The position numbers and the translations under genes were made by a program. DNA of 64,000 nucleotides, taken from positions 166,194 to 230,193 of the IMG/VR virus record IMGVR_UViG_3300040801_001810, one strand, 5' to 3'. Position 1 is the first letter of the stretch, and each line of letters opens with the position of its first letter. Shown here piece by piece: positions 1 to 64,000 of this stretch. The notes below the pieces were generated by a model, which worked only from the letters and a program-made list of their open reading frames with translations, did no database searches and was not told the origin of the DNA. The DNA comes from a virus (lineage: Duplodnaviria; Heunggongvirae; Uroviricota; Caudoviricetes).

Positions 1-647
1 AGCATAGAATCATCATCAAAGCTAAATAAAGCAATAAGGGCAGCACGACGGATACCGCCAGCCAGAACAGCATCAGCAATATAACACATAATGTTGTGAA
101 CCTCAAGAGTCGTAAGCTGACAACCAACGCCTCTTTCATCTTTTGCATTATCAAAAACCTTTCTTATATTATATATACAATCTTTTAAAGGTTGAGGGCC
201 TGGGGCTTTACCCCCAGAAGTTACTAGCTGTGCTCCCTTTTGACGTATATCTCTATAATCAAATATAGGATCAGACTTATTATAAAAATAGGATTCAACT
301 AATACTTTAATCGCATCAGCCCAACCCTCTATGCTATCACCAATTAGGTAGCGTCTTGTTCTTTTCTTTGGGCCAGTAATATCTGGTAACTTTTCTACAT
401 GATGTGATTGAACACTATAACCGACGCCCGATCCACCTAGTAATAGAAACATTGTTTCGCTAAATGCCGCAGGATCGTCAACTGCTAAATACGAACAATT
501 ATATAATCTATTTGGGGATATTTCAATTGGCTTTCCACCAAACTGTAGTGATCTCATTGATGGTAAAACTTTTTTATCTAATACTTTGGTAAATGCTTTT
601 GCTATTTCTTCCTCTAAGGTAGGATACTTTGTGATGTGCATCATCAT
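1..647 (-). CDS. Ribonucleotide reductase large-subunit-like protein, N-terminal part (gene continues beyond window start)
   Basis: Minus-strand frame open from ATG triplet at 647-639 to position 1 (not in ORF track because it has no stop in the window). Translation MMMHITKY...LPSMRSLQFGG...NRLYNCSYLAVDD...FLLLGGSGVGYSV...TSGGKAPGPQPLKDCIYNIRKVFD...LTTLEVHNIM. Cys-x21-GGxGxG spacing and GG..G.P..Y..F / LEVE-like blocks match the RNR catalytic barrel (E. coli NrdA SSCVLIE...GIGINAGRIRA...GGEAFHTGCIPFYKHF...LEVESLL), with an ~80 aa insertion. Confidence 0.5.
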   Translation of the reverse strand, partial: MMMHITKYPTLEEEIAKAFTKVLDKKVLPSMRSLQFGGKPIEISPNRLYNCSYLAVDDPAAFSETMFLLLGGSGVGYSVQSHHVEKLPDITGPKKRTRRYLIGDSIEGWADAIKVLVESYFYNKSDPIFDYRDIRQKGAQLVTSGGKAPGPQPLKDCIYNIRKVFDNAKDERGVGCQLTTLEVHNIMCYIADAVLAGGIRRAALIALFSFDDDSM

Positions 648-985
648 GTTTCTAACTACTGTATCATCCCAAGTTTCTCTTCGTTTTTGCTGCCCAAGAT
701 ACTTTGCATATTTGCTGTACGTTGTAATGTCTGATAGTATCTTAAGTGATAGGGCGGATTTCTTATCAACGGTATCTAAATTCAATTTTATTTCGCTCCT
801 TATATATTCTAAAAATGACACCTAAACTTATTAAGTGTCATTAATATACTTATCTTGCGCTATGAAAGGCAAGATTTATTTCGATTTTTTTGGTTTTGGG
901 CGAGCTTTCTTTGGAGCTTTTCTAATATTTTGCTTCGTAGTTTTGCCTGAGAACCTCATTAGATCTTCTTTAGTTATAGTCATAA

Positions 986-1189
986 TTATATCCTATCTAC
1001 TGCTATCTCTATAGCTTCTTGTAAAGCATCATAGATTTGAGTGAGTAGCTTATCTTCTTCGTCTTCTTCTAGCTTAGGAATATCTATTTTCTCGTTTAGA
1101 ATATCGATCCATTCTTCTTGATTAGTTTCTAATTCCTTCAGTAGATATTTCTTGATTGGTTTTTTGAATAACTTCACTAGAAATTTCAT
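986..1189 (-). CDS. hypothetical small acidic protein
   Basis: 67-aa ORF overlapping the end of the next ORF; no motif recognised. Confidence 0.25.
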   Translation of the reverse strand: MKFLVKLFKKPIKKYLLKELETNQEEWIDILNEKIDIPKLEEDEEDKLLTQIYDALQEAIEIAVDRI

Positions 1190-1634
1190 TATCTATCTCC
1201 TTGATATTAAATAGCTTTTTAGCGTAACCTAAAACCTCTCTTAGTTCGCTAACCGTCATAAAATCTACATCTTTCCGACCAAATTTATTGATAATACATC
1301 TGCATAATCTAATTTCTTTGGTAATGTGGTCCCAGCCTTCATTACCACGTCCATAGCAGTGGTTACAGCCACTTCTAGGTTTAGGGAATAGTGTTAGATC
1401 ATCATCATTTATCTCTGTCTTATGAGTATCTACGAAGTCTTTCTGGGCCTTCTTAAGATCGGTGAGATTGTTGCTTGCTTCTATAATATTCTTAAGTGCT
1501 TGCTCATCTTTTGCTTTTACCATACTCTTTGACAAAGCATCTACCATCTCTTTAGCGCCAGGAACTTTCATTTGCTCTTCCATAGCTTTTTCAACTTCTA
1601 AACCCATCATATTTGGTATATAATCTGTACTCAT
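1122..1634 (-). CDS. hypothetical protein with C-x2-C...C-x-C zinc-finger-like motif
   Basis: 170-aa ORF. RBS AGAGGAGAAGAGGAA immediately upstream of ATG (rc of 1632-1634). Motif CNHCYGRGNEGWDHITKEIRLCRC. Confidence 0.45.
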   Translation of the reverse strand: MSTDYIPNMMGLEVEKAMEEQMKVPGAKEMVDALSKSMVKAKDEQALKNIIEASNNLTDLKKAQKDFVDTHKTEINDDDLTLFPKPRSGCNHCYGRGNEGWDHITKEIRLCRCIINKFGRKDVDFMTVSELREVLGYAKKLFNIKEIDNEISSEVIQKTNQEISTEGIRN

Positions 1635-1649
1635 TTCCTCTTCTCCTCT

Positions 1650-2141
1650 TTATCTTGGTGTTGTAAGGCACACCCACTTTTTAGGATAGACCTTATCTAG
1701 TAAAATATCCAATTCATTATTACTTTGCTCGTCGAAAATAACATTGTAATTGTCAAATCGTAAAAACCTATGTATCACATCATATTGATAATACAAAAGG
1801 TTATGATAATTTATTCCTAATCTACTTTGAATATAATTTTTATTCGAATCTTTATTAGTTACAACCATTATTGTATTAGGAATGGTTGATGCTAATTTAA
1901 TAGCCAATGATGTCTTTCCCCACTGCCTCGGCTTATATAGTGTAAACCCTCTTTGTTCTCTATCAATATTAGCATCAGTAAAAAATCTTTTTATAATAGC
2001 ATAGCTGTCATTTACATTTAAATTAGCTAATGAATTTACATCTATCCTAGTTGGAAGAACATCTGGTCTATCTCTTAACGAAATCACTCGTCTTCGCTCA
2101 TTACTTGTTCTTCTTTGTAATACTTTAAATAGTTTATGCAT
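1650..2141 (-). CDS. P-loop NTPase (Walker A/B), function unknown
   Basis: Walker A YKPRQWGKTS and Walker B NVIFDEQS in the 163-aa ORF. The Walker A resembles the terminase-type RQxGKT but the protein is too short for a terminase large subunit. Confidence 0.4.
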   Translation of the reverse strand: MHKLFKVLQRRTSNERRRVISLRDRPDVLPTRIDVNSLANLNVNDSYAIIKRFFTDANIDREQRGFTLYKPRQWGKTSLAIKLASTIPNTIMVVTNKDSNKNYIQSRLGINYHNLLYYQYDVIHRFLRFDNYNVIFDEQSNNELDILLDKVYPKKWVCLTTPR

Positions 2142-2707
2142 GTACTAACTCTATCTTCAAGCTTTACTTGAGGCAACTCTATAAATTGTCTTGGTTTAAA
2201 TATGTTAAAGATACCTTTAATTAACATATTATTTTTATCTCTCCATAGAGGATCCAGTTGTTCTTGTGTCCTCACTCCATCGTCTACAGGCTTAAGTTCG
2301 GTACCTAAATGAAATATAATATCATACCTTCTAAAAGGCAAATTAAGTTTAGTCATTTTCTTAAATATATCATTAAATACCATAACATCCTTACTACCTA
2401 TAGTATTTTCAGGATCATACATTAAGTCACAACAATATAAAAAACCTAAGTATATAGGACTGTCAGTAATCATTAGGTCCAACTTATCATTACACACACT
2501 ATCTTCCCACTCTACCTGTTTCTCTAATATTCTGTACTGTTCCATTATACTGGTTATATAGCCATGCTTACTTATGTATCTCCTAGCATACTCTGCTACT
2601 AGTTCTACGTTCTTAAGGTATTCTATTTGTCTGCACTCTGATGCCAATGATCTAGCTAATGTGGTCTTGCCTGCTCCTGGTACACCTGTTATTCCTACTC
2701 TTATCAT
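2084..2707 (-). CDS. AAA_28 / NadR-like P-loop kinase (putative nucleoside or nicotinamide-riboside kinase)
   Basis: N-terminal MIRVGITGVPGAGKTTLARSLA P-loop. Later YDIIFHLGTELKPVDDGVRTQEQL block resembles the C-terminal kinase domain family of NadR (pfam AAA_28-like). Confidence 0.45.
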   Translation of the reverse strand: MIRVGITGVPGAGKTTLARSLASECRQIEYLKNVELVAEYARRYISKHGYITSIMEQYRILEKQVEWEDSVCNDKLDLMITDSPIYLGFLYCCDLMYDPENTIGSKDVMVFNDIFKKMTKLNLPFRRYDIIFHLGTELKPVDDGVRTQEQLDPLWRDKNNMLIKGIFNIFKPRQFIELPQVKLEDRVSTCINYLKYYKEEQVMSEDE

Positions 2708-2997
2708 TTCTTCACCTCACATTTTATTGGGTACTCTCCTGCTTGACCAATTCTTCCTGGGCAAGGTTGTTGTACCTTACCATCGAATGTTTTAGGAGCG
2801 TCGCTTCTATAATAGAAGGTGACTATCATTCTCTCTTCATCAACCTCTATCCTCTCTACATCTCCTTCAGGAAGATCAAATGTCTTACGTAAAACCACGT
2901 CAAGAGCCTGAGATGTAATAGGTACCTTAAATCCATATCTATCCTTACCCCTGGCTTCATTTCCTTCAATATCTTGTAATGTTATCATAATAACCAT
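2704..2997 (-). CDS. hypothetical protein
   Basis: 97-aa ORF, tightly packed with neighbours. Confidence 0.35.
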   Translation of the reverse strand: MVIMITLQDIEGNEARGKDRYGFKVPITSQALDVVLRKTFDLPEGDVERIEVDEERMIVTFYYRSDAPKTFDGKVQQPCPGRIGQAGEYPIKCEVKK

Positions 2998-3215
2998 AAA
3001 CCTTTCTCATTCCAATACTTTATTAGTCCCTGAAATCCTATTATTTCATCACCATTTATAGTAATCAATATTCCACCTGTTCCTCTAGTCTTCTTCATAA
3101 CTTCAGGACTACTTACACCAGAAAATGTATATTTCTGATAATGCCAGTCTAAGAAACTACGAATGGTATCTAACTCTTTATAATGAGAGGCAAAATGTTT
3201 AATTTCAATTTTCAT
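2985..3215 (-). CDS. hypothetical protein
   Basis: 76-aa ORF. Confidence 0.3.
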   Translation of the reverse strand: MKIEIKHFASHYKELDTIRSFLDWHYQKYTFSGVSSPEVMKKTRGTGGILITINGDEIIGFQGLIKYWNEKGLWLL

Positions 3216-3311
3216 ATTATTTATCCGTTGTCGTATATTTACATACTATGCACGTATGACTTCCAAATGTTACTATTAAACTTTTATTTCCACAATGTGG
3301 ACATATTTCCA

Positions 3312-3680
3312 TCATATTAACCTCGCTGCTGAGAATATATCTCCTGATTTATCAGTTGCTCTGATATGAACCATCATATGTTCATTTTGTGGGTGAAGTG
3401 TTACGTTAAAGGTGTCAATTTGAGACCATAAAGAAAGGTTACCATTTATGAATGCATTAAGAGAATAGTTATTAATTTCTCCTATATTATAGCAATCTGC
3501 TAATATATCATTAAGTTTTTTTCTAATGTCCGTATTAGTATGTAGTTCCCCAATGTCTTGATATACTGTGCTAGGACAATCTTCATAATAGTCGCTTGGT
3601 TCGTAGAAATCTAAAAGACTTTGATTCTCTATCTTTGATTCAAATATATGATACGTATTTTCACTACTACATTTAAACAT
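3312..3680 (-). CDS. hypothetical protein
   Basis: 122-aa ORF. Confidence 0.35.
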   Translation of the reverse strand: MFKCSSENTYHIFESKIENQSLLDFYEPSDYYEDCPSTVYQDIGELHTNTDIRKKLNDILADCYNIGEINNYSLNAFINGNLSLWSQIDTFNVTLHPQNEHMMVHIRATDKSGDIFSAARLI

Positions 3681-3682
3681 AT

Positions 3683-4075
3683 TTATTCCTCAAACTTATC
3701 TTTGATACGACACTCATCGCATAGACATTTTATCCAACCATTGTCATTTAAACTACCATGCCTACCACAATATTCACAAATAGTAGCAGAGCGATTTTCA
3801 TATTTAGAAATAATTGATTGAGGAAATTTCCAAGATCCATCTCCATCATATTTAATATAAAATCTTAACATACCAAACTTTTCTTTAACTTGTTGAGCAG
3901 TTATCTGATCAGGACACATTAAATCTAATTCAGTACATAAGTCATTAATTAAAGGCAGCCAACCATTACCGCATTCTATTCCATACCATGCAAATGGAGA
4001 ATTGATTCCTTCTTTACGCTTATTATAATCTTTAAATATAGATGGAAATTTTTTAATCAATTGTTCTTTAGTCAT
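3683..4075 (-). CDS. hypothetical Cys-rich protein
   Basis: 130-aa ORF with CGNGW...CEYCGRHG...CLCDEC cysteine clusters. Confidence 0.4.
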   Translation of the reverse strand: MTKEQLIKKFPSIFKDYNKRKEGINSPFAWYGIECGNGWLPLINDLCTELDLMCPDQITAQQVKEKFGMLRFYIKYDGDGSWKFPQSIISKYENRSATICEYCGRHGSLNDNGWIKCLCDECRIKDKFEE

Positions 4076-4140
4076 ATCTTCTCCTCAGTAGATATAGAAA
4101 GGGACAGTGTTTTAATCTGCCCCTATAATATAGTTTATAT

Positions 4141-5526
4141 TTATCTGTAAGTCAAGACTTTTACTCTATCAATATATTTTTGTCTAAGTCTCCTATCATT
4201 TAATGTTCTTAACTGATTAGGAAGTTTACTTACAGTACCTAATTGCGTTGGAGGAGTATAACTACCAACTTTCTTAGCAGGTTCTGGTATAGGAGGAGCA
4301 GGAGGAACAACAGGGGTTCTACTAATAGACATAGTTCCGTCGCCGTCATCATAGCCATACCAACCAGACATTATAGCGCCATCATAGACACTATGTATAT
4401 TAGCTACTTGTGTGGTCAGATCTGATTCGAAGTATTGAAAGTAATATATATTCCCGCCAGGAGCAACATTACTAACATAAATAGAGTTGCCTATATCAAG
4501 AGGTGTATTAAAATTTAGACTATGACTACCATCTAGATTAGCAGTTTCAGCTGTATCAAGTCTACCATTAATATATATTTTACCAATAGTAGGATCAGTT
4601 GGAAAGCCATCTGACCGAGTATATATACACGTAACTCTATATTCTTCTCCTGGTGTCAGTAGACCAGTAGAAGTTATACTTGGACCATAAGATGCATCAG
4701 CTCTAGCAAAGAATTGAACTTCACGATCACTAGTTATTCTACAACCAAGAACATTATTAGATCCATCATGGCAGCTAAATAAGTATTGTTCGTCTAGTTC
4801 ATACGGAGTATATCTAAAGTATATATCAAATGTTGCGGATGTACCATTTCCATAGTCGCCTAGAGGGGTATTAACAGCAAGGCCGTCATCACTAGCTTGT
4901 TCAAATAGGAATAGACCACTAGTATTATAACCATACCCAGCACCAATATTTCCACTAAAGTTTACTAGATCACCACTAGCATTAGGTCCTCTATATATTG
5001 GAAAGCTTCCAGTATTAAATGCATCGGGAGCTGTACCATTTTTAAGTAAGTTAGGGTATACTCCCCAACGCAGACCATATGTTCCAGACGTTAGATATTC
5101 CCATAAAGTGGCAGCAGCAGGCTCACTACCTACATTCATTGATTTAAATAGCTCATATTTATAATCTATAGCTGTACTAGACAAACCATCAATTTGGCAG
5201 ATAGGTTGAGCGTCCCAAAGATCTTTAAATGAGTATTGTGTAATAGTAGTAGTTGTAGCAGAAACATAGGCATATCCAACACTAAATGTATCTCCACCAA
5301 AGTTAAAATATGCAGAATAAGACCCAACAAACCTAGGGTACATAATTATCCTATTTGTAGACGGATTAGCAATAGATGTGCCATTTTCAGACCATTTAAA
5401 TGTACCTCCATCATCAAATTTAATAAGAGTCATTACATCATCTTCATATAGTCCCATGTAACCAGTCCACCAGGATCCAAGTACAACTTCAATATAATCA
5501 GGGAAATTTACAATATTCTGTGCCAT
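4141..5526 (-). CDS. tail fibre / receptor-binding protein with LamG-like (concanavalin-like) jelly-roll region and Pro-rich C-terminal linker
   Basis: 461 aa, G/Y/T/S-rich. LFSCHDGSNNVLGCRITSDREVQFFARADASY...YRVTCIYTRSDG...IYINGRL is typical LamG/pentraxin-like. C-terminal PVVPPAPPIPEP linker. Confidence 0.5.
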   Translation of the reverse strand: MAQNIVNFPDYIEVVLGSWWTGYMGLYEDDVMTLIKFDDGGTFKWSENGTSIANPSTNRIIMYPRFVGSYSAYFNFGGDTFSVGYAYVSATTTTITQYSFKDLWDAQPICQIDGLSSTAIDYKYELFKSMNVGSEPAAATLWEYLTSGTYGLRWGVYPNLLKNGTAPDAFNTGSFPIYRGPNASGDLVNFSGNIGAGYGYNTSGLFLFEQASDDGLAVNTPLGDYGNGTSATFDIYFRYTPYELDEQYLFSCHDGSNNVLGCRITSDREVQFFARADASYGPSITSTGLLTPGEEYRVTCIYTRSDGFPTDPTIGKIYINGRLDTAETANLDGSHSLNFNTPLDIGNSIYVSNVAPGGNIYYFQYFESDLTTQVANIHSVYDGAIMSGWYGYDDGDGTMSISRTPVVPPAPPIPEPAKKVGSYTPPTQLGTVSKLPNQLRTLNDRRLRQKYIDRVKVLTYR

Positions 5527-6566
5527 TATTTGCCTCCTCTATAATTATAGCAATAGTGACATTCCTCTAGAGTCTTAGAGATATTATCTTTACTACAATA
5601 TATTTTATTTCTAGTTAAGTCACCAATATCAGTAGGGCGAGGTATAGTGTATTGTTCATCAGAAGAAGCAAGATTATCACATACGACTTGTCTTTTTTTA
5701 CCAGTTAATTGTAGCTTATCTCTAACTCCTCTATTATTAATCTTAAGAGATCTATACATACTTGGTCCAATAAATGAATTAGTATTAAATTCAGTATCTA
5801 ACCATTTAATCTTCTCAGGCATATTATCTTTCATTATCTTTTTAATATCTTTAGCAACAGTAGTTACTTTCTTACTCTTAAGTGCTTTAAATATTCTCTC
5901 AGCAAGAGCACCATCCTTAGCCATATTTTCTTTCCATTCATAGTTATCACTGGATCTATATAGTTTATTATCTATTAGTTTAATTGCGTCAGCAATACGA
6001 TCTGTGGAAAGGCCAAGATCAACACATAATTGAGTTAGAACCGTATTAGGATCAGTATAATAATCATCAGTATTAATAAATATCATATTATCCAATATCC
6101 ACTTATTAGTAGATAGCCATACTACAAAATTAGCAGTTCTATTAATATATCTTCCAGGATTCTCAGGACTAAGTTTAAGACTAGTGTTCCAATCATCACC
6201 ATCAGCAATCTTAATATTAGAATCTAGATCTTTACTGGATCTAACTATTTCTTTAGGATTACGTAAGCATACGATTATTTTAGATTTACGCAACATTTCC
6301 TCAGGAACACCTAGTTCCTTATTTTTGCGCTTATGAGGAACTAAGCCACTTAACAGTATCTTAATCACGGCATCATTGCCATAATCAGTAGATGTGCCGT
6401 GCATAACCTCACCTTTTACTTCATAAAATCCGTTAGGATTAAGTTTAGAAGACTTATCCTTCTTACCTCTAGGCCACTTATCACCTATTACATTTAATCC
6501 TAGCTTACCTAGTATCTCCATAGTTAAACTAGTTCTAGATCTTTCTGTTCCACTTACTATTATCAT
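5526..6566 (-). CDS. sulfotransferase-like protein (PAPS-dependent fold) embedded in the tail-fibre module
   Basis: N-terminal MIIVSGTERSRTSL resembles the 5'-PSB loop (RSGTT). IIVCLRNPKEIVRSS resembles the 3'-PB motif (RNP/RDP...S) of sulfotransferases. Confidence 0.4.
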   Translation of the reverse strand: MIIVSGTERSRTSLTMEILGKLGLNVIGDKWPRGKKDKSSKLNPNGFYEVKGEVMHGTSTDYGNDAVIKILLSGLVPHKRKNKELGVPEEMLRKSKIIVCLRNPKEIVRSSKDLDSNIKIADGDDWNTSLKLSPENPGRYINRTANFVVWLSTNKWILDNMIFINTDDYYTDPNTVLTQLCVDLGLSTDRIADAIKLIDNKLYRSSDNYEWKENMAKDGALAERIFKALKSKKVTTVAKDIKKIMKDNMPEKIKWLDTEFNTNSFIGPSMYRSLKINNRGVRDKLQLTGKKRQVVCDNLASSDEQYTIPRPTDIGDLTRNKIYCSKDNISKTLEECHYCYNYRGGK

Positions 6567-6574
6567 TATGTCTC

Positions 6575-9145
6575 CTATTTAAAATTAACTCTTTGTAGAT
6601 TTGAACTGTAAGTATTATTGCCATAAGTAGTATTTACTATAAATTGACATTGATTAATATCAGTTATTCCACTACATATAATATTAACATTACTGGTTCC
6701 ATACTTATTAGTGACTCCGCTGGCAACTAATGTCCAGTAACTATCATAATTAGAATAGACACTATATGGAATCTCTGAGTATATTAACCTATCTCCACTT
6801 AATACTTTTATTTTTAATTTAATTTGATCTGTTGATGATGCTTTATACGGAGAAAGTCTAGTATTAATTAATATTGGCTTAATATCACCTTTACTATATA
6901 TTATATCATCTAACGTCAGTCTAGTCGTTGAATTTCTAATGAAGTACGGATAACTCGAGCCTTCATCTATTCTCCATATATTATCAAAGTCCCAATTTAT
7001 AAATGTGGCCTCTGCCATCATATCAGCGGTACTCTCGCCATTTGCAAGCGGGTCATCGTATACTGATAGGTCTATATCGAAGTAACTATCAGTAACTGTG
7101 CCGTTGGGATGAACACTTCCACAGAATCCACTAGTTAGGTATTCATCAGGAGGAGCTGTAGTAGATAAAGTCCCTGCGCTGTAACAATTAATCATTTCGT
7201 CAGTAGTTTGACTATTGCCGCAGAATCCACCTACTAGATATGAGAAAGCCGTAGAGGTATATACATCTGCTTGAGTATAGCAATTAGAAATTACACATGC
7301 CTTTGAAGTACCTACGAATCCGCCTGTCCTGGCGCTATTACCTATAACTGTACCTTCACTATAGCATTCTCCGACTATACATTCGTCTAAATAGCCACCA
7401 ATTCCACCATTACTCTCATTTACACCACTTACTGTACCAGTAAATATACAACCTGAAATTACACTAGAGGAACCATCGGCAACTATACCACCAGTGTATT
7501 CATAACCTGCCACGTAACTATCTATTACTTTTACGTCAGTAATAGTCGCACCATCACCATGTAAGACTCCTACCTTACCAAATAACCCTACGTATGACTG
7601 ATCTAATCTTTCTATATATAGGCCACTAATTGTAAATCCTTGACCGTCATATGTTCCTATGAATGGATTAGTTGTTCCTATTGGTATGAAGCCGCTTCCA
7701 TTATTCCACGTACTAGTTTCACTTGCATCTATGTCTGCTATTTGAATATATGTACTATTAGGTTCCCAGCCAGGCTCGTTACCGACTCTCTGTAGCTCAT
7801 CTACGTTACTAATATAAACTATACCAGACGTCCAAGCTTGGACGTTAGCTTCTGTCATATACATAGATGTGTAATCAGGTGAACCGAATCTTTGGCGGAG
7901 GCCGTACCCCATTAGCAATTTATTGTCATAACTATCTAAACTAAACCATTGTTCAGCTCCACTCCATGGATCTACACCTGTTACATCTGGATCTAAGTGT
8001 TGACTACCATCATGGAAAGCCCCGCTGCCTTGCTTAAGTGCCAATCTAGCTTCAGGAGTAGACGACCCTCCAACATTACCTCTATATGCAAGGAATAATG
8101 TATCATCTATGTATTTAATACATGGAGCGAATATATAATATGCTCCACCGTATGCATCAGCGATTGCGCCAGTTTCCTTAGTAGATGTCCAACTATCAGT
8201 ATCTTTATCATATGTATTTAGATAAACTCCTGAGTTATTAGATGTGCTGGCAGTTAATGTATCATTAACTCCACATTTTACAAATGTAGGTATATTACTA
8301 CTATTAAGTTCCATATTAGACATATAATACACGTCGTAGTCACGACTACTTGTATCGTAGAAAGGATTATCTATTGTTACTTCTGCTCCAAATCCACTAG
8401 TGTCAGCGTCCCATCTTTTAGACCTTGGATAGGTAAAGTTTCCGCTTTTAGTGATGTAAGTTACTAGAAAATCATCACTGGTGTCATCAACAGGACATGT
8501 AGCAGTAGTTATAGATAATTCATAAGCAGAAAGAGCGCCAGGGGCAGTTATTAAATTACCAGAAGACCAATTAGATACATGATTAGGAGTATTATTAGCT
8601 GATACATATACATTAATCTTTTGACATGTGCCTCCAAATGGATTTACATTATAAATATTTTCAGGATTAATAATGGCCCATTTACCTGAATTAAGTTTAC
8701 ATATATTGGGATGAGCGAAGTATTCATCATCAGTATTTTCATTAATTGTGTGAGCAGCACTTGCAGTAATAGTTCCATCTGGATTAAAACTTCCAGTGGC
8801 AGCTCTTAGGTATGTTGGATATGCACCTGCTGGATAATAGGTAGAGGCAACGAATAAAAGAGTATCATTAACTTCATCATATTTAAATGTATACGCTGCA
8901 CAATTGTATCCATGTATATCTTGAGGTGGGGCACCAGCATATGAAGTAATTAAAGCGGAATCAGCTATTCCACTAAGTCCTTCTACTGTATCAGCTACTC
9001 TATAATATAATGCATTATTTCCATAGACTCCAGTGCCTGAGGTGTAGAATACATAGTACTTGCCATTGCGAACAAGCATATTAGGTCTGGTCTGTATACC
9101 CATTAGACCATTGGTCATATCTGTTGAATAATTAATTAGTGCCAT
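6575..9145 (-). CDS. large tail fibre / tail spike protein with GLUG-type glycine-rich repeats
   Basis: 856 aa. Repeated GLFG / GGIVADG / GGIGGY / GGFVGTS / GGFCGNS / SGFCGS motifs typical of the GLUG repeat seen in phage fibre proteins. Confidence 0.55.
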   Translation of the reverse strand: MALINYSTDMTNGLMGIQTRPNMLVRNGKYYVFYTSGTGVYGNNALYYRVADTVEGLSGIADSALITSYAGAPPQDIHGYNCAAYTFKYDEVNDTLLFVASTYYPAGAYPTYLRAATGSFNPDGTITASAAHTINENTDDEYFAHPNICKLNSGKWAIINPENIYNVNPFGGTCQKINVYVSANNTPNHVSNWSSGNLITAPGALSAYELSITTATCPVDDTSDDFLVTYITKSGNFTYPRSKRWDADTSGFGAEVTIDNPFYDTSSRDYDVYYMSNMELNSSNIPTFVKCGVNDTLTASTSNNSGVYLNTYDKDTDSWTSTKETGAIADAYGGAYYIFAPCIKYIDDTLFLAYRGNVGGSSTPEARLALKQGSGAFHDGSQHLDPDVTGVDPWSGAEQWFSLDSYDNKLLMGYGLRQRFGSPDYTSMYMTEANVQAWTSGIVYISNVDELQRVGNEPGWEPNSTYIQIADIDASETSTWNNGSGFIPIGTTNPFIGTYDGQGFTISGLYIERLDQSYVGLFGKVGVLHGDGATITDVKVIDSYVAGYEYTGGIVADGSSSVISGCIFTGTVSGVNESNGGIGGYLDECIVGECYSEGTVIGNSARTGGFVGTSKACVISNCYTQADVYTSTAFSYLVGGFCGNSQTTDEMINCYSAGTLSTTAPPDEYLTSGFCGSVHPNGTVTDSYFDIDLSVYDDPLANGESTADMMAEATFINWDFDNIWRIDEGSSYPYFIRNSTTRLTLDDIIYSKGDIKPILINTRLSPYKASSTDQIKLKIKVLSGDRLIYSEIPYSVYSNYDSYWTLVASGVTNKYGTSNVNIICSGITDINQCQFIVNTTYGNNTYSSNLQRVNFK

Positions 9146-9214
9146 AGCTCTCCTTCAATGGGTATAGTATAAGTCATAGCTATGTATTTATTGATAGGCA
9201 AACGCCGTGCCAAA

Positions 9215-9733
9215 CTATAGTTTACCTGATTTAATAACTTGTCTTTCATATCCATCGACCCAATATATAAATGTAGTGTACGGCCCATTAATATACTCTT
9301 GCTCAGGATTACTATGATTAAATGGTGTAGTATGACTAAATTCTGTAATTATAGTTTGATTAACTAAGTTATTAAGGTATTGATAGACTTGGTCTACTGA
9401 CATAGCAGATAATGCTGCATCTATGGCATTTAGTAGTTTAGTTGGCTCAGGAGTAGTAGTATTACTATGAATTAGCGTAGTGTCCCAAGTTGCTATAGGT
9501 AATTGTATACCATGCTCACTGTTACCAGTAATTACACAGTTAATTATACTACAATTATTTATTTCAGAATCATTAATATGACTGTTGGTTACGACTGCAT
9601 TATTAATAGGTGTATTTTGTACGTAGTATCCAAAGTGCGGAGAACTGGTACCACTATCCATACCTAATGTATAAGCGACATCGTCAGGCTTTTTATAATT
9701 AGGATCTATAGGTTCTCTTCTTAAATTAAGCAT
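9215..9733 (-). CDS. hypothetical tail-fibre-associated protein
   Basis: 172-aa N/T/S-rich ORF directly upstream (in transcription order) of the large fibre gene. Confidence 0.35.
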   Translation of the reverse strand: MLNLRREPIDPNYKKPDDVAYTLGMDSGTSSPHFGYYVQNTPINNAVVTNSHINDSEINNCSIINCVITGNSEHGIQLPIATWDTTLIHSNTTTPEPTKLLNAIDAALSAMSVDQVYQYLNNLVNQTIITEFSHTTPFNHSNPEQEYINGPYTTFIYWVDGYERQVIKSGKL

Positions 9734-9767
9734 AATTCTCTTTCCATATTATATATAGTATTAAATA

Positions 9768-9841
9768 TGACCCTGGGAGGACTTAAACCTCCAACCACTC
9801 GGTTCGTAACCGAGGACTCTATTCTATTGAGCTACAGGGCC
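9768..9841 (-). tRNA. tRNA-Arg (anticodon ACG)
   Basis: rc reads GGCCCTG-TA-GCTC-AATAGAATA-GAGT-C-CTCGG-TTACGAA-CCGAG-TGGTT-GGAGG-TTTAAGT-CCTCC-CAGGGTC-A. Clean cloverleaf, anticodon ACG. Confidence 0.8.
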
Positions 9842-10035
9842 TAATAAAAATGCATTTCTGTATGATTGCACCAAGAAGGATAATAACCCGTCATAAATAC
9901 TTCATTTTCTTTTATTCTTTTAGGAGCTATTAATATATTGGGAGATAACGCATGTGTGCATCCAGTTAAGGAATCTATATCTTCATTATCTATGATTAAT
10001 ATAATCTTTTTATCTATTGTATTAATTAGTCTCAA
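9841..10035 (-). CDS. hypothetical protein
   Basis: 64-aa ORF. Confidence 0.25.
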   Translation of the reverse strand: MRLINTIDKKIILIIDNEDIDSLTGCTHALSPNILIAPKRIKENEVFMTGYYPSWCNHTEMHFY

Positions 10036-10262
10036 AATATATACACTCCAGAAGTAGCTATATAGTTATCAGAAACATCAAAGATAAAGCCAGATCCATT
10101 AGTTGTAGTAGTTACACTTATATCAAAAAAGTCATACGAACCAGATACCATTAATTCAGCAAAGAACTGGTCGTTATTCATATTAATTAGGCCAGGAGTA
10201 ATTACTGAATCATCCTTTACCGCAGGTGCGACGTAAATATCAGGTCTATCCCTTAATATCAT
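10032..10262 (-). CDS. hypothetical protein
   Basis: 76-aa ORF. Confidence 0.3.
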   Translation of the reverse strand: MILRDRPDIYVAPAVKDDSVITPGLINMNNDQFFAELMVSGSYDFFDISVTTTTNGSGFIFDVSDNYIATSGVYIF

Positions 10263-10518
10263 TTACAGTTACTCCTGAACCTCTATTTATTAATTGAATA
10301 CCTTTTATCTCTATTTGTTTACAAGGATTATCAAGTGTTGGGTCAATAATAATAGTCTCAGTGAAGCCGCATCTATGACATATTCTATGTACAGCTGTAC
10401 TAGCTTTATGATCAACAGTATTGTTCCATCTATCTTTAGTTTCTAAGCTATTATATTCATTATTTAGACTAACCTGCCAGTCGTGCTCAGTGCACTTATT
10501 GTCTCTTAACTTAATCAT
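10246..10518 (-). CDS. hypothetical protein
   Basis: 90-aa ORF with HRICHRCG motif. Confidence 0.3.
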   Translation of the reverse strand: MIKLRDNKCTEHDWQVSLNNEYNSLETKDRWNNTVDHKASTAVHRICHRCGFTETIIIDPTLDNPCKQIEIKGIQLINRGSGVTVNDIKG

Positions 10519-10823
10519 AACATCCTAGCTCCTACATAGTTATCTAGTGGTTCTCTTGCCATTGGTGGGTGGCCTATTTGGTCTCTTTGCTGCTCATATA
10601 GACGTTTAGACCTAACCTGATCGTCTAACATACCCTTAATTCTAGTGTAGACTTCTTTAATATTACCATTCTTAGTGGCGTGAGCTGCTTCCTGAAAGTA
10701 TCCCATAGCACATAATGAATCGTAGTAATAACTGTTATCTAGTTCTATTTTATCTCTTAATTGTATCTTAGCCATATATATAATATAGTTAATTTGTAAC
10801 CTATGAGTCAAGAATCTTATCAC
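10515..10823 (-). CDS. hypothetical protein
   Basis: 102-aa ORF. Likely true start is the internal MAKIQLRD. Confidence 0.35.
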   Translation of the reverse strand: MIRFLTHRLQINYIIYMAKIQLRDKIELDNSYYYDSLCAMGYFQEAAHATKNGNIKEVYTRIKGMLDDQVRSKRLYEQQRDQIGHPPMAREPLDNYVGARML

Positions 10824-11913
10824 TTTTAGTTAGGTTATCCGCTGCCCATAATGGTTGAAGGTTAGTATAATGGCTGGATCTCATGGCTTCTTCTTTATTT
10901 AGTTTCAGATTATCTGTCACTAGATTAAATTTAGACATTGGTACAATGTGGTCTATGTGCCACTCACCATAATTGTCCCAAGTCATACCTTCTTGAAACT
11001 TAGACTCAAAATGTAATTTAAGTTCCTCTGATGTACAACCAACTACTTCTTCTGTTGGGATTTGTATCCTAACCTTAATAGGATTATTAGTTCTTTGTAA
11101 AATATTGATAGTAAAACAGTCTTTTAATCTTCTACGAATATTCCTATAAATTTTTGCTTTAGGATCATTTCTTCGACAATGTTTACATTTACATATATAT
11201 TTAGCCTGTTTGTATTTATTAGGGGCAAATAAATTAGATGAAAGATCCCCAGTCTTATTACATACTGGACATCTTATTATCCTGGTAGGATCAAATATTT
11301 TATTTTTAAGTTGTCTTTGTTCAGCATCACTCTTCTTTTGACATTTCTTGCAAATAGACATCCGTATTCGATATCCACGATATATATCATTCCATGTCAC
11401 TGCCTTTGTATTGGTTGAATGTTTAACTCTAGAGGGACTAAAGTTTAATCGATCAGTAGTTGAACAAGTTGAGCATTTAAGTATTACTGGAAGTTTTACT
11501 TTAGGAACAGCGTTAGTCTTAGGAACAGAGTCGATCCAAAATTGGATATAATCGTTTCTAGCTTGTTTCTTTTGTTCCTCTTGCTCTTCCCAATACTTTT
11601 CCCACTGCTTCTCTTGCCTAGTAACTTTTTTTATTTGGTCTTGTTGTGACTTCCAACGACAACTGTGACAATAGTATTTTTTAATTGACTCAAATTCTGT
11701 TAGTGGTTTTCTTTTATTGCATTTTAAGCATCTCTTCCCATGAAGTTTAATAAATTCTAGACGCTTATTGGTGTAAAGCTTATCCATCTTATAAAATATT
11801 TCACATAAATATTTCCTACCTATACCTAATATAGCAGCTAGTTCGGACGATGTTCTTTCGTCTCGTATATATAGTGTAAGTAAATTACGATATATTTCGT
11901 CAGACACTTTCAT
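10801..11913 (-). CDS. HNH homing endonuclease with N-terminal HTH and multiple CxxC zinc fingers
   Basis: C-terminal GEWHIDHIVPMSKF...NLQPLWAADNLTKSDK is a canonical HNH motif. Several CxxC pairs. N-terminal TSSELAAILGIGRKYL is HTH-like. Confidence 0.65.
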   Translation of the reverse strand: MKVSDEIYRNLLTLYIRDERTSSELAAILGIGRKYLCEIFYKMDKLYTNKRLEFIKLHGKRCLKCNKRKPLTEFESIKKYYCHSCRWKSQQDQIKKVTRQEKQWEKYWEEQEEQKKQARNDYIQFWIDSVPKTNAVPKVKLPVILKCSTCSTTDRLNFSPSRVKHSTNTKAVTWNDIYRGYRIRMSICKKCQKKSDAEQRQLKNKIFDPTRIIRCPVCNKTGDLSSNLFAPNKYKQAKYICKCKHCRRNDPKAKIYRNIRRRLKDCFTINILQRTNNPIKVRIQIPTEEVVGCTSEELKLHFESKFQEGMTWDNYGEWHIDHIVPMSKFNLVTDNLKLNKEEAMRSSHYTNLQPLWAADNLTKSDKILDS

Positions 11914-12180
11914 ACCTACCTCCTAATATAATATACCTAATTTGTACCCTAAATGTCAAGCCTTACGCACGGGGATTTTATAAAAAATTATTTTGAGATT
12001 GGGAAAACAGTTATTAATTTGACTTTATATGGCAAAATTGTTAAAAAATTATTTGAGATTTGAGATTGAAAATATGAATCTTAGAACCAGGTATTATTAT
12101 TAGTAAAAGTTATATATATGAAGTTTCGAGGTCCACCCATCGGTATATATTAAACAATTCACTTAAACAAAGGAGTATGT
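11914..12180. promoter_or_regulatory. divergent control region between minus- and plus-strand gene blocks, with direct repeats AAAAAATTATTT(T)GAGATTG
   Basis: 267-bp AT-rich non-coding gap between divergent genes. Repeat at ~11983-12003 and ~12042-12066. TTGACT and TATAT boxes present. Confidence 0.4.
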
Positions 12181-12456
12181 ATGTCTAACACAACATGCAT
12201 CAAGGCAATCGAGTCTGTATCACACATCACAGAAGGCACAGTTAACAAGCTGTATAACCGCATCAATACACCACAACCATGTAGTGTAGTAGTAGAACCA
12301 ATCAACTATCATCGTATGGGTAGAGTAGTAGAAGCAATAGATGTATTAATCAACAGTACTGTACATGCACTAGATAGAGATGATACAGATGTATATAGCT
12401 ATCACATATGGGGTAATGTATATGTAGTGTACACTAAGGAAGGAGTATCTATATAG
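12181..12456 (+). CDS. hypothetical protein
   Basis: 91-aa ORF preceded by AAGGAG RBS (caaaggagtatgtATG). Confidence 0.45.
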   Translation: MSNTTCIKAIESVSHITEGTVNKLYNRINTPQPCSVVVEPINYHRMGRVVEAIDVLINSTVHALDRDDTDVYSYHIWGNVYVVYTKEGVSI

Positions 12457-12526
12457 TATGTATATAGGCATGTATAAGTATAGTGTATAGTAACAATCAC
12501 AATAACAATAACATAAGGAGTACACA

Positions 12527-12670
12527 ATGTACACATGTAATGAATGTAAAGAACAGGTGATGACTAAGGATAGTAACGATAGGTACACATGCCCACTATG
12601 TAAGCGTGTATACAGGCTAGATAAGCACACTCGTAAGTATGTCATGGTTAAGGCTACTACTACTGAGTGA
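12527..12670 (+). CDS. small zinc-ribbon protein (47 aa)
   Basis: ATG at 12527 after AAGGAG RBS. MYTCNECKEQV...YTCPLCKRVY has CxxC...CxxC. Not in ORF track (<60 aa). Confidence 0.45.
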   Translation: MYTCNECKEQVMTKDSNDRYTCPLCKRVYRLDKHTRKYVMVKATTTE

Positions 12671-12762
12671 CACTCCCTCAATACGGGGCTTCTGTGCTGT
12701 TACCAACTCCCTCGGTACCACAAGGCCCCATACAACTGTCTTATTAACCAATTATAGTACAT

Positions 12763-12773
12763 GCTGCGCTGGC
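12763..12773 (+). promoter_or_regulatory. conserved intergenic motif B (GCTGCGCTGGC), copy 1
   Basis: Flanked by GTACA/TGTAC inverted repeat. ~30 nt upstream of the 12802 start. Confidence 0.4.
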
Positions 12774-12801
12774 TTGTACTACACAAACAAGGAGTTTTAT
12801 C

Positions 12802-12993
12802 ATGGATACACAAACATTATCATATATTAGTTACATTCATACCTCTATATCAAGACCTTTTGGTTTATACATGGATCTAGTTCCTACTCCACCTGAACAA
12901 AAGAAAGAAAAGAAAAAAGAAAATAAGTATCATAAGCAAGCTCAAGCTGCAATTGATGGTAGAATTCAATCTTCTCAAAACCTTTATTTCTAG
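12802..12993 (+). CDS. hypothetical protein
   Basis: 63-aa ORF with RBS acaaggagttttatcATG. Confidence 0.35.
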   Translation: MDTQTLSYISYIHTSISRPFGLYMDLVPTPPEQKKEKKKENKYHKQAQAAIDGRIQSSQNLYF

Positions 12994-13243
12994 GAGACTT
13001 ATCATGAAACTCGCTTGCATGGACATAGTTCTATCATATAACGACTTTATTTATAACAATGTAAGTTATCGAATTGAAGTGTCTTGTTTTAGTTTTACCA
13101 GGGTTCCTACTAATGAGTGGGTAGTAACACGAATAAAGCCTACAGATGGTAGGAAAAGAGAGTTGTGTCCTGTACTACACTCAGATAAATGGAATTCTAT
13201 AGATAATGCTTTTATGGAGGAATGGCTCCCTCTAGATATCTAA
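12953..13243 (+). CDS. hypothetical protein
   Basis: 96-aa ORF. Internal ATG after taggagacttatcATG (13004) is the likelier start. Confidence 0.35.
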   Translation: MMVEFNLLKTFISRRLIMKLACMDIVLSYNDFIYNNVSYRIEVSCFSFTRVPTNEWVVTRIKPTDGRKRELCPVLHSDKWNSIDNAFMEEWLPLDI

Positions 13244-13585
13244 GTTCATGCCTCGCTTCGCTTCGGCACAAGCCTAGTATTTGCTTCGCTTCATACAATG
13301 ATCTCACTGCCGTTCGATAGTATTCCATTCTGTCATACAGCAGGTTTAGTTTCACTTTCACCTGTCAGTCAGGCAAGCTGACTAGTATTGTATTTCTCTC
13401 TCTTCTCTCTCGGTCTCACGCAAAGTACACCAACGCCAATCCCCACTGATGAAATCGTCCTGATTTCGGGATTGTCTTATGGTGTCACCCTTCTGTGAGA
13501 AGTATATAACTGAGAGTCGTATTATAGAAGATCTTAGTAGTAGCTACATGCACGATTAGTCATAGCATCTAGGAACGAATGTTTT

Positions 13586-13600
13586 TAGGTGTTTGTCAGA
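13586..13600 (+). promoter_or_regulatory. conserved intergenic motif A (TAGGTGTTTGTCAGA), copy 1
   Basis: Matches the TA(A)GTGTTNGTCAGA consensus. 32 nt upstream of the 13632 start. Confidence 0.45.
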
Positions 13601-13631
13601 TTTATTCAACTTTATATCCTAGGAGGATATC

Positions 13632-14798
13632 ATGTCACGTAAAGAATTCGTCATAGGTCGTAACAGTGGTCGTAAGTTAGTATTAGAAGGATCTTTAGTT
13701 ATAGGTGCAGTATCTGCCTATACAGATTTTATTATTGATGAGCCTACTGTTGAGTCACGCTGCGCTGGCACTACTGAGGATTTCGGTCCACAACGCTGGA
13801 ATGCACAAGGTGATAAGCTGTCGCAAACTGACGATGATACATGTTGGGTTGATGATAACGGAAATCAGTACTATACAGAGATTGGATCTTATCCTAATGA
13901 GATTATTCTTGATGAAGTGCGTGGATCCTGTGATGCTACAATTGACAGTCCTAAGGCTCGTACATTGCTAAACAGTGATGAACAAGCATGGATGGATGCC
14001 AATGAACATCTTCTTGAGAAACTTTCAGAGGATGATGACACCTGGGCATGTAACGAATATAACGACGAACAGGTTGATTCACATACCAGTTTAGCTAATG
14101 CTAGACATAGTACGAATGCTACTGAGCAGAATAAAGAAGGATATAAGATCTTTGGTACTAACAAGGGTCATGATTCTGCAATATGGGTAGCAGTAAGATA
14201 CTCTAAGCAAGCTACTATCAACATGGTTAAGCGTGTTAAAGAACATCTCAGTACAGATGAACTTGATTACTTGCGCTATATCATACTTGATGACAACATT
14301 TCATTGCCTTCATGTATCCGTACTGTACTCCCTCAGCATAATGCTTACAAATCACTTACATGCTGGCTTAAAACCATCACTACTGGTACGCACTATACAG
14401 CTACTGGTCGTAAGGTTGGATTTACACCATATCCAGCAATGTTTGTCAAAGCACGCAAAGAAATGGAGTTACTCGCACCTAAGCGGGTGCTCCATATCGA
14501 TTACTACCAGCCTACAAAATCCTGCCCAGAAGGTTTCGCTAATATCTGGACAACAAAGGGTGATGTACTCACTGGTACACATCAGATCTGTTTCTTCACA
14601 ACTACTAGCTATCAATCACAGATAGACAGTATCATAAGGAGAGCCAAGGCAGCAGGATACAATATTGTATCAAAGAATGATATGTATAACAACTGTATTG
14701 CCTCAACAGGAAAAACACCAAAGTATACAACAGTACGTACTCTTTGGAACAATCCTATTAGCTATATAGAAGCATCAGTTAAAGTGTTAGTCAGTTAA
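13632..14798 (+). CDS. hypothetical protein (388 aa)
   Basis: Long ORF with RBS ctaggaggatatcATG, preceded by a 390-nt structured leader containing hairpins. Confidence 0.55.
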   Translation: MSRKEFVIGRNSGRKLVLEGSLVIGAVSAYTDFIIDEPTVESRCAGTTEDFGPQRWNAQGDKLSQTDDDTCWVDDNGNQYYTEIGSYPNEIILDEVRGSCDATIDSPKARTLLNSDEQAWMDANEHLLEKLSEDDDTWACNEYNDEQVDSHTSLANARHSTNATEQNKEGYKIFGTNKGHDSAIWVAVRYSKQATINMVKRVKEHLSTDELDYLRYIILDDNISLPSCIRTVLPQHNAYKSLTCWLKTITTGTHYTATGRKVGFTPYPAMFVKARKEMELLAPKRVLHIDYYQPTKSCPEGFANIWTTKGDVLTGTHQICFFTTTSYQSQIDSIIRRAKAAGYNIVSKNDMYNNCIASTGKTPKYTTVRTLWNNPISYIEASVKVLVS

Positions 14799-14897
14799 TT
14801 GGTTCCTTTCATTTGGATGAATTGGTTGGGGAGTATGAGTTAAGTAGATTGGTTCCCTACTAGCTTATACTCCTTTTTTTATTCTAAGGAGATTATC

Positions 14898-15050
14898 ATG
14901 AATAACAACTACAATGAACCCGAACCTGGTTCTGAAGAAGAATACTACTGCGATAATTTTGAATTTTCAGTACAAACAATCAAAGAAGAAGAAGGTCAAA
15001 TAGAAGTAGATAAATGGTTTGCATACCTTGAAACAACTAACAATCGGTAA
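14898..15050 (+). CDS. small acidic hypothetical protein (50 aa)
   Basis: ATG 14898 after taaggagattatc RBS. Stop TAA overlaps the motif A copy at 15048. Confidence 0.4.
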   Translation: MNNNYNEPEPGSEEEYYCDNFEFSVQTIKEEEGQIEVDKWFAYLETTNNR

Positions 15051-15068
15051 GTGTTGGTCAGATAATTG
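15048..15068 (+). promoter_or_regulatory. motif A copy 2 (TAAGTGTTGGTCAGATAATTG)
   Basis: Exact consensus. Confidence 0.45.
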
Positions 15069-15206
15069 AATAGATGGGTTTAAAAGGGTACTGGTAAAAT
15101 AACTAGGCCCTCCCATCACCAATTTTATAACACTTGAATATACTTTTTTACACCTATCAAAGTCAAGTCTAATCACCCAAATACACATACAGTCGCTCAA
15201 ATGCAT

Positions 15207-15227
15207 TAAGTGTTGGTCAGAAAAATG
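15207..15227 (+). promoter_or_regulatory. motif A copy 3 (TAAGTGTTGGTCAGAAAAATG)
   Basis: Exact consensus, 48 nt upstream of the 15275 start. Confidence 0.45.
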
Positions 15228-15274
15228 TCACTTTAGCTATATATCTCTTTCACAACTATCAAAAGGAGTCTATC

Positions 15275-15709
15275 ATGACTACCAATGCACAAGTCTCAGC
15301 CACAGCGAATCGTTTCATGGAAAAGGTTCAGCAGCGTCAGGAAGCTCTTCAGCTCACAGCAGCTCAGAAGCAGGCAAAGATCGACATCGACAAAGAATAC
15401 AAAGACTTCATCGATGTCACAGCAGTTGAACAGCAGGAAATCCAGGATAACTACCAGCTCGCAGTTGTTGCCGCTCAAGAAGTCCTGAAGGAAAGCCTCA
15501 AGGATCTCCACGACAAACGCAAGAATGCCAAAGAGATGCGCATCGAAGAGTATGTCAAAGCAGGTATCGCAAAAGAACACATCCCAGCAACTGATGTAGT
15601 AGCTGTAAAACTCGACAATGCAGCCACAAAGCTCATCGGTGGAGCAGCAAGCTTCTTCAATGATACCAAAGATTATCTCAAGCGTAAGGCCGCAGGTCAG
15701 GTTGGTTGA
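15275..15709 (+). CDS. hypothetical coiled-coil protein, atypically GC-rich codon usage
   Basis: 144-aa ORF with RBS caaaaggagtctatcATG. Gln/Ala/Lys-rich. Local GC clearly above the window average. Confidence 0.5.
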   Translation: MTTNAQVSATANRFMEKVQQRQEALQLTAAQKQAKIDIDKEYKDFIDVTAVEQQEIQDNYQLAVVAAQEVLKESLKDLHDKRKNAKEMRIEEYVKAGIAKEHIPATDVVAVKLDNAATKLIGGAASFFNDTKDYLKRKAAGQVG

Positions 15710-15730
15710 TTGTGTGTGTGTGTCCTCCTA

Positions 15731-15769
15731 AAGGGATTGGGTCTAGAAATAGGCTCAGTCCCTTTTTTT
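15731..15769 (+). terminator. rho-independent terminator
   Basis: AAGGGA...TCCCTT stem followed by TTTTTTTA. Preceded by a (TG)6 run at 15710-15722. Confidence 0.5.
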
Positions 15770-16094
15770 ATGCTTATGAACGGCTTTATGGGTAGGTTGT
15801 GTTGGTTTTAACCTAAATTAGAAGGCACGATGCACATGGCGATTGTAGGTCAGAATGGCCATATTTGAAAAAATCACCGAGAGCGGGAACTTAAAACTAC
15901 CCGTCCATCAACCCGTCCACACTACGGCCCCCGAAGGAGCGAAGCGACTGAGGGGCATAACAAATAAAATAACAAAATAATCACACATATAATAGAAATT
16001 CACAGCTAAAACTACAAATAATACGCATTTATGCGTTAAAACAGTAGGAAAGCCAAGAAATTCACCATATGCGTGAGGAAAATAAAAATTTTAT

Positions 16095-16320
16095 AACAAA
16101 GTACCTAGTACATATAGTATGTATTAACATACCATCATATAACAGGTACACAAACAAAGTACCTAGTAGTCTAGATACATATTAAGTATATAGAATACAT
16201 ATAGGTACACAAACAAAGTACCTAGTACATATAGTATGTAATTACATACAACAGTATACATATATCATAATGATATATTGCTGTGTCCTTCATATAGTAC
16301 ATATAGGTACACAAACTACC
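16095..16320. repeat. iteron-like direct-repeat array (ACAAAGTACCTAGTA x3 and GGTACACAAAC x3; 28-bp perfect repeat at 16096-16123 and 16213-16240)
   Basis: Read directly. Lies in a 560-bp non-coding gap upstream of the 16336 gene. Confidence 0.5.
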
Positions 16321-16335
16321 TATAAGGAGATCATA

Positions 16336-16647
16336 ATGATCACAGTAATAAACAAACGTAATGCTACACCATCCAATGGTATAGTAGTATACATAGGTAG
16401 AGGATCACCACTAGGTAATCCATTTCCAATGAAAAACAATAGTATTCAAGAACGTAACAGAGTATGTGATGAATACGAACAATGGCTAAATAACCATATA
16501 ACATCAAAGACTCCAAGTGTATGTACAGAGCTTAATAGGATATATACATTATCTAAGGATAATAATATATACTTACAATGCTACTGTGCTCCACTTAGAT
16601 GTCATGGTGATTATATTAAGAAGGTTATTAATAATAAAGCCAAGTAA
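16336..16647 (+). CDS. DUF4326-like (NADAR-related) protein
   Basis: MITVINK... after taaggagatcataATG. IVVYIGRGSPLGNPF and LQCYCAPLRCHGDYI match the DUF4326 signature (GRGSPWGNPF ... CHC.P..CH.D). Confidence 0.45.
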   Translation: MITVINKRNATPSNGIVVYIGRGSPLGNPFPMKNNSIQERNRVCDEYEQWLNNHITSKTPSVCTELNRIYTLSKDNNIYLQCYCAPLRCHGDYIKKVINNKAK

Positions 16648-16651
16648 CAGC

Positions 16652-16668
16652 TAAGCTGCGCTGGCTAA
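16652..16668 (+). promoter_or_regulatory. motif B copy 2 (TAAGCTGCGCTGGCTAA)
   Basis: Followed by GCGCTG...CAGCGC hairpin. 36 nt upstream of the 16704 start. Confidence 0.4.
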
Positions 16669-16703
16669 AAGTCATCAGCGCCATCAAATAAAAGGAGCAC
16701 ACA

Positions 16704-16973
16704 ATGCACTTCTTCAAAGGTACCAATAACATAGGTATCCAATTCACTCGTGACAAAGATAGTAAACAGCTATCCATAGCAATAAGAGATGGTAGTCTAC
16801 CAGACAACCTCCCTCTATTTCACAATGTAACCAAGAATGTACAAGTAGATGTATGTATATTCAGAACAATAGAAGACTCAATACCATTAGCACAATGTTA
16901 TCCCTCAGATGAAGAACTAGGAGATATTATATCTCTATTCATTAAAGGTAATACAGTGTTGGGTATTGATTGA
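16704..16973 (+). CDS. hypothetical protein
   Basis: 89-aa ORF with RBS aaaaggagcacacaATG. Confidence 0.45.
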   Translation: MHFFKGTNNIGIQFTRDKDSKQLSIAIRDGSLPDNLPLFHNVTKNVQVDVCIFRTIEDSIPLAQCYPSDEELGDIISLFIKGNTVLGID

Positions 16974-16981
16974 TCAATTAT

Positions 16982-17006
16982 TAAGCTAAACTGCACTGGC
17001 TAATAC
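16982..17006 (+). promoter_or_regulatory. motif B variant copy 3 (TAAGCTAAACTGCACTGGCTAATAC)
   Basis: Variant with CTGCACTGGC. Confidence 0.35.
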
Positions 17007-17027
17007 AATCATAAGGAGAATTAACTC

Positions 17028-17618
17028 ATGAATCCAACTAAAGAAGAATACGCTGTAGACTTCACTCAGTTAAAAACAGTATCACAATTATCATCAAAGA
17101 TAACTAAAATTGTACCACCAGAAGAAATAATAAGGCTAGCAGACGAAGGATATATTACATCATTCAGAATAGCCACTCCAAAAGGACATATTGCATCAGA
17201 TGAATATTTATTCATGCAACCATTACTTCAAACAGAAATACAAGAACGTCTATTAGTAGAAACAAAAGCACCTGAAATATTACATCTTCACACAGGAGAT
17301 AATAGGACATTTAATGTCCCAGAAGAACTTGGACAGATGATACCTGCTATTTATGAAATGGATATATCATATCCACCAGCAGTATATTTCCTTGTGAAAG
17401 ATAATAAAGTAGTATATATAGGTCAAAGCATAAGATTAGCTTCTCGTATATCACAACACTGGCAAGAAAAAGATTTCGATAGAATACTTTATATACCAGT
17501 ACCAAAAGAGAAGTTAAATGTTATAGAAGGAGCATTAATTAATCATTTTAAACCAGAACTTAATTCAACTGTTCCTAAGTTATACAATGAATATCTTAAA
17601 GAAGTATTACTAAGCTAA
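17028..17618 (+). CDS. GIY-YIG domain protein
   Basis: C-terminal VYFLVKDNKVVYIGQSIRLASRISQHW...F matches the GIY-YIG core (Y..xxxGxxYIG..., R, H/Q). RBS cataaggagaattaactcATG. Confidence 0.5.
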   Translation: MNPTKEEYAVDFTQLKTVSQLSSKITKIVPPEEIIRLADEGYITSFRIATPKGHIASDEYLFMQPLLQTEIQERLLVETKAPEILHLHTGDNRTFNVPEELGQMIPAIYEMDISYPPAVYFLVKDNKVVYIGQSIRLASRISQHWQEKDFDRILYIPVPKEKLNVIEGALINHFKPELNSTVPKLYNEYLKEVLLS

Positions 17619-17640
17619 GCTAAGCTAAGCTAAGCTACGC
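17612..17640 (+). repeat. tandem pentanucleotide repeat (TAAGC)x5
   Basis: ctaagctaagctaagctaagctaagctacgc spanning the stop of the GIY-YIG gene, immediately upstream of motif A copy 4. Confidence 0.6.
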
Positions 17641-17661
17641 TAGTGTTAGTCAGAAAAATAC
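17641..17661 (+). promoter_or_regulatory. motif A copy 4 (TAGTGTTAGTCAGAAAAATAC)
   Basis: Consensus with A at the variable position. Confidence 0.45.
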
Positions 17662-17694
17662 AATAATTCACCACATAATACAAGGAGTCACACA

Positions 17695-18006
17695 ATGAAG
17701 AAGCTTATCGTTATCACAGTATTGGCAATATTGGTATCAGCTATAGCTATAGTATCAATCAAAGCCACAACCAAGATAGACCTCCATGAAATGACAAGCA
17801 CACATCATGTATTTGGATACTATCCAACTATCAAACACAGAATAGAAAGAATACCAACAAAGGTATTAGTTATTCCAATTGATTCAACCACAGGTAATTA
17901 CATATATAACCCTTCAAAGGTAACATTTGCTAAGTATTTAGCACTATGTGTAGTAGACACTAACATGTTTAGTGTTAAGGGTTATTATGAGTATACCAAC
18001 AAATAG
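17695..18006 (+). CDS. secreted/membrane-anchored hypothetical protein (N-terminal signal or TM helix)
   Basis: MKKLIVITVLAILVSAIAIVSIKA hydrophobic N-terminus. RBS caaggagtcacacaATG. Confidence 0.45.
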   Translation: MKKLIVITVLAILVSAIAIVSIKATTKIDLHEMTSTHHVFGYYPTIKHRIERIPTKVLVIPIDSTTGNYIYNPSKVTFAKYLALCVVDTNMFSVKGYYEYTNK

Positions 18007-18024
18007 TGTTGGTCAGAATGATAC
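18004..18024 (+). promoter_or_regulatory. motif A copy 5 (TAGTGTTGGTCAGAATGATAC)
   Basis: Exact consensus. Confidence 0.45.
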
Positions 18025-18044
18025 ACAATTAACAAGGACATCCA

Positions 18045-18233
18045 ATGGCATCAGTCATAGTATCACATACAACAATAGCTATGGTTAAAGTAGAATTAGG
18101 TATACCTGATGATTGCTTAACCATATCAGATGAAAACATCAGAGAATTCATAGTATACAATGGTATATATGAACCTGATTTCAAATATTGGAATATGGTA
18201 CAGGAACTATGGGATGATTGGATGAGTAAATAA
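18045..18233 (+). CDS. hypothetical protein
   Basis: 62-aa ORF with RBS aacaaggacatccaATG. Confidence 0.4.
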   Translation: MASVIVSHTTIAMVKVELGIPDDCLTISDENIREFIVYNGIYEPDFKYWNMVQELWDDWMSK

Positions 18234-18248
18234 CAAGTAATAAGACAT

Positions 18249-18259
18249 GCTGCGCTGGC
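18249..18259 (+). promoter_or_regulatory. motif B copy 4 (GCTGCGCTGGC)
   Basis: 17 nt upstream of the 18276 start. CTGC-GCTG-GCAG mini-hairpin. Confidence 0.4.
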
Positions 18260-18275
18260 AGTAAGGAGAGCCAAG

Positions 18276-18551
18276 ATGAACAATGTAATTGGATTTAAAC
18301 AATGTTCTATAAGAACACCAGATTTACAGTGGCATAAAGTATGCACAACTGTACTCAAATCTGAAACAAACAATCGAAAATTCATGATTGTGAGTCAAGG
18401 AGCAAAAGCTACTCTTATCGTCACAGAAGTAGATCAAACATATATTGTTTCATCTATTAGCCAAGCTGATGCTAAGCTTACAGCAGAAAGATTTGAAGCA
18501 ATCATGTGTGAATGCCAAAACATTCCAATGCAAGTAAATCATAAGTGTTAG
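18276..18551 (+). CDS. hypothetical protein
   Basis: 91-aa ORF with RBS gtaaggagagccaagATG. Its TAG stop lies inside motif A copy 6. Confidence 0.45.
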   Translation: MNNVIGFKQCSIRTPDLQWHKVCTTVLKSETNNRKFMIVSQGAKATLIVTEVDQTYIVSSISQADAKLTAERFEAIMCECQNIPMQVNHKC

Positions 18552-18562
18552 TCAGATAATTC
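18542..18562 (+). promoter_or_regulatory. motif A copy 6 (TAAGTGTTAGTCAGATAATTC)
   Basis: Consensus. Confidence 0.45.
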
Positions 18563-18578
18563 ATAAGGAGAATCCGCC

Positions 18579-18752
18579 ATGACAGCACTAGATTCAATCA
18601 AACAAGATCTCAATGAAGTAGAGAGTACAATTAAGATACTCACTACTAATAACAATCATCCTGATGTACTACCAAAATGGATAGAATTAAGAGAACGCCT
18701 TAAATCACAGTACACTCAGTATATAGGAGCACATTGTGAAAGTTCCAATTAA
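18579..18752 (+). CDS. small hypothetical protein (57 aa)
   Basis: ATG 18579 after cataaggagaatccgccATG. Below the ORF-track length cutoff. Confidence 0.4.
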   Translation: MTALDSIKQDLNEVESTIKILTTNNNHPDVLPKWIELRERLKSQYTQYIGAHCESSN

Positions 18753-19071
18753 TACCCCTGGAGGTATAGTTACTCTTGATTGTCTTGAATATACTACTAG
18801 ATTTATCTGTCCAGATAATGAAGTATATATTGTTAACATCGAATTTAATGACATGCTTGAAGGATTTAAAAGACTACAAGCAGGAGCATTAATACAAGAT
18901 GCATTTCCAACATTAGACGCTAATGCAAGAGAAATACTTATCTCTGGCACAGGCCCTAAAGCTTGGGATAAACTATTTCCACCAGAAGAAACACCATACT
19001 CTCCATTCGAAGATCCAATCGAATATCATGAGAGTATTGCAGATATTACTGAAGAAGACAAAATCGAGTAG
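18736..19071 (+). CDS. hypothetical protein
   Basis: 111-aa ORF with GTG start in the track. Overlaps the previous small gene by 17 nt. Confidence 0.4.
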   Translation: MKVPINTPGGIVTLDCLEYTTRFICPDNEVYIVNIEFNDMLEGFKRLQAGALIQDAFPTLDANAREILISGTGPKAWDKLFPPEETPYSPFEDPIEYHESIADITEEDKIE

Positions 19072-19224
19072 CTGATAAGGTACGAGTGACCTACTTGAGG
19101 CTACTACAAATGGGCAGGTACAAGTGGCTATCGAAGCGCATTAGCGTGGAGGTCAGATAATAGAGATGGAGGCATAAGCCCTAGAAGTCTGCTATTATAC
19201 CTGTCCTATATATTTAACTCCTCC

Positions 19225-19602
19225 ATGAATGGAGGTTGGGAGGTTGACATGCTTTGGATATTAATCATTGGTATATCAATGGCAATAATTTCAGGTGGAT
19301 TCTGGGTACTAGAATTCAATGAAGGCTTTCAAGCACTCAGATCAATACCAATGCCACAACGCACATTCAATCCATTCAAAGCGGTATCACAATCTGTGAT
19401 GTATCTATTATCAACCATTGCTGCACTATTCAAGTTTTGGAAACTTGTATTAGATGTAGGAGCTACCATATGGTTAGCTGGAAGCTTTGGCTTCAGTGGT
19501 ATGATAGGAGGTGTAATTGGTTTAACAGTTAGTAATGTTATATCAATATACCTCATATCAATACAACCAAAGGGGGGAGGTCAACGTGTTGCTTTCTCCT
19601 GA
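19225..19602 (+). CDS. small multi-pass membrane protein
   Basis: 125 aa with 3-4 hydrophobic helices (WILIIGISMAIISGGFWVL..., ...LAGSFGFSGMIGGVIGLTVSNVISIYLI). Confidence 0.45.
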   Translation: MNGGWEVDMLWILIIGISMAIISGGFWVLEFNEGFQALRSIPMPQRTFNPFKAVSQSVMYLLSTIAALFKFWKLVLDVGATIWLAGSFGFSGMIGGVIGLTVSNVISIYLISIQPKGGGQRVAFS

Positions 19603-19738
19603 AGTAGTTAAATTCATAGAAGAGGAGAGCCAAGTATCTCAAGAGATACAAGAAGTATTTGAAGAAGAAACTAAACTATCTTCTACTCGCTCTTCTAAAA
19701 AACCATCAATGGACGCTCAAGAAGGAGATCTATCATGA
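19535..19738 (+). CDS. hypothetical acidic protein
   Basis: 67-aa ORF. Start uncertain because it overlaps the membrane-protein gene. Confidence 0.3.
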   Translation: MLYQYTSYQYNQRGEVNVLLSPEVVKFIEEESQVSQEIQEVFEEETKLSSTRSSKKPSMDAQEGDLS

Positions 19739-19959
19739 TACTTGGAAAAGATGTACTCAATGCAGATGATAAGCGAATAAATATAGCTAACAAGGCTTAT
19801 TTTATTCAGATGCTTATCCTTGAAGCTCGAGGTCCCAACTGCTGTATCACAACTGAGGACATGTCAGAAGATGGAGATACATTCACATGCAATAAGTGTG
19901 GACGTAAGTGGGAAGTGGTCACATTTGAGCACAGTACCAAAATGATCTGTGTAGGCTAA
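19735..19959 (+). CDS. hypothetical protein with C-terminal CxxC
   Basis: 74-aa ORF with ATGA start/stop overlap with the previous gene. Confidence 0.4.
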   Translation: MILGKDVLNADDKRINIANKAYFIQMLILEARGPNCCITTEDMSEDGDTFTCNKCGRKWEVVTFEHSTKMICVG

Positions 19960-19964
19960 GACAA

Positions 19965-19976
19965 GTGTTAGTCAGT
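19965..19976 (+). promoter_or_regulatory. motif A copy 7 (GTGTTAGTCAGT variant)
   Basis: AAGTGTTAGTCAGTTCAAT, ~37 nt upstream of the ssb start. Confidence 0.4.
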
Positions 19977-20012
19977 TCAATATATCCACCTTATTACCTT
20001 TGGAGGTAAGAA

Positions 20013-20357
20013 ATGTCTTCAGTTAACAAGGCCATTATCATTGGCAATCTTGGCGCAGAACCTGAACTCAGGAAAACACCAGGAGGAAAGTCAGTAGCTA
20101 ATTTCAATGTAGCTACAAATGAGTCCTACACTGATAGTGATGGACAGAAGCATGAGCATACAGAGTGGCATACAATTGTCACCTGGAACAAGCTCGCAGA
20201 GAACTGCTCGCAGTATCTCAAGAAGGGCAGTAACGTCTACGTTGAAGGACGTATTCGTACACGCACATGGGATGATCAAGAAGGCAACAAGCACTATCGC
20301 CAAGAGATCATCGCCGCAGAGGTCAGATTTCTCGATAAGAAACCATCTGACCAGTAA
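20013..20357 (+). CDS. ssb: single-stranded DNA-binding protein (OB fold)
   Basis: MSSVNKAIIIGNLGAEPELRKTPGGKSVANFNVATNESY...TEWHTIVTWNKLAENCSQYLKKGSNVYVEGRIRTRTWDDQEGNKHYRQEIIAAEV aligns block by block with bacterial/phage SSB. RBS tttggaggtaagaaATG. Confidence 0.85.
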   Translation: MSSVNKAIIIGNLGAEPELRKTPGGKSVANFNVATNESYTDSDGQKHEHTEWHTIVTWNKLAENCSQYLKKGSNVYVEGRIRTRTWDDQEGNKHYRQEIIAAEVRFLDKKPSDQ

Positions 20358-20384
20358 ATGTTGGGTAGGGTTGTGCTCAGCTTA

Positions 20385-20410
20385 CTTTCCAGGTAGAGGT
20401 ACCTGGAAAG
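20385..20410 (+). promoter_or_regulatory. perfect 11-bp-stem hairpin CTTTCCAGGTA-GAGG-TACCTGGAAAG downstream of ssb (no T-run)
   Basis: Read directly. Candidate RNA processing, attenuation or protein-binding site. Confidence 0.4.
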
Positions 20411-20554
20411 TCTGCTGAACACTCCTACTGTACCACTACACCTTAATCACGGTATACACCATGTTAACAACAAAAGATTGGCCGTTTATCGTCCTACTTT
20501 GTGCAATAATACTCGTTGTGTATTCGTGGGAGCTTATATTCAAGGAGGACAGCA

Positions 20555-20845
20555 ATGATCCTACGGTTAGCGGACAGAGCATCCAGTCCAGCAATAGCAA
20601 TGATGCTGTTGGCAGAGTTCCACATCAAGAACGGAACAATGCAACAGAGGGTAACAGCTCGTCAGATACAGCAACGATGGATCGACAGAGCACGGATTCA
20701 TTACTCTCAATTCAGGAGAAAAGAAACAGCTCAGGAAAAGAAATTCAGAGAGAATCTCAATGATCAAATAGCTGAGCGAAAAAAACTCATGAATAGAGTA
20801 TCTCGATATGCAGCTAAACAAAGAGCATTAGCAGGTATACAATGA
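20555..20845 (+). CDS. hypothetical basic protein
   Basis: ATG 20555 preceded by ttcaaggaggacagcaATG (perfect SD), in frame with the track ORF 20516..20845. Overlapping alternative-frame ORF 20461..20763 considered less likely beyond its first ~30 codons. Confidence 0.45.
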   Translation: MILRLADRASSPAIAMMLLAEFHIKNGTMQQRVTARQIQQRWIDRARIHYSQFRRKETAQEKKFRENLNDQIAERKKLMNRVSRYAAKQRALAGIQ

Positions 20846-20919
20846 ATTGGTTATTTGTTCCACCAATAACTATCGTTGTGTATCTATTAACATGTGCAAT
20901 ATATAACCTATGGAGAAAG

Positions 20920-21169
20920 TATGGCTAAGTTAAAGATTAGAAAGAATGATAGCCTACTTACTATCAAGGTTGAAGATAATACACGATTGATACTCAATTT
21001 ACAGTGTATCAATATTGCTCATTATCATTGTACAATGTTTGCAGTACAACAATCACTTCGTGGTATTCAAGGAGACACATCACCTATTACAATTGGAGTA
21101 CAGTATGCCAAGAGTCAAATGTATCAGAACGAAAGCTTATCCAGGAGCACAGACAGACCCAATACTTGA
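20920..21169 (+). CDS. hypothetical protein
   Basis: ATG after ctatggagaaagtATGgct, in frame with the track ORF 20894..21169. Confidence 0.35.
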
Positions 21170-21302
21170 GCGTGGTATGTTCTACGATGTAATCGGTGAA
21201 GAACCATCTCTTGCTGATCCTACTCCAATGCTTATTGTCCAGAGAAAAGGACAACAGATAACTCGACCACGTTGTATGTTTGGTAAAATACTTATTAATT
21301 AA
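21105..21302 (+). CDS. hypothetical protein (overlapping frame)
   Basis: MPRVKCIRTKAYPG... after attggagtacagtATG, in frame with track ORF 21015..21302. Overlap with the preceding call is unresolved. Confidence 0.3.
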   Translation: MPRVKCIRTKAYPGAQTDPILERGMFYDVIGEEPSLADPTPMLIVQRKGQQITRPRCMFGKILIN

Positions 21303-21311
21303 GGATTTATT

Positions 21312-21596
21312 ATGATTAAAAGACTATTTAAATTCATTAAGAATGTAGCTATGGCCGCATTAAATACTCTAAAAGATTTTGTACAGGATATTGTACAGAA
21401 TGCAGAGTCAACTGTGATTCTAATTACTTCGGCAGTTGGTGTCACAGCTATACTCACAGAGTTGCCTTTTCATTATGCTTTACCTGCTATTATCGATGCT
21501 CCTCTAGCAATTCCTGTACTTAGTACATTTATTGTACTAGGACTTATTACTTTGATGCAATATAGGTTCCGTTCTTTTTCTGGTTATCAAGTTTAG
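21312..21596 (+). CDS. small membrane protein
   Basis: 94 aa with two hydrophobic helices. Confidence 0.4.
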   Translation: MIKRLFKFIKNVAMAALNTLKDFVQDIVQNAESTVILITSAVGVTAILTELPFHYALPAIIDAPLAIPVLSTFIVLGLITLMQYRFRSFSGYQV

Positions 21597-21619
21597 AAAG
21601 GATTTGAAGATTAGTATAT

Positions 21620-21925
21620 ATGACTTCGTTTAAACCAAATTCATTAAGAATTCAAAAGTATTCAGCATTTGCTCAAGTAGCAATAATAGGAGTACCAAAA
21701 ATTAATAGATCGTTTAGCTATTACTTTACTCCTAGAGGTAAAAAAACTTTATCAAAGATTCGAAATGCTCTTATTGAACAAAAGAAACCTGTTCAATTTA
21801 TAGCAGTAGAACTTTTAATTAAGAATAATTCAACATTATTTGATGATGAAATGAAACGTATATTTTGTAATATGTCCGCTGATAATTATCGTCAAATAAA
21901 AGTTCGCTATGGGAATAATACTTAG
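21620..21925 (+). CDS. hypothetical protein
   Basis: 101-aa ORF. Confidence 0.4.
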   Translation: MTSFKPNSLRIQKYSAFAQVAIIGVPKINRSFSYYFTPRGKKTLSKIRNALIEQKKPVQFIAVELLIKNNSTLFDDEMKRIFCNMSADNYRQIKVRYGNNT

Positions 21926-21933
21926 GAGGATGA

Positions 21934-22263
21934 ATGAAAGCATCATGCACATGGAGTGAAGCAGAAGATGTATGCATCGAACTTGATGGTACAGAATTAA
22001 TGTTATTTGAACCACCATCAAAGTTTGAAAGATTCAAAGATGGTATAGTTTCAAAAGGACAAATAGCATTGAGTGCTAATGATGCTATTGAGCTTGCATC
22101 ACAATTACAAGCAGCAGCTATAACTGCACAGGAACTTGAAGAAGGATATGCTAAGGCTTGTGATGAAGATGCATTGAAAGATCAAGAAATAGCATTACAT
22201 GAATCAGGGGTATTACGTTATGACGATCATGACCAACACATCAATAGGACTAATCAAGGGTAG
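21934..22263 (+). CDS. hypothetical acidic protein
   Basis: 109-aa ORF with RBS taggaggatgaATG. Confidence 0.45.
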   Translation: MKASCTWSEAEDVCIELDGTELMLFEPPSKFERFKDGIVSKGQIALSANDAIELASQLQAAAITAQELEEGYAKACDEDALKDQEIALHESGVLRYDDHDQHINRTNQG

Positions 22264-23971
22264 AAATACTTTTCTTGATTTTAGTCCTGGACTTGTACAA
22301 TTAGTTAAGCTGCGCTGGCTAAGACGAACAATACATGCAGTTGCAGTAGGAAGGAAAAGTTATGAAGTACTTAAAGGCACAAAAGGGATTACTGATGTGC
22401 TTGGTTCTACTATTGCCAATAGTCTTCTTAGGACTACAACGAATAGGTTTAGAACTCTCACAATCTCAGCACATAGAGCTGCCACTATCAATAATGTTGG
22501 GCTTAGCTTACGTGGGCTGGGTGCTACTCGTCGTATTCCAGTTGGACCGATGCATACAGATAGCAAAGGAAGAGTCGTCAAAGAAATTAGAATTATGTAT
22601 CACGAAGCCAATAGAGCAGGAAAACATCTCGACATCCACATTGGTAGTCAATCGCTCGTTATGCGAATCGATGGCAAACACGTTGCTACAACATTATCCT
22701 ATGGAAAAGATGGTAAACTCACAGAAAGAGCTAAGCGATCTCTTATTCAACATGTTAAACGAGAAATAACTAATAACTCAAGAGTAGTGCACAATCATGA
22801 TCATACAGTAACTAACGCTAGATGCTCATGGCTTGATCCAATTAAAGAAGGATATGGTTCAGGTAAAACTCGTCAAACTGTACTTGTTGATAAAGCAGAA
22901 TTGTATCACCCTCAACTTGAAACATCACAACATTGGTATATTCCAAGCTTATTCCCAAATCAAGGAACATACATACACAAAATATACCCTGGATCTAAAA
23001 CTACCGCACCAATACTTATTTGGGGCAAGCTAATACCAAGGGATGTAAAGTTTGAGGATAGATTACATCTTAAAATGATTCAACCAGAGGATATAACGAA
23101 GTATATCTCAACAATTGACCCATCAACAAACACAAGGAAATATGATGGAGCATCAGCCTATTTCACCACAAATGGTATCGGGTTCAAATTCTTCTCACCA
23201 AGATACTCGAAGGACACAGGACATAGAATTGAGTACACTTACAAGGTACCAGAGTTCTGCTTCCCACCAAATTACTGGTCACGAGGATTACATTCACGAA
23301 TTAGCCAAGCAACAGGGATGGGAGAACTCCTCTTCTGGAAACGAACTACAAGTGGTAAGATACTCCACGCCATGTTCAATATCAGAGGCCCTGAGAATTG
23401 GTGTTGGAATTATATCCCAGCAGCAAGCATCGGAGGAATCTTAAATGGACATTCAGTTCGTTCACGATCCATTATGCCAGAGCTACGGATCTATAGAATT
23501 GACAGTCTCAATGGAACAAGGACGATTAATCTACCCTTCCATGAAAATCGCATTCTCCAGACAAGAGTTGCCTCTTCTAACAACGTCAATGTCAAAGTCG
23601 TGGCTCTCAGCAGCACCAAAAGACGAACCGACTGGGAGGGTTTTGTTGGTGTTCCCTACAACTCAAGCATCATTTCAGGGCTTAAGATCAAATGGTGGGG
23701 AGATACCAATGATTGGAGAGTAATAGCTAATGAACTCAGTCTCTCACCAAAAGGAAATATCCAAGGAACTCTCAGATTTAGAAGTTTGGAATCTGGAAGA
23801 GAATTCAAACTTGGGCCAGGCTCCATTGGTTCATTTGACGAGAACATGCGACTGCTCGATATGTCGCAAACAGCACAGGATCTTGTTGCTAAAGTTCAAT
23901 CTCGAAATGGCCATGAAGGAAGAGCAGCTAAATTAGTTGAATGGCATTTATGTAAGGGAATAGGTATTTGA
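22199..23971 (+). CDS. ATP-dependent (DNA/RNA) ligase-like nucleotidyltransferase; start codon uncertain
   Basis: Motif I RKYDGASAYF (KxDG), motif III-like MGELLFW, motif IV-like WEGFVGVP, motif V-like SGLKIKW in the order typical of covalent nucleotidyltransferases. Long N-terminal extension. Possible true start GTG ~22393 or ATG ~22549. Confidence 0.5.
   Translation: MNQGYYVMTIMTNTSIGLIKGRNTFLDFSPGLVQLVKLRWLRRTIHAVAVGRKSYEVLKGTKGITDVLGSTIANSLLRTTTNRFRTLTISAHRAATINNVGLSLRGLGATRRIPVGPMHTDSKGRVVKEIRIMYHEANRAGKHLDIHIGSQSLVMRIDGKHVATTLSYGKDGKLTERAKRSLIQHVKREITNNSRVVHNHDHTVTNARCSWLDPIKEGYGSGKTRQTVLVDKAELYHPQLETSQHWYIPSLFPNQGTYIHKIYPGSKTTAPILIWGKLIPRDVKFEDRLHLKMIQPEDITKYISTIDPSTNTRKYDGASAYFTTNGIGFKFFSPRYSKDTGHRIEYTYKVPEFCFPPNYWSRGLHSRISQATGMGELLFWKRTTSGKILHAMFNIRGPENWCWNYIPAASIGGILNGHSVRSRSIMPELRIYRIDSLNGTRTINLPFHENRILQTRVASSNNVNVKVVALSSTKRRTDWEGFVGVPYNSSIISGLKIKWWGDTNDWRVIANELSLSPKGNIQGTLRFRSLESGREFKLGPGSIGSFDENMRLLDMSQTAQDLVAKVQSRNGHEGRAAKLVEWHLCKGIGI
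22304..22325 (+). promoter_or_regulatory. motif B copy 5 (TTAAGCTGCGCTGGCTAAGACG)
   Basis: Lies inside the 5' end of the 22199..23971 track ORF. This suggests the true start of that gene is downstream. Confidence 0.35.
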
Positions 23972-24012
23972 CTTTCTCATATTTTCAGTATATACATTAA
24001 AAAAGGACAGCT

Positions 24013-24546
24013 ATGTCTAGAAAAGATAAGTGGATCATATTAATGATAATAATTGCTATATTTGTGGGTATAATTGAGTTATATATGAACTCAAAGAAAC
24101 CATATATAGCAATTCCAGTCAAACCAGATTCTATTCAAGTTGTAATAGATACTATTACATCTAATGGCACATCTATAGTAAAAGAACCAGTGCCTGAACA
24201 TGTTATCACTGAAATTAAGCTACCTACTATAATATCTCTTCCTATAAAGAAAGAAATAAAAGATACTGTTATGAGTTATCATGACTCAATTAATAGTATG
24301 TTTGAACATATTATAGGTGTAGTAGATACACCTAAATCATCACCATGTATTGGTACAACGAATCTAAAAGGTAAGACAGTATGTGTTGGTATGTCAACAA
24401 AAGAAGTATTTAAACTATGGGGGTATCCCAGTATTAGAAAGAAAGCAACCAGAAGATTTCTTGTTCATGAATTATTTATTTACAATGATATTAGGTTGTA
24501 CTTTCATAAGGATACTCTTGCCTTAGTTTCATCACCAATCAGATAA
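24013..24546 (+). CDS. membrane-anchored hypothetical protein
   Basis: 177 aa. N-terminal WIILMIIIAIFVGIIELY TM helix. Confidence 0.45.
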   Translation: MSRKDKWIILMIIIAIFVGIIELYMNSKKPYIAIPVKPDSIQVVIDTITSNGTSIVKEPVPEHVITEIKLPTIISLPIKKEIKDTVMSYHDSINSMFEHIIGVVDTPKSSPCIGTTNLKGKTVCVGMSTKEVFKLWGYPSIRKKATRRFLVHELFIYNDIRLYFHKDTLALVSSPIR

Positions 24547-24624
24547 CTGGTCGCAATTTGCGACCTCAACAAACATACTGTGGTGTATTTATTATTTTCT
24601 ATACAATAGCTATAAGCTATAGAA

Positions 24625-25065
24625 ATGGGTGTGGGTATGAAAATTATTAAAAAACCTAGCACATTTATTCCAGAGAATGAAGATTGCCCAATAAGTAAAA
24701 CATTAACATCTGTTAATTGTGATACTAATAAAGCATACATATTAAATGATGCTGGATTTAAGAAACAATTTGGTAATTATTGGGAAGAAATCAAAAATAC
24801 ATGTACTAAATTTTGTCAAGAAGTAGGAAAGCGTTATCCAAATGGTATATCAGAATATGATTTAGATAAGTATTATTATAATATAATGTGTGTTGTACTT
24901 AATGATACATTAAGAAAAAAAGGAAGAAAAACAATAGAAAGAATCATTAATACTATATTCTGTGGTGATAAATGGGAATCTTTAAGATTAAGATATAAAA
25001 TAGTACTTCTTGGTGAAACACACGGAAATACAAAGATTAAAACACGCAAGGAGAGCCAAGGATAG
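24625..25065 (+). CDS. hypothetical protein
   Basis: 146-aa ORF. Confidence 0.4.
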   Translation: MGVGMKIIKKPSTFIPENEDCPISKTLTSVNCDTNKAYILNDAGFKKQFGNYWEEIKNTCTKFCQEVGKRYPNGISEYDLDKYYYNIMCVVLNDTLRKKGRKTIERIINTIFCGDKWESLRLRYKIVLLGETHGNTKIKTRKESQG

Positions 25066-25120
25066 CCATTGAAACACTTTTATAACTATTTGTGTTATAA
25101 CTCAAAGCAAAGGATGAAAG

Positions 25121-25624
25121 ATGCTTAAACCAAACCTCAGAAAAGAGAAAATCATGGCAGCTAAACCTGAAATTGGTGATCTTGTTGAAGACAAAATCTC
25201 AGGATACAAAGGTATTGTATCTGATATAACAGTATTTGTAGCTGGCTGTGAACGTGTAGGTGTTAAATCACAAGAACTACATGAAGGAAAACTTATCGAT
25301 ACTTGTGTCTTTGATTCTCCAAATCTTAAGGTTATTAAGAGTAAAGTAATTACACCAAAAAAGACTAAGAAACAAAAATATAAACTTGGTGATAAACTTA
25401 AATGTAAACTCACTGGATATACTGGTGTAGCTACATCAATGACAGAAAGTATATCTGGTACTAGACGTTTTGGCATATCACCACAAAAGATTCAAGAAGG
25501 AAAGCCAATAGATGGATATTCTTTCAACGAAGAACTTGTTGAACTTGTTAAAGAAGAAATTCACAAACCAGAAAAAAGATCACGTACTGGTGGAGATCAA
25601 GTAGTACCAAGATCTGCATTCTGA
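25121..25624 (+). CDS. hypothetical protein with internal tandem duplication
   Basis: Two related ~60-aa repeats (GDLVEDKISGYKGIVSDIT...GVKSQELHEGKLID / GDKLKCKLTGYTGVATSMT...GISPQKIQEGKPID). KOW/SH3-like small barrel guess. Confidence 0.45.
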   Translation: MLKPNLRKEKIMAAKPEIGDLVEDKISGYKGIVSDITVFVAGCERVGVKSQELHEGKLIDTCVFDSPNLKVIKSKVITPKKTKKQKYKLGDKLKCKLTGYTGVATSMTESISGTRRFGISPQKIQEGKPIDGYSFNEELVELVKEEIHKPEKRSRTGGDQVVPRSAF

Positions 25625-25636
25625 AGGAGAGCCGTA

Positions 25637-25906
25637 ATGAAACAGTTTCTTATTATTCTTTCTATTTGTTGTGTGTTTGGGTGTCAAGCAACAAACCCAA
25701 CATCAGCGATCATAACTCCTGATACATTGTATACTCCTGCTGTTACATCAGAAGGAGATACAACAGACTTATTCTGGAGATCAATTATAACGCCAACTGA
25801 CACAGCAGTAGCTATTGTTGATAGTACTGATAGTGTATTAGTTGATATACCACAAAAAGACGAAATAGACTGGGATTGTCTGCTTCGAATAACCTGCATC
25901 GAATAG
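25637..25906 (+). CDS. putative lipoprotein
   Basis: MKQFLIILSICCVFGCQA signal peptide with lipobox-like FGC. Confidence 0.4.
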   Translation: MKQFLIILSICCVFGCQATNPTSAIITPDTLYTPAVTSEGDTTDLFWRSIITPTDTAVAIVDSTDSVLVDIPQKDEIDWDCLLRITCIE

Positions 25907-26214
25907 GAGAATTGATGGGTGATTTCAAGGGTACTGTACAGGTAAGGGATACTCTACAGTACACTGATTTTGTGTTTGGGCCACAATCACTGATAACTGG
26001 TAAAGAACTATTGCTAATTGACTTTGACGAAGACACCTGTGATTGCATGTGGAGTTATACTGGTATTGTCAAGATTGACATTCGTGACATTAAGAAAATT
26101 AACCACAATATACTTGTAAATCCCAACAAGTATCTCCATGAAATGAACAACGACGAAACAAGGGAGTTAGTTCAAGAATGGATAGCTAGAAAAACAATAA
26201 GGAAGGAGGAATAA
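25876..26214 (+). CDS. hypothetical protein
   Basis: 112-aa ORF. True start probably the internal ATG (MGDFKG...) after aggagaattgATG. Confidence 0.4.
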   Translation: MSASNNLHRIGELMGDFKGTVQVRDTLQYTDFVFGPQSLITGKELLLIDFDEDTCDCMWSYTGIVKIDIRDIKKINHNILVNPNKYLHEMNNDETRELVQEWIARKTIRKEE

Positions 26215-26286
26215 TGAGACTAGAGGGAAACTAATCCATCATCACACTATAGTACAGGAGGAAAACAAAAATCAAAGGAGTTTAAT

Positions 26287-26655
26287 ATGGACTTCTCGAC
26301 TATTGCTTCAGAACTAAATACAGAGAGAAGAACATCAAAACGTCCTGGCTTTAAAAGAAATAAGCGAGGATTATTGCAGAAAACGATGCGTGCAATGTTG
26401 TCACTCAGGACAGCAGAAGGGATTAAACCGCTTGGAAATGGTTACGTTTGTTACGCAGATCAAGATCCAAGAGAGGATAGACCAGAAGCTGAATTGATAA
26501 GGTCCCATGTCTGGAGACAGGAACAAGTAGGAGAGTTATGGGCCTTTTTCAATGGAAAGACTTTTCCACTTGCTTCGGTCTGTCCTTCAGGATCAAGAAA
26601 CCTCAATAGAGGTTTTATCACACAAGGAGGACAATCAGTTGTCATAGATCTTTAG
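26287..26655 (+). CDS. hypothetical protein, GC-rich codon usage
   Basis: 122-aa ORF with RBS caaaggagtttaatATG. Composition resembles the 15275 gene. Confidence 0.45.
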   Translation: MDFSTIASELNTERRTSKRPGFKRNKRGLLQKTMRAMLSLRTAEGIKPLGNGYVCYADQDPREDRPEAELIRSHVWRQEQVGELWAFFNGKTFPLASVCPSGSRNLNRGFITQGGQSVVIDL

Positions 26656-26671
26656 TGTTTGTCAGATTAGG
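26653..26671 (+). promoter_or_regulatory. motif A copy 8 (TAGTGTTTGTCAGATTAGG)
   Basis: Overlaps the stop codon of the 26287 gene. Confidence 0.45.
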
Positions 26672-26752
26672 GGAATTTCTGGTTAGTTATGAAGGCCAGC
26701 TTGAAGGAGATAAGAACTTAATTCCTCCTTTAATTTTTTTAAAGGATTTATC

Positions 26753-26854
26753 ATGAAATTCATATTTAGTATGTTCAGGACAATAGCAGTTATTGCTGCA
26801 ATTTATGTAGTAGGATTTATTGCAGGAACTGCTGGCGGGCTGATAATAGCTTAG
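26753..26854 (+). CDS. small hydrophobic peptide (33 aa)
   Basis: aaaggatttatcATG. MKFIFSMFRTIAVIAAIYVVGFIAGTAGGLIIA. Confidence 0.3.
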   Translation: MKFIFSMFRTIAVIAAIYVVGFIAGTAGGLIIA

Positions 26855-26862
26855 GAGAAATT

Positions 26863-27474
26863 ATGATTTATGTAGGTATCGGAGCAAGAGTTACACCTAT
26901 CTCAAGACTCAATCTCATGACTGAGATAGGAATGTATCTATCTAGCTATGGATGGATACTAAGAAGTGGTGGAGCAGAAGGTGCTGATACTGCATTTGAG
27001 CAAGGTCATGATACAACTCCAGGTAGTGTAAAGGAAATCTATCTTCCAGTTAAACATTACAGACAACATCCATCTAAACTATATCTTGAGCACGACTCAG
27101 TTGATGATATAGGTGCAGAAAGAATTGGTGGGTATGTTTGGAAGAAAAGAACAGATAGAACATGTGAATGGCAATCATTAAAACCATTCACTAAAGCTAA
27201 CATGGTAAGAGATGTACTCCAAATCCTTGGAAAAGACATAAAAAGTGAGTGCGATGTTGTTATCTGTTGGACACAAGATGGTAAAGCATCGGGCGGTACT
27301 GGCATGGCTATGTGGACAGCTCAGTATATGACTGAGCTTACTGGACGAAGAATTCCAATCATTAATCTTCAAAATGAGTCTCATAGACAAGCTATTAAGA
27401 ATACAATGAAAGGAACTGATCCAAAGTTATTAGTTGAACATATGAAAGGGTATCCAAATGTCGGATTCTGTTGA
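26863..27474 (+). CDS. DprA/Smf-like Rossmann (SLOG-superfamily) protein
   Basis: MIYVGIGARVTPISRLNLMTEIGMYLSSYGWILRSGGAEGADTAFEQG matches the DprA core (hhGSR...SGgA.G.D...H). RBS cttaggagaaattATG. Confidence 0.5.
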   Translation: MIYVGIGARVTPISRLNLMTEIGMYLSSYGWILRSGGAEGADTAFEQGHDTTPGSVKEIYLPVKHYRQHPSKLYLEHDSVDDIGAERIGGYVWKKRTDRTCEWQSLKPFTKANMVRDVLQILGKDIKSECDVVICWTQDGKASGGTGMAMWTAQYMTELTGRRIPIINLQNESHRQAIKNTMKGTDPKLLVEHMKGYPNVGFC

Positions 27475-27658
27475 TTCAATACTGCATTGGATGTCTCTCT
27501 CACCCAAAGAAAGAGAAAAGGAAATCCTTGATAGGGCAGCAATTAATCATGTAATGCTACATGGTTTACCATTTGGATACAATAATGTATCAGATCTTAT
27601 CAATGACATAGACCTCATACATCAAGTACCATGTCTTCCAGATCCAATAATTGTATAA
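27458..27658 (+). CDS. hypothetical protein
   Basis: 66-aa ORF. Confidence 0.3.
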   Translation: MSDSVDSILHWMSLSPKEREKEILDRAAINHVMLHGLPFGYNNVSDLINDIDLIHQVPCLPDPIIV

Positions 27659-27755
27659 ATATCAATAACTTATAATAATTTTCAACTTATCCGTTTAACT
27701 ATAATTTGGGGTAGTAATTCAACCCTAAAATATAGGAAAACTAAGGAGGATAAGA

Positions 27756-28241
27756 ATGATTAAACATACATTTATTATTCTTCTTCTTATACTTCTTTTC
27801 CTAATAGGATGTTCTCCAACAGGACCTGAACTTGAAGGAGATATACAGTATGCAGACGTTGAAGGAACAACTTGGGTAATGAGTGATTCATTTCCAGGAG
27901 CATCTGTTTATAGTAAAAGTTACTTCACATTCAAACACGACACGATAATCTGTCAGATAGATAAGTACAATACTGTAATGGGTTTATACGGCCAGCGTTT
28001 TTTCAAAGGCAATGTAAATTACTTCCGATACTGGAAAGATAACGACGGCGATATATTACTCAGATTTAACTGGACAAGAAAGGAGTATGTTGGAGGAGAT
28101 TGGAATAGACCTGTTGCAGACTATCACGTATCCAGCGACTATTTCCTTTGGAAAATCGAGAATGATAGCCTACACTTTGGATTCATCGATGAAGATGATG
28201 AGGATGCTTGGTATTGGTCATTAACGAGAGGAATACAATGA
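27756..28241 (+). CDS. putative lipoprotein
   Basis: MIKHTFIILLLILLFLIGCSP has a lipobox LIGC. RBS actaaggaggataagaATG. Confidence 0.45.
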   Translation: MIKHTFIILLLILLFLIGCSPTGPELEGDIQYADVEGTTWVMSDSFPGASVYSKSYFTFKHDTIICQIDKYNTVMGLYGQRFFKGNVNYFRYWKDNDGDILLRFNWTRKEYVGGDWNRPVADYHVSSDYFLWKIENDSLHFGFIDEDDEDAWYWSLTRGIQ

Positions 28242-28370
28242 AGAATAAAGGACAAAATCCATTCTGGCTATATGCGGCAGCTTTGATTATTGCTCCTTTA
28301 TTTCCACCAATCTCACCAATTGTATCATTGATCCTCTTCGTAATAGCTATTAATAAAAAGCTTGATTGAA
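28239..28370 (+). CDS. small membrane peptide (43 aa)
   Basis: ATG overlapping the previous stop. Hydrophobic LYAAALIIAPLFPPISPIVSLILFVIAI. Confidence 0.3.
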
Positions 28371-28381
28371 AGGAACACACC

Positions 28382-30376
28382 ATGAATGTTTTCACCTGCG
28401 TTCGTGGCCAACAAAACGGACAACAGTGTGCATTCAAATTACTCAGACGTAATAAAGAATCTGGGGAAATTGAATATTTAGGATGCCAACGCTGTGGCGG
28501 AAAAAAGGGTCACGATGAATACAACATCTATCCTGAACACAGGTCAGATGGATCAGTAGTTAATCAAAATCCAGGAGCTATGTTTCCCACCGATGTAGGA
28601 CCAACAGTAATATGGGAGAATCTATCTGGACATAATCAAAATGGATTAAATTATGATCTGCGAGATTTTCCAGCAGACATACATCCACTATACCATAGAG
28701 AGGATAGAAATATCCCTCTATCAAATAATCTTTCAGGGGATGACACAGGAGAGATATTTGGCGGAAACGAACCATGTCTTGTAGTTCCAGGTTGGAACAT
28801 AGAAACTTTCTACGGTCATGATAGAGTAGAACGATGTTATAAAGGTATCTATGGTAAATATGACTCAAAGACAGATATGGTTCTACCTTTATGTCTTAAG
28901 AGTTATACCAGAGATATTCCAGGTTGGATTGATTATTCAACTAAGACTGAATGGGCTACTCCAAGAGAATTCTTTGTAGAAGGATCAACTGACGCTCAAA
29001 TTGTAGCATTTTGTCATGACTTCTTCGAATCAGCAGATGTAGCTAACAGAATAGCAGAATCAATGATAGCTATACGTGATGGACATTTCGTCAACGTATG
29101 GATATTAATGGCTAATAACTTCGTATCAAACGAAGAGAGAAAGCTATTCATGGAAATAGTATCTCTTAAGACTCGCTCTGCTATTTATAGTAGACATGTT
29201 AACCTTCAAAGTTACTGTGAATTATATACACTGCTTGGAAAAGCAGAATGGTACGAAGAAGGCATTGATGAGAATGGTAAATCAGTCAAGAACTTAAAAA
29301 CTATACCAAGAGAAATGGTTAAGTTGTTTAAGCAAAACTTGATGAATTGGATACTAAATTATCCTCCTCTCAAGGTAGAAGAGTGGTATGATAACTATAC
29401 TACGAATAAAAGATTCTGGTTCGTATGCGAAATGTTAAGGAAAGCCAAGAAGGAGAAAGTACTAAGTAGAACAGCTAAGCTATCAATGTGGCTAGTAAAG
29501 CAATTCATTGATTCTCGTAATGCAAAGAAGGAATTCAACTTATTCGGTGAACAGTATGATTATGCAACTTCACCAAAGGATATACAAGATGAATTCTGTG
29601 AATCAATACTGTTAAGATTGAAAGATGGCCCGCAAGCAATGTATCCTGGAATGATTAAAATAAAAGATATCATTCAGGTTGACAACGACGGACCAGCATG
29701 GTTCATGTTCTGCGAAATACTAAAAGCAGGAAAACGATGGAATATCTCAGAGATTCAAACCACATGGGATTATTTCAAAAGAGCATGGATACATGAAGAT
29801 GCTTCTATATTCTGGGATTGGATTGATTGTATGGAGCAACAACCATATGAAACAGAATATAGTATTTCAAAAGAAGACTTCCTAGCTAAGCTCGAGCGTG
29901 AAGAAGCTAACGCAATTGAATATCCATCAGAGTTTGCAGAAACAATGGAGATAGGTGCTACTGAATTCAATCTTGGAGAAGGAAGTATATCGCCAACAAG
30001 GTCATTTGCTGCTAACTTAATGGAATGCATGATAAGTTCAGATTCATTTGAAGTTCAGCAACGCACCTTAAGTGAAGTATATGATGCACGAGCAAGAATA
30101 AAGAAGTCTCGTGAATGTAATCATGAAACATTCTGGAATGAACTCGTCAGAATAGGTGGACTAAGTGGAGATAAAATTCAACTGAAGACCACGCTATCAG
30201 ATGAAATTCATGAAGAATTGCTTGAATCAAGAGATACAAGATTAGCTAACATGGACAGTACACTTGAGACAGGTCTTGATTCAAACGAGCTTACTACTAT
30301 GTCTGCATTTGACATTTATTCTGGCGAACACGAACAACTCGATGGAGGTAGCGGATCATGGCACGAAGAGGAATAA
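28382..30376 (+). CDS. large hypothetical protein with N-terminal zinc-ribbon
   Basis: 664 aa. N-terminal CVRGQQNGQQC...CQRCGG. Weak Toprim-like FFVEGSTDAQIV, not convincing. Confidence 0.5.
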   Translation: MNVFTCVRGQQNGQQCAFKLLRRNKESGEIEYLGCQRCGGKKGHDEYNIYPEHRSDGSVVNQNPGAMFPTDVGPTVIWENLSGHNQNGLNYDLRDFPADIHPLYHREDRNIPLSNNLSGDDTGEIFGGNEPCLVVPGWNIETFYGHDRVERCYKGIYGKYDSKTDMVLPLCLKSYTRDIPGWIDYSTKTEWATPREFFVEGSTDAQIVAFCHDFFESADVANRIAESMIAIRDGHFVNVWILMANNFVSNEERKLFMEIVSLKTRSAIYSRHVNLQSYCELYTLLGKAEWYEEGIDENGKSVKNLKTIPREMVKLFKQNLMNWILNYPPLKVEEWYDNYTTNKRFWFVCEMLRKAKKEKVLSRTAKLSMWLVKQFIDSRNAKKEFNLFGEQYDYATSPKDIQDEFCESILLRLKDGPQAMYPGMIKIKDIIQVDNDGPAWFMFCEILKAGKRWNISEIQTTWDYFKRAWIHEDASIFWDWIDCMEQQPYETEYSISKEDFLAKLEREEANAIEYPSEFAETMEIGATEFNLGEGSISPTRSFAANLMECMISSDSFEVQQRTLSEVYDARARIKKSRECNHETFWNELVRIGGLSGDKIQLKTTLSDEIHEELLESRDTRLANMDSTLETGLDSNELTTMSAFDIYSGEHEQLDGGSGSWHEEE

Positions 30377-30828
30377 ACATGGTTGGTTACTTCGAAAAAG
30401 GAGTAATCAACTCAGTTAGAAAATGTAAACCAGGCGCTGGTAAAGGATGTTGGGTACGAAATAAACTTGTTGATAGAGAACAAACAGGTGAACCTTCAGT
30501 ACTATGGCAACATCTTATAAGCAATACCATGAGTAAGGAAAGCCTAGTAAAAGTATTAACTAAGGATAGAAGAACACAACTTAGAAGGATTGATACCTTT
30601 GAATCAAACGGGCAATCTGTAAATGTCAGTGACATATATCCATTTAATGGATATTGTTATTGCTTATTCATGGATGATGGGAAGGGACTTACATTGTTTG
30701 AAGTAGCTAGTAAAACAATGAAGGAGCTAAAACTTGCAAGATACGATAAGGAGGGTAATTCAACAATCCCTTTACTTATTGGCGTGGACAGAGACAAAAC
30801 ATCAGTTACAATATTAAATACAATCTAG
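30358..30828 (+). CDS. hypothetical protein
   Basis: 156-aa ORF overlapping the previous stop. Confidence 0.45.
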   Translation: MARRGINMVGYFEKGVINSVRKCKPGAGKGCWVRNKLVDREQTGEPSVLWQHLISNTMSKESLVKVLTKDRRTQLRRIDTFESNGQSVNVSDIYPFNGYCYCLFMDDGKGLTLFEVASKTMKELKLARYDKEGNSTIPLLIGVDRDKTSVTILNTI

Positions 30829-30875
30829 TAACTGATTCTTATCTATTTCTAATCTTACTTAAAGGAGTCTTCATT

Positions 30876-31538
30876 ATGAAGCTTGCAGAAAACATTCCGA
30901 TGGTCGATCAACAGGGAAATGAAGTAACAGGAATCGGTGTCGTAAGTGAAGCAGGTACTTGCGTAGCATCAGCTACTGTAAGAAAGAACCCTTCACTAAG
31001 TTGGTCTCGTCCAAACAGTTCAGGCAATGTATCACGTACAATTGCTTTTGGTGATGTATCGCTTCAGATGTTTCGCCAGACCTCAGAACCAGATGAAAAC
31101 GGTTTTGTTACAGGAGAAATGGTTGAAGATGGAATCATGCTTCGCCATACACCGTTCTACATCATGCAAATCAAAAAGAATAGTGATCCTGATTCACGAG
31201 CAGAAGAACCCTTTATTAATTCAATTGCAGATTATGTATATCGCCAGAATGATAGAGCAAATACTCGCAATCAGAAAATCCCAATGCATATTATTTATGG
31301 TGGTGAGGAAAGAAAAGAACTCATCGTTGCCTCCATTAATAAAGCATGTGAAATCCTCAATGATCTCGACCAAGCAGGCGTAGCAGTACCAACTGCACGA
31401 AAGAACAATCTGTTTGCTCAAGGAGCATCTGCTATCTTGAATATGGTCGGACGTCAGACTTCAGATCAACAAAGTCAAGGAAACAATCAGCAACAGGTAA
31501 GCAACACAATGTCTGCTGATGATGTTATTCCTAACTAA
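30876..31538 (+). CDS. hypothetical protein
   Basis: 220-aa ORF with RBS taaaggagtcttcattATG. Gln-rich C-terminus. Confidence 0.5.
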   Translation: MKLAENIPMVDQQGNEVTGIGVVSEAGTCVASATVRKNPSLSWSRPNSSGNVSRTIAFGDVSLQMFRQTSEPDENGFVTGEMVEDGIMLRHTPFYIMQIKKNSDPDSRAEEPFINSIADYVYRQNDRANTRNQKIPMHIIYGGEERKELIVASINKACEILNDLDQAGVAVPTARKNNLFAQGASAILNMVGRQTSDQQSQGNNQQQVSNTMSADDVIPN

Positions 31539-31569
31539 TAGGTAATGCAGGTGGTGTTCCCAGGTGAAG

Positions 31570-31609
31570 AATAGGGAGTAGGCTGAAAAGTCTATTCCCT
31601 ATTTTTTTG
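31570..31609 (+). terminator. rho-independent terminator
   Basis: AATAGGGA-17nt-TCCCTATT followed by TTTTTTTG. Confidence 0.5.
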
Positions 31610-32076
31610 TGCTCCTATATTGGGCTTTTAGTATTAACATAAATATTTGGGGGTGCGGGGTGGCAACATTAGAAGAACTACAAGCTGAAGCTAAACCATA
31701 TATTGGTACATTAGTATTAAGTATATTTGATGTGGTTCGACTTGAGAATGTAGTTGATGGAGAAGATGATTATTATTGGATATATACTGGACTTAAACAA
31801 AAATATTGGAGTTCGTGTGTAGGAGGATTTATTCCACTTAAAGGTGTACTTCCTGATAAAGACTATGATAGTCTAGTTCATATATTTAATCTTAATTGTA
31901 TACCAGACATAGAAGCGAGAAATAAAATGGAATTACAAGATAAACTCAAAGAAATTGAAGAACAATGGAAAGACGAGAAATTGTGGGAAGAAAAGGAAGA
32001 TGTCTTTGATTTTATGCGTAAACATTTTGATTTTCTACTAGAGAATTCTAAAAAGTTTATAGAAAGGGAATCATGA
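31609..32076 (+). CDS. hypothetical protein
   Basis: 155-aa ORF. Alternative start further in. Confidence 0.4.
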   Translation: MLLYWAFSININIWGCGVATLEELQAEAKPYIGTLVLSIFDVVRLENVVDGEDDYYWIYTGLKQKYWSSCVGGFIPLKGVLPDKDYDSLVHIFNLNCIPDIEARNKMELQDKLKEIEEQWKDEKLWEEKEDVFDFMRKHFDFLLENSKKFIERES

Positions 32077-32435
32077 AAAAAACAATATTTATATTGTTAC
32101 TTGTCACAGCTGTTTCAGCTGGTAAAAGACCTGCTCTTGGTGATTGTGTAATAATTACTAAAGGATTATACACAAATTACATGGGTTGGGTTGTTGGTTC
32201 TGATTGTCATCCAACATCTGATTGTAATTATTATATAATTGATGTATATGCTCCAGGTGGAGGATGTATAGCTAAGAATAGGTTTTATTATGATAATTTA
32301 AGGGAGTGTACTGATGAAGACAGAGATCGGTACAAAAACGCTTCCTCAAATTCAAATAAATCTAAGAATACTTCAAAACTAAGGATGGATACACCAAGCA
32401 AAGCAAATAGTGATTGGATTAATTCCACCTTTTAA
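32073..32435 (+). CDS. secreted hypothetical protein
   Basis: MKKTIFILLLVTAVSAG signal peptide. Confidence 0.45.
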   Translation: MKKTIFILLLVTAVSAGKRPALGDCVIITKGLYTNYMGWVVGSDCHPTSDCNYYIIDVYAPGGGCIAKNRFYYDNLRECTDEDRDRYKNASSNSNKSKNTSKLRMDTPSKANSDWINSTF

Positions 32436-32454
32436 TACTCATACTTAATGGAGG

Positions 32455-33228
32455 TTGACAATGGCAGAGAAGGGAAAACTTCACGCCGTGCTCGCTGTCT
32501 ATGATGACAGAAAAAAGACCATGGCAAAAATTCTTGGTGAGACTATGAAGACACTCACCAGTCGACAGACTCACTTTATGGGAAGTTCAAAGACTTATCA
32601 AGCATTTGATGATAAAGATAAGGATATTCCCCGCAGTGAAATCAAACATGTAGTAACTACTGTTGGTGAGAAAGTAGATTACTTCGAAGACAGAGCTTCT
32701 AACTTTATTGATGTTGTACATCAAAAGGAAGTTGCCAACTGTGAAGCAAAAGGCACAATCACTATTGAGCGTGACGGGGAATCACCAATCGTTGTAGCTG
32801 AGAATGTACCAGTACAAGAACTTGTTCAACTCGAGAACTTGTTTGTACAATTCCGTTCACAGGTATACAATAACATCCCAACTCTGGATCCAAATAAGAA
32901 GTGGGATGAAGACGAGAATAATCCTGGTCATTACAGGACAGAAGCGTATAATACTGTTCGTACACGTAATCAGCCCAGAGTTATTCAGTTGGCTCCTGCT
33001 ACTAAGGAACACAAAGAACAAGCACAGATTGTCAATGAAGATATCCCTGTTGGTGAGTACACAATGGTTGATTTTTCAACGTGTATTAGTCCAAAGGATA
33101 AAGCAGACAAACTTGAGAAGATAGATGAACTCATTGAAGCAATTAAGAAGGCTCGCTCAAAGGCGAATCAGACTGAAGCTCCCAATGAGAAGATAGCTCA
33201 TAAGCTATTTAAGTTCATCAACAGCTAG
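32455..33228 (+). CDS. hypothetical protein
   Basis: 257-aa ORF with RBS aatggaggttgacaATG. Confidence 0.5.
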   Translation: MTMAEKGKLHAVLAVYDDRKKTMAKILGETMKTLTSRQTHFMGSSKTYQAFDDKDKDIPRSEIKHVVTTVGEKVDYFEDRASNFIDVVHQKEVANCEAKGTITIERDGESPIVVAENVPVQELVQLENLFVQFRSQVYNNIPTLDPNKKWDEDENNPGHYRTEAYNTVRTRNQPRVIQLAPATKEHKEQAQIVNEDIPVGEYTMVDFSTCISPKDKADKLEKIDELIEAIKKARSKANQTEAPNEKIAHKLFKFINS

Positions 33229-33447
33229 ATTATTACTGTCGAAGTACAGTTAATAATAAACGGACATATGCTAATGCTCATGTTGATATTTATACTGAAA
33301 GGGATAACAGACGACAGGCACCCGTTCATACTATCGCATGTCCAATGCTTATGTGAGTACAACCTTTAACAGTTATGATTGCTAACCTAAATACCAACAC
33401 AAGATGTGATTTATCCTATCACAAGATTTTCGGTATTTAAATCTTCC

Positions 33448-33548
33448 TGGGCCACGGGTTCGAATCCCGTCACTGTCCCCAAGGCATCTGCGTGCAGGTG
33501 CTCTGAGACAGTGTAACTCAGCGGTAGAGTACAAGGTATGATACTAAA
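33448..33548 (+). ncRNA. anomalous tRNA-like element. The 3' half (T-arm GGGTTCGAATCCC, acceptor CACTGTC, C, encoded CCA) lies UPSTREAM of the matching 5' half (GACAGTG-TA-ACTC-AGCGGTA-GAGT). This is consistent with a circularly permuted tRNA gene or two tRNA fragments.
   Basis: Read directly. ACGGG-TTCGAAT-CCCGT-CACTGTC-C-CCA at 33454-33481. GACAGTG (exact complement of the acceptor 3' strand) plus a canonical D-arm at 33507-33531. No acceptor 5' strand found upstream. Confidence 0.3.
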
Positions 33549-33687
33549 CTAGCAGTCGAATAACTGTCGGGATACTACTCTTTATTAGCTCTTAAATGAG
33601 CAATCTACTATTAATAGATAATAAACCTGATTGGGGGGTGCGGCGTGGTAAGTCGCATCCTCCTTCTTTTTCCTTAAGGATTTACTA

Positions 33688-34005
33688 TTGAGATTTATAG
33701 CTATTATCAGTATCATTATAGGTATTATTGTTAGTACCTCTAACGGGGCTGATAAACCAGACTCAGTTAAACGTAAAGCATGTGATGGAAAACAAACAGT
33801 TTGGCAACTTAATAATGAAAATACTTATATAGTTGCTGACTGTGAAGGAAATATCTGGTGGCTTAAAACATATGATACATCAAAAACTGCATCTATAATT
33901 CAAGAACAACTATTATATAATGCTAAAGATATATGTACAGCACAGCAAATAATTAAAGATACTCTAGAGCAACATAATCTTAAATCTAAACAATGGTTTG
34001 ATTAA
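33688..34005 (+). CDS. secreted hypothetical protein
   Basis: TTG start in track. Hydrophobic N-terminus IAIISIIIGIIVSTSNGA. Confidence 0.35.
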   Translation: MRFIAIISIIIGIIVSTSNGADKPDSVKRKACDGKQTVWQLNNENTYIVADCEGNIWWLKTYDTSKTASIIQEQLLYNAKDICTAQQIIKDTLEQHNLKSKQWFD

Positions 34006-34022
34006 CCATAGAAAGGAATCAT

Positions 34023-34241
34023 ATGTACATTCTTTACCCAGTAGGACTCGGAGTATTTATCCTAATCTTACTCTGGGTAGCATTTAAATTTTTGGTAAGG
34101 ACATTTCCAAATGAAATGAAGATCTTTATCAAAACAGATGAGATTAAATCATCAGAACTACTTGCTAAGAAAATTAGCAAAGTCGATCCAGCCAAAGCTA
34201 AGCAAAATAATCTTAAAATTAAAAAATTCGTAAAGGAGTAG
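34023..34241 (+). CDS. small membrane protein
   Basis: 72 aa with one TM helix. Confidence 0.4.
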   Translation: MYILYPVGLGVFILILLWVAFKFLVRTFPNEMKIFIKTDEIKSSELLAKKISKVDPAKAKQNNLKIKKFVKE

Positions 34242-34243
34242 CA

Positions 34244-35434
34244 ATGTCTACAAAATTCAAGGTAACTCTTGGAATTATTATTGTTATTTTGATAACAATT
34301 ATCGCACTTGGAAACAACATTGTCAGTTGGAATGATGCTGGTCAAACTCTTGTAACTCAGTATCCAAATGGTAAAATAAAGGTTGTTCTCACACCTGGAC
34401 CATACTGGCAAGCATTTGGTCAAGAATTTGAGTACAATCATTATGCAACAATCGGATTTGGTACACAAAAAGGTGATCGTTCAGCGGATATCGCTGCTGT
34501 ACCAGTAATCTTTAATGATGCTTCGACAGCAGGAATATCACTTCTTGCTCGTGTTCAAATGCCTCAAGATGAAGTGAAGATGAGTAAAATTAAACAACAG
34601 TTTGTAAATGGATACACTCATTTCCTTACAGCAGGTGCAGTACCAGTAATTGAGAACATTGTTAAGATTTCAGCTAACCTTAGATCTTCACAAGAAGCTT
34701 TCCAGACAATGTCTCAGTTCAAGACAGATATTGAAACTCAACTTCGAGACGGTCAATATGTTACCAAAGCAGTAGAAAAATGGGTAACTAAAGCTACTGG
34801 TGATAGTGAACGAGTAAAGCTTACAGAGATCGTATATGCAGAAGATGGAGTAACCCCATTGACTACTACACATGATCTTAAGGAAATGGGATGTAAAGTA
34901 ACTATTCAAGTTCTTGAAGTTCCAGATTTTGATCAACGCACAAAAGACATGATTGCTCAACGTAAAGAACAGTCATTGCAAACAGAAGTTCGTAAGCAAG
35001 AAGCAATTCGTGCTGAACAAGAAGCCATCACAGCAGAAGCATCAGGTAAAGCTGAAGCAATGAAGGTTAAGTGGGAACAAGAAAAAGAGAAAGCCAAAGA
35101 AGTTACAATGGCTGAAAAACGTAAGGAAGTAGCTAAGCTTGATATGGAATCAGCAGCATTTAAAAAGAAGGCTGACATTCTTGAAGGTGAAGGTATTGCC
35201 GCAAAGAAGAAACTTATCATGCAAGCTGATGGTGCTCTTGAGCTTAAGCTTAAAGCAGCTGTTGAGATTAATAAGAATTATGCAACAGCAATTCAGAATT
35301 TCCAAGGAAATCTTGTGCCTCAGTATATTAGCGGAAACGCAGATGGAAAATCATCTTCAGCAATGGATCTAATTGAGATGCTGAAGATTAAGACAGCAAA
35401 AGATCTTTCTCTTGATATGTCTACAAAGAAATAA
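34244..35434 (+). CDS. SPFH/band-7 (HflK/flotillin-like) membrane protein with C-terminal coiled coil
   Basis: N-terminal TM helix, ~180-aa globular region, then EA-rich heptad region (AEQEAITAEASGKAEAMKVKWEQEKEKAKE...) typical of SPFH family architecture. Confidence 0.45.
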   Translation: MSTKFKVTLGIIIVILITIIALGNNIVSWNDAGQTLVTQYPNGKIKVVLTPGPYWQAFGQEFEYNHYATIGFGTQKGDRSADIAAVPVIFNDASTAGISLLARVQMPQDEVKMSKIKQQFVNGYTHFLTAGAVPVIENIVKISANLRSSQEAFQTMSQFKTDIETQLRDGQYVTKAVEKWVTKATGDSERVKLTEIVYAEDGVTPLTTTHDLKEMGCKVTIQVLEVPDFDQRTKDMIAQRKEQSLQTEVRKQEAIRAEQEAITAEASGKAEAMKVKWEQEKEKAKEVTMAEKRKEVAKLDMESAAFKKKADILEGEGIAAKKKLIMQADGALELKLKAAVEINKNYATAIQNFQGNLVPQYISGNADGKSSSAMDLIEMLKIKTAKDLSLDMSTKK

Positions 35435-35444
35435 CAAGAGCTAA

Positions 35445-35792
35445 GTGGTGCAGCAGCTGCAAAAGGGTAGGATTAAGTTCCTACCCTTTTTTTATTTGGA
35501 GAATAACATGTTTTGGACAATACTTTTATTAATTGTAGGAGCAGGTTTAATAGCTCTTGCTATATGGGCTTCAAGTGAATACGAAGAAGAATTAGCAGCA
35601 CTTTTAGGAATAACAGCATTAGCATGTATTTTAATAGGACTCGGTCTATTGTTTAGTGGAAAAAAAGAATCATCAGTTACGAATACTAAGACAGAAGTAA
35701 TAGTTGATACAACCAAAACTTCTGTCTCTAATATAGATACAACAAAAGAAGAGAAAGATCGATGGCACGATAATAAGGAGTGGATGGAATGA
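35445..35792 (+). CDS. small membrane protein
   Basis: 115 aa with two TM helices. The internal ATG at ~35508 (after the terminator) is the likelier start. Confidence 0.4.
   Translation: MVQQLQKGRIKFLPFFYLENNMFWTILLLIVGAGLIALAIWASSEYEEELAALLGITALACILIGLGLLFSGKKESSVTNTKTEVIVDTTKTSVSNIDTTKEEKDRWHDNKEWME
35461..35496 (+). terminator. rho-independent terminator
   Basis: AAAGGGTAGG-ATTAAGTT-CCTACCCTTT followed by TTTTTAT. Confidence 0.55.
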
Positions 35793-36142
35793 TTGCTTGG
35801 ATACTAACGCTTCAATGGTGGTGGATAGTAGCCATAGTATTAACTATAATCCTATGGCTTATATTTGGTACTAATATTTATATTAGTAATAGAACATCAT
35901 ATAATAAAAAGCCATGGTTAGCAGCATTAATATATGCAGTTTTCTGTGGATTTCTTGGAGCAGCATCTATACCATTTGGAATAATATCTGCTGGTTATGG
36001 TATCCATTGGTTAAATGTAACTGATGGTGGAGAGAAACCCTATACAGCACCAGTAGTATCAAATAAACGTGACACTTTAATTGTAAAAGACACAGTTATA
36101 CTCAAAGAAGAAACTAAATCAAAAACTTGGATGGATAATTAA
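35780..36142 (+). CDS. membrane protein
   Basis: 120 aa with 3 TM helices. Confidence 0.45.
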   Translation: MDGMIAWILTLQWWWIVAIVLTIILWLIFGTNIYISNRTSYNKKPWLAALIYAVFCGFLGAASIPFGIISAGYGIHWLNVTDGGEKPYTAPVVSNKRDTLIVKDTVILKEETKSKTWMDN

Positions 36143-36162
36143 CAATAAACCAGGAGAATGAA

Positions 36163-36921
36163 ATGAGTGACGAACAGTTGGTATCAACCGTAACTGCAAG
36201 CGGATTCAACTTTGGTCATGTACCAATCAATGATGATCTTAGCGACACTGAGTATATGATTGGAATGATAGCTGTTGATGCTTCTTCCTCTGTATCTTCA
36301 TTTGAAAAGGAAATGGAAGATTGTCTTTGTGATATTACAAAGATGAATCAAAAACTTCAGACTGCTAATAAAATTATGCAACGTGTTACGAAGTTTGGAA
36401 GCAACATATCTGAAATCCATGGTCTTCAACAGATAGCGAATCTTGATGCATCCACAGCATATAAAGGAAAAGTAAAACCAAGAGGAATGACTGCATTATA
36501 CGATGCAACTATGGATGCAATCGAATCATCAGAACAATTCTGTCGAGATCTTGTTGATAATGATTATGATGCAACTGCTTGTATTTTCATTATTACAGAT
36601 GGAGAAGAAAATAATTCAATCAAAGTTCGTGACCCAAAGATTATTAAAGATAAACTTGATAGTCTTCGAAAAGATGAAAAAGCATTTACTTCTCCTCCCA
36701 TCGTTGTACTAATTGGTGTTAATATTCAAGATAAATATGTCAAAGACTGTCTTGATTCTTTTTCAAAAGAAGCAGGTCTTGACAAATTCGTAGCAATTGA
36801 AGATGCTACTCCTTCCAGTCTCGGGAAGATTGCTGGACTCATTTCTCAGAGTTTCTCAAGCAAGTCCCAGAATGTTACTTCACAGAACATTCAGCAGACA
36901 CTCAGCCAAGTTACAATCTAA
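36163..36921 (+). CDS. von Willebrand factor type A (vWA) domain protein (TerY-like)
   Basis: MIDAS motif IAVDASSSVS (DxSxS), TALYDATMDAI, and ACIFIITDGEEN (DG) in correct order. RBS accaggagaatgaaATG. Confidence 0.6.
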   Translation: MSDEQLVSTVTASGFNFGHVPINDDLSDTEYMIGMIAVDASSSVSSFEKEMEDCLCDITKMNQKLQTANKIMQRVTKFGSNISEIHGLQQIANLDASTAYKGKVKPRGMTALYDATMDAIESSEQFCRDLVDNDYDATACIFIITDGEENNSIKVRDPKIIKDKLDSLRKDEKAFTSPPIVVLIGVNIQDKYVKDCLDSFSKEAGLDKFVAIEDATPSSLGKIAGLISQSFSSKSQNVTSQNIQQTLSQVTI

Positions 36922-36988
36922 AGCACGGACTTATCCTTTCACCGTGCTTGATAGGGGCGACAATTAAGATAATATATCTTGTCGCCCC
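36922..36988 (+). terminator. tandem hairpins (AGCACGG...CCGTGCT; GGGGCGACAA...TTGTCGCCCC) downstream of the vWA gene
   Basis: Read directly. The second hairpin is followed by CTTTACCCC rather than a T-run, so this may be a stabiliser or processing site. Confidence 0.4.
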
Positions 36989-37190
36989 GCCTTTACCCCT
37001 TAGATTCTTGGAGAAGCAATGATTATATTTTTACTACTATGGATAGCCATAGGACTAGCTTCTCTTTGTTATTGGATTACCAAACTTCAATTAGTAATTA
37101 AAAGATTTAGATCTATAACTATAGCAGCTATAGCTGGACCATTCACTAATTTTATAATTTGGTATTTACATACAACCGAGAGAGATAAAG

Positions 37191-38033
37191 ATGTTTAAAA
37201 CCGATTCATTCTTTTCTATTGGAGCATCTCATGATATATGTCAGGATTATTCCAGCGCATTAAGTACTGTAGAAGAAAATCCAAAAGGTATGATATTTAT
37301 ATCAGATGGATGTTCTATGATTGCTACTAATGATAATCATTGTGTTCCTCATCCTTCTAGTGATATAGCAGCTAGATTAGTTATACTGGCAGCTATGGCT
37401 TCAATGCTTGACTGTAAGTATATAACACAAGCAGTAGATCAAATGAAGGGTATACTTAAAGGATTTACAGAAGCTACGACTTTTGGTATGCTTGACGCTA
37501 CTCTTATTGGAGTGCGTTGGATTAATAAACCAGAAATACTATGGATCGGTGATGGAGCTATTTTAGTTGAAACCGAAAGAGAATATATTATTAAGTATCG
37601 AACATTCTCTCCAAATATGCCAGTCTATTGTTCTTACTTGGTTAAATATTTCCAAGGTGAAAAATATATTAAAACTGGCGTAGAAATGACCACCAATACA
37701 ATCATACTTGATAAGACATGGGATGTTATAGCTAGTGGTAATAAAGTAGAAAAGCTTAAGACGCTGGAAGATTCAATGTTCATAGATGCAGAAGAAGATA
37801 CAACTCATGATATAATATCTATCAGTGCTTTTTCTGACGGTATAGAAGATATATTATTGCCTTCAAAAGATAGGATGCCTATCATTGATGCTATTAAGAC
37901 TTTAGTATCATTTAAGCATACAAGTGGATTATTTGTACGTAGACGCATGAAAGCTCAGCTTAGACGTTGGGCAAGCGAAGGTATCTTCCCCAATGATGAC
38001 TTATCTATGGCAACCATAATACACAACGTCTAA
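37191..38033 (+). CDS. PP2C-family Ser/Thr phosphatase-like protein
   Basis: FSIGASHDICQDYS ... MIFISDGCSMIATND resembles the PP2C acidic metal-binding motifs (..D.G.....ED.. / ..V.DGMGG..). Divergent. Confidence 0.45.
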   Translation: MFKTDSFFSIGASHDICQDYSSALSTVEENPKGMIFISDGCSMIATNDNHCVPHPSSDIAARLVILAAMASMLDCKYITQAVDQMKGILKGFTEATTFGMLDATLIGVRWINKPEILWIGDGAILVETEREYIIKYRTFSPNMPVYCSYLVKYFQGEKYIKTGVEMTTNTIILDKTWDVIASGNKVEKLKTLEDSMFIDAEEDTTHDIISISAFSDGIEDILLPSKDRMPIIDAIKTLVSFKHTSGLFVRRRMKAQLRRWASEGIFPNDDLSMATIIHNV

Positions 38034-38092
38034 AGTATGACATTAAAACGTCATACATTTATCTTGTTGTAAATTATGTTTCAAAAGAAATT

Positions 38093-38323
38093 ATGATGAA
38101 ATTACTACTCAGAGAACGACCAAATAAACCAGTTAATCCAAAAGCTTATATTAACCATAGTTTTACATCTGATCAGAAGAAAATTATTTGGAACTGGTTT
38201 TATGAAAACGAAAGAAAACGAGCAGTAATATCCAAGGATACAATCATAAATTTGTTTCAACGGGCTAAGACTAAGAAAAAACCACAAATTGGAGCAAGTA
38301 TTATACTTCCAGGAAAAGAATGA
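38093..38323 (+). CDS. hypothetical basic protein
   Basis: 76-aa ORF. Confidence 0.35.
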   Translation: MMKLLLRERPNKPVNPKAYINHSFTSDQKKIIWNWFYENERKRAVISKDTIINLFQRAKTKKKPQIGASIILPGKE

Positions 38324-38473
38324 TGTTAGTAATATGTGATAATTATAAAACATGCAAAATGCGTCATGAATGTGGTGGAGCTAAACCACATGAAAGATGT
38401 AGTGAGTGTGGTAATTGCCCATTTGGGAAAGGCGTAGAATGTAATGAATACATTATATCAAAAGATAAAAAAT
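38321..38473 (+). CDS. small Cys-rich protein (~50 aa)
   Basis: MMLVICDNYKTCKMRHECGGAKPHERCSECGNCPFGKGVECNEY. Below track cutoff. Overlaps the next gene start. Confidence 0.3.
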
Positions 38474-38893
38474 GATATCATACGAGCAATGAAAGAACAC
38501 GCATTATTAGTAAGAAATGTTCTAAGATGCCTAGATGCTGAAATTCAACTGAAAGCTAAGGAAACTAAACAAGCTATCAATGATGATATGGTGATACAAG
38601 CAATAAAGCGAAATATCAAACAACGAAAAGCATCTATTATTGAGTTTGATAAGGGAAATAGAAATGATTTATCTAAGAAAGAAGAACTAGAAATAGTAGT
38701 ACTTCAACATTACTTGCCAGAAATGATGAATAAGGAAACAATTACATTAGCTGTAGAAGAAGCTATTAAGAATGTTGGGGCCATTACTTCTAAAGATATG
38801 GGCAAAGTAATGGGCGCATTAAAAGATCTTAAATCAAAAGCAGACATGAAATTAGTAAATCAAATAGTAAAAGAAAAACTTCAGTCAAACTAA
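38444..38893 (+). CDS. GatB/YqeY domain protein
   Basis: LYQKIKNDIIRAMKEHALLVRNVLRCLDAEIQ...SKKEELEIVVLQHYLPEMMNKETITLAVEEAIKNVGAITSKDMGKVMGALKDLKSKADMKLVNQIVKEKL matches the YqeY family pattern (..YLP..ms.eEl...v.e.i...ga....mGkvMg.....g.adg..v...v...L). Confidence 0.55.
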   Translation: MNTLYQKIKNDIIRAMKEHALLVRNVLRCLDAEIQLKAKETKQAINDDMVIQAIKRNIKQRKASIIEFDKGNRNDLSKKEELEIVVLQHYLPEMMNKETITLAVEEAIKNVGAITSKDMGKVMGALKDLKSKADMKLVNQIVKEKLQSN

Positions 38894-38909
38894 TTCTGAG
38901 GAGGATAAG

Positions 38910-39758
38910 ATGGCAAAAGTTGGATTGATCATTATCGATGGTCAAAAGGATTTCTGTGAAGGAGGCAAACTGGCTGTTACAGGAGGTAACGAATGTCTCG
39001 AAAAAGTATCAGATATGATTGATAGAATTGGAGATAAACTCTACAATATCGACCTAACATTTGATGCGCATCACCAACATCATATTGCTCATAGTTGTAT
39101 GTGGGTAGATAATGATGGCAATAATCCACCACCATTTACACTTATGACCCCTGCTGATGTCATTGGCACAGGAGCACAATATAGAGCAGCTAATATTGGA
39201 TACATGGCTACTCAGGAGAAATACATCCAAGAACTTGCGAAACGTAATGACTCAAGAGAAGCAATGGGACTTCTTCGTATTGAGCATTGTATTTGGCCTG
39301 AACATTGTCTTATTGGTACCGATGGTATGTCTCTTAATGAAAGGCTTCTTCAGTCAATCATGGCATGGGAGCTTAAAAAGAAGAGACCAACAAATAAGAC
39401 AACTAAAGGATCATTTATGTTTGCTGAGCATTTCTCAGTATTCAAGGCAGAGGTGCCAAATGATCTAGATCCAGCAACAAAGACAAATATGCATCTGATT
39501 AATAACTTGTCCAGTCTTGACATGTTGGCATGGGCTGGTCTTGCAAAAGATTATTGTCTCATGAATAGTTTCATTGATTTCATTCTCGAACTGAGTGGTG
39601 GAGATCAAAAGATTGCTGAAGATATTTCAAAGAAAATGGTATTTATCGAAGACGGTACCGCTTCTGTTGGTGCAGTACCTGCGCTTGCTGACAAGTTTGA
39701 TGAATTCCTTACTAAGTGGGGAGTTGAACGAGTTAAAGCAGAGGACTTTCTAAAATAA
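38910..39758 (+). CDS. pncA: nicotinamidase (isochorismatase-family, PncA-like)
   Basis: N-terminal GLIIIDGQKDFCEGGKLAVTGG equals the PncA signature (hhhhD.QNDFc.gG.LaV.g.). Later HCIWPEHCLIGTDG supplies the catalytic Cys region. RBS ctgaggaggataagATG. Confidence 0.65.
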   Translation: MAKVGLIIIDGQKDFCEGGKLAVTGGNECLEKVSDMIDRIGDKLYNIDLTFDAHHQHHIAHSCMWVDNDGNNPPPFTLMTPADVIGTGAQYRAANIGYMATQEKYIQELAKRNDSREAMGLLRIEHCIWPEHCLIGTDGMSLNERLLQSIMAWELKKKRPTNKTTKGSFMFAEHFSVFKAEVPNDLDPATKTNMHLINNLSSLDMLAWAGLAKDYCLMNSFIDFILELSGGDQKIAEDISKKMVFIEDGTASVGAVPALADKFDEFLTKWGVERVKAEDFLK

Positions 39759-39776
39759 TACGGAGAGGGAGGGGAA

Positions 39777-39815
39777 TAAAGGAGGGTAGTAGGATGACCC
39801 TCCTCCCCACTTTTA
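39777..39815 (+). terminator. hairpin GGAGGGT-AGTAGGATG-ACCCTCC followed by TCCCCACTTTTATT (terminator-like) overlapping the kinase track start
   Basis: Read directly. Suggests the kinase initiates at the ATG at 39818. Confidence 0.35.
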
Positions 39816-41488
39816 TTATGAAGATTACATTGAAAAATAAGAATCAATTCTTTACGCTAAAGCAAACAGATTATGTTGCAGGTGGTGGTGAAGGAAAAGT
39901 ATATCGTAGAGGATCAGTAGCATTTAAGATATACCATGATCCAAAGAAAATGATTCCTCTAGATAAGATAAATGCTCTTTGTAAACTTACACCAAAGAAT
40001 GTGCTAGCTCCTAGAGATATTTGTTTAAATAATCGTGATATACCAGTTGGTTTCACAATGGATTATGTAAGCGATACCGTATTTCTATGTTGGCTATTTA
40101 ATAGAGGATGGAGAATACAAAATAATGTAACTCCAGATATGATTACCAAACTCATCAATAAGATGAGAGAAACAACCATTACTCTTCATAATGAAAAATG
40201 TGTAGTAGGTGATTATAATGAAATGCAATTCCTCACAAATAAATCGTTTTCTGATGTTTACTTCTGTGATACTGATTCTTATCAAATTGGTAGGTTTGGC
40301 TGTACTGCTATTATGGATACTGTTAGAGACAGGATTCTTCCATTTGGTCAATTTAACGAAGGTAGCGATTGGTTTGCATTCGCAGTAGTTACTAGCCAAC
40401 TATTTACAGGCGTTCATCCTTATAAGGGAAGACACCCTGATTATACAAAAAGAGAAGTAAATCAACTTAAGCTTATGGATGAGAATATATCTATCTTCAA
40501 TCCATTAGTTACAATGCCTAAGCAAGCGCAGCCTCTCAATTCAATTCCACATAATATTAGAGATTGGTATGAAGAAGTACTTGAGCGTAAGTGGAGAGAC
40601 ATACCTCCTAAAATAGGAACTGGTGTACAATTTATTGTTATGCCAACAAGAGTATTATCATCTACAGATACATTTGAAGTAAAAGAAGCATTATCAATAC
40701 CAGAATTAATTAGAAAAATATGCCTAGTTAATGGCAAGCTATATATAGTTGGAGAAAATACACTCTATTTAAACGATAGAGCAATAACTAGTTTACCATT
40801 ATCAAGTGAACATTTTGTAGTTAAGTGTGAAGGAGATTTTAACCATATTAGATGTGAACAATATGGTAAAAATTTACATTTTTATCACTTACCAAATCCA
40901 AATCAAGAGATTTATTCGTGTTTAGCACATCATGTTACAACATATGATGGTGAATTATATATTATAAGAGATGGAAGTGCAATAAAATGCACTTTTAAGA
41001 AAATGTTCGGGAAAGTTATGTGTGATGAACAAAAAGTAGGAGATGTATTTACTCCTACTGTTAAAGCTTTTCCTGGTGTATTTGTTCAAGATATATTAGG
41101 TATACCATGGATTGGTGTACCAAATAACAATAGCTTTAATAATATACAGCTAAGTAAATTAATATATCATCGTATTATTGATGCTAAATATGAAGGCGGT
41201 ATATGCTTACTAATAACTGAGCATAAAGGTAAAACATATAGAACTATTGTATCTAATGATGGAGTCATTTCAGAAGAATGTGATAGTACAGAAAGAGCCA
41301 ACTTTACTACAGTTGGTTCAGTAGCCGCTATTATCATTGGAGACGAAGAACTAAGACTTAGAGTTGATGTTGGTACTAAGGTTATTCAAACTCCTCCTTT
41401 TGATAGTTCAATGACAATGTGTAGTGATGGAGCTAGAGTATTAGTTATTAATGGTAAGAAACTTTTACATATTTCAACAAAGCATTAA
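39794..41488 (+). CDS. eukaryotic-like Ser/Thr protein kinase (likely start 39818)
   Basis: Gly-rich loop AGGGEGKVYRRGS followed by VAFKIY (VAxK lysine). FCDTDSYQIG in the DFG-equivalent position. ~270-aa C-terminal extension of unknown function. Confidence 0.55.
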   Translation: MTLLPTFIMKITLKNKNQFFTLKQTDYVAGGGEGKVYRRGSVAFKIYHDPKKMIPLDKINALCKLTPKNVLAPRDICLNNRDIPVGFTMDYVSDTVFLCWLFNRGWRIQNNVTPDMITKLINKMRETTITLHNEKCVVGDYNEMQFLTNKSFSDVYFCDTDSYQIGRFGCTAIMDTVRDRILPFGQFNEGSDWFAFAVVTSQLFTGVHPYKGRHPDYTKREVNQLKLMDENISIFNPLVTMPKQAQPLNSIPHNIRDWYEEVLERKWRDIPPKIGTGVQFIVMPTRVLSSTDTFEVKEALSIPELIRKICLVNGKLYIVGENTLYLNDRAITSLPLSSEHFVVKCEGDFNHIRCEQYGKNLHFYHLPNPNQEIYSCLAHHVTTYDGELYIIRDGSAIKCTFKKMFGKVMCDEQKVGDVFTPTVKAFPGVFVQDILGIPWIGVPNNNSFNNIQLSKLIYHRIIDAKYEGGICLLITEHKGKTYRTIVSNDGVISEECDSTERANFTTVGSVAAIIIGDEELRLRVDVGTKVIQTPPFDSSMTMCSDGARVLVINGKKLLHISTKH

Positions 41489-41491
41489 ATT

Positions 41492-41683
41492 ATGTTAGAT
41501 AAAATAATATTAACATCTGTATTAACAGCAATAATATGTATATCAGGTGGAGCAATTGGTGGTTCGATGGATAGAAGCGGAATCGACATTCCTGAATGGT
41601 GGTCATTAACTACAATGTATGGATTTTTAATAAGTCTAGTAACATTTATCGTGTGTATATATATTAACATTTGGATTAACTAA
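41492..41683 (+). CDS. small membrane protein
   Basis: 63 aa with two hydrophobic helices. Confidence 0.4.
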   Translation: MLDKIILTSVLTAIICISGGAIGGSMDRSGIDIPEWWSLTTMYGFLISLVTFIVCIYINIWIN

Positions 41684-41685
41684 TT

Positions 41686-42855
41686 ATGATTATCAAAAGC
41701 AAACTAGATATTGACCTTTATAAATTTAAAATGTTATATTTTCTATGGGCAACAGATCAATTAAATATTCCAGTAGTATATAGATTCTTTAATAGAACTC
41801 CTATTAAATTAGAACAATATGTATCTATGTCTGAAGTTCAAATGGAACTATCTCATTTTAGAAATAATTTTTATTCTGCTAAAGAACTTGATTATTTATG
41901 TACTTTATTTGAACCAGCATTTGTAGAATTTCTACATGCACAAAAAATTAGTAATGCAAAAGTAATACCAAAAACACATGGTTTTGGATTTGATATTGAA
42001 GGAACATATAGTAATGTTATACTTCATGAAACAGCTTTATTGTCTATAATTAATGAACTCTATTGTAAAAGAATACTAGAAGTAATTGATCCAGAAATTG
42101 AAGAACACTATAGAAAAACAAATTTAGCTAACTCTATAGATATGATTAAGAATACTAATATTCGCTTTGTTGAATTTGGTACAAGAAGAAGATTTAGTGC
42201 AGATTGGCAAGCTGAAGTATTAGGTCGTATTAGAAATCATATACCAGACAATTTAATTGGTACTAGTAATGTATATTTAGCTATGATGCAAGATGTTACT
42301 CCTATTGGAACAATTGCTCATGAAATGCATTCATTTTATGCTGCAACACAACCAACAGAAATACATAGCCAAAGTACTTTAGTAAAAGAATATACACGTA
42401 TATTTCCAGAAACATTCTTTCTAACAGATACATTCGGAACACAAGATTTTCTTGATAATTGTTGTGAAGAAGATGAACATCTATATGGATTAAGACAAGA
42501 TAGTGGATCCACAACAGCATGGATGAATGCACTTGAAGCAAAATTTCCAAGTTCATTACCAAGACCAAAAATAATGTTTAGTGATGGATTAACAGCTCCT
42601 AAAATAATTTCATTATATGATAATTATAGTTCAAGATGGCAATGTAATTTTGGTTGGGGAACTAATCTTACCAATAATGGAATAATTAAACCATTAAGTA
42701 TTGTAATGAAACTATGGAAAGCTGATAAGAAATATTGTATCAAACTAAGTGATAACCCAAATAAAGCTGTTGGACATCCTAAAGAAGTTGAAAAATATAA
42801 ATGGATATTTAACTATAATAAAAATATTACACATAAAACAAAGGTGGTTTATTAA
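41686..42855 (+). CDS. pncB: nicotinate phosphoribosyltransferase
   Basis: DLYKFKM (E. coli DAYKLHM), VEFGTRRRFS (E. coli MDFGTRRRFS), GTIAHEM (GTQAHEW), LRQDSGS (LRHDSGD), KLSDNPNKAVGHPKEV (KLSDSPGKTICHDKAF) line up along the whole length. Confidence 0.85.
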   Translation: MIIKSKLDIDLYKFKMLYFLWATDQLNIPVVYRFFNRTPIKLEQYVSMSEVQMELSHFRNNFYSAKELDYLCTLFEPAFVEFLHAQKISNAKVIPKTHGFGFDIEGTYSNVILHETALLSIINELYCKRILEVIDPEIEEHYRKTNLANSIDMIKNTNIRFVEFGTRRRFSADWQAEVLGRIRNHIPDNLIGTSNVYLAMMQDVTPIGTIAHEMHSFYAATQPTEIHSQSTLVKEYTRIFPETFFLTDTFGTQDFLDNCCEEDEHLYGLRQDSGSTTAWMNALEAKFPSSLPRPKIMFSDGLTAPKIISLYDNYSSRWQCNFGWGTNLTNNGIIKPLSIVMKLWKADKKYCIKLSDNPNKAVGHPKEVEKYKWIFNYNKNITHKTKVVY

Positions 42856-43103
42856 TGCCTAAGTATAAAATTACTGCTTCAGGAAAAGCTGTAGAAAATG
42901 CAGCAAAAGAAGTAGGAGATATGTTCAAAGAACTATTTAAAGATCTTCCACTACAATTAGAAGAAGTTGGTATTTCTCTTACAATTAATACTGAAAAAGA
43001 ATTTTCAGAAGAAGATATAACAACATTTACTTCTATTCTTGAAAAAGAAGCATTGGGACTTAAAGATCTAATTGAAACTAAAGTTACTGTGGAGAAATTA
43101 TGA
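42855..43103 (+). CDS. hypothetical protein between pncB and nadE
   Basis: 82-aa ORF with ATGA overlaps on both sides. Confidence 0.45.
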   Translation: MPKYKITASGKAVENAAKEVGDMFKELFKDLPLQLEEVGISLTINTEKEFSEEDITTFTSILEKEALGLKDLIETKVTVEKL

Positions 43104-43993
43104 ATTTACCAGTAGATCCTTACTTTGTAGAAAAAAATATTAAGCGTCAAACATGCAGTTATATAAGAAAACATAATATTAAATCATTGGTATTAGGTAT
43201 ATCTGGTGGACTTGATAGTGCTGTTGTTGCTTCTTTAATGGCTGGGGTTGCAGCAGAAGAATCAATACCACTTATTGGTATATCTCTTCCAAGCGATTCT
43301 AACCAAGATGAAGAAATAGCTAGAGCAGATGCAGTAGGGAAAGAATATTGTACTAAGTTTACTACATATGAAATTGATAATGATTTTGTAGAAGTATCAG
43401 ATAGTATTTACTTAATACTATCAAAAATTTTAGATGGAGAATTAACCGATTGGGAACAAAAGATTTTAGCTGGTAATATTAAAGCTAGATTAAGAATGAT
43501 TCTACTATTTGCTACAGCTGGTGCTACCAAAGGTATGGTACTATCTACTGATAATAAAACAGAAGAAATGCTTGGATTCTGGACACTTCATGGAGATGTA
43601 GGTAATTTTGGTCCTATACAAAATCTATGGAAATCAGAAGTATATGAACTTGCAAGATCTATATATGATCAAAGAGGAGTACAAGCATTAAAGGATTGTA
43701 TAGATGCTACTCCTACAGATGGACTAGGAATCACAAGTAGCGATCTAGATCAAATAGGTGTAGATAGTTATGATGAAGCTGATCGAAGAATACAAAACTA
43801 TATTAAACTAGCTACTAATCTTTTTGACGTTAAATCATTCTTTGATCAAGCAAAAGCTGTACAACAGATATGCGATTTACCTATTAATGATCCAGTTATT
43901 AATCGTATGGTTAATAGTGAATTTAAACGCAAAGATCCATATAACATACCAAGAGATCAACTATTTATTAAACCTAATCAAAGAATAGAATAG
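43100..43993 (+). CDS. nadE: NH3-dependent NAD+ synthetase
   Basis: KSLVLGISGGLDSAV (PP-loop SGGxDS; E. coli SLVLGISGGQDS), NIKARLRMILLFA (NEKARERM), VLSTDNKTEEMLGFWTLHGDVGNFGPIQ ([27 protein letters not shown]). Confidence 0.85.
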   Translation: MNLPVDPYFVEKNIKRQTCSYIRKHNIKSLVLGISGGLDSAVVASLMAGVAAEESIPLIGISLPSDSNQDEEIARADAVGKEYCTKFTTYEIDNDFVEVSDSIYLILSKILDGELTDWEQKILAGNIKARLRMILLFATAGATKGMVLSTDNKTEEMLGFWTLHGDVGNFGPIQNLWKSEVYELARSIYDQRGVQALKDCIDATPTDGLGITSSDLDQIGVDSYDEADRRIQNYIKLATNLFDVKSFFDQAKAVQQICDLPINDPVINRMVNSEFKRKDPYNIPRDQLFIKPNQRIE

Positions 43994-44021
43994 AATACTA
44001 TACTATTGATTAATAAGTTAC

Positions 44022-44097
44022 TGGGGTATAGTTCAGTGGCTAGAACGCCAGGTTTTGAGCCTGGATGTCGGGGGTTCAAATCCCTCTACCCCTTCCA
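44022..44097 (+). tRNA. tRNA-Gln (anticodon TTG), CCA encoded
   Basis: TGGGGTA-TA-GTTC-AGTGGCTA-GAAC-G-CCAGG-TTTTGAG-CCTGG-ATGTC-GGGGG-TTCAAAT-CCCTC-TACCCCT-T-CCA. U1:U72 mismatch at the top of the acceptor stem. Confidence 0.75.
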
Positions 44098-44103
44098 TTT
44101 ATT

Positions 44104-44676
44104 ATGAAAACAAAACTACTTACAAATATAAAAGAAGTAAAAGATGCTGCTCTTGATACAGTAGGATTAAAATCTACTAAAGAAGCTACATCTGATTGGC
44201 TTTATCAAATACTTTATGCTGAACATTCTCCTATCAGAAATATTATTATTAAAAGTACCTGGGAGAAAATTAAATATTGGGTAAGCGTTCACCTAACGAG
44301 ACACAAAATCGGAATAGAGCATTTTGTAAAGACACAGAGATCAGATAGAACTGGAGTAGATAGAGATAATCTACCTCAAGGAGCTGAAGTTCAGCACAGT
44401 ATAGTAGCTAATGCTCAAGCTATAATTAATATATCTCGTAAAAGAATGTGTAAACAAGCTTCTAAAGAAACAAGATTAGCTTGGCAAGAATTTTTAAAAA
44501 GTTTTTATTATGAATTACCAGAATTAAACTTTGTATGTGTTCCAGAATGTATGTACAGAGGATTTTGTCCTGAAATCAAATGTTGTGGTTATGTAAATAG
44601 TAATGATTACAAAGAACTCAGACAAGAATATATAGATAAATGTAAGGAGCTTCAATGCAAGCAAGACCATTTATAA
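44104..44676 (+). CDS. divergent ThyX-like (flavin-dependent thymidylate-synthase-like) protein, uncertain
   Basis: AEHSPIRNIIIKST...VHLTRHKIGIEHFVKTQRSDR loosely follows the ThyX pattern EH..f.F......SR...HQLVRHR..S..QeSQRY, but RHK replaces RHR and the SQRY tyrosine is absent. Confidence 0.3.
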   Translation: MKTKLLTNIKEVKDAALDTVGLKSTKEATSDWLYQILYAEHSPIRNIIIKSTWEKIKYWVSVHLTRHKIGIEHFVKTQRSDRTGVDRDNLPQGAEVQHSIVANAQAIINISRKRMCKQASKETRLAWQEFLKSFYYELPELNFVCVPECMYRGFCPEIKCCGYVNSNDYKELRQEYIDKCKELQCKQDHL

Positions 44677-44966
44677 AAGTAAACAATGGAAATATATTTA
44701 GAGATGTAGATGGAACAACTTATGTTAAAACTCCTAAATCAGCTACATCATCAGAAGGAATTTTTACTAATTGTGTAGTCTTAATAACTAATTCTAAAGA
44801 TCTCTCAAGAGGAGATCTAGTTAAAAAAGTAAAAGATGTCTACTGCGAAGTTATCGATGCAGCAGAAATAATTCAGCTCCAAGGAGATGAATCTTTGCAA
44901 GAAGCAAATAAAAGTATAATTCGAGGCGATAATGAGACAAGTTCGATTATCGAGGATAGAGACTAA
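44655..44966 (+). CDS. hypothetical protein
   Basis: 103-aa ORF. Confidence 0.4.
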   Translation: MQARPFIKVNNGNIFRDVDGTTYVKTPKSATSSEGIFTNCVVLITNSKDLSRGDLVKKVKDVYCEVIDAAEIIQLQGDESLQEANKSIIRGDNETSSIIEDRD

Positions 44967-45333
44967 TCCTAAACACGGAACATTTGGTGTATTGGTTGTA
45001 GATGGAGAAGCATTTTGTGTAACTCTTGAACCTTATTCTAGAAATAACGTAACATCTATATCAAGTATTAATGCTGGACAATACCTATGTACTGTAGTAG
45101 ATTCTCCACGATGGGGACACACATATACAGTTACTAATGTAGAAGGAAGAGATCTTATTAGAATACATGCTGGAAATATAGATGATAATACAGAAGGATG
45201 TATTATTATAGCTCAGTATTTCGGTAAGCTGCGTGGAAATAGAGCTGTACTTAACTCAGGAAATACACATAAAGCATTCATGAAATTAATGAATGATGAG
45301 CCATTTATATTAACAATTACTGAAAATTATTAA
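44932..45333 (+). CDS. hypothetical protein (possible His/Cys hydrolase-like small domain)
   Basis: 133 aa. IRIHAGNIDDNTEGCIII has a HxG...GC arrangement. Family not identified. Confidence 0.4.
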   Translation: MRQVRLSRIETNPKHGTFGVLVVDGEAFCVTLEPYSRNNVTSISSINAGQYLCTVVDSPRWGHTYTVTNVEGRDLIRIHAGNIDDNTEGCIIIAQYFGKLRGNRAVLNSGNTHKAFMKLMNDEPFILTITENY

Positions 45334-45348
45334 CTATACTATACAAAC

Positions 45349-45423
45349 CTGCGTGTAGCTCAGCTTGGTCAGAGTTCTGGTCTTGGAGTCCAGATGTCGG
45401 GGGTTCAAATCCCTCTGCGCAGA
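45349..45423 (+). tRNA. tRNA-Pro (anticodon TGG)
   Basis: CTGCGTG-TA-GCTC-AGCTTGGTCA-GAGT-T-CTGGT-CTTGGAG-TCCAG-ATGTC-GGGGG-TTCAAAT-CCCTC-TGCGCAG-A. Confidence 0.7.
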
Positions 45424-45427
45424 AATA

Positions 45428-45502
45428 CGGGATATAACTCAGTCTGGTCAGAGTGCTCGGTTTGGGGCCGAGTTGCCGCTGGTTCGAATCCAGCTATCCC
45501 GA
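45428..45502 (+). tRNA. second tRNA with anticodon TGG (Pro), different sequence
   Basis: CGGGATA-TA-ACTC-AGTCTGGTCA-GAGT-G-CTCGG-TTTGGGG-CCGAG-TTGCC-GCTGG-TTCGAAT-CCAGC-TATCCCG-A. Confidence 0.7.
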
Positions 45503-45508
45503 TAATAA

Positions 45509-45540
45509 GGAGATCACTTAAGTGTGGTCTCCTTTTTTAT
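45509..45540 (+). terminator. rho-independent terminator after the tRNA pair
   Basis: GGAGATCAC-TTAAGT-GTGGTCTCC followed by TTTTTTAT. Confidence 0.55.
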
Positions 45541-45551
45541 TTGAGGATTCC

Positions 45552-46853
45552 ATGAAAAAGAAATTAGTATTAGAAAAATATAATCATAATCCTTGTGGAG
45601 AAATAATGGAACCTAATAAAGAAAGTACTCTATATTCGTTTGCTATATATAATGGAAAAGATTTTACTGTAAGAAGCACAACAAATGATATAACATTAGC
45701 AAATTCTTTTGGCGGAACAAGAATAGAAAAAGAAAAAAGAGATAATAATGTTAATTACATGGACCTAATAGAACCAGTAATTCAAGAAGTAATTAGACAA
45801 CATATTAAGAATACACTTAGTAAATATGGAAAAGATTTAATAATAAAATATGGAACAGATAATCCTCTTGGAAAAGAAATAGGACAAGATAATGAAACAT
45901 TAGATAATCAAATAAATGATTTTTTAGATGGTCAATGGAATATTAAAAAATGGATTGTTATGAGCAGAAAATTTTGGCTTGAACCAAAATCAACTGAAGT
46001 ATCCTTTGAGCAAGCTTTACGTCAATTACGTATATCAAGAATACCAATGCTAATGCCAATAGCAGATATATATACTCATCATATAGAAGATAAAGATACT
46101 TCTTTTTATAGAAGACGAGGATATGCATCAGAATCACAAATAATTAATATTATACGAGACGGTCATCAAAATGATGATTATACATTAAGATTCATTAGAT
46201 ATGTTCATCCTATTACTCAACGATTAGTATTAACTGCATACAGTTTAGATGAATCAATACAAAATATAGATATATATAATGGAAAACCTATTAGTAGATC
46301 TATTAGAGAATTAATAGATTCAAATAAATTAGTAGCTTATTATGATTGGTATAAAGGAACAACAATTCGCCAAGGAGGACTATTTAGACTTCAATTGGTA
46401 CCAACAAGATCAGCAAAAGTTCCAACTAGAAAAAAGCTACAGAAAAAACGTGATGCTAAAATGTATCAAAGTGATATGCGTATTGTTGAAGATATAGTTG
46501 AAAAAGCTACCACTAGATTTTTAAAGACACGAATTCCAAAAATAGATAATAGTTTATTTAAGTTTAATTTTACTTATAACTATAGAACATATAGTTGCGC
46601 ATATAATAAAACTGTAACAACTATAAGTGAAAATCTTGCAATCTTTTTAAGTAAACTTCAAACTGAAAGAGGATATAAAGGACTATTATCAGAAATAAAA
46701 AAAGACATATTGTCTAATAATTTTATGAAAAGACAAAACATATTTCTAAAACATAAAGATCCAGATGTTAAATTTATGGGTGAATTTTTAGAATCAATCA
46801 AACCAAAAGGAGCAAGAAATGAATGTACCAAATCTGCCAGTAGCATCAAATGA
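45552..46853 (+). CDS. hypothetical protein (434 aa)
   Basis: ATG at 45552 (MKKKLVLEKY) after the terminator, in frame with track ORF 45522..46853. Confidence 0.5.
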   Translation: MKKKLVLEKYNHNPCGEIMEPNKESTLYSFAIYNGKDFTVRSTTNDITLANSFGGTRIEKEKRDNNVNYMDLIEPVIQEVIRQHIKNTLSKYGKDLIIKYGTDNPLGKEIGQDNETLDNQINDFLDGQWNIKKWIVMSRKFWLEPKSTEVSFEQALRQLRISRIPMLMPIADIYTHHIEDKDTSFYRRRGYASESQIINIIRDGHQNDDYTLRFIRYVHPITQRLVLTAYSLDESIQNIDIYNGKPISRSIRELIDSNKLVAYYDWYKGTTIRQGGLFRLQLVPTRSAKVPTRKKLQKKRDAKMYQSDMRIVEDIVEKATTRFLKTRIPKIDNSLFKFNFTYNYRTYSCAYNKTVTTISENLAIFLSKLQTERGYKGLLSEIKKDILSNNFMKRQNIFLKHKDPDVKFMGEFLESIKPKGARNECTKSASSIK

Positions 46854-47517
46854 ACAAATGAATAGAGAAGGAAATGCTCTTGTAGTACAAAGTGTTCAGC
46901 AACAACTTGGAATGAGTTCCGATGAAATTGCTAATGCTCGAGTAGCAGCGGTAGAAAATCATTTGCTTAAACTCCAAGATAGTATTTCAGACGAAATTTC
47001 AGGAATTGATTCATTAATAAAGGAAAAGAAAAAAGATCTTCATTTCAAAGATGATGAATGGAAATCAAAAGCAAAAGATGAATTTGAAGACAAATTTACA
47101 AAAGAACTAACAAAAGTATCTTTTGGAACAAAATTGGCTATTACTGTTAACTCATATAAAGTTACAAAAAAGGATAGCTCTACTGATCATGATCAAATCG
47201 AGCTTATTGCTTATCTAGCTAATATTGATGCCAAAAGTAGAGGATATGGTTCTGATGGAGTTAATATTGGAGCTAGCAAAGTAAAAATTCCAGCTACTGA
47301 TAAGAAAATTATTATTAAGCTTACTAAAGAAATTGAACCTTTGATTAGTAAAAAAGAAGAACTTCAACAAAAGCTTCTTAAAATTAGCGGAAAGCTAGCT
47401 AACCTTGATAGAGAAGAACGACAAGCTAAAGCATTGCTAGTTGCTTCAAAGGTTAACTCCTATGAAGGAGGAGCAGAATTTATGGAAGTAATCACTGGAA
47501 ATATGCCAGAGATTTAA
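46819..47517 (+). CDS. hypothetical coiled-coil protein
   Basis: 232-aa ORF. Confidence 0.45.
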   Translation: MNVPNLPVASNEQMNREGNALVVQSVQQQLGMSSDEIANARVAAVENHLLKLQDSISDEISGIDSLIKEKKKDLHFKDDEWKSKAKDEFEDKFTKELTKVSFGTKLAITVNSYKVTKKDSSTDHDQIELIAYLANIDAKSRGYGSDGVNIGASKVKIPATDKKIIIKLTKEIEPLISKKEELQQKLLKISGKLANLDREERQAKALLVASKVNSYEGGAEFMEVITGNMPEI

Positions 47518-47535
47518 TATTATAAAATCTAATAA

Positions 47536-47612
47536 GTACACTTCGTCTAATGCTCGGAAGGACGTCTAAGCACTTAAGCTCTACTTAGATATGTTGGTTC
47601 GAATCCAACAGT
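47536..47612 (+). pseudogene. degenerate tRNA-like element (good T-arm GTTGG-TTCGAAT-CCAAC and acceptor 3' strand, but imperfect acceptor 5' strand and 13-nt loops on the D- and anticodon-like arms)
   Basis: Read directly: GTACACT-TC-CGTC-(13)-GACG-T-CTAAG-(CACTTAAGCTCTA)-CTTAG-ATAT-GTTGG-TTCGAAT-CCAAC-AGTGGTC-T. Only 5/7 acceptor pairs. Confidence 0.3.
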
Positions 47613-47649
47613 GGTCTTATTAGTATAAATATATAATTAAGGACAAGAA

Positions 47650-47958
47650 ATGAAAAATAAAGGATTTACTTTAATTGAAGTCATAGTAGTAGCTATAATT
47701 ATATTAGTATTGGTATCAGTAGCTATTCCTATATTTCAAGGATATAAACAACTAGATGACACCATTACAATTGTTAATGGTAGAATCCAAAGTACTTCAA
47801 AAGAAGAAGTCATTGATAATACTGCAAAGTTTCTACATGATATTAAGAGCACTAAGAAACAGCTTAAACAAAAGCTGGATTCACTTGATGCAATTGAAAA
47901 CTTAGTAGCACCAACAGTAATAGAAACAGTATTTGTTAAGGATGATTGGGCAAGATGA
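47650..47958 (+). CDS. type IV pilin/pseudopilin-like protein (prepilin-type N-terminal domain)
   Basis: MKNKGFTLIEVIVVAIIILVLVSVAIPIF is a textbook class-III prepilin leader (G|FTLIE) followed by the hydrophobic alpha1 helix. Confidence 0.55.
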   Translation: MKNKGFTLIEVIVVAIIILVLVSVAIPIFQGYKQLDDTITIVNGRIQSTSKEEVIDNTAKFLHDIKSTKKQLKQKLDSLDAIENLVAPTVIETVFVKDDWAR

Positions 47959-48227
47959 AGAATAGATTAGAATTAGAAAGTTTTATAGAAATTGAATTTA
48001 AACTTTCTCCGACACAATATGTAGTTCAGCAAAATGGAAAAGGCATAGATATCTATGTTTATATAGCTATTAATAATACTCTTGTTCGAGTACGATTAAA
48101 TTCTCCTTATATGAATCATCTTACAGAACAAAGTGTTGGTTTAGCTATCAGTGGTGCTCTTGAAAAAATCAACTATGACTATAACAATGTTCAACAACCT
48201 GAAAATAATGTTGACATTTATCATTAA
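47946..48227 (+). CDS. hypothetical protein
   Basis: 93-aa ORF overlapping the pilin-like gene's end. Confidence 0.4.
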   Translation: MGKMKNRLELESFIEIEFKLSPTQYVVQQNGKGIDIYVYIAINNTLVRVRLNSPYMNHLTEQSVGLAISGALEKINYDYNNVQQPENNVDIYH

Positions 48228-48249
48228 ATAGACTATATTATATACACAT

Positions 48250-48326
48250 GCCGTTGTAACTCAGTTGGTCAGAGTAGCTGATTTGTAATCAGCCTGTCGG
48301 AGGTTCGACTCCTCTCAACGGCTCCA
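48250..48326 (+). tRNA. tRNA-Thr (anticodon TGT), CCA encoded
   Basis: GCCGTTG-TA-ACTC-AGTTGGTCA-GAGT-A-GCTGA-TTTGTAA-TCAGC-CTGTC-GGAGG-TTCGACT-CCTCT-CAACGGC-T-CCA. Confidence 0.8.
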
Positions 48327-48437
48327 TAAATTAAGGATTAACAATGTTCACATTAACTTACACATGTAAATGGTATAGAGTAGTCAAGAGATTATATCTC
48401 CTGGGGTGAACTTGTATTATCTAGTAACGTATACATA

Positions 48438-48466
48438 GGCAACCCCAAAAAGGTTGCCTTTTTTAT
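48438..48466 (+). terminator. rho-independent terminator
   Basis: GGCAACC-CCAAAAA-GGTTGCC followed by TTTTTTAT. Then TTGACA ... TATTAT promoter-like boxes before the 48507 gene. Confidence 0.55.
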
Positions 48467-48506
48467 TGCTCTTTGACATTATTAACAGACTAAGAACATA
48501 TTATAT

Positions 48507-49322
48507 ATGAAAAATAAGATTAAAGATATACTCACTATCTTAGAAAAAAAGCATGAAGTACAGATACTTTATGCTTGTGAATCAGGTAGTAGAGCATGGG
48601 GATTTGATTCAAAAGATAGTGATTGGGATATACGTTTTGTATATTTAAAAAGACCAAAAAATTACCTAACTGTATTCCCAAACGAACAATTGCATATAGA
48701 TCATAATAATAGTGAAGTATGTAAGAAATTTCTTGATTATGATTTAGATTTTGTCGGTTGGGATGTTAAAAAAGTATTATATCAGTTTAGTAAGGGAAAT
48801 CCAGATATGATTTCCTGGTTCTTCTCTCCAATAGTGTATAAATGTAATGATAATTTTCTTGGAACACTAAGAGTGCTTGGTAGTGAATTTTTTAAGAAAA
48901 AAGCAGCCTATTATCATTATATGCATATGGCTCAGAAAAATTACAATCAATACATAGCTAATCCTGAGACTAATAATATAAGAATTAAAAAGTACTTATA
49001 TGTTATACGCCCAATATTAGCGTGTATGTGGATTGAAACTTATGGTACTGAGCCACCAATGATAGTAGAAAATATTTATAATGATAGAGTTATTAATAAA
49101 TCATTATGTGATATGATGGTTTATATTCCTATAATTGAGTTAATTGCTGCTAAGAAAGCAGGAATTGAATTAGGCGAAGGCCCAAGAAGACCAATGTTAG
49201 ATGGATTTTGTGAAGGAATGATGAAGCATTATAAGACAATAGCTGATATAACTATTGTTAGTGAACCAGATTATAATAAACTTGATGACCTATTTAAACA
49301 TATTGTATCATTATACAACTAA
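48507..49322 (+). CDS. RlaP-type (pfam10127-like) nucleotidyltransferase
   Basis: LYACESGSRAWGFDSKDSDWDIRFVY matches the pol-beta-superfamily NTase signature (GS...G......SDxD) of the RlaP family associated with RNA repair/ligase operons. Confidence 0.5.
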   Translation: MKNKIKDILTILEKKHEVQILYACESGSRAWGFDSKDSDWDIRFVYLKRPKNYLTVFPNEQLHIDHNNSEVCKKFLDYDLDFVGWDVKKVLYQFSKGNPDMISWFFSPIVYKCNDNFLGTLRVLGSEFFKKKAAYYHYMHMAQKNYNQYIANPETNNIRIKKYLYVIRPILACMWIETYGTEPPMIVENIYNDRVINKSLCDMMVYIPIIELIAAKKAGIELGEGPRRPMLDGFCEGMMKHYKTIADITIVSEPDYNKLDDLFKHIVSLYN

Positions 49323-49332
49323 GGAGAAGAAC

Positions 49333-49779
49333 ATGCAGATGCCACTTTATTTTCATGTTAGAGGAGAAACAAATCTAGTAATTGATCAAGAGAAAAAGGA
49401 AATTGTTGATGTTGAAGTATCCCCAACAATTACTTTTTGTGTAGATAAATTTAACGACGAAACATTAACTGTTGGATATGCCGTTGTTCACGGAAATGAT
49501 CAATTCAATAAGAAAATTGGAAGAAACATAGCTAATGGGAGAATGAATAGTCTTCCTTATCTCAAAGCTTCCGATAATACACGAATTCATGTTGATGTTA
49601 AGAGACAACTTCCTGCTATTATTCATAGGGCAGCATGGATACTCAAGATGCAAGGCGAAATAAAGGCAATTATATCAAGTAATGTAAAGAATTCAAAAGT
49701 GAGATCATATACAGAAATTAAACAACATATTCCTACTGATACTGAAGTAAGTAATATGATTATGCATGACGACGTTTAA
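49333..49779 (+). CDS. hypothetical protein
   Basis: ATG 49333 after ctaaggagaagaacATG, in frame with track ORF 49255..49779. Confidence 0.45.
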   Translation: MQMPLYFHVRGETNLVIDQEKKEIVDVEVSPTITFCVDKFNDETLTVGYAVVHGNDQFNKKIGRNIANGRMNSLPYLKASDNTRIHVDVKRQLPAIIHRAAWILKMQGEIKAIISSNVKNSKVRSYTEIKQHIPTDTEVSNMIMHDDV

Positions 49780-49780
49780 T

Positions 49781-49866
49781 GGGCTAGAGGCAGATACGGT
49801 TAGCTGCGGCGGACTGTAAATCCGTTCCCTCTGGGTGTGTAGGTTCGAATCCTACCTAGCCCACCA
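49781..49866 (+). tRNA. tRNA-Tyr (anticodon GTA), type II with long variable arm, CCA encoded
   Basis: GGGCTAG-AG-GCAG-ATACGGTTAG-CTGC-G-GCGGA-CTGTAAA-TCCGT-TCCCTCTGGGTGT-GTAGG-TTCGAAT-CCTAC-CTAGCCC-A-CCA. Confidence 0.8.
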
Positions 49867-50060
49867 ATTTTAAGCATACTGAGAATAGGACTCAAGTGCG
49901 ACCACTAGTGAGGATAAAGGTAAATCCTATTTGAACTTTATCCAATAAAACTGCCCCGCTTGTCCTGTACCTATCTAGTGATCGTGGGATGTTATAATAA
50001 CAATTGTATAACATGAATCAGGACAGTATGCTTAATTAATTTTAACTACTGGAGGAAACA

Positions 50061-50231
50061 ATGAAGGTAGACAGACAAATGAGCGCATTAGAAAGACGCA
50101 CTAATGATCTTGAAATGTGGAAATTAAAGCTCAATGAAGAAAAAGATTCAGAAAAAAAAGAACAAATCAAGAAAAAGATAAAGATCTGTGAAACAGATAT
50201 AAATGGTTTAAAAAAGAACCTCAAAATTTAA
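50061..50231 (+). CDS. small Lys-rich coiled-coil protein (56 aa)
   Basis: ctactggaggaaacaATG. Below track cutoff. The minus-strand track ORF 50042..50224 is its antisense artefact. Confidence 0.4.
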   Translation: MKVDRQMSALERRTNDLEMWKLKLNEEKDSEKKEQIKKKIKICETDINGLKKNLKI

Positions 50232-50309
50232 GGCTCCATAGCCAAGTGGAATTTAAGGCTCTCGGTTGCAACCCGAGGATCGTGGGTTCGAATCCCTCTG
50301 GGGCCTCCA
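50232..50309 (+). tRNA. tRNA-Cys (anticodon GCA), CCA encoded
   Basis: GGCTCCA-TA-GCC-AAGTGGAATTTAA-GGC-T-CTCGG-TTGCAAC-CCGAG-...-TTCGAAT-...-TGGGGCC-T-CCA. Long D-loop. Confidence 0.7.
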
Positions 50310-50328
50310 CTTTAAAAGGATATAAACA

Positions 50329-50634
50329 GTGAAGGTTGGAACATTAGTTAAGTTAAAATGCGAATGCCTTGGAAATCCACCTGGAACTGTAGGAGTTTGC
50401 TATGAAGAATATGATCTAGGCGGAGATCATGGATCATCATTTATATTTGAAAATGGAAATTACGATGGATTTTCAATTGAAGACCAAAGATTATTTCTAG
50501 AAAGGATAGGACACTATCCATTAACATATGTATTTACTAATGTAATGAAACTAAGTGAAGATTATAATAACAAAGTCTTTGAAGGAGCATTACATATATT
50601 TGGAAGAGAAGGCGATAAGCCATGTGGTTCATAG
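50329..50634 (+). CDS. hypothetical protein
   Basis: 101-aa ORF with GTG start in the track. Confidence 0.4.
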   Translation: MKVGTLVKLKCECLGNPPGTVGVCYEEYDLGGDHGSSFIFENGNYDGFSIEDQRLFLERIGHYPLTYVFTNVMKLSEDYNNKVFEGALHIFGREGDKPCGS

Positions 50635-51236
50635 GTGATATTCATGGATTATTCTATGAATATAAAACATTAATAGCTAAAATGAATGAAAGTATTCAAT
50701 TAGGTGATTTTGGAATTGGATTTCCAAAGATATATCAAATGGATAAAGAAGATATTCAGCCATTATATACTTGGTGTCAAGTACCAACTCAACATAGATT
50801 TATTCGTGGTAATCATGATAATCCTTTAGTTTGTAAGGATAGTCTAAATTACTTAGGTGATTTTGGTTTATATAAAGAAAAGATATTTTACGTTTCTGGA
50901 GCTTGGTCAATAGATCAAGAGTGGAGAACGCCTGGAGTATCTTGGTGGGAAGGAGAACAACTAGGTCCAAAGGAATGCTATGATTGCTTCGACAAATATG
51001 TGGAATGCAAACCTGAAATAGTTGTTTCTCATGAATGTCCTCTAAGTTTAGTAAGTATGATGGGATTTAATCCTCCGTATCCTTCAAGAACAAATCAGTT
51101 GCTTGAAATGATGTTTAACGCTCATCAACCAAAATGGTGGTTATTTGGACACTTCCATCAGTCTTGGGATAAAATTATACTTGGGACTCACTTTAAATGC
51201 TTAAACTCACTAGAAATATTTGAGTTAAAATTATGA
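50622..51236 (+). CDS. calcineurin-like metallophosphoesterase
   Basis: MWFIGDIHG (GDxHG), LGDFGIG (GDxx), RGNHDN (GNH[DE]) in canonical order. Confidence 0.6.
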   Translation: MWFIGDIHGLFYEYKTLIAKMNESIQLGDFGIGFPKIYQMDKEDIQPLYTWCQVPTQHRFIRGNHDNPLVCKDSLNYLGDFGLYKEKIFYVSGAWSIDQEWRTPGVSWWEGEQLGPKECYDCFDKYVECKPEIVVSHECPLSLVSMMGFNPPYPSRTNQLLEMMFNAHQPKWWLFGHFHQSWDKIILGTHFKCLNSLEIFELKL

Positions 51237-51493
51237 TAGCTATTATTATTAAACGAGATTTTGAATTTTCAAGAACTAATAAACTTAAGGAAGTAGCAGA
51301 GTTTCTTCAAGTAATATTATTAAAATTAAATGAACTAAAAGATTTATCTGATAGAAAAGTTAGAGAAGTAATTTCAAAAGAAATTGAAACTCTAAAAAAG
51401 CAAAGTAAATCAAACATGTCCATTTACGATAAATCAACTATCAACTTTAATATAGCTATTCTTAGAAAGTATTTATCTAAAAGATTGAAGTAA
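51233..51493 (+). CDS. hypothetical protein
   Basis: 86-aa ORF. Confidence 0.4.
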   Translation: MIAIIIKRDFEFSRTNKLKEVAEFLQVILLKLNELKDLSDRKVREVISKEIETLKKQSKSNMSIYDKSTINFNIAILRKYLSKRLK

Positions 51494-51499
51494 CACTTT

Positions 51500-51580
51500 A
51501 GGGTAGTAGGATAATTGGTAATCCAGCGGTCTCCAAAACCGTGCCGAGAGGCTTTGGGGGTTCGAGTCCCTCCTACCCTG
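51500..51580 (+). tRNA. tRNA-Trp (anticodon CCA) with atypical 13-nt variable arm
   Basis: AGGGTAG-TA-GGAT-AATTGGTA-ATCC-A-GCGGT-CTCCAAA-ACCGT-GCCGAGAGGCTTT-GGGGG-TTCGAGT-CCCTC-CTACCCT-G. Anticodon stem-loop and T-arm closely resemble E. coli tRNA-Trp, with G73. Confidence 0.65.
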
Positions 51581-51594
51581 TAAAGGATAAACTA

Positions 51595-52020
51595 ATGAAT
51601 ACTAGAAATCTGATTAAAAAAGTAGCCAAATATAAAAAAGTATTCGGAGAAGATAAAGATGTACTTATTATTGATACAGATGGAGTAAAGTATCATATCA
51701 ATAATACAGAAAGTACAAAAACATCATTTATAATTCATATTGATTCACAAGCTAAAGCTCCAATTACATGTCCTATATGTAAAAAGGGAAAAGCTTATTG
51801 GTTCAATGAATTTGGAACATATGTATGTACAAAGTGCAACCAATCAGTAGAATCCCAGGGTGGCTTCCAAGATTCATTAGAGTTTGGAAGACAAAAAAGA
51901 AGAATAAAAAGAGAACCACCATCTCTAGAAGATGTAATAATTCCAAGCAAGGAGATAGCTTATGGGAGGAAATCCAGAGCTATCTTACTGCGTCACTTAG
52001 ATGAAATAACGGGTCCATAA
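51595..52020 (+). CDS. zinc-ribbon protein
   Basis: ATG 51595 after taaaggataaactaATG. The track start at 51541 would overlap the tRNA. CPICKKG...CTKC. Confidence 0.45.
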   Translation: MNTRNLIKKVAKYKKVFGEDKDVLIIDTDGVKYHINNTESTKTSFIIHIDSQAKAPITCPICKKGKAYWFNEFGTYVCTKCNQSVESQGGFQDSLEFGRQKRRIKREPPSLEDVIIPSKEIAYGRKSRAILLRHLDEITGP

Positions 52021-52086
52021 TTCAGTAGGTAGAATAACTCCCTTTTAAGGAGTAGGTCGCAGGTTCGATCCCTGCTGGACCCACCA
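52011..52086 (+). tRNA. tRNA-Lys (anticodon TTT), CCA encoded
   Basis: GGGTCCA-TA-ATTC-AGTAGGTA-GAAT-A-ACTCC-CTTTTAA-GGAGT-AGGTC-GCAGG-TTCGATC-CCTGC-TGGACCC-A-CCA. Confidence 0.8.
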
Positions 52087-52100
52087 TTTTTTGGAGAATC

Positions 52101-52451
52101 ATGGAAAAACCAAAGATTAATGATTTAATTACAAACATACTTATAATTATTGTATGTACTTGTAGTATTATATTATGTAATCAGTTATTCCAAAATGTAA
52201 AACATATTAACGAGTTATCTCTTTTGGTTAAACAACAAGAGAAGCTATCAGCTGCAAGACAAGGTTATTTGAATAGACGAATAGATCTAGTTGATCTAGC
52301 AGCAAGAGACGCAACCATTACAGCTAATTCGGCTTGGGATCAAGCTGATAAAACTCGCACAGATGATAGTTGGATGGAAGGTCGAACAACAGAGGAAATA
52401 GACTCAATATGGAACGATCACGCAGTCAACAAAACGCCGCTACCAGAATAG
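52101..52451 (+). CDS. membrane-anchored hypothetical protein
   Basis: 116 aa with N-terminal TM helix. Confidence 0.45.
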   Translation: MEKPKINDLITNILIIIVCTCSIILCNQLFQNVKHINELSLLVKQQEKLSAARQGYLNRRIDLVDLAARDATITANSAWDQADKTRTDDSWMEGRTTEEIDSIWNDHAVNKTPLPE

Positions 52452-53758
52452 TAGAAATACTACAAATAGCTGGATACGAAGCAGTATTTGCGGGTGGTTG
52501 TGTTCGTGATATGATCATGGGAAAGGAACCAGAAGATTATGACATTGCAACCAATGCAACCCCAGATAAAGTCAAAGATATTTTTCCTGGATCCGATCTC
52601 GTTGGTGAATCCTTCGGGGTCGTCATTGTCAAGATCAAAGATCTCGGCTATAGTTTCGAAGTTGCGACATATCGTCAAGATGGAGAATATAAAGATGGTC
52701 GTAGGCCAGAGGATGTTAAGTTCGTACTTTCCAAAGAAGAAGACGCAGCAAGACGAGACTTCACAATAAATGCAATGTTCTATGATCCTATTAGTAAACA
52801 AATATATGATTACTTTGATGGACAAAAAGATCTTAAACAAGGATTAATTAGATTTGTTGGAGATCCTAATAAACGAATCAAAGAAGATAAACTTAGAATG
52901 CTTAGAGCTATTAGGTTCGCAGCTAGATTTAGTTTTGATTTTGATACATTGTCATTTGAATCTATTAAGTATCATGCTCCTTCTATATTAGATATAGCTA
53001 ATGAAAGAATTGGTATTGAATTCAATAAAGCATTTGAACAATGTGATGCAAGAGGCAGAAGAAGCTTTATATCAGCTATGTATGATAGTGCTCTACTCGA
53101 AGTATTACTTCCTGAAGTTATAGCTATGATAGGTTGCGAGCAATCTCCAGAACATCATCCTGAAGGAGATGTATGGATACATACTTTACAAGTATTGTTC
53201 TATCTTCCAGACGATGCAAGTGCTGAATTATGTTGGGCTGGTCTATTACATGATGTAGGTAAACCTCCTATGCAAGTATGGGATCCAGTAGATGTTCGTT
53301 GGAGATTTAATAGCCATGATAGTACTGGTCAGACCATGACCAAGAATATACTTGAGCGATTTAAGTATAGTAATGACTTCATAGAACATGTTGCCAATTT
53401 AGTTGGCGGACACATGAAGTTTATATTCGTGAGACAAATGCGTCTATCTAAATTTAAAAGATTTCTAGCTCAAGATCGTTTTGGTGATCATCTTCATCTA
53501 CATAGAGCTGATTGTCTATCTAGTCATGGCAAGCTAACCAATTGGGAAATATGTATAGCTGAAGCAGAAAAGCTTATGGATGAAGGTATACAAGTAGATA
53601 AACTTCCAGATAGATTAGTTAATGGTAATGATTTAATAGAACTAGGATTTAATCCTAGTCCAGAATTTAAACCAATACTAGAAAATGCATTAGATATGCA
53701 ATTAGAAGGATCAACTAGAGAAGAAATATTAGAAGTAATTAAAAATTTGCCCCGTTAG
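52370..53758 (+). CDS. cca: CCA-adding tRNA nucleotidyltransferase with HD domain
   Basis: Head domain AVFAGGCVRDMIMGKEPEDYDIATNATP (GGxVRD...DxD). HD motif GLLHDVGK. A probable real start is near 52411. Confidence 0.75.
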   Translation: MDGRSNNRGNRLNMERSRSQQNAATRIVEILQIAGYEAVFAGGCVRDMIMGKEPEDYDIATNATPDKVKDIFPGSDLVGESFGVVIVKIKDLGYSFEVATYRQDGEYKDGRRPEDVKFVLSKEEDAARRDFTINAMFYDPISKQIYDYFDGQKDLKQGLIRFVGDPNKRIKEDKLRMLRAIRFAARFSFDFDTLSFESIKYHAPSILDIANERIGIEFNKAFEQCDARGRRSFISAMYDSALLEVLLPEVIAMIGCEQSPEHHPEGDVWIHTLQVLFYLPDDASAELCWAGLLHDVGKPPMQVWDPVDVRWRFNSHDSTGQTMTKNILERFKYSNDFIEHVANLVGGHMKFIFVRQMRLSKFKRFLAQDRFGDHLHLHRADCLSSHGKLTNWEICIAEAEKLMDEGIQVDKLPDRLVNGNDLIELGFNPSPEFKPILENALDMQLEGSTREEILEVIKNLPR

Positions 53759-53823
53759 CTCAGACAGGTTAGAGCACCTGGTTTACATCCAGGGTGTCGG
53801 TGGTTCGAATCCATCACGGGGTA
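53749..53823 (+). tRNA. tRNA-Val (anticodon TAC)
   Basis: GCCCCGT-TA-GCTC-AGACAGGTTA-GAGC-A-CCTGG-TTTACAT-CCAGG-GTGTC-GGTGG-TTCGAAT-CCATC-ACGGGGT-A. Overlaps the last codons of cca. Confidence 0.8.
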
Positions 53824-53833
53824 CTAAACCATT

Positions 53834-54088
53834 ATGAAAAAATTTGCAACTGGTACAATAGTCAAAAGCAAAGATAAAATATACATAATCATCGATGAAA
53901 AAAGGATGATACCAATTGACTCAACTAATTGTACAAGGTGGATTCGAGAAGATGATAATATAGAATTTATAGCCGAAAATGTGTGGTATTTTATACAGAA
54001 CACTATTGAAAAGGCAACTACAATACTTGATAAACCTGAAAAAGTTGTTAAAGTACCAAAGAAAGTAAATATGAGGAAATCATGGTAA
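53834..54088 (+). CDS. hypothetical protein
   Basis: 84-aa ORF. Confidence 0.4.
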   Translation: MKKFATGTIVKSKDKIYIIIDEKRMIPIDSTNCTRWIREDDNIEFIAENVWYFIQNTIEKATTILDKPEKVVKVPKKVNMRKSW

Positions 54089-54282
54089 GAACTTGGACAG
54101 TAGAAGGTTCTGAAGATGCTATCAAACAACTAGCTAAATTATTTGGTAAAGCAAGAATACAAGAAAAAGATGGAACCAAAGAAATACTTGAATATCAATG
54201 GTGGAACGGACCTAACTCTTATATTCGTATCATAGATAAAGAAGAAGGTGAATCATATTTTACCAAAGCGGCTACGGAGTAA
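54082..54282 (+). CDS. hypothetical protein
   Basis: 66-aa ORF. Confidence 0.35.
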   Translation: MVRTWTVEGSEDAIKQLAKLFGKARIQEKDGTKEILEYQWWNGPNSYIRIIDKEEGESYFTKAATE

Positions 54283-54284
54283 AT

Positions 54285-54776
54285 ATGTCTCAATTAGTTA
54301 TATATGAAGGTGTATTTGATCCTCCTCATCTAGGACACTATTTAGTTGTACAAAATATTATTGAATCTACTGGAGCACATGTATTAGTTTGTCCTTCAAC
54401 TGATGAAGCAACAAAACAAATAAGTAAAAAAGATAAAGCATCTGACTATAAAACTAGATTAGCTATGTGTCAGCTTGGATTTCCAAATGCTATAGTATAC
54501 AAACATAAAAATTTATACACTATTGATTTACTGCATGAAATACATGCTCATTTTGCATTTTTAAAATTAAGTCTAACATATGGTCCAGATTGGTCAATTG
54601 AAAAGTATCATCAAGCAGATGATGTAAGAACTCTTGCTGCATTTATTAAGGCAGAATCAAAAGTAGATATAAGATCTACAACAATTAGAAATAGAATTAC
54701 TAAAGGTTTACCAATAAAAGGTTTAGTTCTTCAAGAAGTAGAAACATTTTTAGATGGATCCACTATATATGGCTGA
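54285..54776 (+). CDS. nadD: nicotinate/nicotinamide mononucleotide adenylyltransferase (NadD-like)
   Basis: YEGVFDPPHLGHY (E. coli NadD GGTFDPVHYGH) and IRSTTIRNRI (NadD ISATIIRERL). Confidence 0.7.
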   Translation: MSQLVIYEGVFDPPHLGHYLVVQNIIESTGAHVLVCPSTDEATKQISKKDKASDYKTRLAMCQLGFPNAIVYKHKNLYTIDLLHEIHAHFAFLKLSLTYGPDWSIEKYHQADDVRTLAAFIKAESKVDIRSTTIRNRITKGLPIKGLVLQEVETFLDGSTIYG

Positions 54777-54996
54777 AATACTTGGGGTACTTGCTGCAAT
54801 ATTGTCAATATTATCAATGTATTTAATTGGTCCTAAAAAAATGAAGTCTGGCTTTCTAGTGGGCCTATGTTCTAATGTAATCTGGATACTATATGTGATT
54901 AAACTACAAAGTGGGCTTGGCTTACTAATAACATCATTAGTTATTGGTGTGTTTAATATACAGGGATATTTACGCTGGAGGAAAGATGCCTTATAA
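54754..54996 (+). CDS. short PnuC-like membrane protein (possible nicotinamide riboside transporter fragment)
   Basis: 80 aa with two TM helices and W/N/Y-rich loops reminiscent of PnuC. Far shorter than canonical PnuC. Confidence 0.25.
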   Translation: MDPLYMAEILGVLAAILSILSMYLIGPKKMKSGFLVGLCSNVIWILYVIKLQSGLGLLITSLVIGVFNIQGYLRWRKDAL

Positions 54997-55207
54997 TCAT
55001 TTTTATGTTGATGCTAATCTAATAACAGTAAATAATAAAAAAGTACATCCAAGATATATTTTATCATTAGAACCAGGAAAAATTAAAGAAGCAGAAAATC
55101 ATTCAGTCGATATTATTGTACGCAGCATTAAAACTGGAAAGAAACTAAAGAAGAAACAATTGCTTAAAAAGGTAATAAAGTACATATGTTCACGATCACT
55201 AAAGTAG
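54944..55207 (+). CDS. hypothetical protein
   Basis: 87-aa ORF. Confidence 0.3.
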   Translation: MVCLIYRDIYAGGKMPYNHFYVDANLITVNNKKVHPRYILSLEPGKIKEAENHSVDIIVRSIKTGKKLKKKQLLKKVIKYICSRSLK

Positions 55208-55425
55208 CATGGCTAAATGGCGGACGTGTCGGAGTAGTACAAGTTCGTGATCATACAATGAATATAAATAAGTATTATATTCATGGAGCTGGTGATCTTG
55301 AGCTAACAACAGAAGACTTCGATGCTACTAAAGCTGCTAGATGGGGAAGTAGACTTAAAGAAGAAATTGCATTAGCTATATTAAATGAATATGGAACATC
55401 AATAGAGATTAATTATACTTTATGA
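55186..55425 (+). CDS. hypothetical protein
   Basis: 79-aa ORF. Confidence 0.35.
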   Translation: MFTITKVAWLNGGRVGVVQVRDHTMNINKYYIHGAGDLELTTEDFDATKAARWGSRLKEEIALAILNEYGTSIEINYTL

Positions 55426-55658
55426 TAAATTTAAGACAAACAAAAGAAACAATCAGTGATTTAACTCATCAGGAAAAACAAATATTCAAATGCGCACTTA
55501 GATGGTACAAAGCATATGATGATTCTAATCCTGACGTAGGAATGGGTCCAGGATATCATTCATTAGTTAATACTATTGCTGAAGGTAGTCAAATTACTTT
55601 GTCAGAAAAAGATAAAGAATACTTCGTTAATTGGTTAAGATCAAATTCAAGTTATTAA
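55422..55658 (+). CDS. hypothetical protein
   Basis: 78-aa ORF. Confidence 0.35.
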   Translation: MINLRQTKETISDLTHQEKQIFKCALRWYKAYDDSNPDVGMGPGYHSLVNTIAEGSQITLSEKDKEYFVNWLRSNSSY

Positions 55659-55671
55659 GGATATAACTATA

Positions 55672-56040
55672 ATGAAGGCAATAAAGAAGATAACAGATAT
55701 AGCTGATTGGAAAAATCCAGTATTAAAACAAATAATGGAAAGACGATCAACAGCAAAATCTTTAAGTTTAGTATTATGGTTAGTAACTCTAATAGTAATT
55801 ATAATGTGTTATTTACTAGTAAATTCTGCTTCTAGTATAGCTAAAGAAATTGGCGAACAAACAAAAACAGATACATTATATATTAGAGATACTATTACTG
55901 TAACTATAACTAAGGAACAATGTCCTTATTGTAATGCGTTTCTTCCTTGGGCAGTTAATCATCAACCAAAGAAATGTCCAAGTTGTAATAATTATTTAGT
56001 TAAGCCACAAGGTGAAACAAAAATATTTGTATTAAGATAA
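55672..56040 (+). CDS. membrane protein with C-terminal zinc ribbon
   Basis: TM helix LSLVLWLVTLIVIIMCYLLV. CPYC...CPSC. Confidence 0.4.
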   Translation: MKAIKKITDIADWKNPVLKQIMERRSTAKSLSLVLWLVTLIVIIMCYLLVNSASSIAKEIGEQTKTDTLYIRDTITVTITKEQCPYCNAFLPWAVNHQPKKCPSCNNYLVKPQGETKIFVLR

Positions 56041-56042
56041 TT

Positions 56043-56414
56043 ATGAACGAACAAGAATTTAAACAGCAAATAATAACAAACTTTATTGCTACTTACTGTG
56101 CAATAAATTATGACGATATGTGTGCTAGAAATAAAGATCTAGAAAACTATATTTTAATAGAAGACGCAGAATATGTAGCTAATAAAGCCTGGGAAAATTG
56201 GATAAAACTTAAGGATAATAATATGAAACATGCATCTATTACATTTGATTGGAGATCTGGACCTATACCAAAAGATAAGCAACAAGTAGTAGAAGTAACA
56301 TCAGATTTAGCAGAACTAGTGGAAAATGGAAACGCAGTAATGTTGACTTTAGATAGTGATAATAGACTAGTAGTCTATACTGATGATATCAAATGGAGAT
56401 TTAAACAAAGATAA
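56043..56414 (+). CDS. hypothetical protein
   Basis: 123-aa ORF. Confidence 0.4.
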   Translation: MNEQEFKQQIITNFIATYCAINYDDMCARNKDLENYILIEDAEYVANKAWENWIKLKDNNMKHASITFDWRSGPIPKDKQQVVEVTSDLAELVENGNAVMLTLDSDNRLVVYTDDIKWRFKQR

Positions 56415-56419
56415 ATTAT

Positions 56420-56495
56420 GCCCCTGTAGCTCAGTTGGATTTAGAGCAGAAACCTTCTAAGTTTCAGGTCGTTCGTTCGAGTCGAACCAGGGGTA
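56420..56495 (+). tRNA. tRNA-Arg (anticodon TCT)
   Basis: GCCCCTG-TA-GCTC-AGTTGGATTTA-GAGC-A-GAAAC-CTTCTAA-GTTTC-AGGTC-GTTCG-TTCGAGT-CGAAC-CAGGGGT-A. Confidence 0.8.
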
Positions 56496-56514
56496 CTTTA
56501 ATTTAGGAGAACAA

Positions 56515-56724
56515 ATGCCAAAAGAATTTATTCTTACTCTCATCATCTATATATCTATTGGTGTCGGAATATCTACAATTATTGGTGGAATAATAGGCGG
56601 AGTAGCTACAGCATCATGGTTGCTGTTTATAATTCTAGCAATTATAGGTTCTATATCTATAGCTATAGGAGCAGCACTAGATGAAAACAAAACATCTGTT
56701 CTTCGTCATTGGGATTCAAAATGA
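56515..56724 (+). CDS. small membrane protein
   Basis: 69 aa with two TM helices. Confidence 0.4.
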   Translation: MPKEFILTLIIYISIGVGISTIIGGIIGGVATASWLLFIILAIIGSISIAIGAALDENKTSVLRHWDSK

Positions 56725-56921
56725 TAATTTTAAAATGTAAATGTTGTAGTAAACCTTTAGGTGAAATCTCAAAAGGAAAATTAAAGAAAAATACAGTAGT
56801 TATTTGTAAAGAATGCTACGATATTATAGAAATAAAAGAAACAGCAAACAAATTAAATAATATAAATTCAAATAATAGTTTTCCAGACATTTTCAAAGAT
56901 ATATTTAAAGGTAAACTATGA
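56709..56921 (+). CDS. small zinc-ribbon protein
   Basis: CKCC...CKEC. Confidence 0.35.
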   Translation: MGFKMIILKCKCCSKPLGEISKGKLKKNTVVICKECYDIIEIKETANKLNNINSNNSFPDIFKDIFKGKL

Positions 56922-57244
56922 AAAAGATTATTAAGTTCTTAACTAGAAGCTATAGAAAAGATAGAATAGCTAAGAAAATTCTATCAAGAGTTAAAAATGC
57001 TCCTAAGTATAATCCTATTAAAGGAACAAAATTACAAACAGAGCTTAATATTATTAATAATTCAGTTGAGCGATTTGATCCAATATCTGGTGTAAAAATT
57101 AATACTTTCTATCCAATTACAGTATATCTTGGTGATGCAATGAAGTTTGGAGTTTGGCCATATTATAAAATATATCGTAATGGAACAATTGTTAAAATGC
57201 GGGGATATCAAGAACAACCAACACCTATGCCTTGTCCAAGGTAG
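56918..57244 (+). CDS. hypothetical protein
   Basis: 108-aa ORF. Confidence 0.4.
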   Translation: MKKIIKFLTRSYRKDRIAKKILSRVKNAPKYNPIKGTKLQTELNIINNSVERFDPISGVKINTFYPITVYLGDAMKFGVWPYYKIYRNGTIVKMRGYQEQPTPMPCPR

Positions 57245-57684
57245 GAGATATAATGTCATTATATGCTATTCGCTTAAAAGGTACAAATAAATTTATTGCG
57301 TACTATTCAGAATATTCAGATCATGTGAAAGAATCTGGTATACCATTTACTCTTGATGATATAAATGAAAATATTGTTACATATGATACTTGTACTTTAT
57401 TAAAGTCTCGTTTAACTACTCAGTTAAATAAAACTGATCGTTTTATATCTAATCAACTTAGAGAAAAATATGGGCTTACTCAATATCAAAAAATTCCAGA
57501 AAAATTACAGGAAGAATACTATAAAGAAAAAGAAGAGAAAACTGAAGAATTAAGAAAATATCTATTAGAAAATTTCGAAATATGTAAATTAGACTTCGTG
57601 GTATCAGGAGTAATTAGTGCAGAAAATTATACTAAGATACCTGGCGCACAAATGGAACAAAAATTAAATGTTAAACATGCGTAA
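57232..57684 (+). CDS. hypothetical protein
   Basis: 150-aa ORF. Confidence 0.4.
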   Translation: MSKVGDIMSLYAIRLKGTNKFIAYYSEYSDHVKESGIPFTLDDINENIVTYDTCTLLKSRLTTQLNKTDRFISNQLREKYGLTQYQKIPEKLQEEYYKEKEEKTEELRKYLLENFEICKLDFVVSGVISAENYTKIPGAQMEQKLNVKHA

Positions 57685-57976
57685 ACCAATTCAAAAACTC
57701 CCTGAACGCTTTCTTAGGTATCAAGGAGTTGTCTATATCCCAGGACATGCTCACGGCGATGATAGTCACAAAGATTGTGAATATGGATTTGTTAGCGTAG
57801 TAAACGAAAGATTTGTCTTTGTTAAGTTTTCTAAGCAATTAGGTAACTTAGGTTGGGAAGAAACTACATCACAAGCATGTGATCCTAGAGACTTAAAGAA
57901 AATTAATCTTTGGTGGGGTGATCCAGATATATTAGATAGACTCGAATCATATATTATACAGAATAGGAATATATAA
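57668..57976 (+). CDS. hypothetical protein
   Basis: 102-aa ORF. Confidence 0.4.
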   Translation: MLNMRKPIQKLPERFLRYQGVVYIPGHAHGDDSHKDCEYGFVSVVNERFVFVKFSKQLGNLGWEETTSQACDPRDLKKINLWWGDPDILDRLESYIIQNRNI

Positions 57977-58197
57977 TGTTTATAGAATTTAAAGACATTG
58001 ATGGAAATACACATCTTCTTCCTAAGACAACTATACACTGGATAACTGATAATACATCAGATTACAAAGATAATAAAAAGGTTAAGTCAGTAGTAACAAT
58101 AATTATAAATAAAACAAAAATTCAACTTCCTTCGCCAGAGACAATTAAATCTTTTTCTGGTAAACTAATTAAGGAAGATAAAGAAAAGGCACTTTGA
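57976..58197 (+). CDS. hypothetical protein
   Basis: 73-aa ORF. Confidence 0.35.
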   Translation: MFIEFKDIDGNTHLLPKTTIHWITDNTSDYKDNKKVKSVVTIIINKTKIQLPSPETIKSFSGKLIKEDKEKAL

Positions 58198-58431
58198 CCG
58201 ACGATGGGTTAAGGAAAGTTATGAATGCTGCGGCTCAGACTATATGTAATGCGGCGGAACTAATTAGCTAGAACTTAACAGACGGAGCGGATGAAAGCGG
58301 TAAAAATATAGTAATTCCGTGTAGATAAGCTCTTCCATAAAATAGACTGGAAAATCCTACCAGCACTTGGTGACTACTACGCAGTCGGTTATGGTAAAGA
58401 GGGGTCTCAGAAATGAGGCCCCTACTTTTTA
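58198..58431 (+). ncRNA. candidate small non-coding RNA ending in a rho-independent terminator
   Basis: 235-bp ORF-free, GC-richer segment with multiple local stems, ending in AGGGGTCTC-AGAAAT-GAGGCCCCT + ACTTTTTAT (58400-58431). Confidence 0.3.
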
Positions 58432-58443
58432 TAAGGACTAATT

Positions 58444-58977
58444 ATGAAAACAGTAAAACAAATGTTATCCGATGTTAAAGCTAGTTGTATGTGTTTATCT
58501 AAAAATAAACGACGTAGAACAGATTCAAGGAATAAACCAGAAATAGATCGAAAAGTTAGATTTGTTAACGGTATATCTCTACACTATGCTAAACATCTTA
58601 ATATGACCCAACAAGAAGTATTACATATATTTGAGGAAAATAGAAGCTATTGGGCAATGAATTATTATCAGCCAGCGAATTTTCCTAGAATATCAGAAAA
58701 AAATGTAATAGTGCTAGATGATTCGGCTGACTTTCTAAAACAATTCCCAAGTAAACAGTATATATGTCCAGCTTGCGAAGGTATATCTAGTAAACCAATG
58801 GAATGTACTTCAGGTATAATCAGAAATAATAAAGAATGTGATTGGAAATCTTATGGATTGTTTGGTTGCCTAGGTAAAGGAGTAACAATCATATATAGAT
58901 CAAACCCAAGACCAGTTACGATATTCAGACCTAAGGAATTAGATGGAAAAGATAATTGGGACATCGACAATAGTTAA
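58444..58977 (+). CDS. hypothetical protein
   Basis: 177-aa ORF with RBS after the terminator. Confidence 0.45.
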   Translation: MKTVKQMLSDVKASCMCLSKNKRRRTDSRNKPEIDRKVRFVNGISLHYAKHLNMTQQEVLHIFEENRSYWAMNYYQPANFPRISEKNVIVLDDSADFLKQFPSKQYICPACEGISSKPMECTSGIIRNNKECDWKSYGLFGCLGKGVTIIYRSNPRPVTIFRPKELDGKDNWDIDNS

Positions 58978-59857
58978 TGGAGATTCATTAACAGACATAG
59001 CTAAACAGAATTTCTGTTCATATGATTTAGTAACATTAGATCCTCCATTTATCAAGGATCCAGAAGAAGTAATTAAATGGATAGATCATGCAGTTCGAAT
59101 AATGAAGACTAACGGTAATTTAGTAGTATTTGGAAGGTCAGAATATATCGCAAACATTCATGCTTTAATATATAGTAAGATAACTTCTGACAAAAAATAC
59201 AATTTATACTCTGGTCTTAAGTTAATGGATTGGGTTATTACTCCACAGCGTTGTTGTAATAAAACAATATATTCGGCATTATATAGTGAAACTATGACTC
59301 TAGCTTTTTATACTAAAGATCCAGCTAATCGTAAGTTCTATGCAAATACTGATCTAAATATTAAAAATCCTGGAAGAGTATTTTCAGCAGAAAAAGCAGG
59401 AGTATTAACTAATTTATGGAATGGAGTTAAACATACTGCTGGTAGACATGGTAAGTTTAAAGAAATAGAAGAACTAAAAGGACAATCGTTAAACCATAAA
59501 TACTCTACTTCTTGGCATATAATAAAGCAACTACTTTATTGTACTGTACAAGAAGGAGATAGTGTTTATGACGCATTTGGTGGTGCTGGAACGGTTCCAG
59601 CCCTCTGTTCTCAATACAATGTAAATTGTAGGAGCGTTGAATCTGAATACGATAATTTCAGAATAATGGAAGAACTTTGTCTAAGAAAAACAAAAAAGAA
59701 CAAGAAGTTAGCTTCTATATTTAAGGATCTTGTTCATAAGACAAAAGACCCCTATACTAATACGGAGGAAAATGATGGCAGGAAGAAAAATGAGAAGTCG
59801 CAAGACCAATTCTCACAATTCAAAGAGAGCAAGGTACAGGTCGGAGAAACATACTGA
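58943..59857 (+). CDS. DNA methyltransferase (beta-class N6-adenine/N4-cytosine type)
   Basis: Motif IV LDPPF (DPPY/F) precedes motif I FGGAGTVPALC (FxGxG), the beta-class order. Confidence 0.55.
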   Translation: MEKIIGTSTIVNGDSLTDIAKQNFCSYDLVTLDPPFIKDPEEVIKWIDHAVRIMKTNGNLVVFGRSEYIANIHALIYSKITSDKKYNLYSGLKLMDWVITPQRCCNKTIYSALYSETMTLAFYTKDPANRKFYANTDLNIKNPGRVFSAEKAGVLTNLWNGVKHTAGRHGKFKEIEELKGQSLNHKYSTSWHIIKQLLYCTVQEGDSVYDAFGGAGTVPALCSQYNVNCRSVESEYDNFRIMEELCLRKTKKNKKLASIFKDLVHKTKDPYTNTEENDGRKKNEKSQDQFSQFKESKVQVGETY

Positions 59858-60215
59858 AAATAATGCCGAACGTCGGGCACAAACACATCAACGTAGGTTG
59901 GAGAAACAGGCAGAACTTAAAGAAAAAAGATTGCAGCTTCAGGATGAAGTATGTAATATCCTGAAAGTAAAAATCGGTGGTCTTAAAAAGATAATAGGAA
60001 CACCAAACATTAAAAGACTTACGGCTGTAAAAGAAAATAAGTATTTAAGTACTGAATGGTTCTTAGCAAGACAAGCAAAACAACTGGAAGTTAAAGATGC
60101 TAAGAAAACTGTCCATCATAAGAAAAGATCTTCGAATAAGAAGCTATCATTACGTAGAGAAACGAAGAAATCAGACAAAACGATTTCTAATGGATCAGAT
60201 AGAAGAGATCAATAG
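59772..60215 (+). CDS. highly basic (Arg/Lys-rich) hypothetical protein
   Basis: ATG 59772 after acggaggaaaATG, in frame with track ORF 59730..60215. Confidence 0.35.
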   Translation: MMAGRKMRSRKTNSHNSKRARYRSEKHTENNAERRAQTHQRRLEKQAELKEKRLQLQDEVCNILKVKIGGLKKIIGTPNIKRLTAVKENKYLSTEWFLARQAKQLEVKDAKKTVHHKKRSSNKKLSLRRETKKSDKTISNGSDRRDQ

Positions 60216-60420
60216 ATACAAATGGATCGAAAGTCAGAAAGTAGGCAGAGATCTAGGCGACGCTGCAATGTTAGAATGGATCCAGAAGTACGCCAAAATA
60301 TATAGAGAAAACTGGGAAAAAATACACGGAAAAATAATCGAGGAATGTGATGGAATCTGTAATTCAAGTAGTACGGGGAGACAATCTAGATTGCAAAAAC
60401 AAAAAGTGTGTTTTTTGTAG
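60190..60420 (+). CDS. hypothetical protein
   Basis: ATG 60190 (MDQIEEINRYKW...) in frame with track ORF 60097..60420. Overlaps neighbours. Confidence 0.3.
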   Translation: MDQIEEINRYKWIESQKVGRDLGDAAMLEWIQKYAKIYRENWEKIHGKIIEECDGICNSSSTGRQSRLQKQKVCFL

Positions 60421-61015
60421 TAAACCAGCAGTAGATCTATTTGGTGTGACATCGGGTAGAAAATATGATGGTGTCGTAATCAAAAGTTTTAACATATGTA
60501 AAGAACACAGAGATAAAATCAATGCATTGCTATCAGGAAAGTTTGATATTGATGAAATATATCTTGAACAATACAAAATTACTCGTGCAAAGAAAATAAA
60601 TATGAGAAGATTACCACCATTAAGAATAGCAGAAACCAAAAATAGAAAGACATATAAAACATGCCAATTTACTGGTTGTGAAAATAAATTTTGGGGAATA
60701 GCAGTACAAAAGTATTGTACAGATCCAAGATGCAAAGAGTTACGAAAAATCCGTTTTGCAGCTAAGGGTAGAAGAAAGATGTTTGATGCTTCTGTATCAA
60801 ATATTATAATTGAAAGAAAATCAGCTGGTTCTAAGTTAAAAAATAACCAGGTATTAACCATTCGATGTCGAGCAAAAGATATAAATGGTTGTCGATGTAA
60901 GGAAACTTTTACTATATTATATAGTAAGAATAGAAAAGTATATCCAATGTTCTGTGAGGAACACAGATCAGCATATAAAAGACTAAGGTACAATCAAAGA
61001 GGAACAGATGCCTAG
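60347..61015 (+). CDS. Cys-rich (multi zinc-finger) hypothetical protein
   Basis: 222 aa with CKNKKCVFC, CKEH, CQFTGC, CTDPRC, CRCKETF, CEEH clusters. RBS aatcgaggaatgtgATG. Confidence 0.45.
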   Translation: MMESVIQVVRGDNLDCKNKKCVFCSKPAVDLFGVTSGRKYDGVVIKSFNICKEHRDKINALLSGKFDIDEIYLEQYKITRAKKINMRRLPPLRIAETKNRKTYKTCQFTGCENKFWGIAVQKYCTDPRCKELRKIRFAAKGRRKMFDASVSNIIIERKSAGSKLKNNQVLTIRCRAKDINGCRCKETFTILYSKNRKVYPMFCEEHRSAYKRLRYNQRGTDA

Positions 61016-61160
61016 GATATCTATTGAAGAGATTGAAGAATTGAAACTAGAAGACGAAGAATATAATAATGATGATATACATCATGATAAAAATAAAAAG
61101 AAAGAACTAAAGAAAAATAAGGAAAAATTAAGAAAATTTAAAAAAGATTTGTGGTATTAA

Positions 61161-61528
61161 TGGGGTTGTACAGGTTTTCGACGTAATACGGACGAAAAGT
61201 AGTAGCATGTAGTGGTATAGCAAGGTTGGCCACTTTAAAAGCCTTCTAACAATAATAAACGGCGAAGAAACTACTGAGGAGTTCTATCCTCTAGCTAAAG
61301 CTGCCTAATTAAAGGTCAGCGAAGGAATAAGCGTACTCCACTAAGCTTATTCCTAACTCAGTGGGCCAATGGATGAAGTGTAAGATTCCTGACCTGCCTA
61401 GGAAAGACTAGGTTGACTATGCTAAGGAAAGACTGAGCAGGGTTGTTAGCCGCCTTAAAGACTAACTAAACATGTAGAAGCTCTTGTAGTGGTTATTGCG
61501 GACAGGGGTTCGATTCCCCTCAACTCCA
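61161..61528 (+). ncRNA. ssrA: tmRNA (SsrA), standard one-piece
   Basis: 5' GGGGTTGTACAGGTTTTCGACG (tmRNA 5' consensus GGGG.UG...GGuUUCGAC). Internal frame ...GAA ACT ACT GAG GAG TTC TAT CCT CTA GCT AAA GCT GCC TAA (tag ...EFYPLAKAA*). 3' GGACAGGGGTTCGATTCCCCTCAACTCC-A with acceptor complementary to the 5' end. Confidence 0.75.
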
Positions 61529-61665
61529 TTAATATCATAATAGCTAGATAGGACACCAAAACCAGCAGTTGTTCACGGAAACTGCATTATCAAAAACGGT
61601 AACGCTGTATATGGTCAGCAGCAACTTATCTAGCTTTTTTATTTAAGAATAAAAAAAGGAAAAGT

Positions 61666-61803
61666 ATGGACGAATACATAAAAGAATTACTTGAAGATGC
61701 TGTATGTACTGATGGAGCACATCATAAACAATGGTACCTTGAACAAATAGCAGAAACATTAAATATAGATTTACCTGAACATGAAGAAGGCATTGCGCCA
61801 TAA
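61666..61803 (+). CDS. small hypothetical protein (45 aa)
   Basis: aaaaggaaaagtATG. Below track cutoff. Confidence 0.3.
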   Translation: MDEYIKELLEDAVCTDGAHHKQWYLEQIAETLNIDLPEHEEGIAP

Positions 61804-61815
61804 TAAGGAGAAAGT

Positions 61816-62031
61816 ATGGATAAATTATTAATTGCATTATTTGCATTAGTTGGAATAATTGTACTAGCAGCAGTAATTGGACTTGCAATGGCATTTCCTA
61901 TTATGTGGTGTTGGAATTATGCAATAGTAAGTATATTTGGTCTTCCAGCTATTACTTGGGGTAAAGCTTGGTGTCTAAGTTTCTTAGCTAATTGTTTAAT
62001 CAAAAGTACACTAACCACAAATAATAGTTAA
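61816..62031 (+). CDS. small membrane protein
   Basis: 71 aa with two TM helices. RBS ataaggagaaagtATG. Confidence 0.45.
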   Translation: MDKLLIALFALVGIIVLAAVIGLAMAFPIMWCWNYAIVSIFGLPAITWGKAWCLSFLANCLIKSTLTTNNS

Positions 62032-62032
62032 T

Positions 62033-62671
62033 ATGAACATAAAAAAAGAATATATAGAATGTAACTGTAACTCAGTTCTATGTTCTCATAAAAATGATCC
62101 CTGCTGTAGAGTATGTACTGAGGTAGTTCGAACAACAGATTATGATAAAATAGATATATTCTTTATGGGTATGGGTGCTGGCAAGGATGAAGACATAAAC
62201 ATAAATCCTAATAATATTCACCATCAACCATTTTTTGGTAGATCTGGAAGCTATTTAAGATCAATGCTAAAATGGATGTGGGATACAGGGGAATGTTTTA
62301 ATATAGCTTTATCTAATAATGTAAGATGTCATCCAAAGAATCATTATGGTAAAGATAGAGAACCAACAACTGATGAAATAAAAATGTGTATACCTTGGGT
62401 TATTAATGACATCAATAGTCTAAATCCAAGAATAGTTATGCCTTTAGGAAAAAATGCAACTCTTTCTTTACTTCATGAGCCATCCGAATCATCTATGGGA
62501 AAACTAAGAGCAATTAAGATGAGAACGGTAAAAATTGGAGACAGACCATTTACAGTAATACCAACATATCACCCTAGCTATTTATGTAGAACTTATGGAA
62601 CATTTAAACCATTAGAATCTAATGATTTTGATAATAGAGTAATTTCGGATATTAGGCGAGCGTTTGCGTAA
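62033..62671 (+). CDS. uracil-DNA glycosylase superfamily protein (family 4-like, Cys-rich N-terminus)
   Basis: CNCNSVLCSHKNDPCCRVC cluster, then FFMGMGAGKDED (family-4 GEAPGxxE position), FFGRSG (FVGxAG), ALSNNVRCHP (N..kCrPP), and C-terminal YHPSYL (HPS). Confidence 0.5.
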   Translation: MNIKKEYIECNCNSVLCSHKNDPCCRVCTEVVRTTDYDKIDIFFMGMGAGKDEDININPNNIHHQPFFGRSGSYLRSMLKWMWDTGECFNIALSNNVRCHPKNHYGKDREPTTDEIKMCIPWVINDINSLNPRIVMPLGKNATLSLLHEPSESSMGKLRAIKMRTVKIGDRPFTVIPTYHPSYLCRTYGTFKPLESNDFDNRVISDIRRAFA

Positions 62672-62743
62672 GAATGCTCTTCTATGTTATTGTTGGGGAC
62701 GGGTGCTTGAGATAGGCATCCGTCCTTTAATTAAGGAAATAAA

Positions 62744-63097
62744 ATGAAAAAGAAACTTGCTGAATGGATTTGGAATGAATTTGCTAAAAGAGAAGTAATG
62801 CGAGAATCGAAAGAATTATCGGAAAAACAAGCACGATTAATGATACAAGATCTTGTCAAACTTATTATTAAAAGCGGCGAATTTCAGCTAAATAGAGACC
62901 ATTGGTCATTTTTATCAAATAACTCAGTTAGACACGATCTTGCTTCGGCCTTTCAACAAGCCATGGATAGAAGAATTGATATCATATTCAAACAATACGA
63001 AGAAGGTATCAAAAACAAAATCGAATCATATATTTCGTCAGAGGAATTTATTGATAAGATAATTAATAGAATAAATACAAAGCAACTAGCAAAATGA
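62744..63097 (+). CDS. hypothetical protein
   Basis: 117-aa ORF after a hairpin at 62696-62732. Confidence 0.4.
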   Translation: MKKKLAEWIWNEFAKREVMRESKELSEKQARLMIQDLVKLIIKSGEFQLNRDHWSFLSNNSVRHDLASAFQQAMDRRIDIIFKQYEEGIKNKIESYISSEEFIDKIINRINTKQLAK

Positions 63098-63417
63098 AAC
63101 GATTGTGGAAAAAAGGCGATATAATAGTTCCTAGATTGAATAAATGTCCCGTTAGTAAAAGCGTAATAACTATATTAGAAGTTAAACGTGGCAAATATGA
63201 AATAAGGGACGAAAAAAATAAAAAAGAGTTAATTGAAGCGCATTATTTAGATTGCGGATATATAAATGAAGATGGTAATAGAGTTACTGACTGGGTTAAA
63301 CAAGGAGAATTAGATGAACAGCAAAAAAAGAACACCACTGGAAACAACAAATCAAGTAAAAAGAAAACAAGGAAGACTGAGACAAACAGCAATATATCGG
63401 AAACCAGTAATAATTGA
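63094..63417 (+). CDS. hypothetical protein
   Basis: 107-aa ORF. Confidence 0.4.
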   Translation: MKRLWKKGDIIVPRLNKCPVSKSVITILEVKRGKYEIRDEKNKKELIEAHYLDCGYINEDGNRVTDWVKQGELDEQQKKNTTGNNKSSKKKTRKTETNSNISETSNN

Positions 63418-63583
63418 CTTATACGGAAATGATCCACAAGAACTACAAGCAGTAGCTGCTCATATTCGTAAACAATCATGTAGTCATGAGCTAGTTATTA
63501 ATGGCAAAGATGGTCGTAGAGTAAGTGTTGCTCACGGAGCATCGGTTAAACCAAGAAAAGTATTTGATGGACTTGTTGGATAA
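63314..63583 (+). CDS. hypothetical protein (overlapping frame)
   Basis: 89-aa ORF overlapping the previous ORF by ~100 nt. One of the two may be mis-called. Confidence 0.3.
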   Translation: MNSKKRTPLETTNQVKRKQGRLRQTAIYRKPVIIDLYGNDPQELQAVAAHIRKQSCSHELVINGKDGRRVSVAHGASVKPRKVFDGLVG

Positions 63584-63589
63584 TATTTT

Positions 63590-63683
63590 TAGGGCGGCGC
63601 TAATCGTGTTGAATAATTAAGGCTATGAGACCGAAGCGTAGGGTCTGCTAACACGAGCTGTAGGACCTGTTTCCGCCCTATAT
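63590..63683 (+). ncRNA. long imperfect hairpin / structured element (AGGGCGG...CCGCCCT closing stem with nested CGTGTT/AACACG and AGACC/GGTCT stems)
   Basis: Read directly. Immediately upstream of the suppressor-like tRNA. Confidence 0.3.
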
Positions 63684-63687
63684 TTTT

Positions 63688-63780
63688 AGGGAGATGGTGG
63701 AATTAGTAGACACGCACCCGTCTAAGGGTGTGTCTCCTTGGCCAGGAGACGTGTAGGTTCAAGTCCTACTCTCCCTACCA
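63688..63780 (+). tRNA. type-II (long variable arm) tRNA with CUA-containing, non-7-nt anticodon loop; candidate amber-suppressor or frameshift-suppressor tRNA
   Basis: AGGGAGA-T-G-GTG-GAATTAGTAGA-CAC-G-CACCC-GTCTAA-GGGTG-T-[GTCTCC-TTGGCCA-GGAGAC]-GT-GTAGG-TTCAAGT-CCTAC-TCTCCCT-A-CCA. The anticodon stem-loop can be drawn as a 5-bp stem + 6-nt loop GTCTAA, or as GCACC/GGTGT + 8-nt loop CGTCTAAG. T-arm nearly identical to the tRNA-Tyr at 49781. Confidence 0.5.
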
Positions 63781-64000
63781 ATTTTGGCTGGAAGATTTAA
63801 AATTAGCAACTCGGCTAAGAGGCCATGGGAAATCCTTGCAGGGTCATAGGTACAGCAAAGACTGCAATTTTACTTCGTGGTTGACGAACCAACAGCCAAT
63901 TCATTTTAGTAGCACTGCTCCAACCATGGAAAGGGTGCCAGAGTTAGCATCTACGGATAGCTACCGAGATAGATAAAGATTCTGCCTAGTTCTTGAAATC

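Follow-up and report, generated by a model that had tools for sequence, protein, structure and literature searches.

The window analysed here, a stretch of 64 kb, is drawn from a jumbo-phage contig of ~230 kb. The first-pass annotation had placed its genes in a phage, and this origin is supported by the 11 tRNAs and the tmRNA that the window encodes, by PHROG and phage protein matches within it, by a recorded protein from a 230,193-bp JGI contig to which the PncA-like ORF is identical, and by a close relative (L014) that is itself an IMG/VR viral contig. The genes of interest are collected in Table 1. From the YqeY-like gene to the gene for NadE they follow one another on one strand with gaps of 16, 35, 3, 2, -1 and -4 nt, a packing that appears operon-like, and strong hairpins resembling terminators, at 35461 and 45507, bound the block. 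The NadD-like gene lies 10.3 kb downstream of the rest on the same strand, in a tRNA/RNA-repair region.

Table 1. Genes of the proposed salvage region, with coordinates in the window and the evidence for each assignment.
Feature	Coordinates	Strand	Length (aa)	Evidence or note
vWA-like protein	36163..36921	+	252	MIDAS-type motif; cassette member
PP2C-type Ser/Thr phosphatase	37191..38033	+	280	PF13672; cassette member
YqeY/GatB-C-like protein	38444..38893	+		PF09424 E=3.5e-37
Nicotinamidase, long-form PncA-like	38910..39758	+	282	NCBIfam, PDB, AlphaFold, catalytic residues
Ser/Thr protein kinase, eukaryote-like, with beta-propeller	39794..41488	+		Homology, AF2/Foldseek; cassette anchor
Predicted membrane protein	41492..41683	+	63	Hydrophobic sequence; between kinase and PncB
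PncB, nicotinate phosphoribosyltransferase	41686..42855	+	389	PF04095, PF17767, PRK05321
ORF	42855..43103	+	82	Start/stop overlap PncB and NadE
NadE, NH3-dependent NAD+ synthetase	43100..43993	+	297	PF02540, TIGR00552
NadD-like nicotinate/nicotinamide-mononucleotide adenylyltransferase	54285..54776	+	163	PF01467 E=1e-9
PnuC/YgjV-like membrane protein, three-helix	54754..54996	+	80	PF10688 E=1e-6

All motifs quoted in the first-pass annotation were found at their coordinates, and the four enzyme families that it named are present, so that, judged by homology and intact active sites, a passage from nicotinamide to NAD+ is possible in principle. Pfam profiles match PncB, NadE and the NadD-like protein. 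The nicotinamidase is the weakest of the set by profile: its Pfam match (PF00857, E=0.096) falls under threshold, but the NCBIfam nicotinamidase model PRK11609 (E=1e-12, N-terminus only), sequence matches to PDB nicotinamidases (3pl1, E=1e-7), structure matches and catalytic residues agree on the assignment. Compared with the canonical ~190-aa PncA, the protein is lengthened by ~65 aa inserted at about residues 63-127 and is extended at its C-terminus, and its identity to solved nicotinamidases is just 14-20%. The AlphaFold model (pLDDT 96.7) nonetheless finds nicotinamidases in 26 of its 26 top PDB structure matches (best E=4e-15), and the catalytic residues D10/K166/C216 and metal ligands D52/H54/H132 are kept in 59-60 of 60 homologues. 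The prediction, from sequence and model, of a divergent nicotinamidase with an intact catalytic site holds up; standard Pfam annotation misses this long-form subfamily.

PncB is matched by PF04095 (E=4e-37), PF17767 (E=1e-16) and the NCBIfam NAPRTase model PRK05321 (E=1e-86), and NAPRTases take the first six places among its PDB sequence matches (1ybe, E=2.8e-45), with its phospho-His motif GTxAHE aligning to theirs; His212 is found in 25/25 cassette-linked homologues. NadE, which is without a glutaminase domain, matches PF02540 (E=1.6e-39) and scores 125.9 bits against TIGR00552 (cutoff 63.65), and its SGGxDS motif is kept in 28-29 of 29 linked homologues. The NadD-like protein has the HxGH and ISSTxxR motifs, a best PDB match to 3h05, and top NCBIfam matches that are NadD/NMNAT models, each under cutoff; both it and PncB score under the NCBIfam equivalog cutoffs. 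Of 50,697 GenBank phage records, 14 have a homologue of the window's PncB, 45 one of its NadE and 4 one of its PncA-like protein; the co-location of these enzymes is not attributable to chance.

The kinase/phosphatase/vWA module that the first-pass annotation saw interleaved with these enzymes is present, but its role was underrated, as it forms with the nicotinamidase a conserved cassette rather than a set of island neighbours. The kinase joins a kinase domain (residues ~1-270) to a C-terminal beta-propeller (~294-562). Many of its 353 homologues have PF00069, and Foldseek searches with the AF2 model (pLDDT 88.5) return ULK1/IRAK4/CDK kinases and BamB/WD40 propellers; all 68 sequences have G31, G32, D140, N142 and D159, and K45 is kept in 66/68. 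The phosphatase matches PF13672 (PP2C_2) under cutoff (E=0.004), a PF13672 match is precomputed for its homologue in L013, and all 67 sequences share D19, D39-G40, D121-G122, D216-G217 and D270 (D269 is shared by 66/67). For the third protein, Pfam and PDB profile searches gave no match and hhalign against a Pfam-recognised vWA-TerF-like protein gave only E=0.029; it is called vWA-like by its motif, D39-x-S41-x-S43...T110...D146, whose residues are invariant in 65/65 kinase-adjacent homologues (position 41 being S or T). It also has a conserved C-terminal Ser cluster (S228/S230/S232/S235).

The extent of this association was surveyed in 80 IMG/VR viral loci collected via kinase homology alone, which fall into 68 distinct groups with 65 assessable distinct loci. 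The PncA-like, vWA-like and PP2C genes are all beside the kinase in 59 of the 65, usually in the order PncA-like, vWA-like, PP2C, kinase-beta-propeller; taken singly, PP2C homologues are found at 64 and vWA-like homologues at 61 of these loci. Unbiased ORF clustering returned only PP2C (66), vWA-like (63) and PncA-like (61) as near-universal kinase neighbours, and the next recurrent plus-strand families were Nudix/NrtR, PncB, NadE and NadD-like. At least one of PncB, NadE and NadD is in or beside the cassette in 38/65 loci and all three in 11/65, within flanks of 10 kb, beyond which further copies may sit, as NadD does in the window; NadD-family genes account for 17/65, and in the relatives L007 and L010 such a gene is within 2-5 kb of the PncA-like gene. 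PncB-NadE is inserted within the cassette at five loci (L035, L042, L083, L086, L087) and follows the kinase in the window's own relative, while L020 is contiguous as PncB-PncA-vWA-PP2C-kinase-NadE-NadD. In the window's phage clade the cassette is partly dispersed. The four core proteins retain invariant catalytic and MIDAS residues at 25-35% identity, and across 106 loci the similarity of any two kinases tracks that of the accompanying vWA-like and PncA-like proteins, as theirs do each other (rho 0.48-0.71), which indicates inheritance as a unit. NrtR-type regulators flank the cassette, with PF00293 and PF21906 in 9/9 tested, and the Nudix family that contains them occurs at 35/80 viral and 30/80 MAG loci. 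The same compact operon is found in bacterial MAGs of several phyla, one copy being embedded among ordinary bacterial genes in a chromosome of 6.2 Mb. No cultured phage was found with the cassette, and in GenBank its kinase occurs only in three uncultured huge phages. The nicotinamidase is thus one of the four genes that make up the cassette, which recurs across many giant phages and in bacteria of several phyla.

The first-pass annotation further proposed that this enzyme set would be a distinct solution to NAD+ depletion. The set does differ from NARP1 (Adps and Namat), NARP2 (Nampt and Nmnat) and NARP3 (PnuC and NadR; PMC13464706), but the claim of novelty does not stand: PncB/NadE pairs are already annotated in the cultured jumbo phages Atu_ph07 and Phosso, another paper counts pncA, pncB and nadE among the auxiliary genes of viruses (PMC12647753), and Li et al. 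(Microbiome 2024; PMC11662467) describe 174 'NAD-jumbo phages' that include Preiss-Handler pncB-nadD-nadE clusters, e.g. Kuafu_71. These share with the window a jumbo genome, clustered PncB/NadD/NadE and, in some, pncA; autonomous NAD+ synthesis and the same counter-defence role were proposed there. The available text of that paper does not mention kinase, PP2C, vWA or NrtR partners, and the window departs from those clusters in its long-form nicotinamidase and distant NadD. The four clustered enzymes also recall classical bacterial operons, nrtR-pncA-pncB-nadD-nadE in Clostridium acetobutylicum and nrtR-nadD<>pncA-pncB-nadE in Pseudomonas (Rodionov 2008; PMC2330246); relatives of the island carry regulators of the same family (Nudix plus NrtR winged helix). 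Unlike the window, those operons are without vWA/PP2C/kinase genes, and the window has no NrtR and a long-form nicotinamidase. What appears new is the vWA/PP2C/kinase module tied to a nicotinamidase, a combination that is apparently undescribed; our literature search found no paper linking a nicotinamidase with kinase, PP2C and vWA-like genes.

The original interpretation of the region is therefore partly supported, and we lean, with some reserve, toward reading it as one rearranged copy of a conserved jumbo-phage NAD+ salvage island that may combine a triad switch with NAD+ rebuilding. By homology and its intact active site, the nicotinamidase would deamidate nicotinamide to nicotinate, which PncB would join to PRPP to give NaMN, with ATP used through the phospho-His. 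The NadD-like enzyme would adenylylate NaMN to NaAD, and NadE would convert NaAD and ammonia to NAD+, although neither the preference for NaMN over NMN nor the order of these last two steps can be read from the sequence. More speculatively, the triad may act as a phosphorylation switch in which the propeller is a sensor or docking domain, the kinase writes and PP2C erases phosphate on the C-terminal Ser cluster of the vWA-like protein or on the enzymes, and phosphorylation gates or scaffolds salvage. The net effect in the infected cell would be NAD+ rebuilt from nicotinamide, sustaining phage replication, and this would blunt NADase immunity (TIR, SIR2, SEFIR), which releases nicotinamide and ADP-ribose. 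ADP-ribose frees NrtR from DNA (PMC2330246), and an island coupled to NrtR and to a triad of signalling genes would more plausibly respond to the cleavage of NAD+ than supply it constitutively. NARP1-3 likewise serve to rebuild NAD+ during infection, starting from its breakdown products or its precursors, and there restoration against NADase defences was shown by experiment (Osterman et al. 2024; PMC13464706), whereas counter-defence by the island is a prediction. The island has no Adps/Namat, Nampt or NadR, its PncB matches only NAPRTases, and its route would run through deamidated intermediates in four steps with ammonia. Such a route consumes PRPP, ATP and ammonia and works more slowly than NARP1/2, which counts against the preferred reading. 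Vibrio phage KVP40 likewise salvages NAD+ from nicotinamide, but its NadV-NatV pair (Lee et al. 2017, as reported in PMC11662467 and PMC13282480) is biochemically validated and proceeds in two enzymes via NMN, without deamidation or signalling genes.

It is also possible, if on the unlikely side, that the island simply augments metabolism, providing more NAD+ for replication, repair and NAD-consuming phage enzymes with no specific link to immunity, or complementing hosts that are without nicotinamide/niacin salvage. Li et al. remark on how such genes complement host pathways and on the many phage enzymes that consume NAD; a 2026 jumbo-phage review treats NAD+ synthesis as resource supply, and NadE of cyanophages and pelagiphages is interpreted as an auxiliary metabolic gene. 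At 9 viral loci the NAD-dependent DNA ligase LigA lies close to the cassette, but the window and its relatives encode an ATP-dependent ligase, no NAD consumer was detected within the 64 kb, and the ADP-ribose-sensing regulator and triad point away from plain supply. Since the cassette is also found in bacterial chromosomes, 'counter-defence' cannot be its role there, and its primary function may be NAD homeostasis or something else; augmentation and counter-defence are not mutually exclusive.

The bacterial copies would also suit a conflict module, a purely inferred reading that we consider improbable, in which the PncA-like protein and triad form a bacterial or phage-borne defence or exclusion system that destroys nicotinamide on signal, so starving the NARP1/NARP2 of rival phages (both need nicotinamide) or relieving nicotinamide product inhibition of NADase effectors, with PncB/NadE/NadD as optional add-ons. 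The nicotinamidase is indeed linked to the triad in about 90% of loci, far more constantly than to PncB (43%), NadE (42%) or NadD (26%), although some of these last three genes may lie outside the 10-kb flanks. TerY-P triads likewise unite vWA, PP2C and Ser/Thr kinase in one operon as a predicted phosphorylation-dependent switch (Anantharaman 2012 and Gao 2020, as far as PMC10542128 relays them), TerY-P-like triads are reported in that source as stand-alone anti-phage systems, and TerC and vWA-TerF-like genes are just upstream of the triad in the window's closest relative. However, the island kinase ends in a beta-propeller where that of TerY-P has a Zn-ribbon or OB fold, PADLOC matched none of the proteins, the triad, with its motif-based vWA, is constantly coupled to the nicotinamidase and NAD genes, and the PncB-NadE insertions and NrtR control fit productive salvage. 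Least probable is that the PncA-like protein belongs to the isochorismatase-like superfamily as a cysteine amidohydrolase of some other kind, with a different amide, a protein or a nucleotide as its substrate, in which case the nicotinamide entry step would be absent and the route would start from nicotinate. Its sub-threshold Pfam score, its insertion and extension and its low identity to characterised enzymes could be taken that way, but the invariant Asp-His-His metal site and Asp-Lys-Cys triad are the nicotinamidase signature, the top 26 structure matches place nicotinamidases ahead of other superfamily members, and the gene is repeatedly found next to PncB and under NrtR control.

The preferred reading of the region as a salvage island leaves the smaller genes to be placed. 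The PnuC/YgjV-like gene overlaps the end of the NadD-like gene, and its product matches phrog_2421 (E=1e-9), the PnuC-like phrog_1880 (E=9e-4) and, under cutoff, TIGR01528 PnuC (E=1.3e-4); it is a possible transporter partner whose membership of the salvage system is uncertain, and no counterpart was found in the other loci. The 63-aa membrane protein is not conserved across other loci. Family searches with the 82-aa ORF gave no match, and the relative L002/L012 has no such ORF between its PncB and NadE genes; in the window its overlaps with both genes are indicative of translational coupling. The YqeY-like gene, which starts at 38489 in the JGI gene call, is no general cassette member, occurring in only 7 loci, and its adjacency to the PncA-like gene recurs in the relatives L010 and L011.

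The principal new observation made here is that a nicotinamidase gene is coupled in a near-obligate manner to a kinase/phosphatase/vWA-like triad, often with NrtR as well, in giant phages and in bacteria. The viral cassettes were found in 80 IMG/VR loci retrieved by kinase alignment alone, many of them on contigs of 200–550 kb, in which every ORF within flanks of 10 kb was searched with profiles built iteratively from window sequences; scans of IMG/VR with the PncA-like protein or PncB as single queries gave no matches, and it was the alignment-based kinase scan that supplied the loci. IMG/VR and MAG labels were accepted as given. Upon unbiased clustering of the 68 distinct viral loci (kinases <90% identical), PP2C was recovered in 66, the vWA-like protein in 63 and the PncA-like protein in 61, and all three stood beside the kinase in 59 of the 65 loci assessable for upstream content. 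The prevailing order is PncA-like, vWA-like, PP2C and kinase on a single strand, with PncB–NadE often sitting within the cassette. Besides the core partners, the plus-strand genes that recur were confined to PncB (28/65 within 10 kb), NadE (27/65), the NadD-like protein (17/65), the Nudix/NrtR family and some minor families. At least one of PncB, NadE and NadD was present in 38 of the 65 assessable viral loci, and all three together in 11. The Nudix protein is the next commonest neighbour of the cassette, and all nine of those tested carry the NrtR winged-helix domain. Similarities of the kinase, vWA-like and PncA-like proteins co-vary over 106 loci, and the active-site and MIDAS-type residues of the four core proteins are invariant at 25–35% identity.

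Mere synteny of related phages was rejected as the main explanation of the kinase–PncA linkage, because no other flanking family is conserved, because the gene order persists across 25–45% identity despite variable inserts, because rearranged versions (loci L026 and L069) remain linked, and because several bacterial phyla have the operon too. A 627-aa protein upstream of the PncA-like gene in locus L004 was considered as a replacement for the kinase and rejected, as it shows no similarity. The closest relative phage runs vWA-like, PP2C, kinase, a 149-aa ORF, PncB and NadE; directly upstream of these genes (locus L012, 1-2895; locus L014, 3307-4621) lie a vWA-TerF-like gene, a TerD-like ORF and TerC. 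On a 508-kb contig (GCA_043956695.1; locus L013, 8548-13150), PP2C and kinase are followed by a methyltransferase, a 353-aa adenylyltransferase-domain protein and a WGR-PARP protein, the last of which ties this kinase family to an NAD+-consuming enzyme. The NAD-dependent DNA ligase LigA was seen near the cassette in nine viral loci.

The bacterial scan, which covered one genome per species, gave 185 kinase relatives, all in MAGs, and 80 of these loci were analysed, from Armatimonadota, Acidobacteriota, Myxococcota, Spirochaetota and other phyla. Among the 49 that were assessable, the PncA-like gene was present in 42, the vWA-like gene in 43 and PP2C in 35, with PncB in 14, NadE in five and NadD in two. 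Some MAG contigs are mis-binned phages (one MAG locus, L094, is the closest relative phage itself, L014), and several loci lie on contigs of 1–6 Mb; a 6.18-Mb Capsulimonadaceae chromosome carries the operon PncA-vWA-PP2C-kinase-PncB, flanked by MgtE, a BlaR1-type peptidase, a flavin reductase and an ECF sigma factor. NadE and the NadD-like gene are linked to the cassette more often in phages than in bacteria, which fits a route that has been made self-sufficient in phages.

The gene between PncA and PncB encodes a 564-aa kinase from a large family with many PF00069 members; the predicted structure of the protein consists of an ePK-like kinase domain followed by a C-terminal beta-propeller. Of the three genes of TerY-P, a known triad of adjacent vWA (TerY-like), PP2C and Ser/Thr kinase genes, the kinase and PP2C are supported here; the one feature that points to a vWA domain is the invariant MIDAS-type motif, the profile tests being negative or weak. 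Alignment profiles of the vWA-like protein and PP2C found no matches among PDB sequences, and hhalign showed no significant similarity between the vWA-like profile and a genuine vWA-TerF-like protein. In the TerY-P literature (PMC10542128), the kinase C-terminus is a Zn-ribbon in the classical version and an OB fold in the defence version of Gao 2020, whereas here it is a beta-propeller. A separate 51-aa Cys-rich ORF near PP2C in the window (CDNYKTCKMRHECGG...CSECGNCPFGKGVEC) could encode a small zinc-ribbon protein; in classical TerY-P the ribbon is fused to the kinase. PADLOC models at E<=0.01 matched none of the island proteins, and as such the triad is not classed as a known defence system. 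Near its C-terminus the vWA-like protein has a serine cluster, SQSFSSKS (residues 228–235), of which S228, S230, S232 and S235 are kept in at least 93% of 65 homologues, and this cluster may be the phospho-acceptor on which the neighbouring kinase and PP2C act.

The NAD+ genes themselves have precedents. Li et al. 2024 (PMC11662467) brought together, as 'NAD-jumbo phages', 174 phages that have a salvage or a Preiss-Handler pathway; they illustrate a pncB-nadD-nadE cluster, note pncA in phages, and suggest a counter-defence against Sir2-mediated NAD+ depletion, which they call unverified. The source contig examined here, at 230,193 bp and with all three gene families, falls within that class as defined (>200 kb plus pncB/nadD/nadE). 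Agrobacterium phage Atu_ph07 and Sinorhizobium phage Phosso have annotated PncB and NadE genes, and in several uncultured huge phages the two adjoin. The auxiliary genes of CPR/DPANN viruses include pncA, pncB and nadE (PMC12647753), and the same four enzymes are encoded in bacterial operons regulated by NrtR, an ADP-ribose-responsive repressor of NAD genes (PMC2330246). The Preiss-Handler route of jumbo phages is known from annotation only. So far, the ability to counter NAD+ depletion has been demonstrated for three other phage NAD+ reconstitution pathways (PMC13464706), and the window corresponds to none of them, namely NARP1 (Adps and Namat), NARP2 (Nampt and Nmnat) and NARP3 (PnuC and NadR): the phosphoribosyltransferase is of the NAPRTase type, unlike that of NARP2; Adps, Namat and NadR had no match among the window ORFs tested; and the NARP3-like parts are partial (an 80-aa PnuC-like protein, the NadD-like protein and a distant AAA_28 kinase). 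The first-pass annotation had suggested that PncA-PncB-NadD-NadE would be a distinct solution, and while its enzymes are indeed unlike those of NARP1-3, the route had already been noticed (PMC11662467). In the open-access literature, which did not extend to a 2012 Ter-system paper, we found no paper that links nicotinamidase, PncA or isochorismatase with vWA, PP2C or TerY, nor, again in the open-access literature, any description of post-translational signal control of NAD salvage in bacterial or viral NAD metabolism.

The motifs and coordinates from which that annotation started proved exact. PncB passes both Pfam NAPRTase domains (PF04095, 128.7 bits; PF17767, 61.8 bits), and although it misses the NCBIfam cutoffs (TIGR01514, 242.5 vs 269.55; PRK05321, 291.4 vs 379), it is a divergent protein that is clearly homologous to NAPRTases. 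All six of its PDB sequence matches are NAPRTases and its H212, the autophosphorylated His of GTxAHE, aligns with the His of 1ybe (it is kept in 25 of 25 linked homologues), so that the enzyme is not a Nampt. NadE passes PF02540 (135.9 bits) and TIGR00552 (125.9 vs a cutoff of 63.65); with 297 aa in a single domain, an SGGxDS PP-loop at residues 35–40 and no glutaminase (CN-hydrolase) domain, it has the sequence hallmarks of an ammonia-type NAD synthetase. Cassette-linked NadE proteins come in two forms, one of about 250–300 aa that, like NadE of the window, is of the ammonia type, and one of about 550–730 aa (L063, L074, L077 and other loci) that is presumably glutamine-dependent. The NadD-like protein passes PF01467 (38.9 bits, cutoff 21) and has PPHLGH (HxGH) and IRSTTIR (ISSTxxR) motifs. 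It falls far under the NadD equivalog cutoffs (best, PRK08887, 53.4 bits vs 164), and the PDB entry that it matches best, 3h05, is uncharacterised. Intergenic distances from YqeY to NadE are 16, 35, 3, 2, -1 and -4 nt. The PnuC-like protein is similar to one half of the PnuC/YgjV transporters and may, as a dimer of half-size subunits, be a PnuC-type transporter coupled to the NadD-like enzyme; none of the other loci retrieved has it. The AAA_28 kinase weakly matches the ribosylnicotinamide-kinase part of NadR (TIGR01526, E=9.5e-4), and these two with the NadD-like protein could form a nicotinamide-riboside branch.

The nicotinamidase call required more than profile searches, since the PncA-like protein misses the PF00857 threshold (13.2 bits, cutoff 27, E=0.096) and also that of PRK11609 in NCBIfam (48 bits, cutoff 174), which aligned with its N-terminal 60 residues only. 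Nevertheless, its catalytic triad D10/K166/C216 aligns with the catalytic residues of solved PncA and is kept in 59, 60 and 60 of 60 cassette homologues, respectively, and the metal site D52/H54/H132 (H132 in WPEHC) is invariant or nearly so among them. Within the isochorismatase-like superfamily, an Asp-His-His metal site sets nicotinamidases apart, as PncA and Pnc1 structures illustrate. An AlphaFold (AF2) model (pLDDT 96.7) gave Foldseek ranks 1–26 that were all nicotinamidases/pyrazinamidases (best E=4e-15), with TM-scores normalised to the target of 0.53–0.81, above 0.7 for all but one. On these alignments and the model, we accept the protein as a nicotinamidase-family enzyme that would hydrolyse nicotinamide to nicotinate; that it is an amidase of another kind we regard as very improbable. 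It is a long form, with an insertion of about 65 residues and a C-terminal extension, and because Pfam-based annotation misses this form, its frequency is probably underestimated in surveys of viral NAD genes.

The sequence nicotinamide, nicotinate, NaMN, NaAD and NAD+ is a well-founded proposal at the level of homology and modelling, and the coupling of the nicotinamidase to the triad, and often to NrtR, suggests that NAD salvage can come under post-translational signal control. The simplest, speculative reading is that the triad would act on the salvage module as a phosphorylation switch or scaffold. NAD+ depletion is among the commonest effector strategies of bacterial immunity. The counter-defence role put forward in the first-pass annotation is plausible, since the products of NADases are precisely nicotinamide and ADP-ribose, the second of which is the ligand of NrtR. 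However, the finding of the cassette in bacteria indicates a basic role that is broader than counter-defence. A general supply of NAD+ is a somewhat doubtful account of the island, and a conflict module that removes nicotinamide is an unlikely one. The most far-reaching reading, possible rather than probable, is that the PncA-like, vWA-like, PP2C and kinase-beta-propeller proteins form an undescribed module of signal-regulated NAD+ homeostasis or conflict, common to jumbo phages and to Armatimonadota, Acidobacteriota, Myxococcota and other bacteria and often under the ADP-ribose sensor NrtR, to which phages add PncB, NadE and NadD for a self-sufficient, phosphorylation-gated rebuilding of NAD+ during its cleavage. 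If the Preiss-Handler route works, phages have a fourth, deamidated route starting from the NADase product, and if the phosphorylation-gated module is real, it is a fourth and regulated type of NAD+ reconstitution pathway. The cassette is also a testable system, with defined genes, invariant catalytic residues and, in the tail of the vWA-like protein, a candidate phospho-acceptor.

Features of the window (positions in nucleotides)
Feature	Position	Strand	Remarks
P-loop kinase, AAA_28 family	2084-2707	-	PF13521, E=1.5e-12
SPFH/band-7 family protein	34244-35434	+	about 0.7 kb upstream of island; 120-aa ORF between
vWA-like	36163-36921		
PP2C	37191-38033		
Cys-rich ORF, 51 aa	38320-38475	+	between PP2C and YqeY
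PncA-like	38910-39758		
Kinase-beta-propeller	39794-41488		
PncB	41686-42855		
NadE	43100-43993		
tRNA array, 10 genes	44022-56496	+	Gln, Pro x2, Thr, Tyr, Cys, Trp, Lys, Val, Arg
ThyX-like ORF	44065-44676	+	matches C-terminal part of ThyX only (PF02511 positions 138-190)
RlaP	48507-49322	+	within tRNA array
Calcineurin-like phosphoesterase	50622-51236	+	within tRNA array
CCA-adding enzyme with HD domain	52370-53758	+	within tRNA array
NadD-like	54285-54776		
PnuC/YgjV-like protein, 80 aa, three-helix	54754-54996	+	start overlaps NadD-like end
tmRNA, full-length	61162-61531	+	Rfam RF00023, 122 bits, E=4e-47
tRNA-like element, two-base anticodon	63688-63780	+	ARAGORN; absent from Rfam report

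A jumbo-phage origin of the window is accepted because a 230,193-bp JGI contig is the recorded source of a protein identical to that of the PncA-like ORF and because its nearest relatives lie on contigs of 92–229 kb, one of them in IMG/VR. The 50,697 GenBank phage records hold no close relative of the window, and a DNA-level search of a 5-kb region against GenBank phages gave two short NadE matches only. The window has a low G+C content (about 30–40%), long same-strand gene runs, numerous small ORFs without a known family, and phage-typical proteins, namely endonuclease VII, SPFH/band-7, RlaP, the CCA-adding enzyme, a UDG-family protein and a DNA methylase; the SPFH/band-7 protein is 30–34% identical to proteins of crAss-like Bacteroides phages, Vibrio phages and the huge phage LR756500. 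Rfam found no riboswitches in the window, for NAD+ or otherwise, and a sigma-70 promoter scan gave a result no higher than shuffles. Eleven tRNA genes and a genuine tmRNA, with the tag peptide GEETTEEFYPLAKAA (ARAGORN), lie within it. The predicted start of the ThyX-like ORF overlaps tRNA-Gln, so that the real start is probably further downstream, and the ORF may be a truncated or divergent ThyX. RNA-repair-type genes are interspersed in the tRNA array, and together they look like a translation/tRNA-repair counter-defence region. Near the cassette in other viral loci, phosphoesterase homologues and Thg1-like genes recur.
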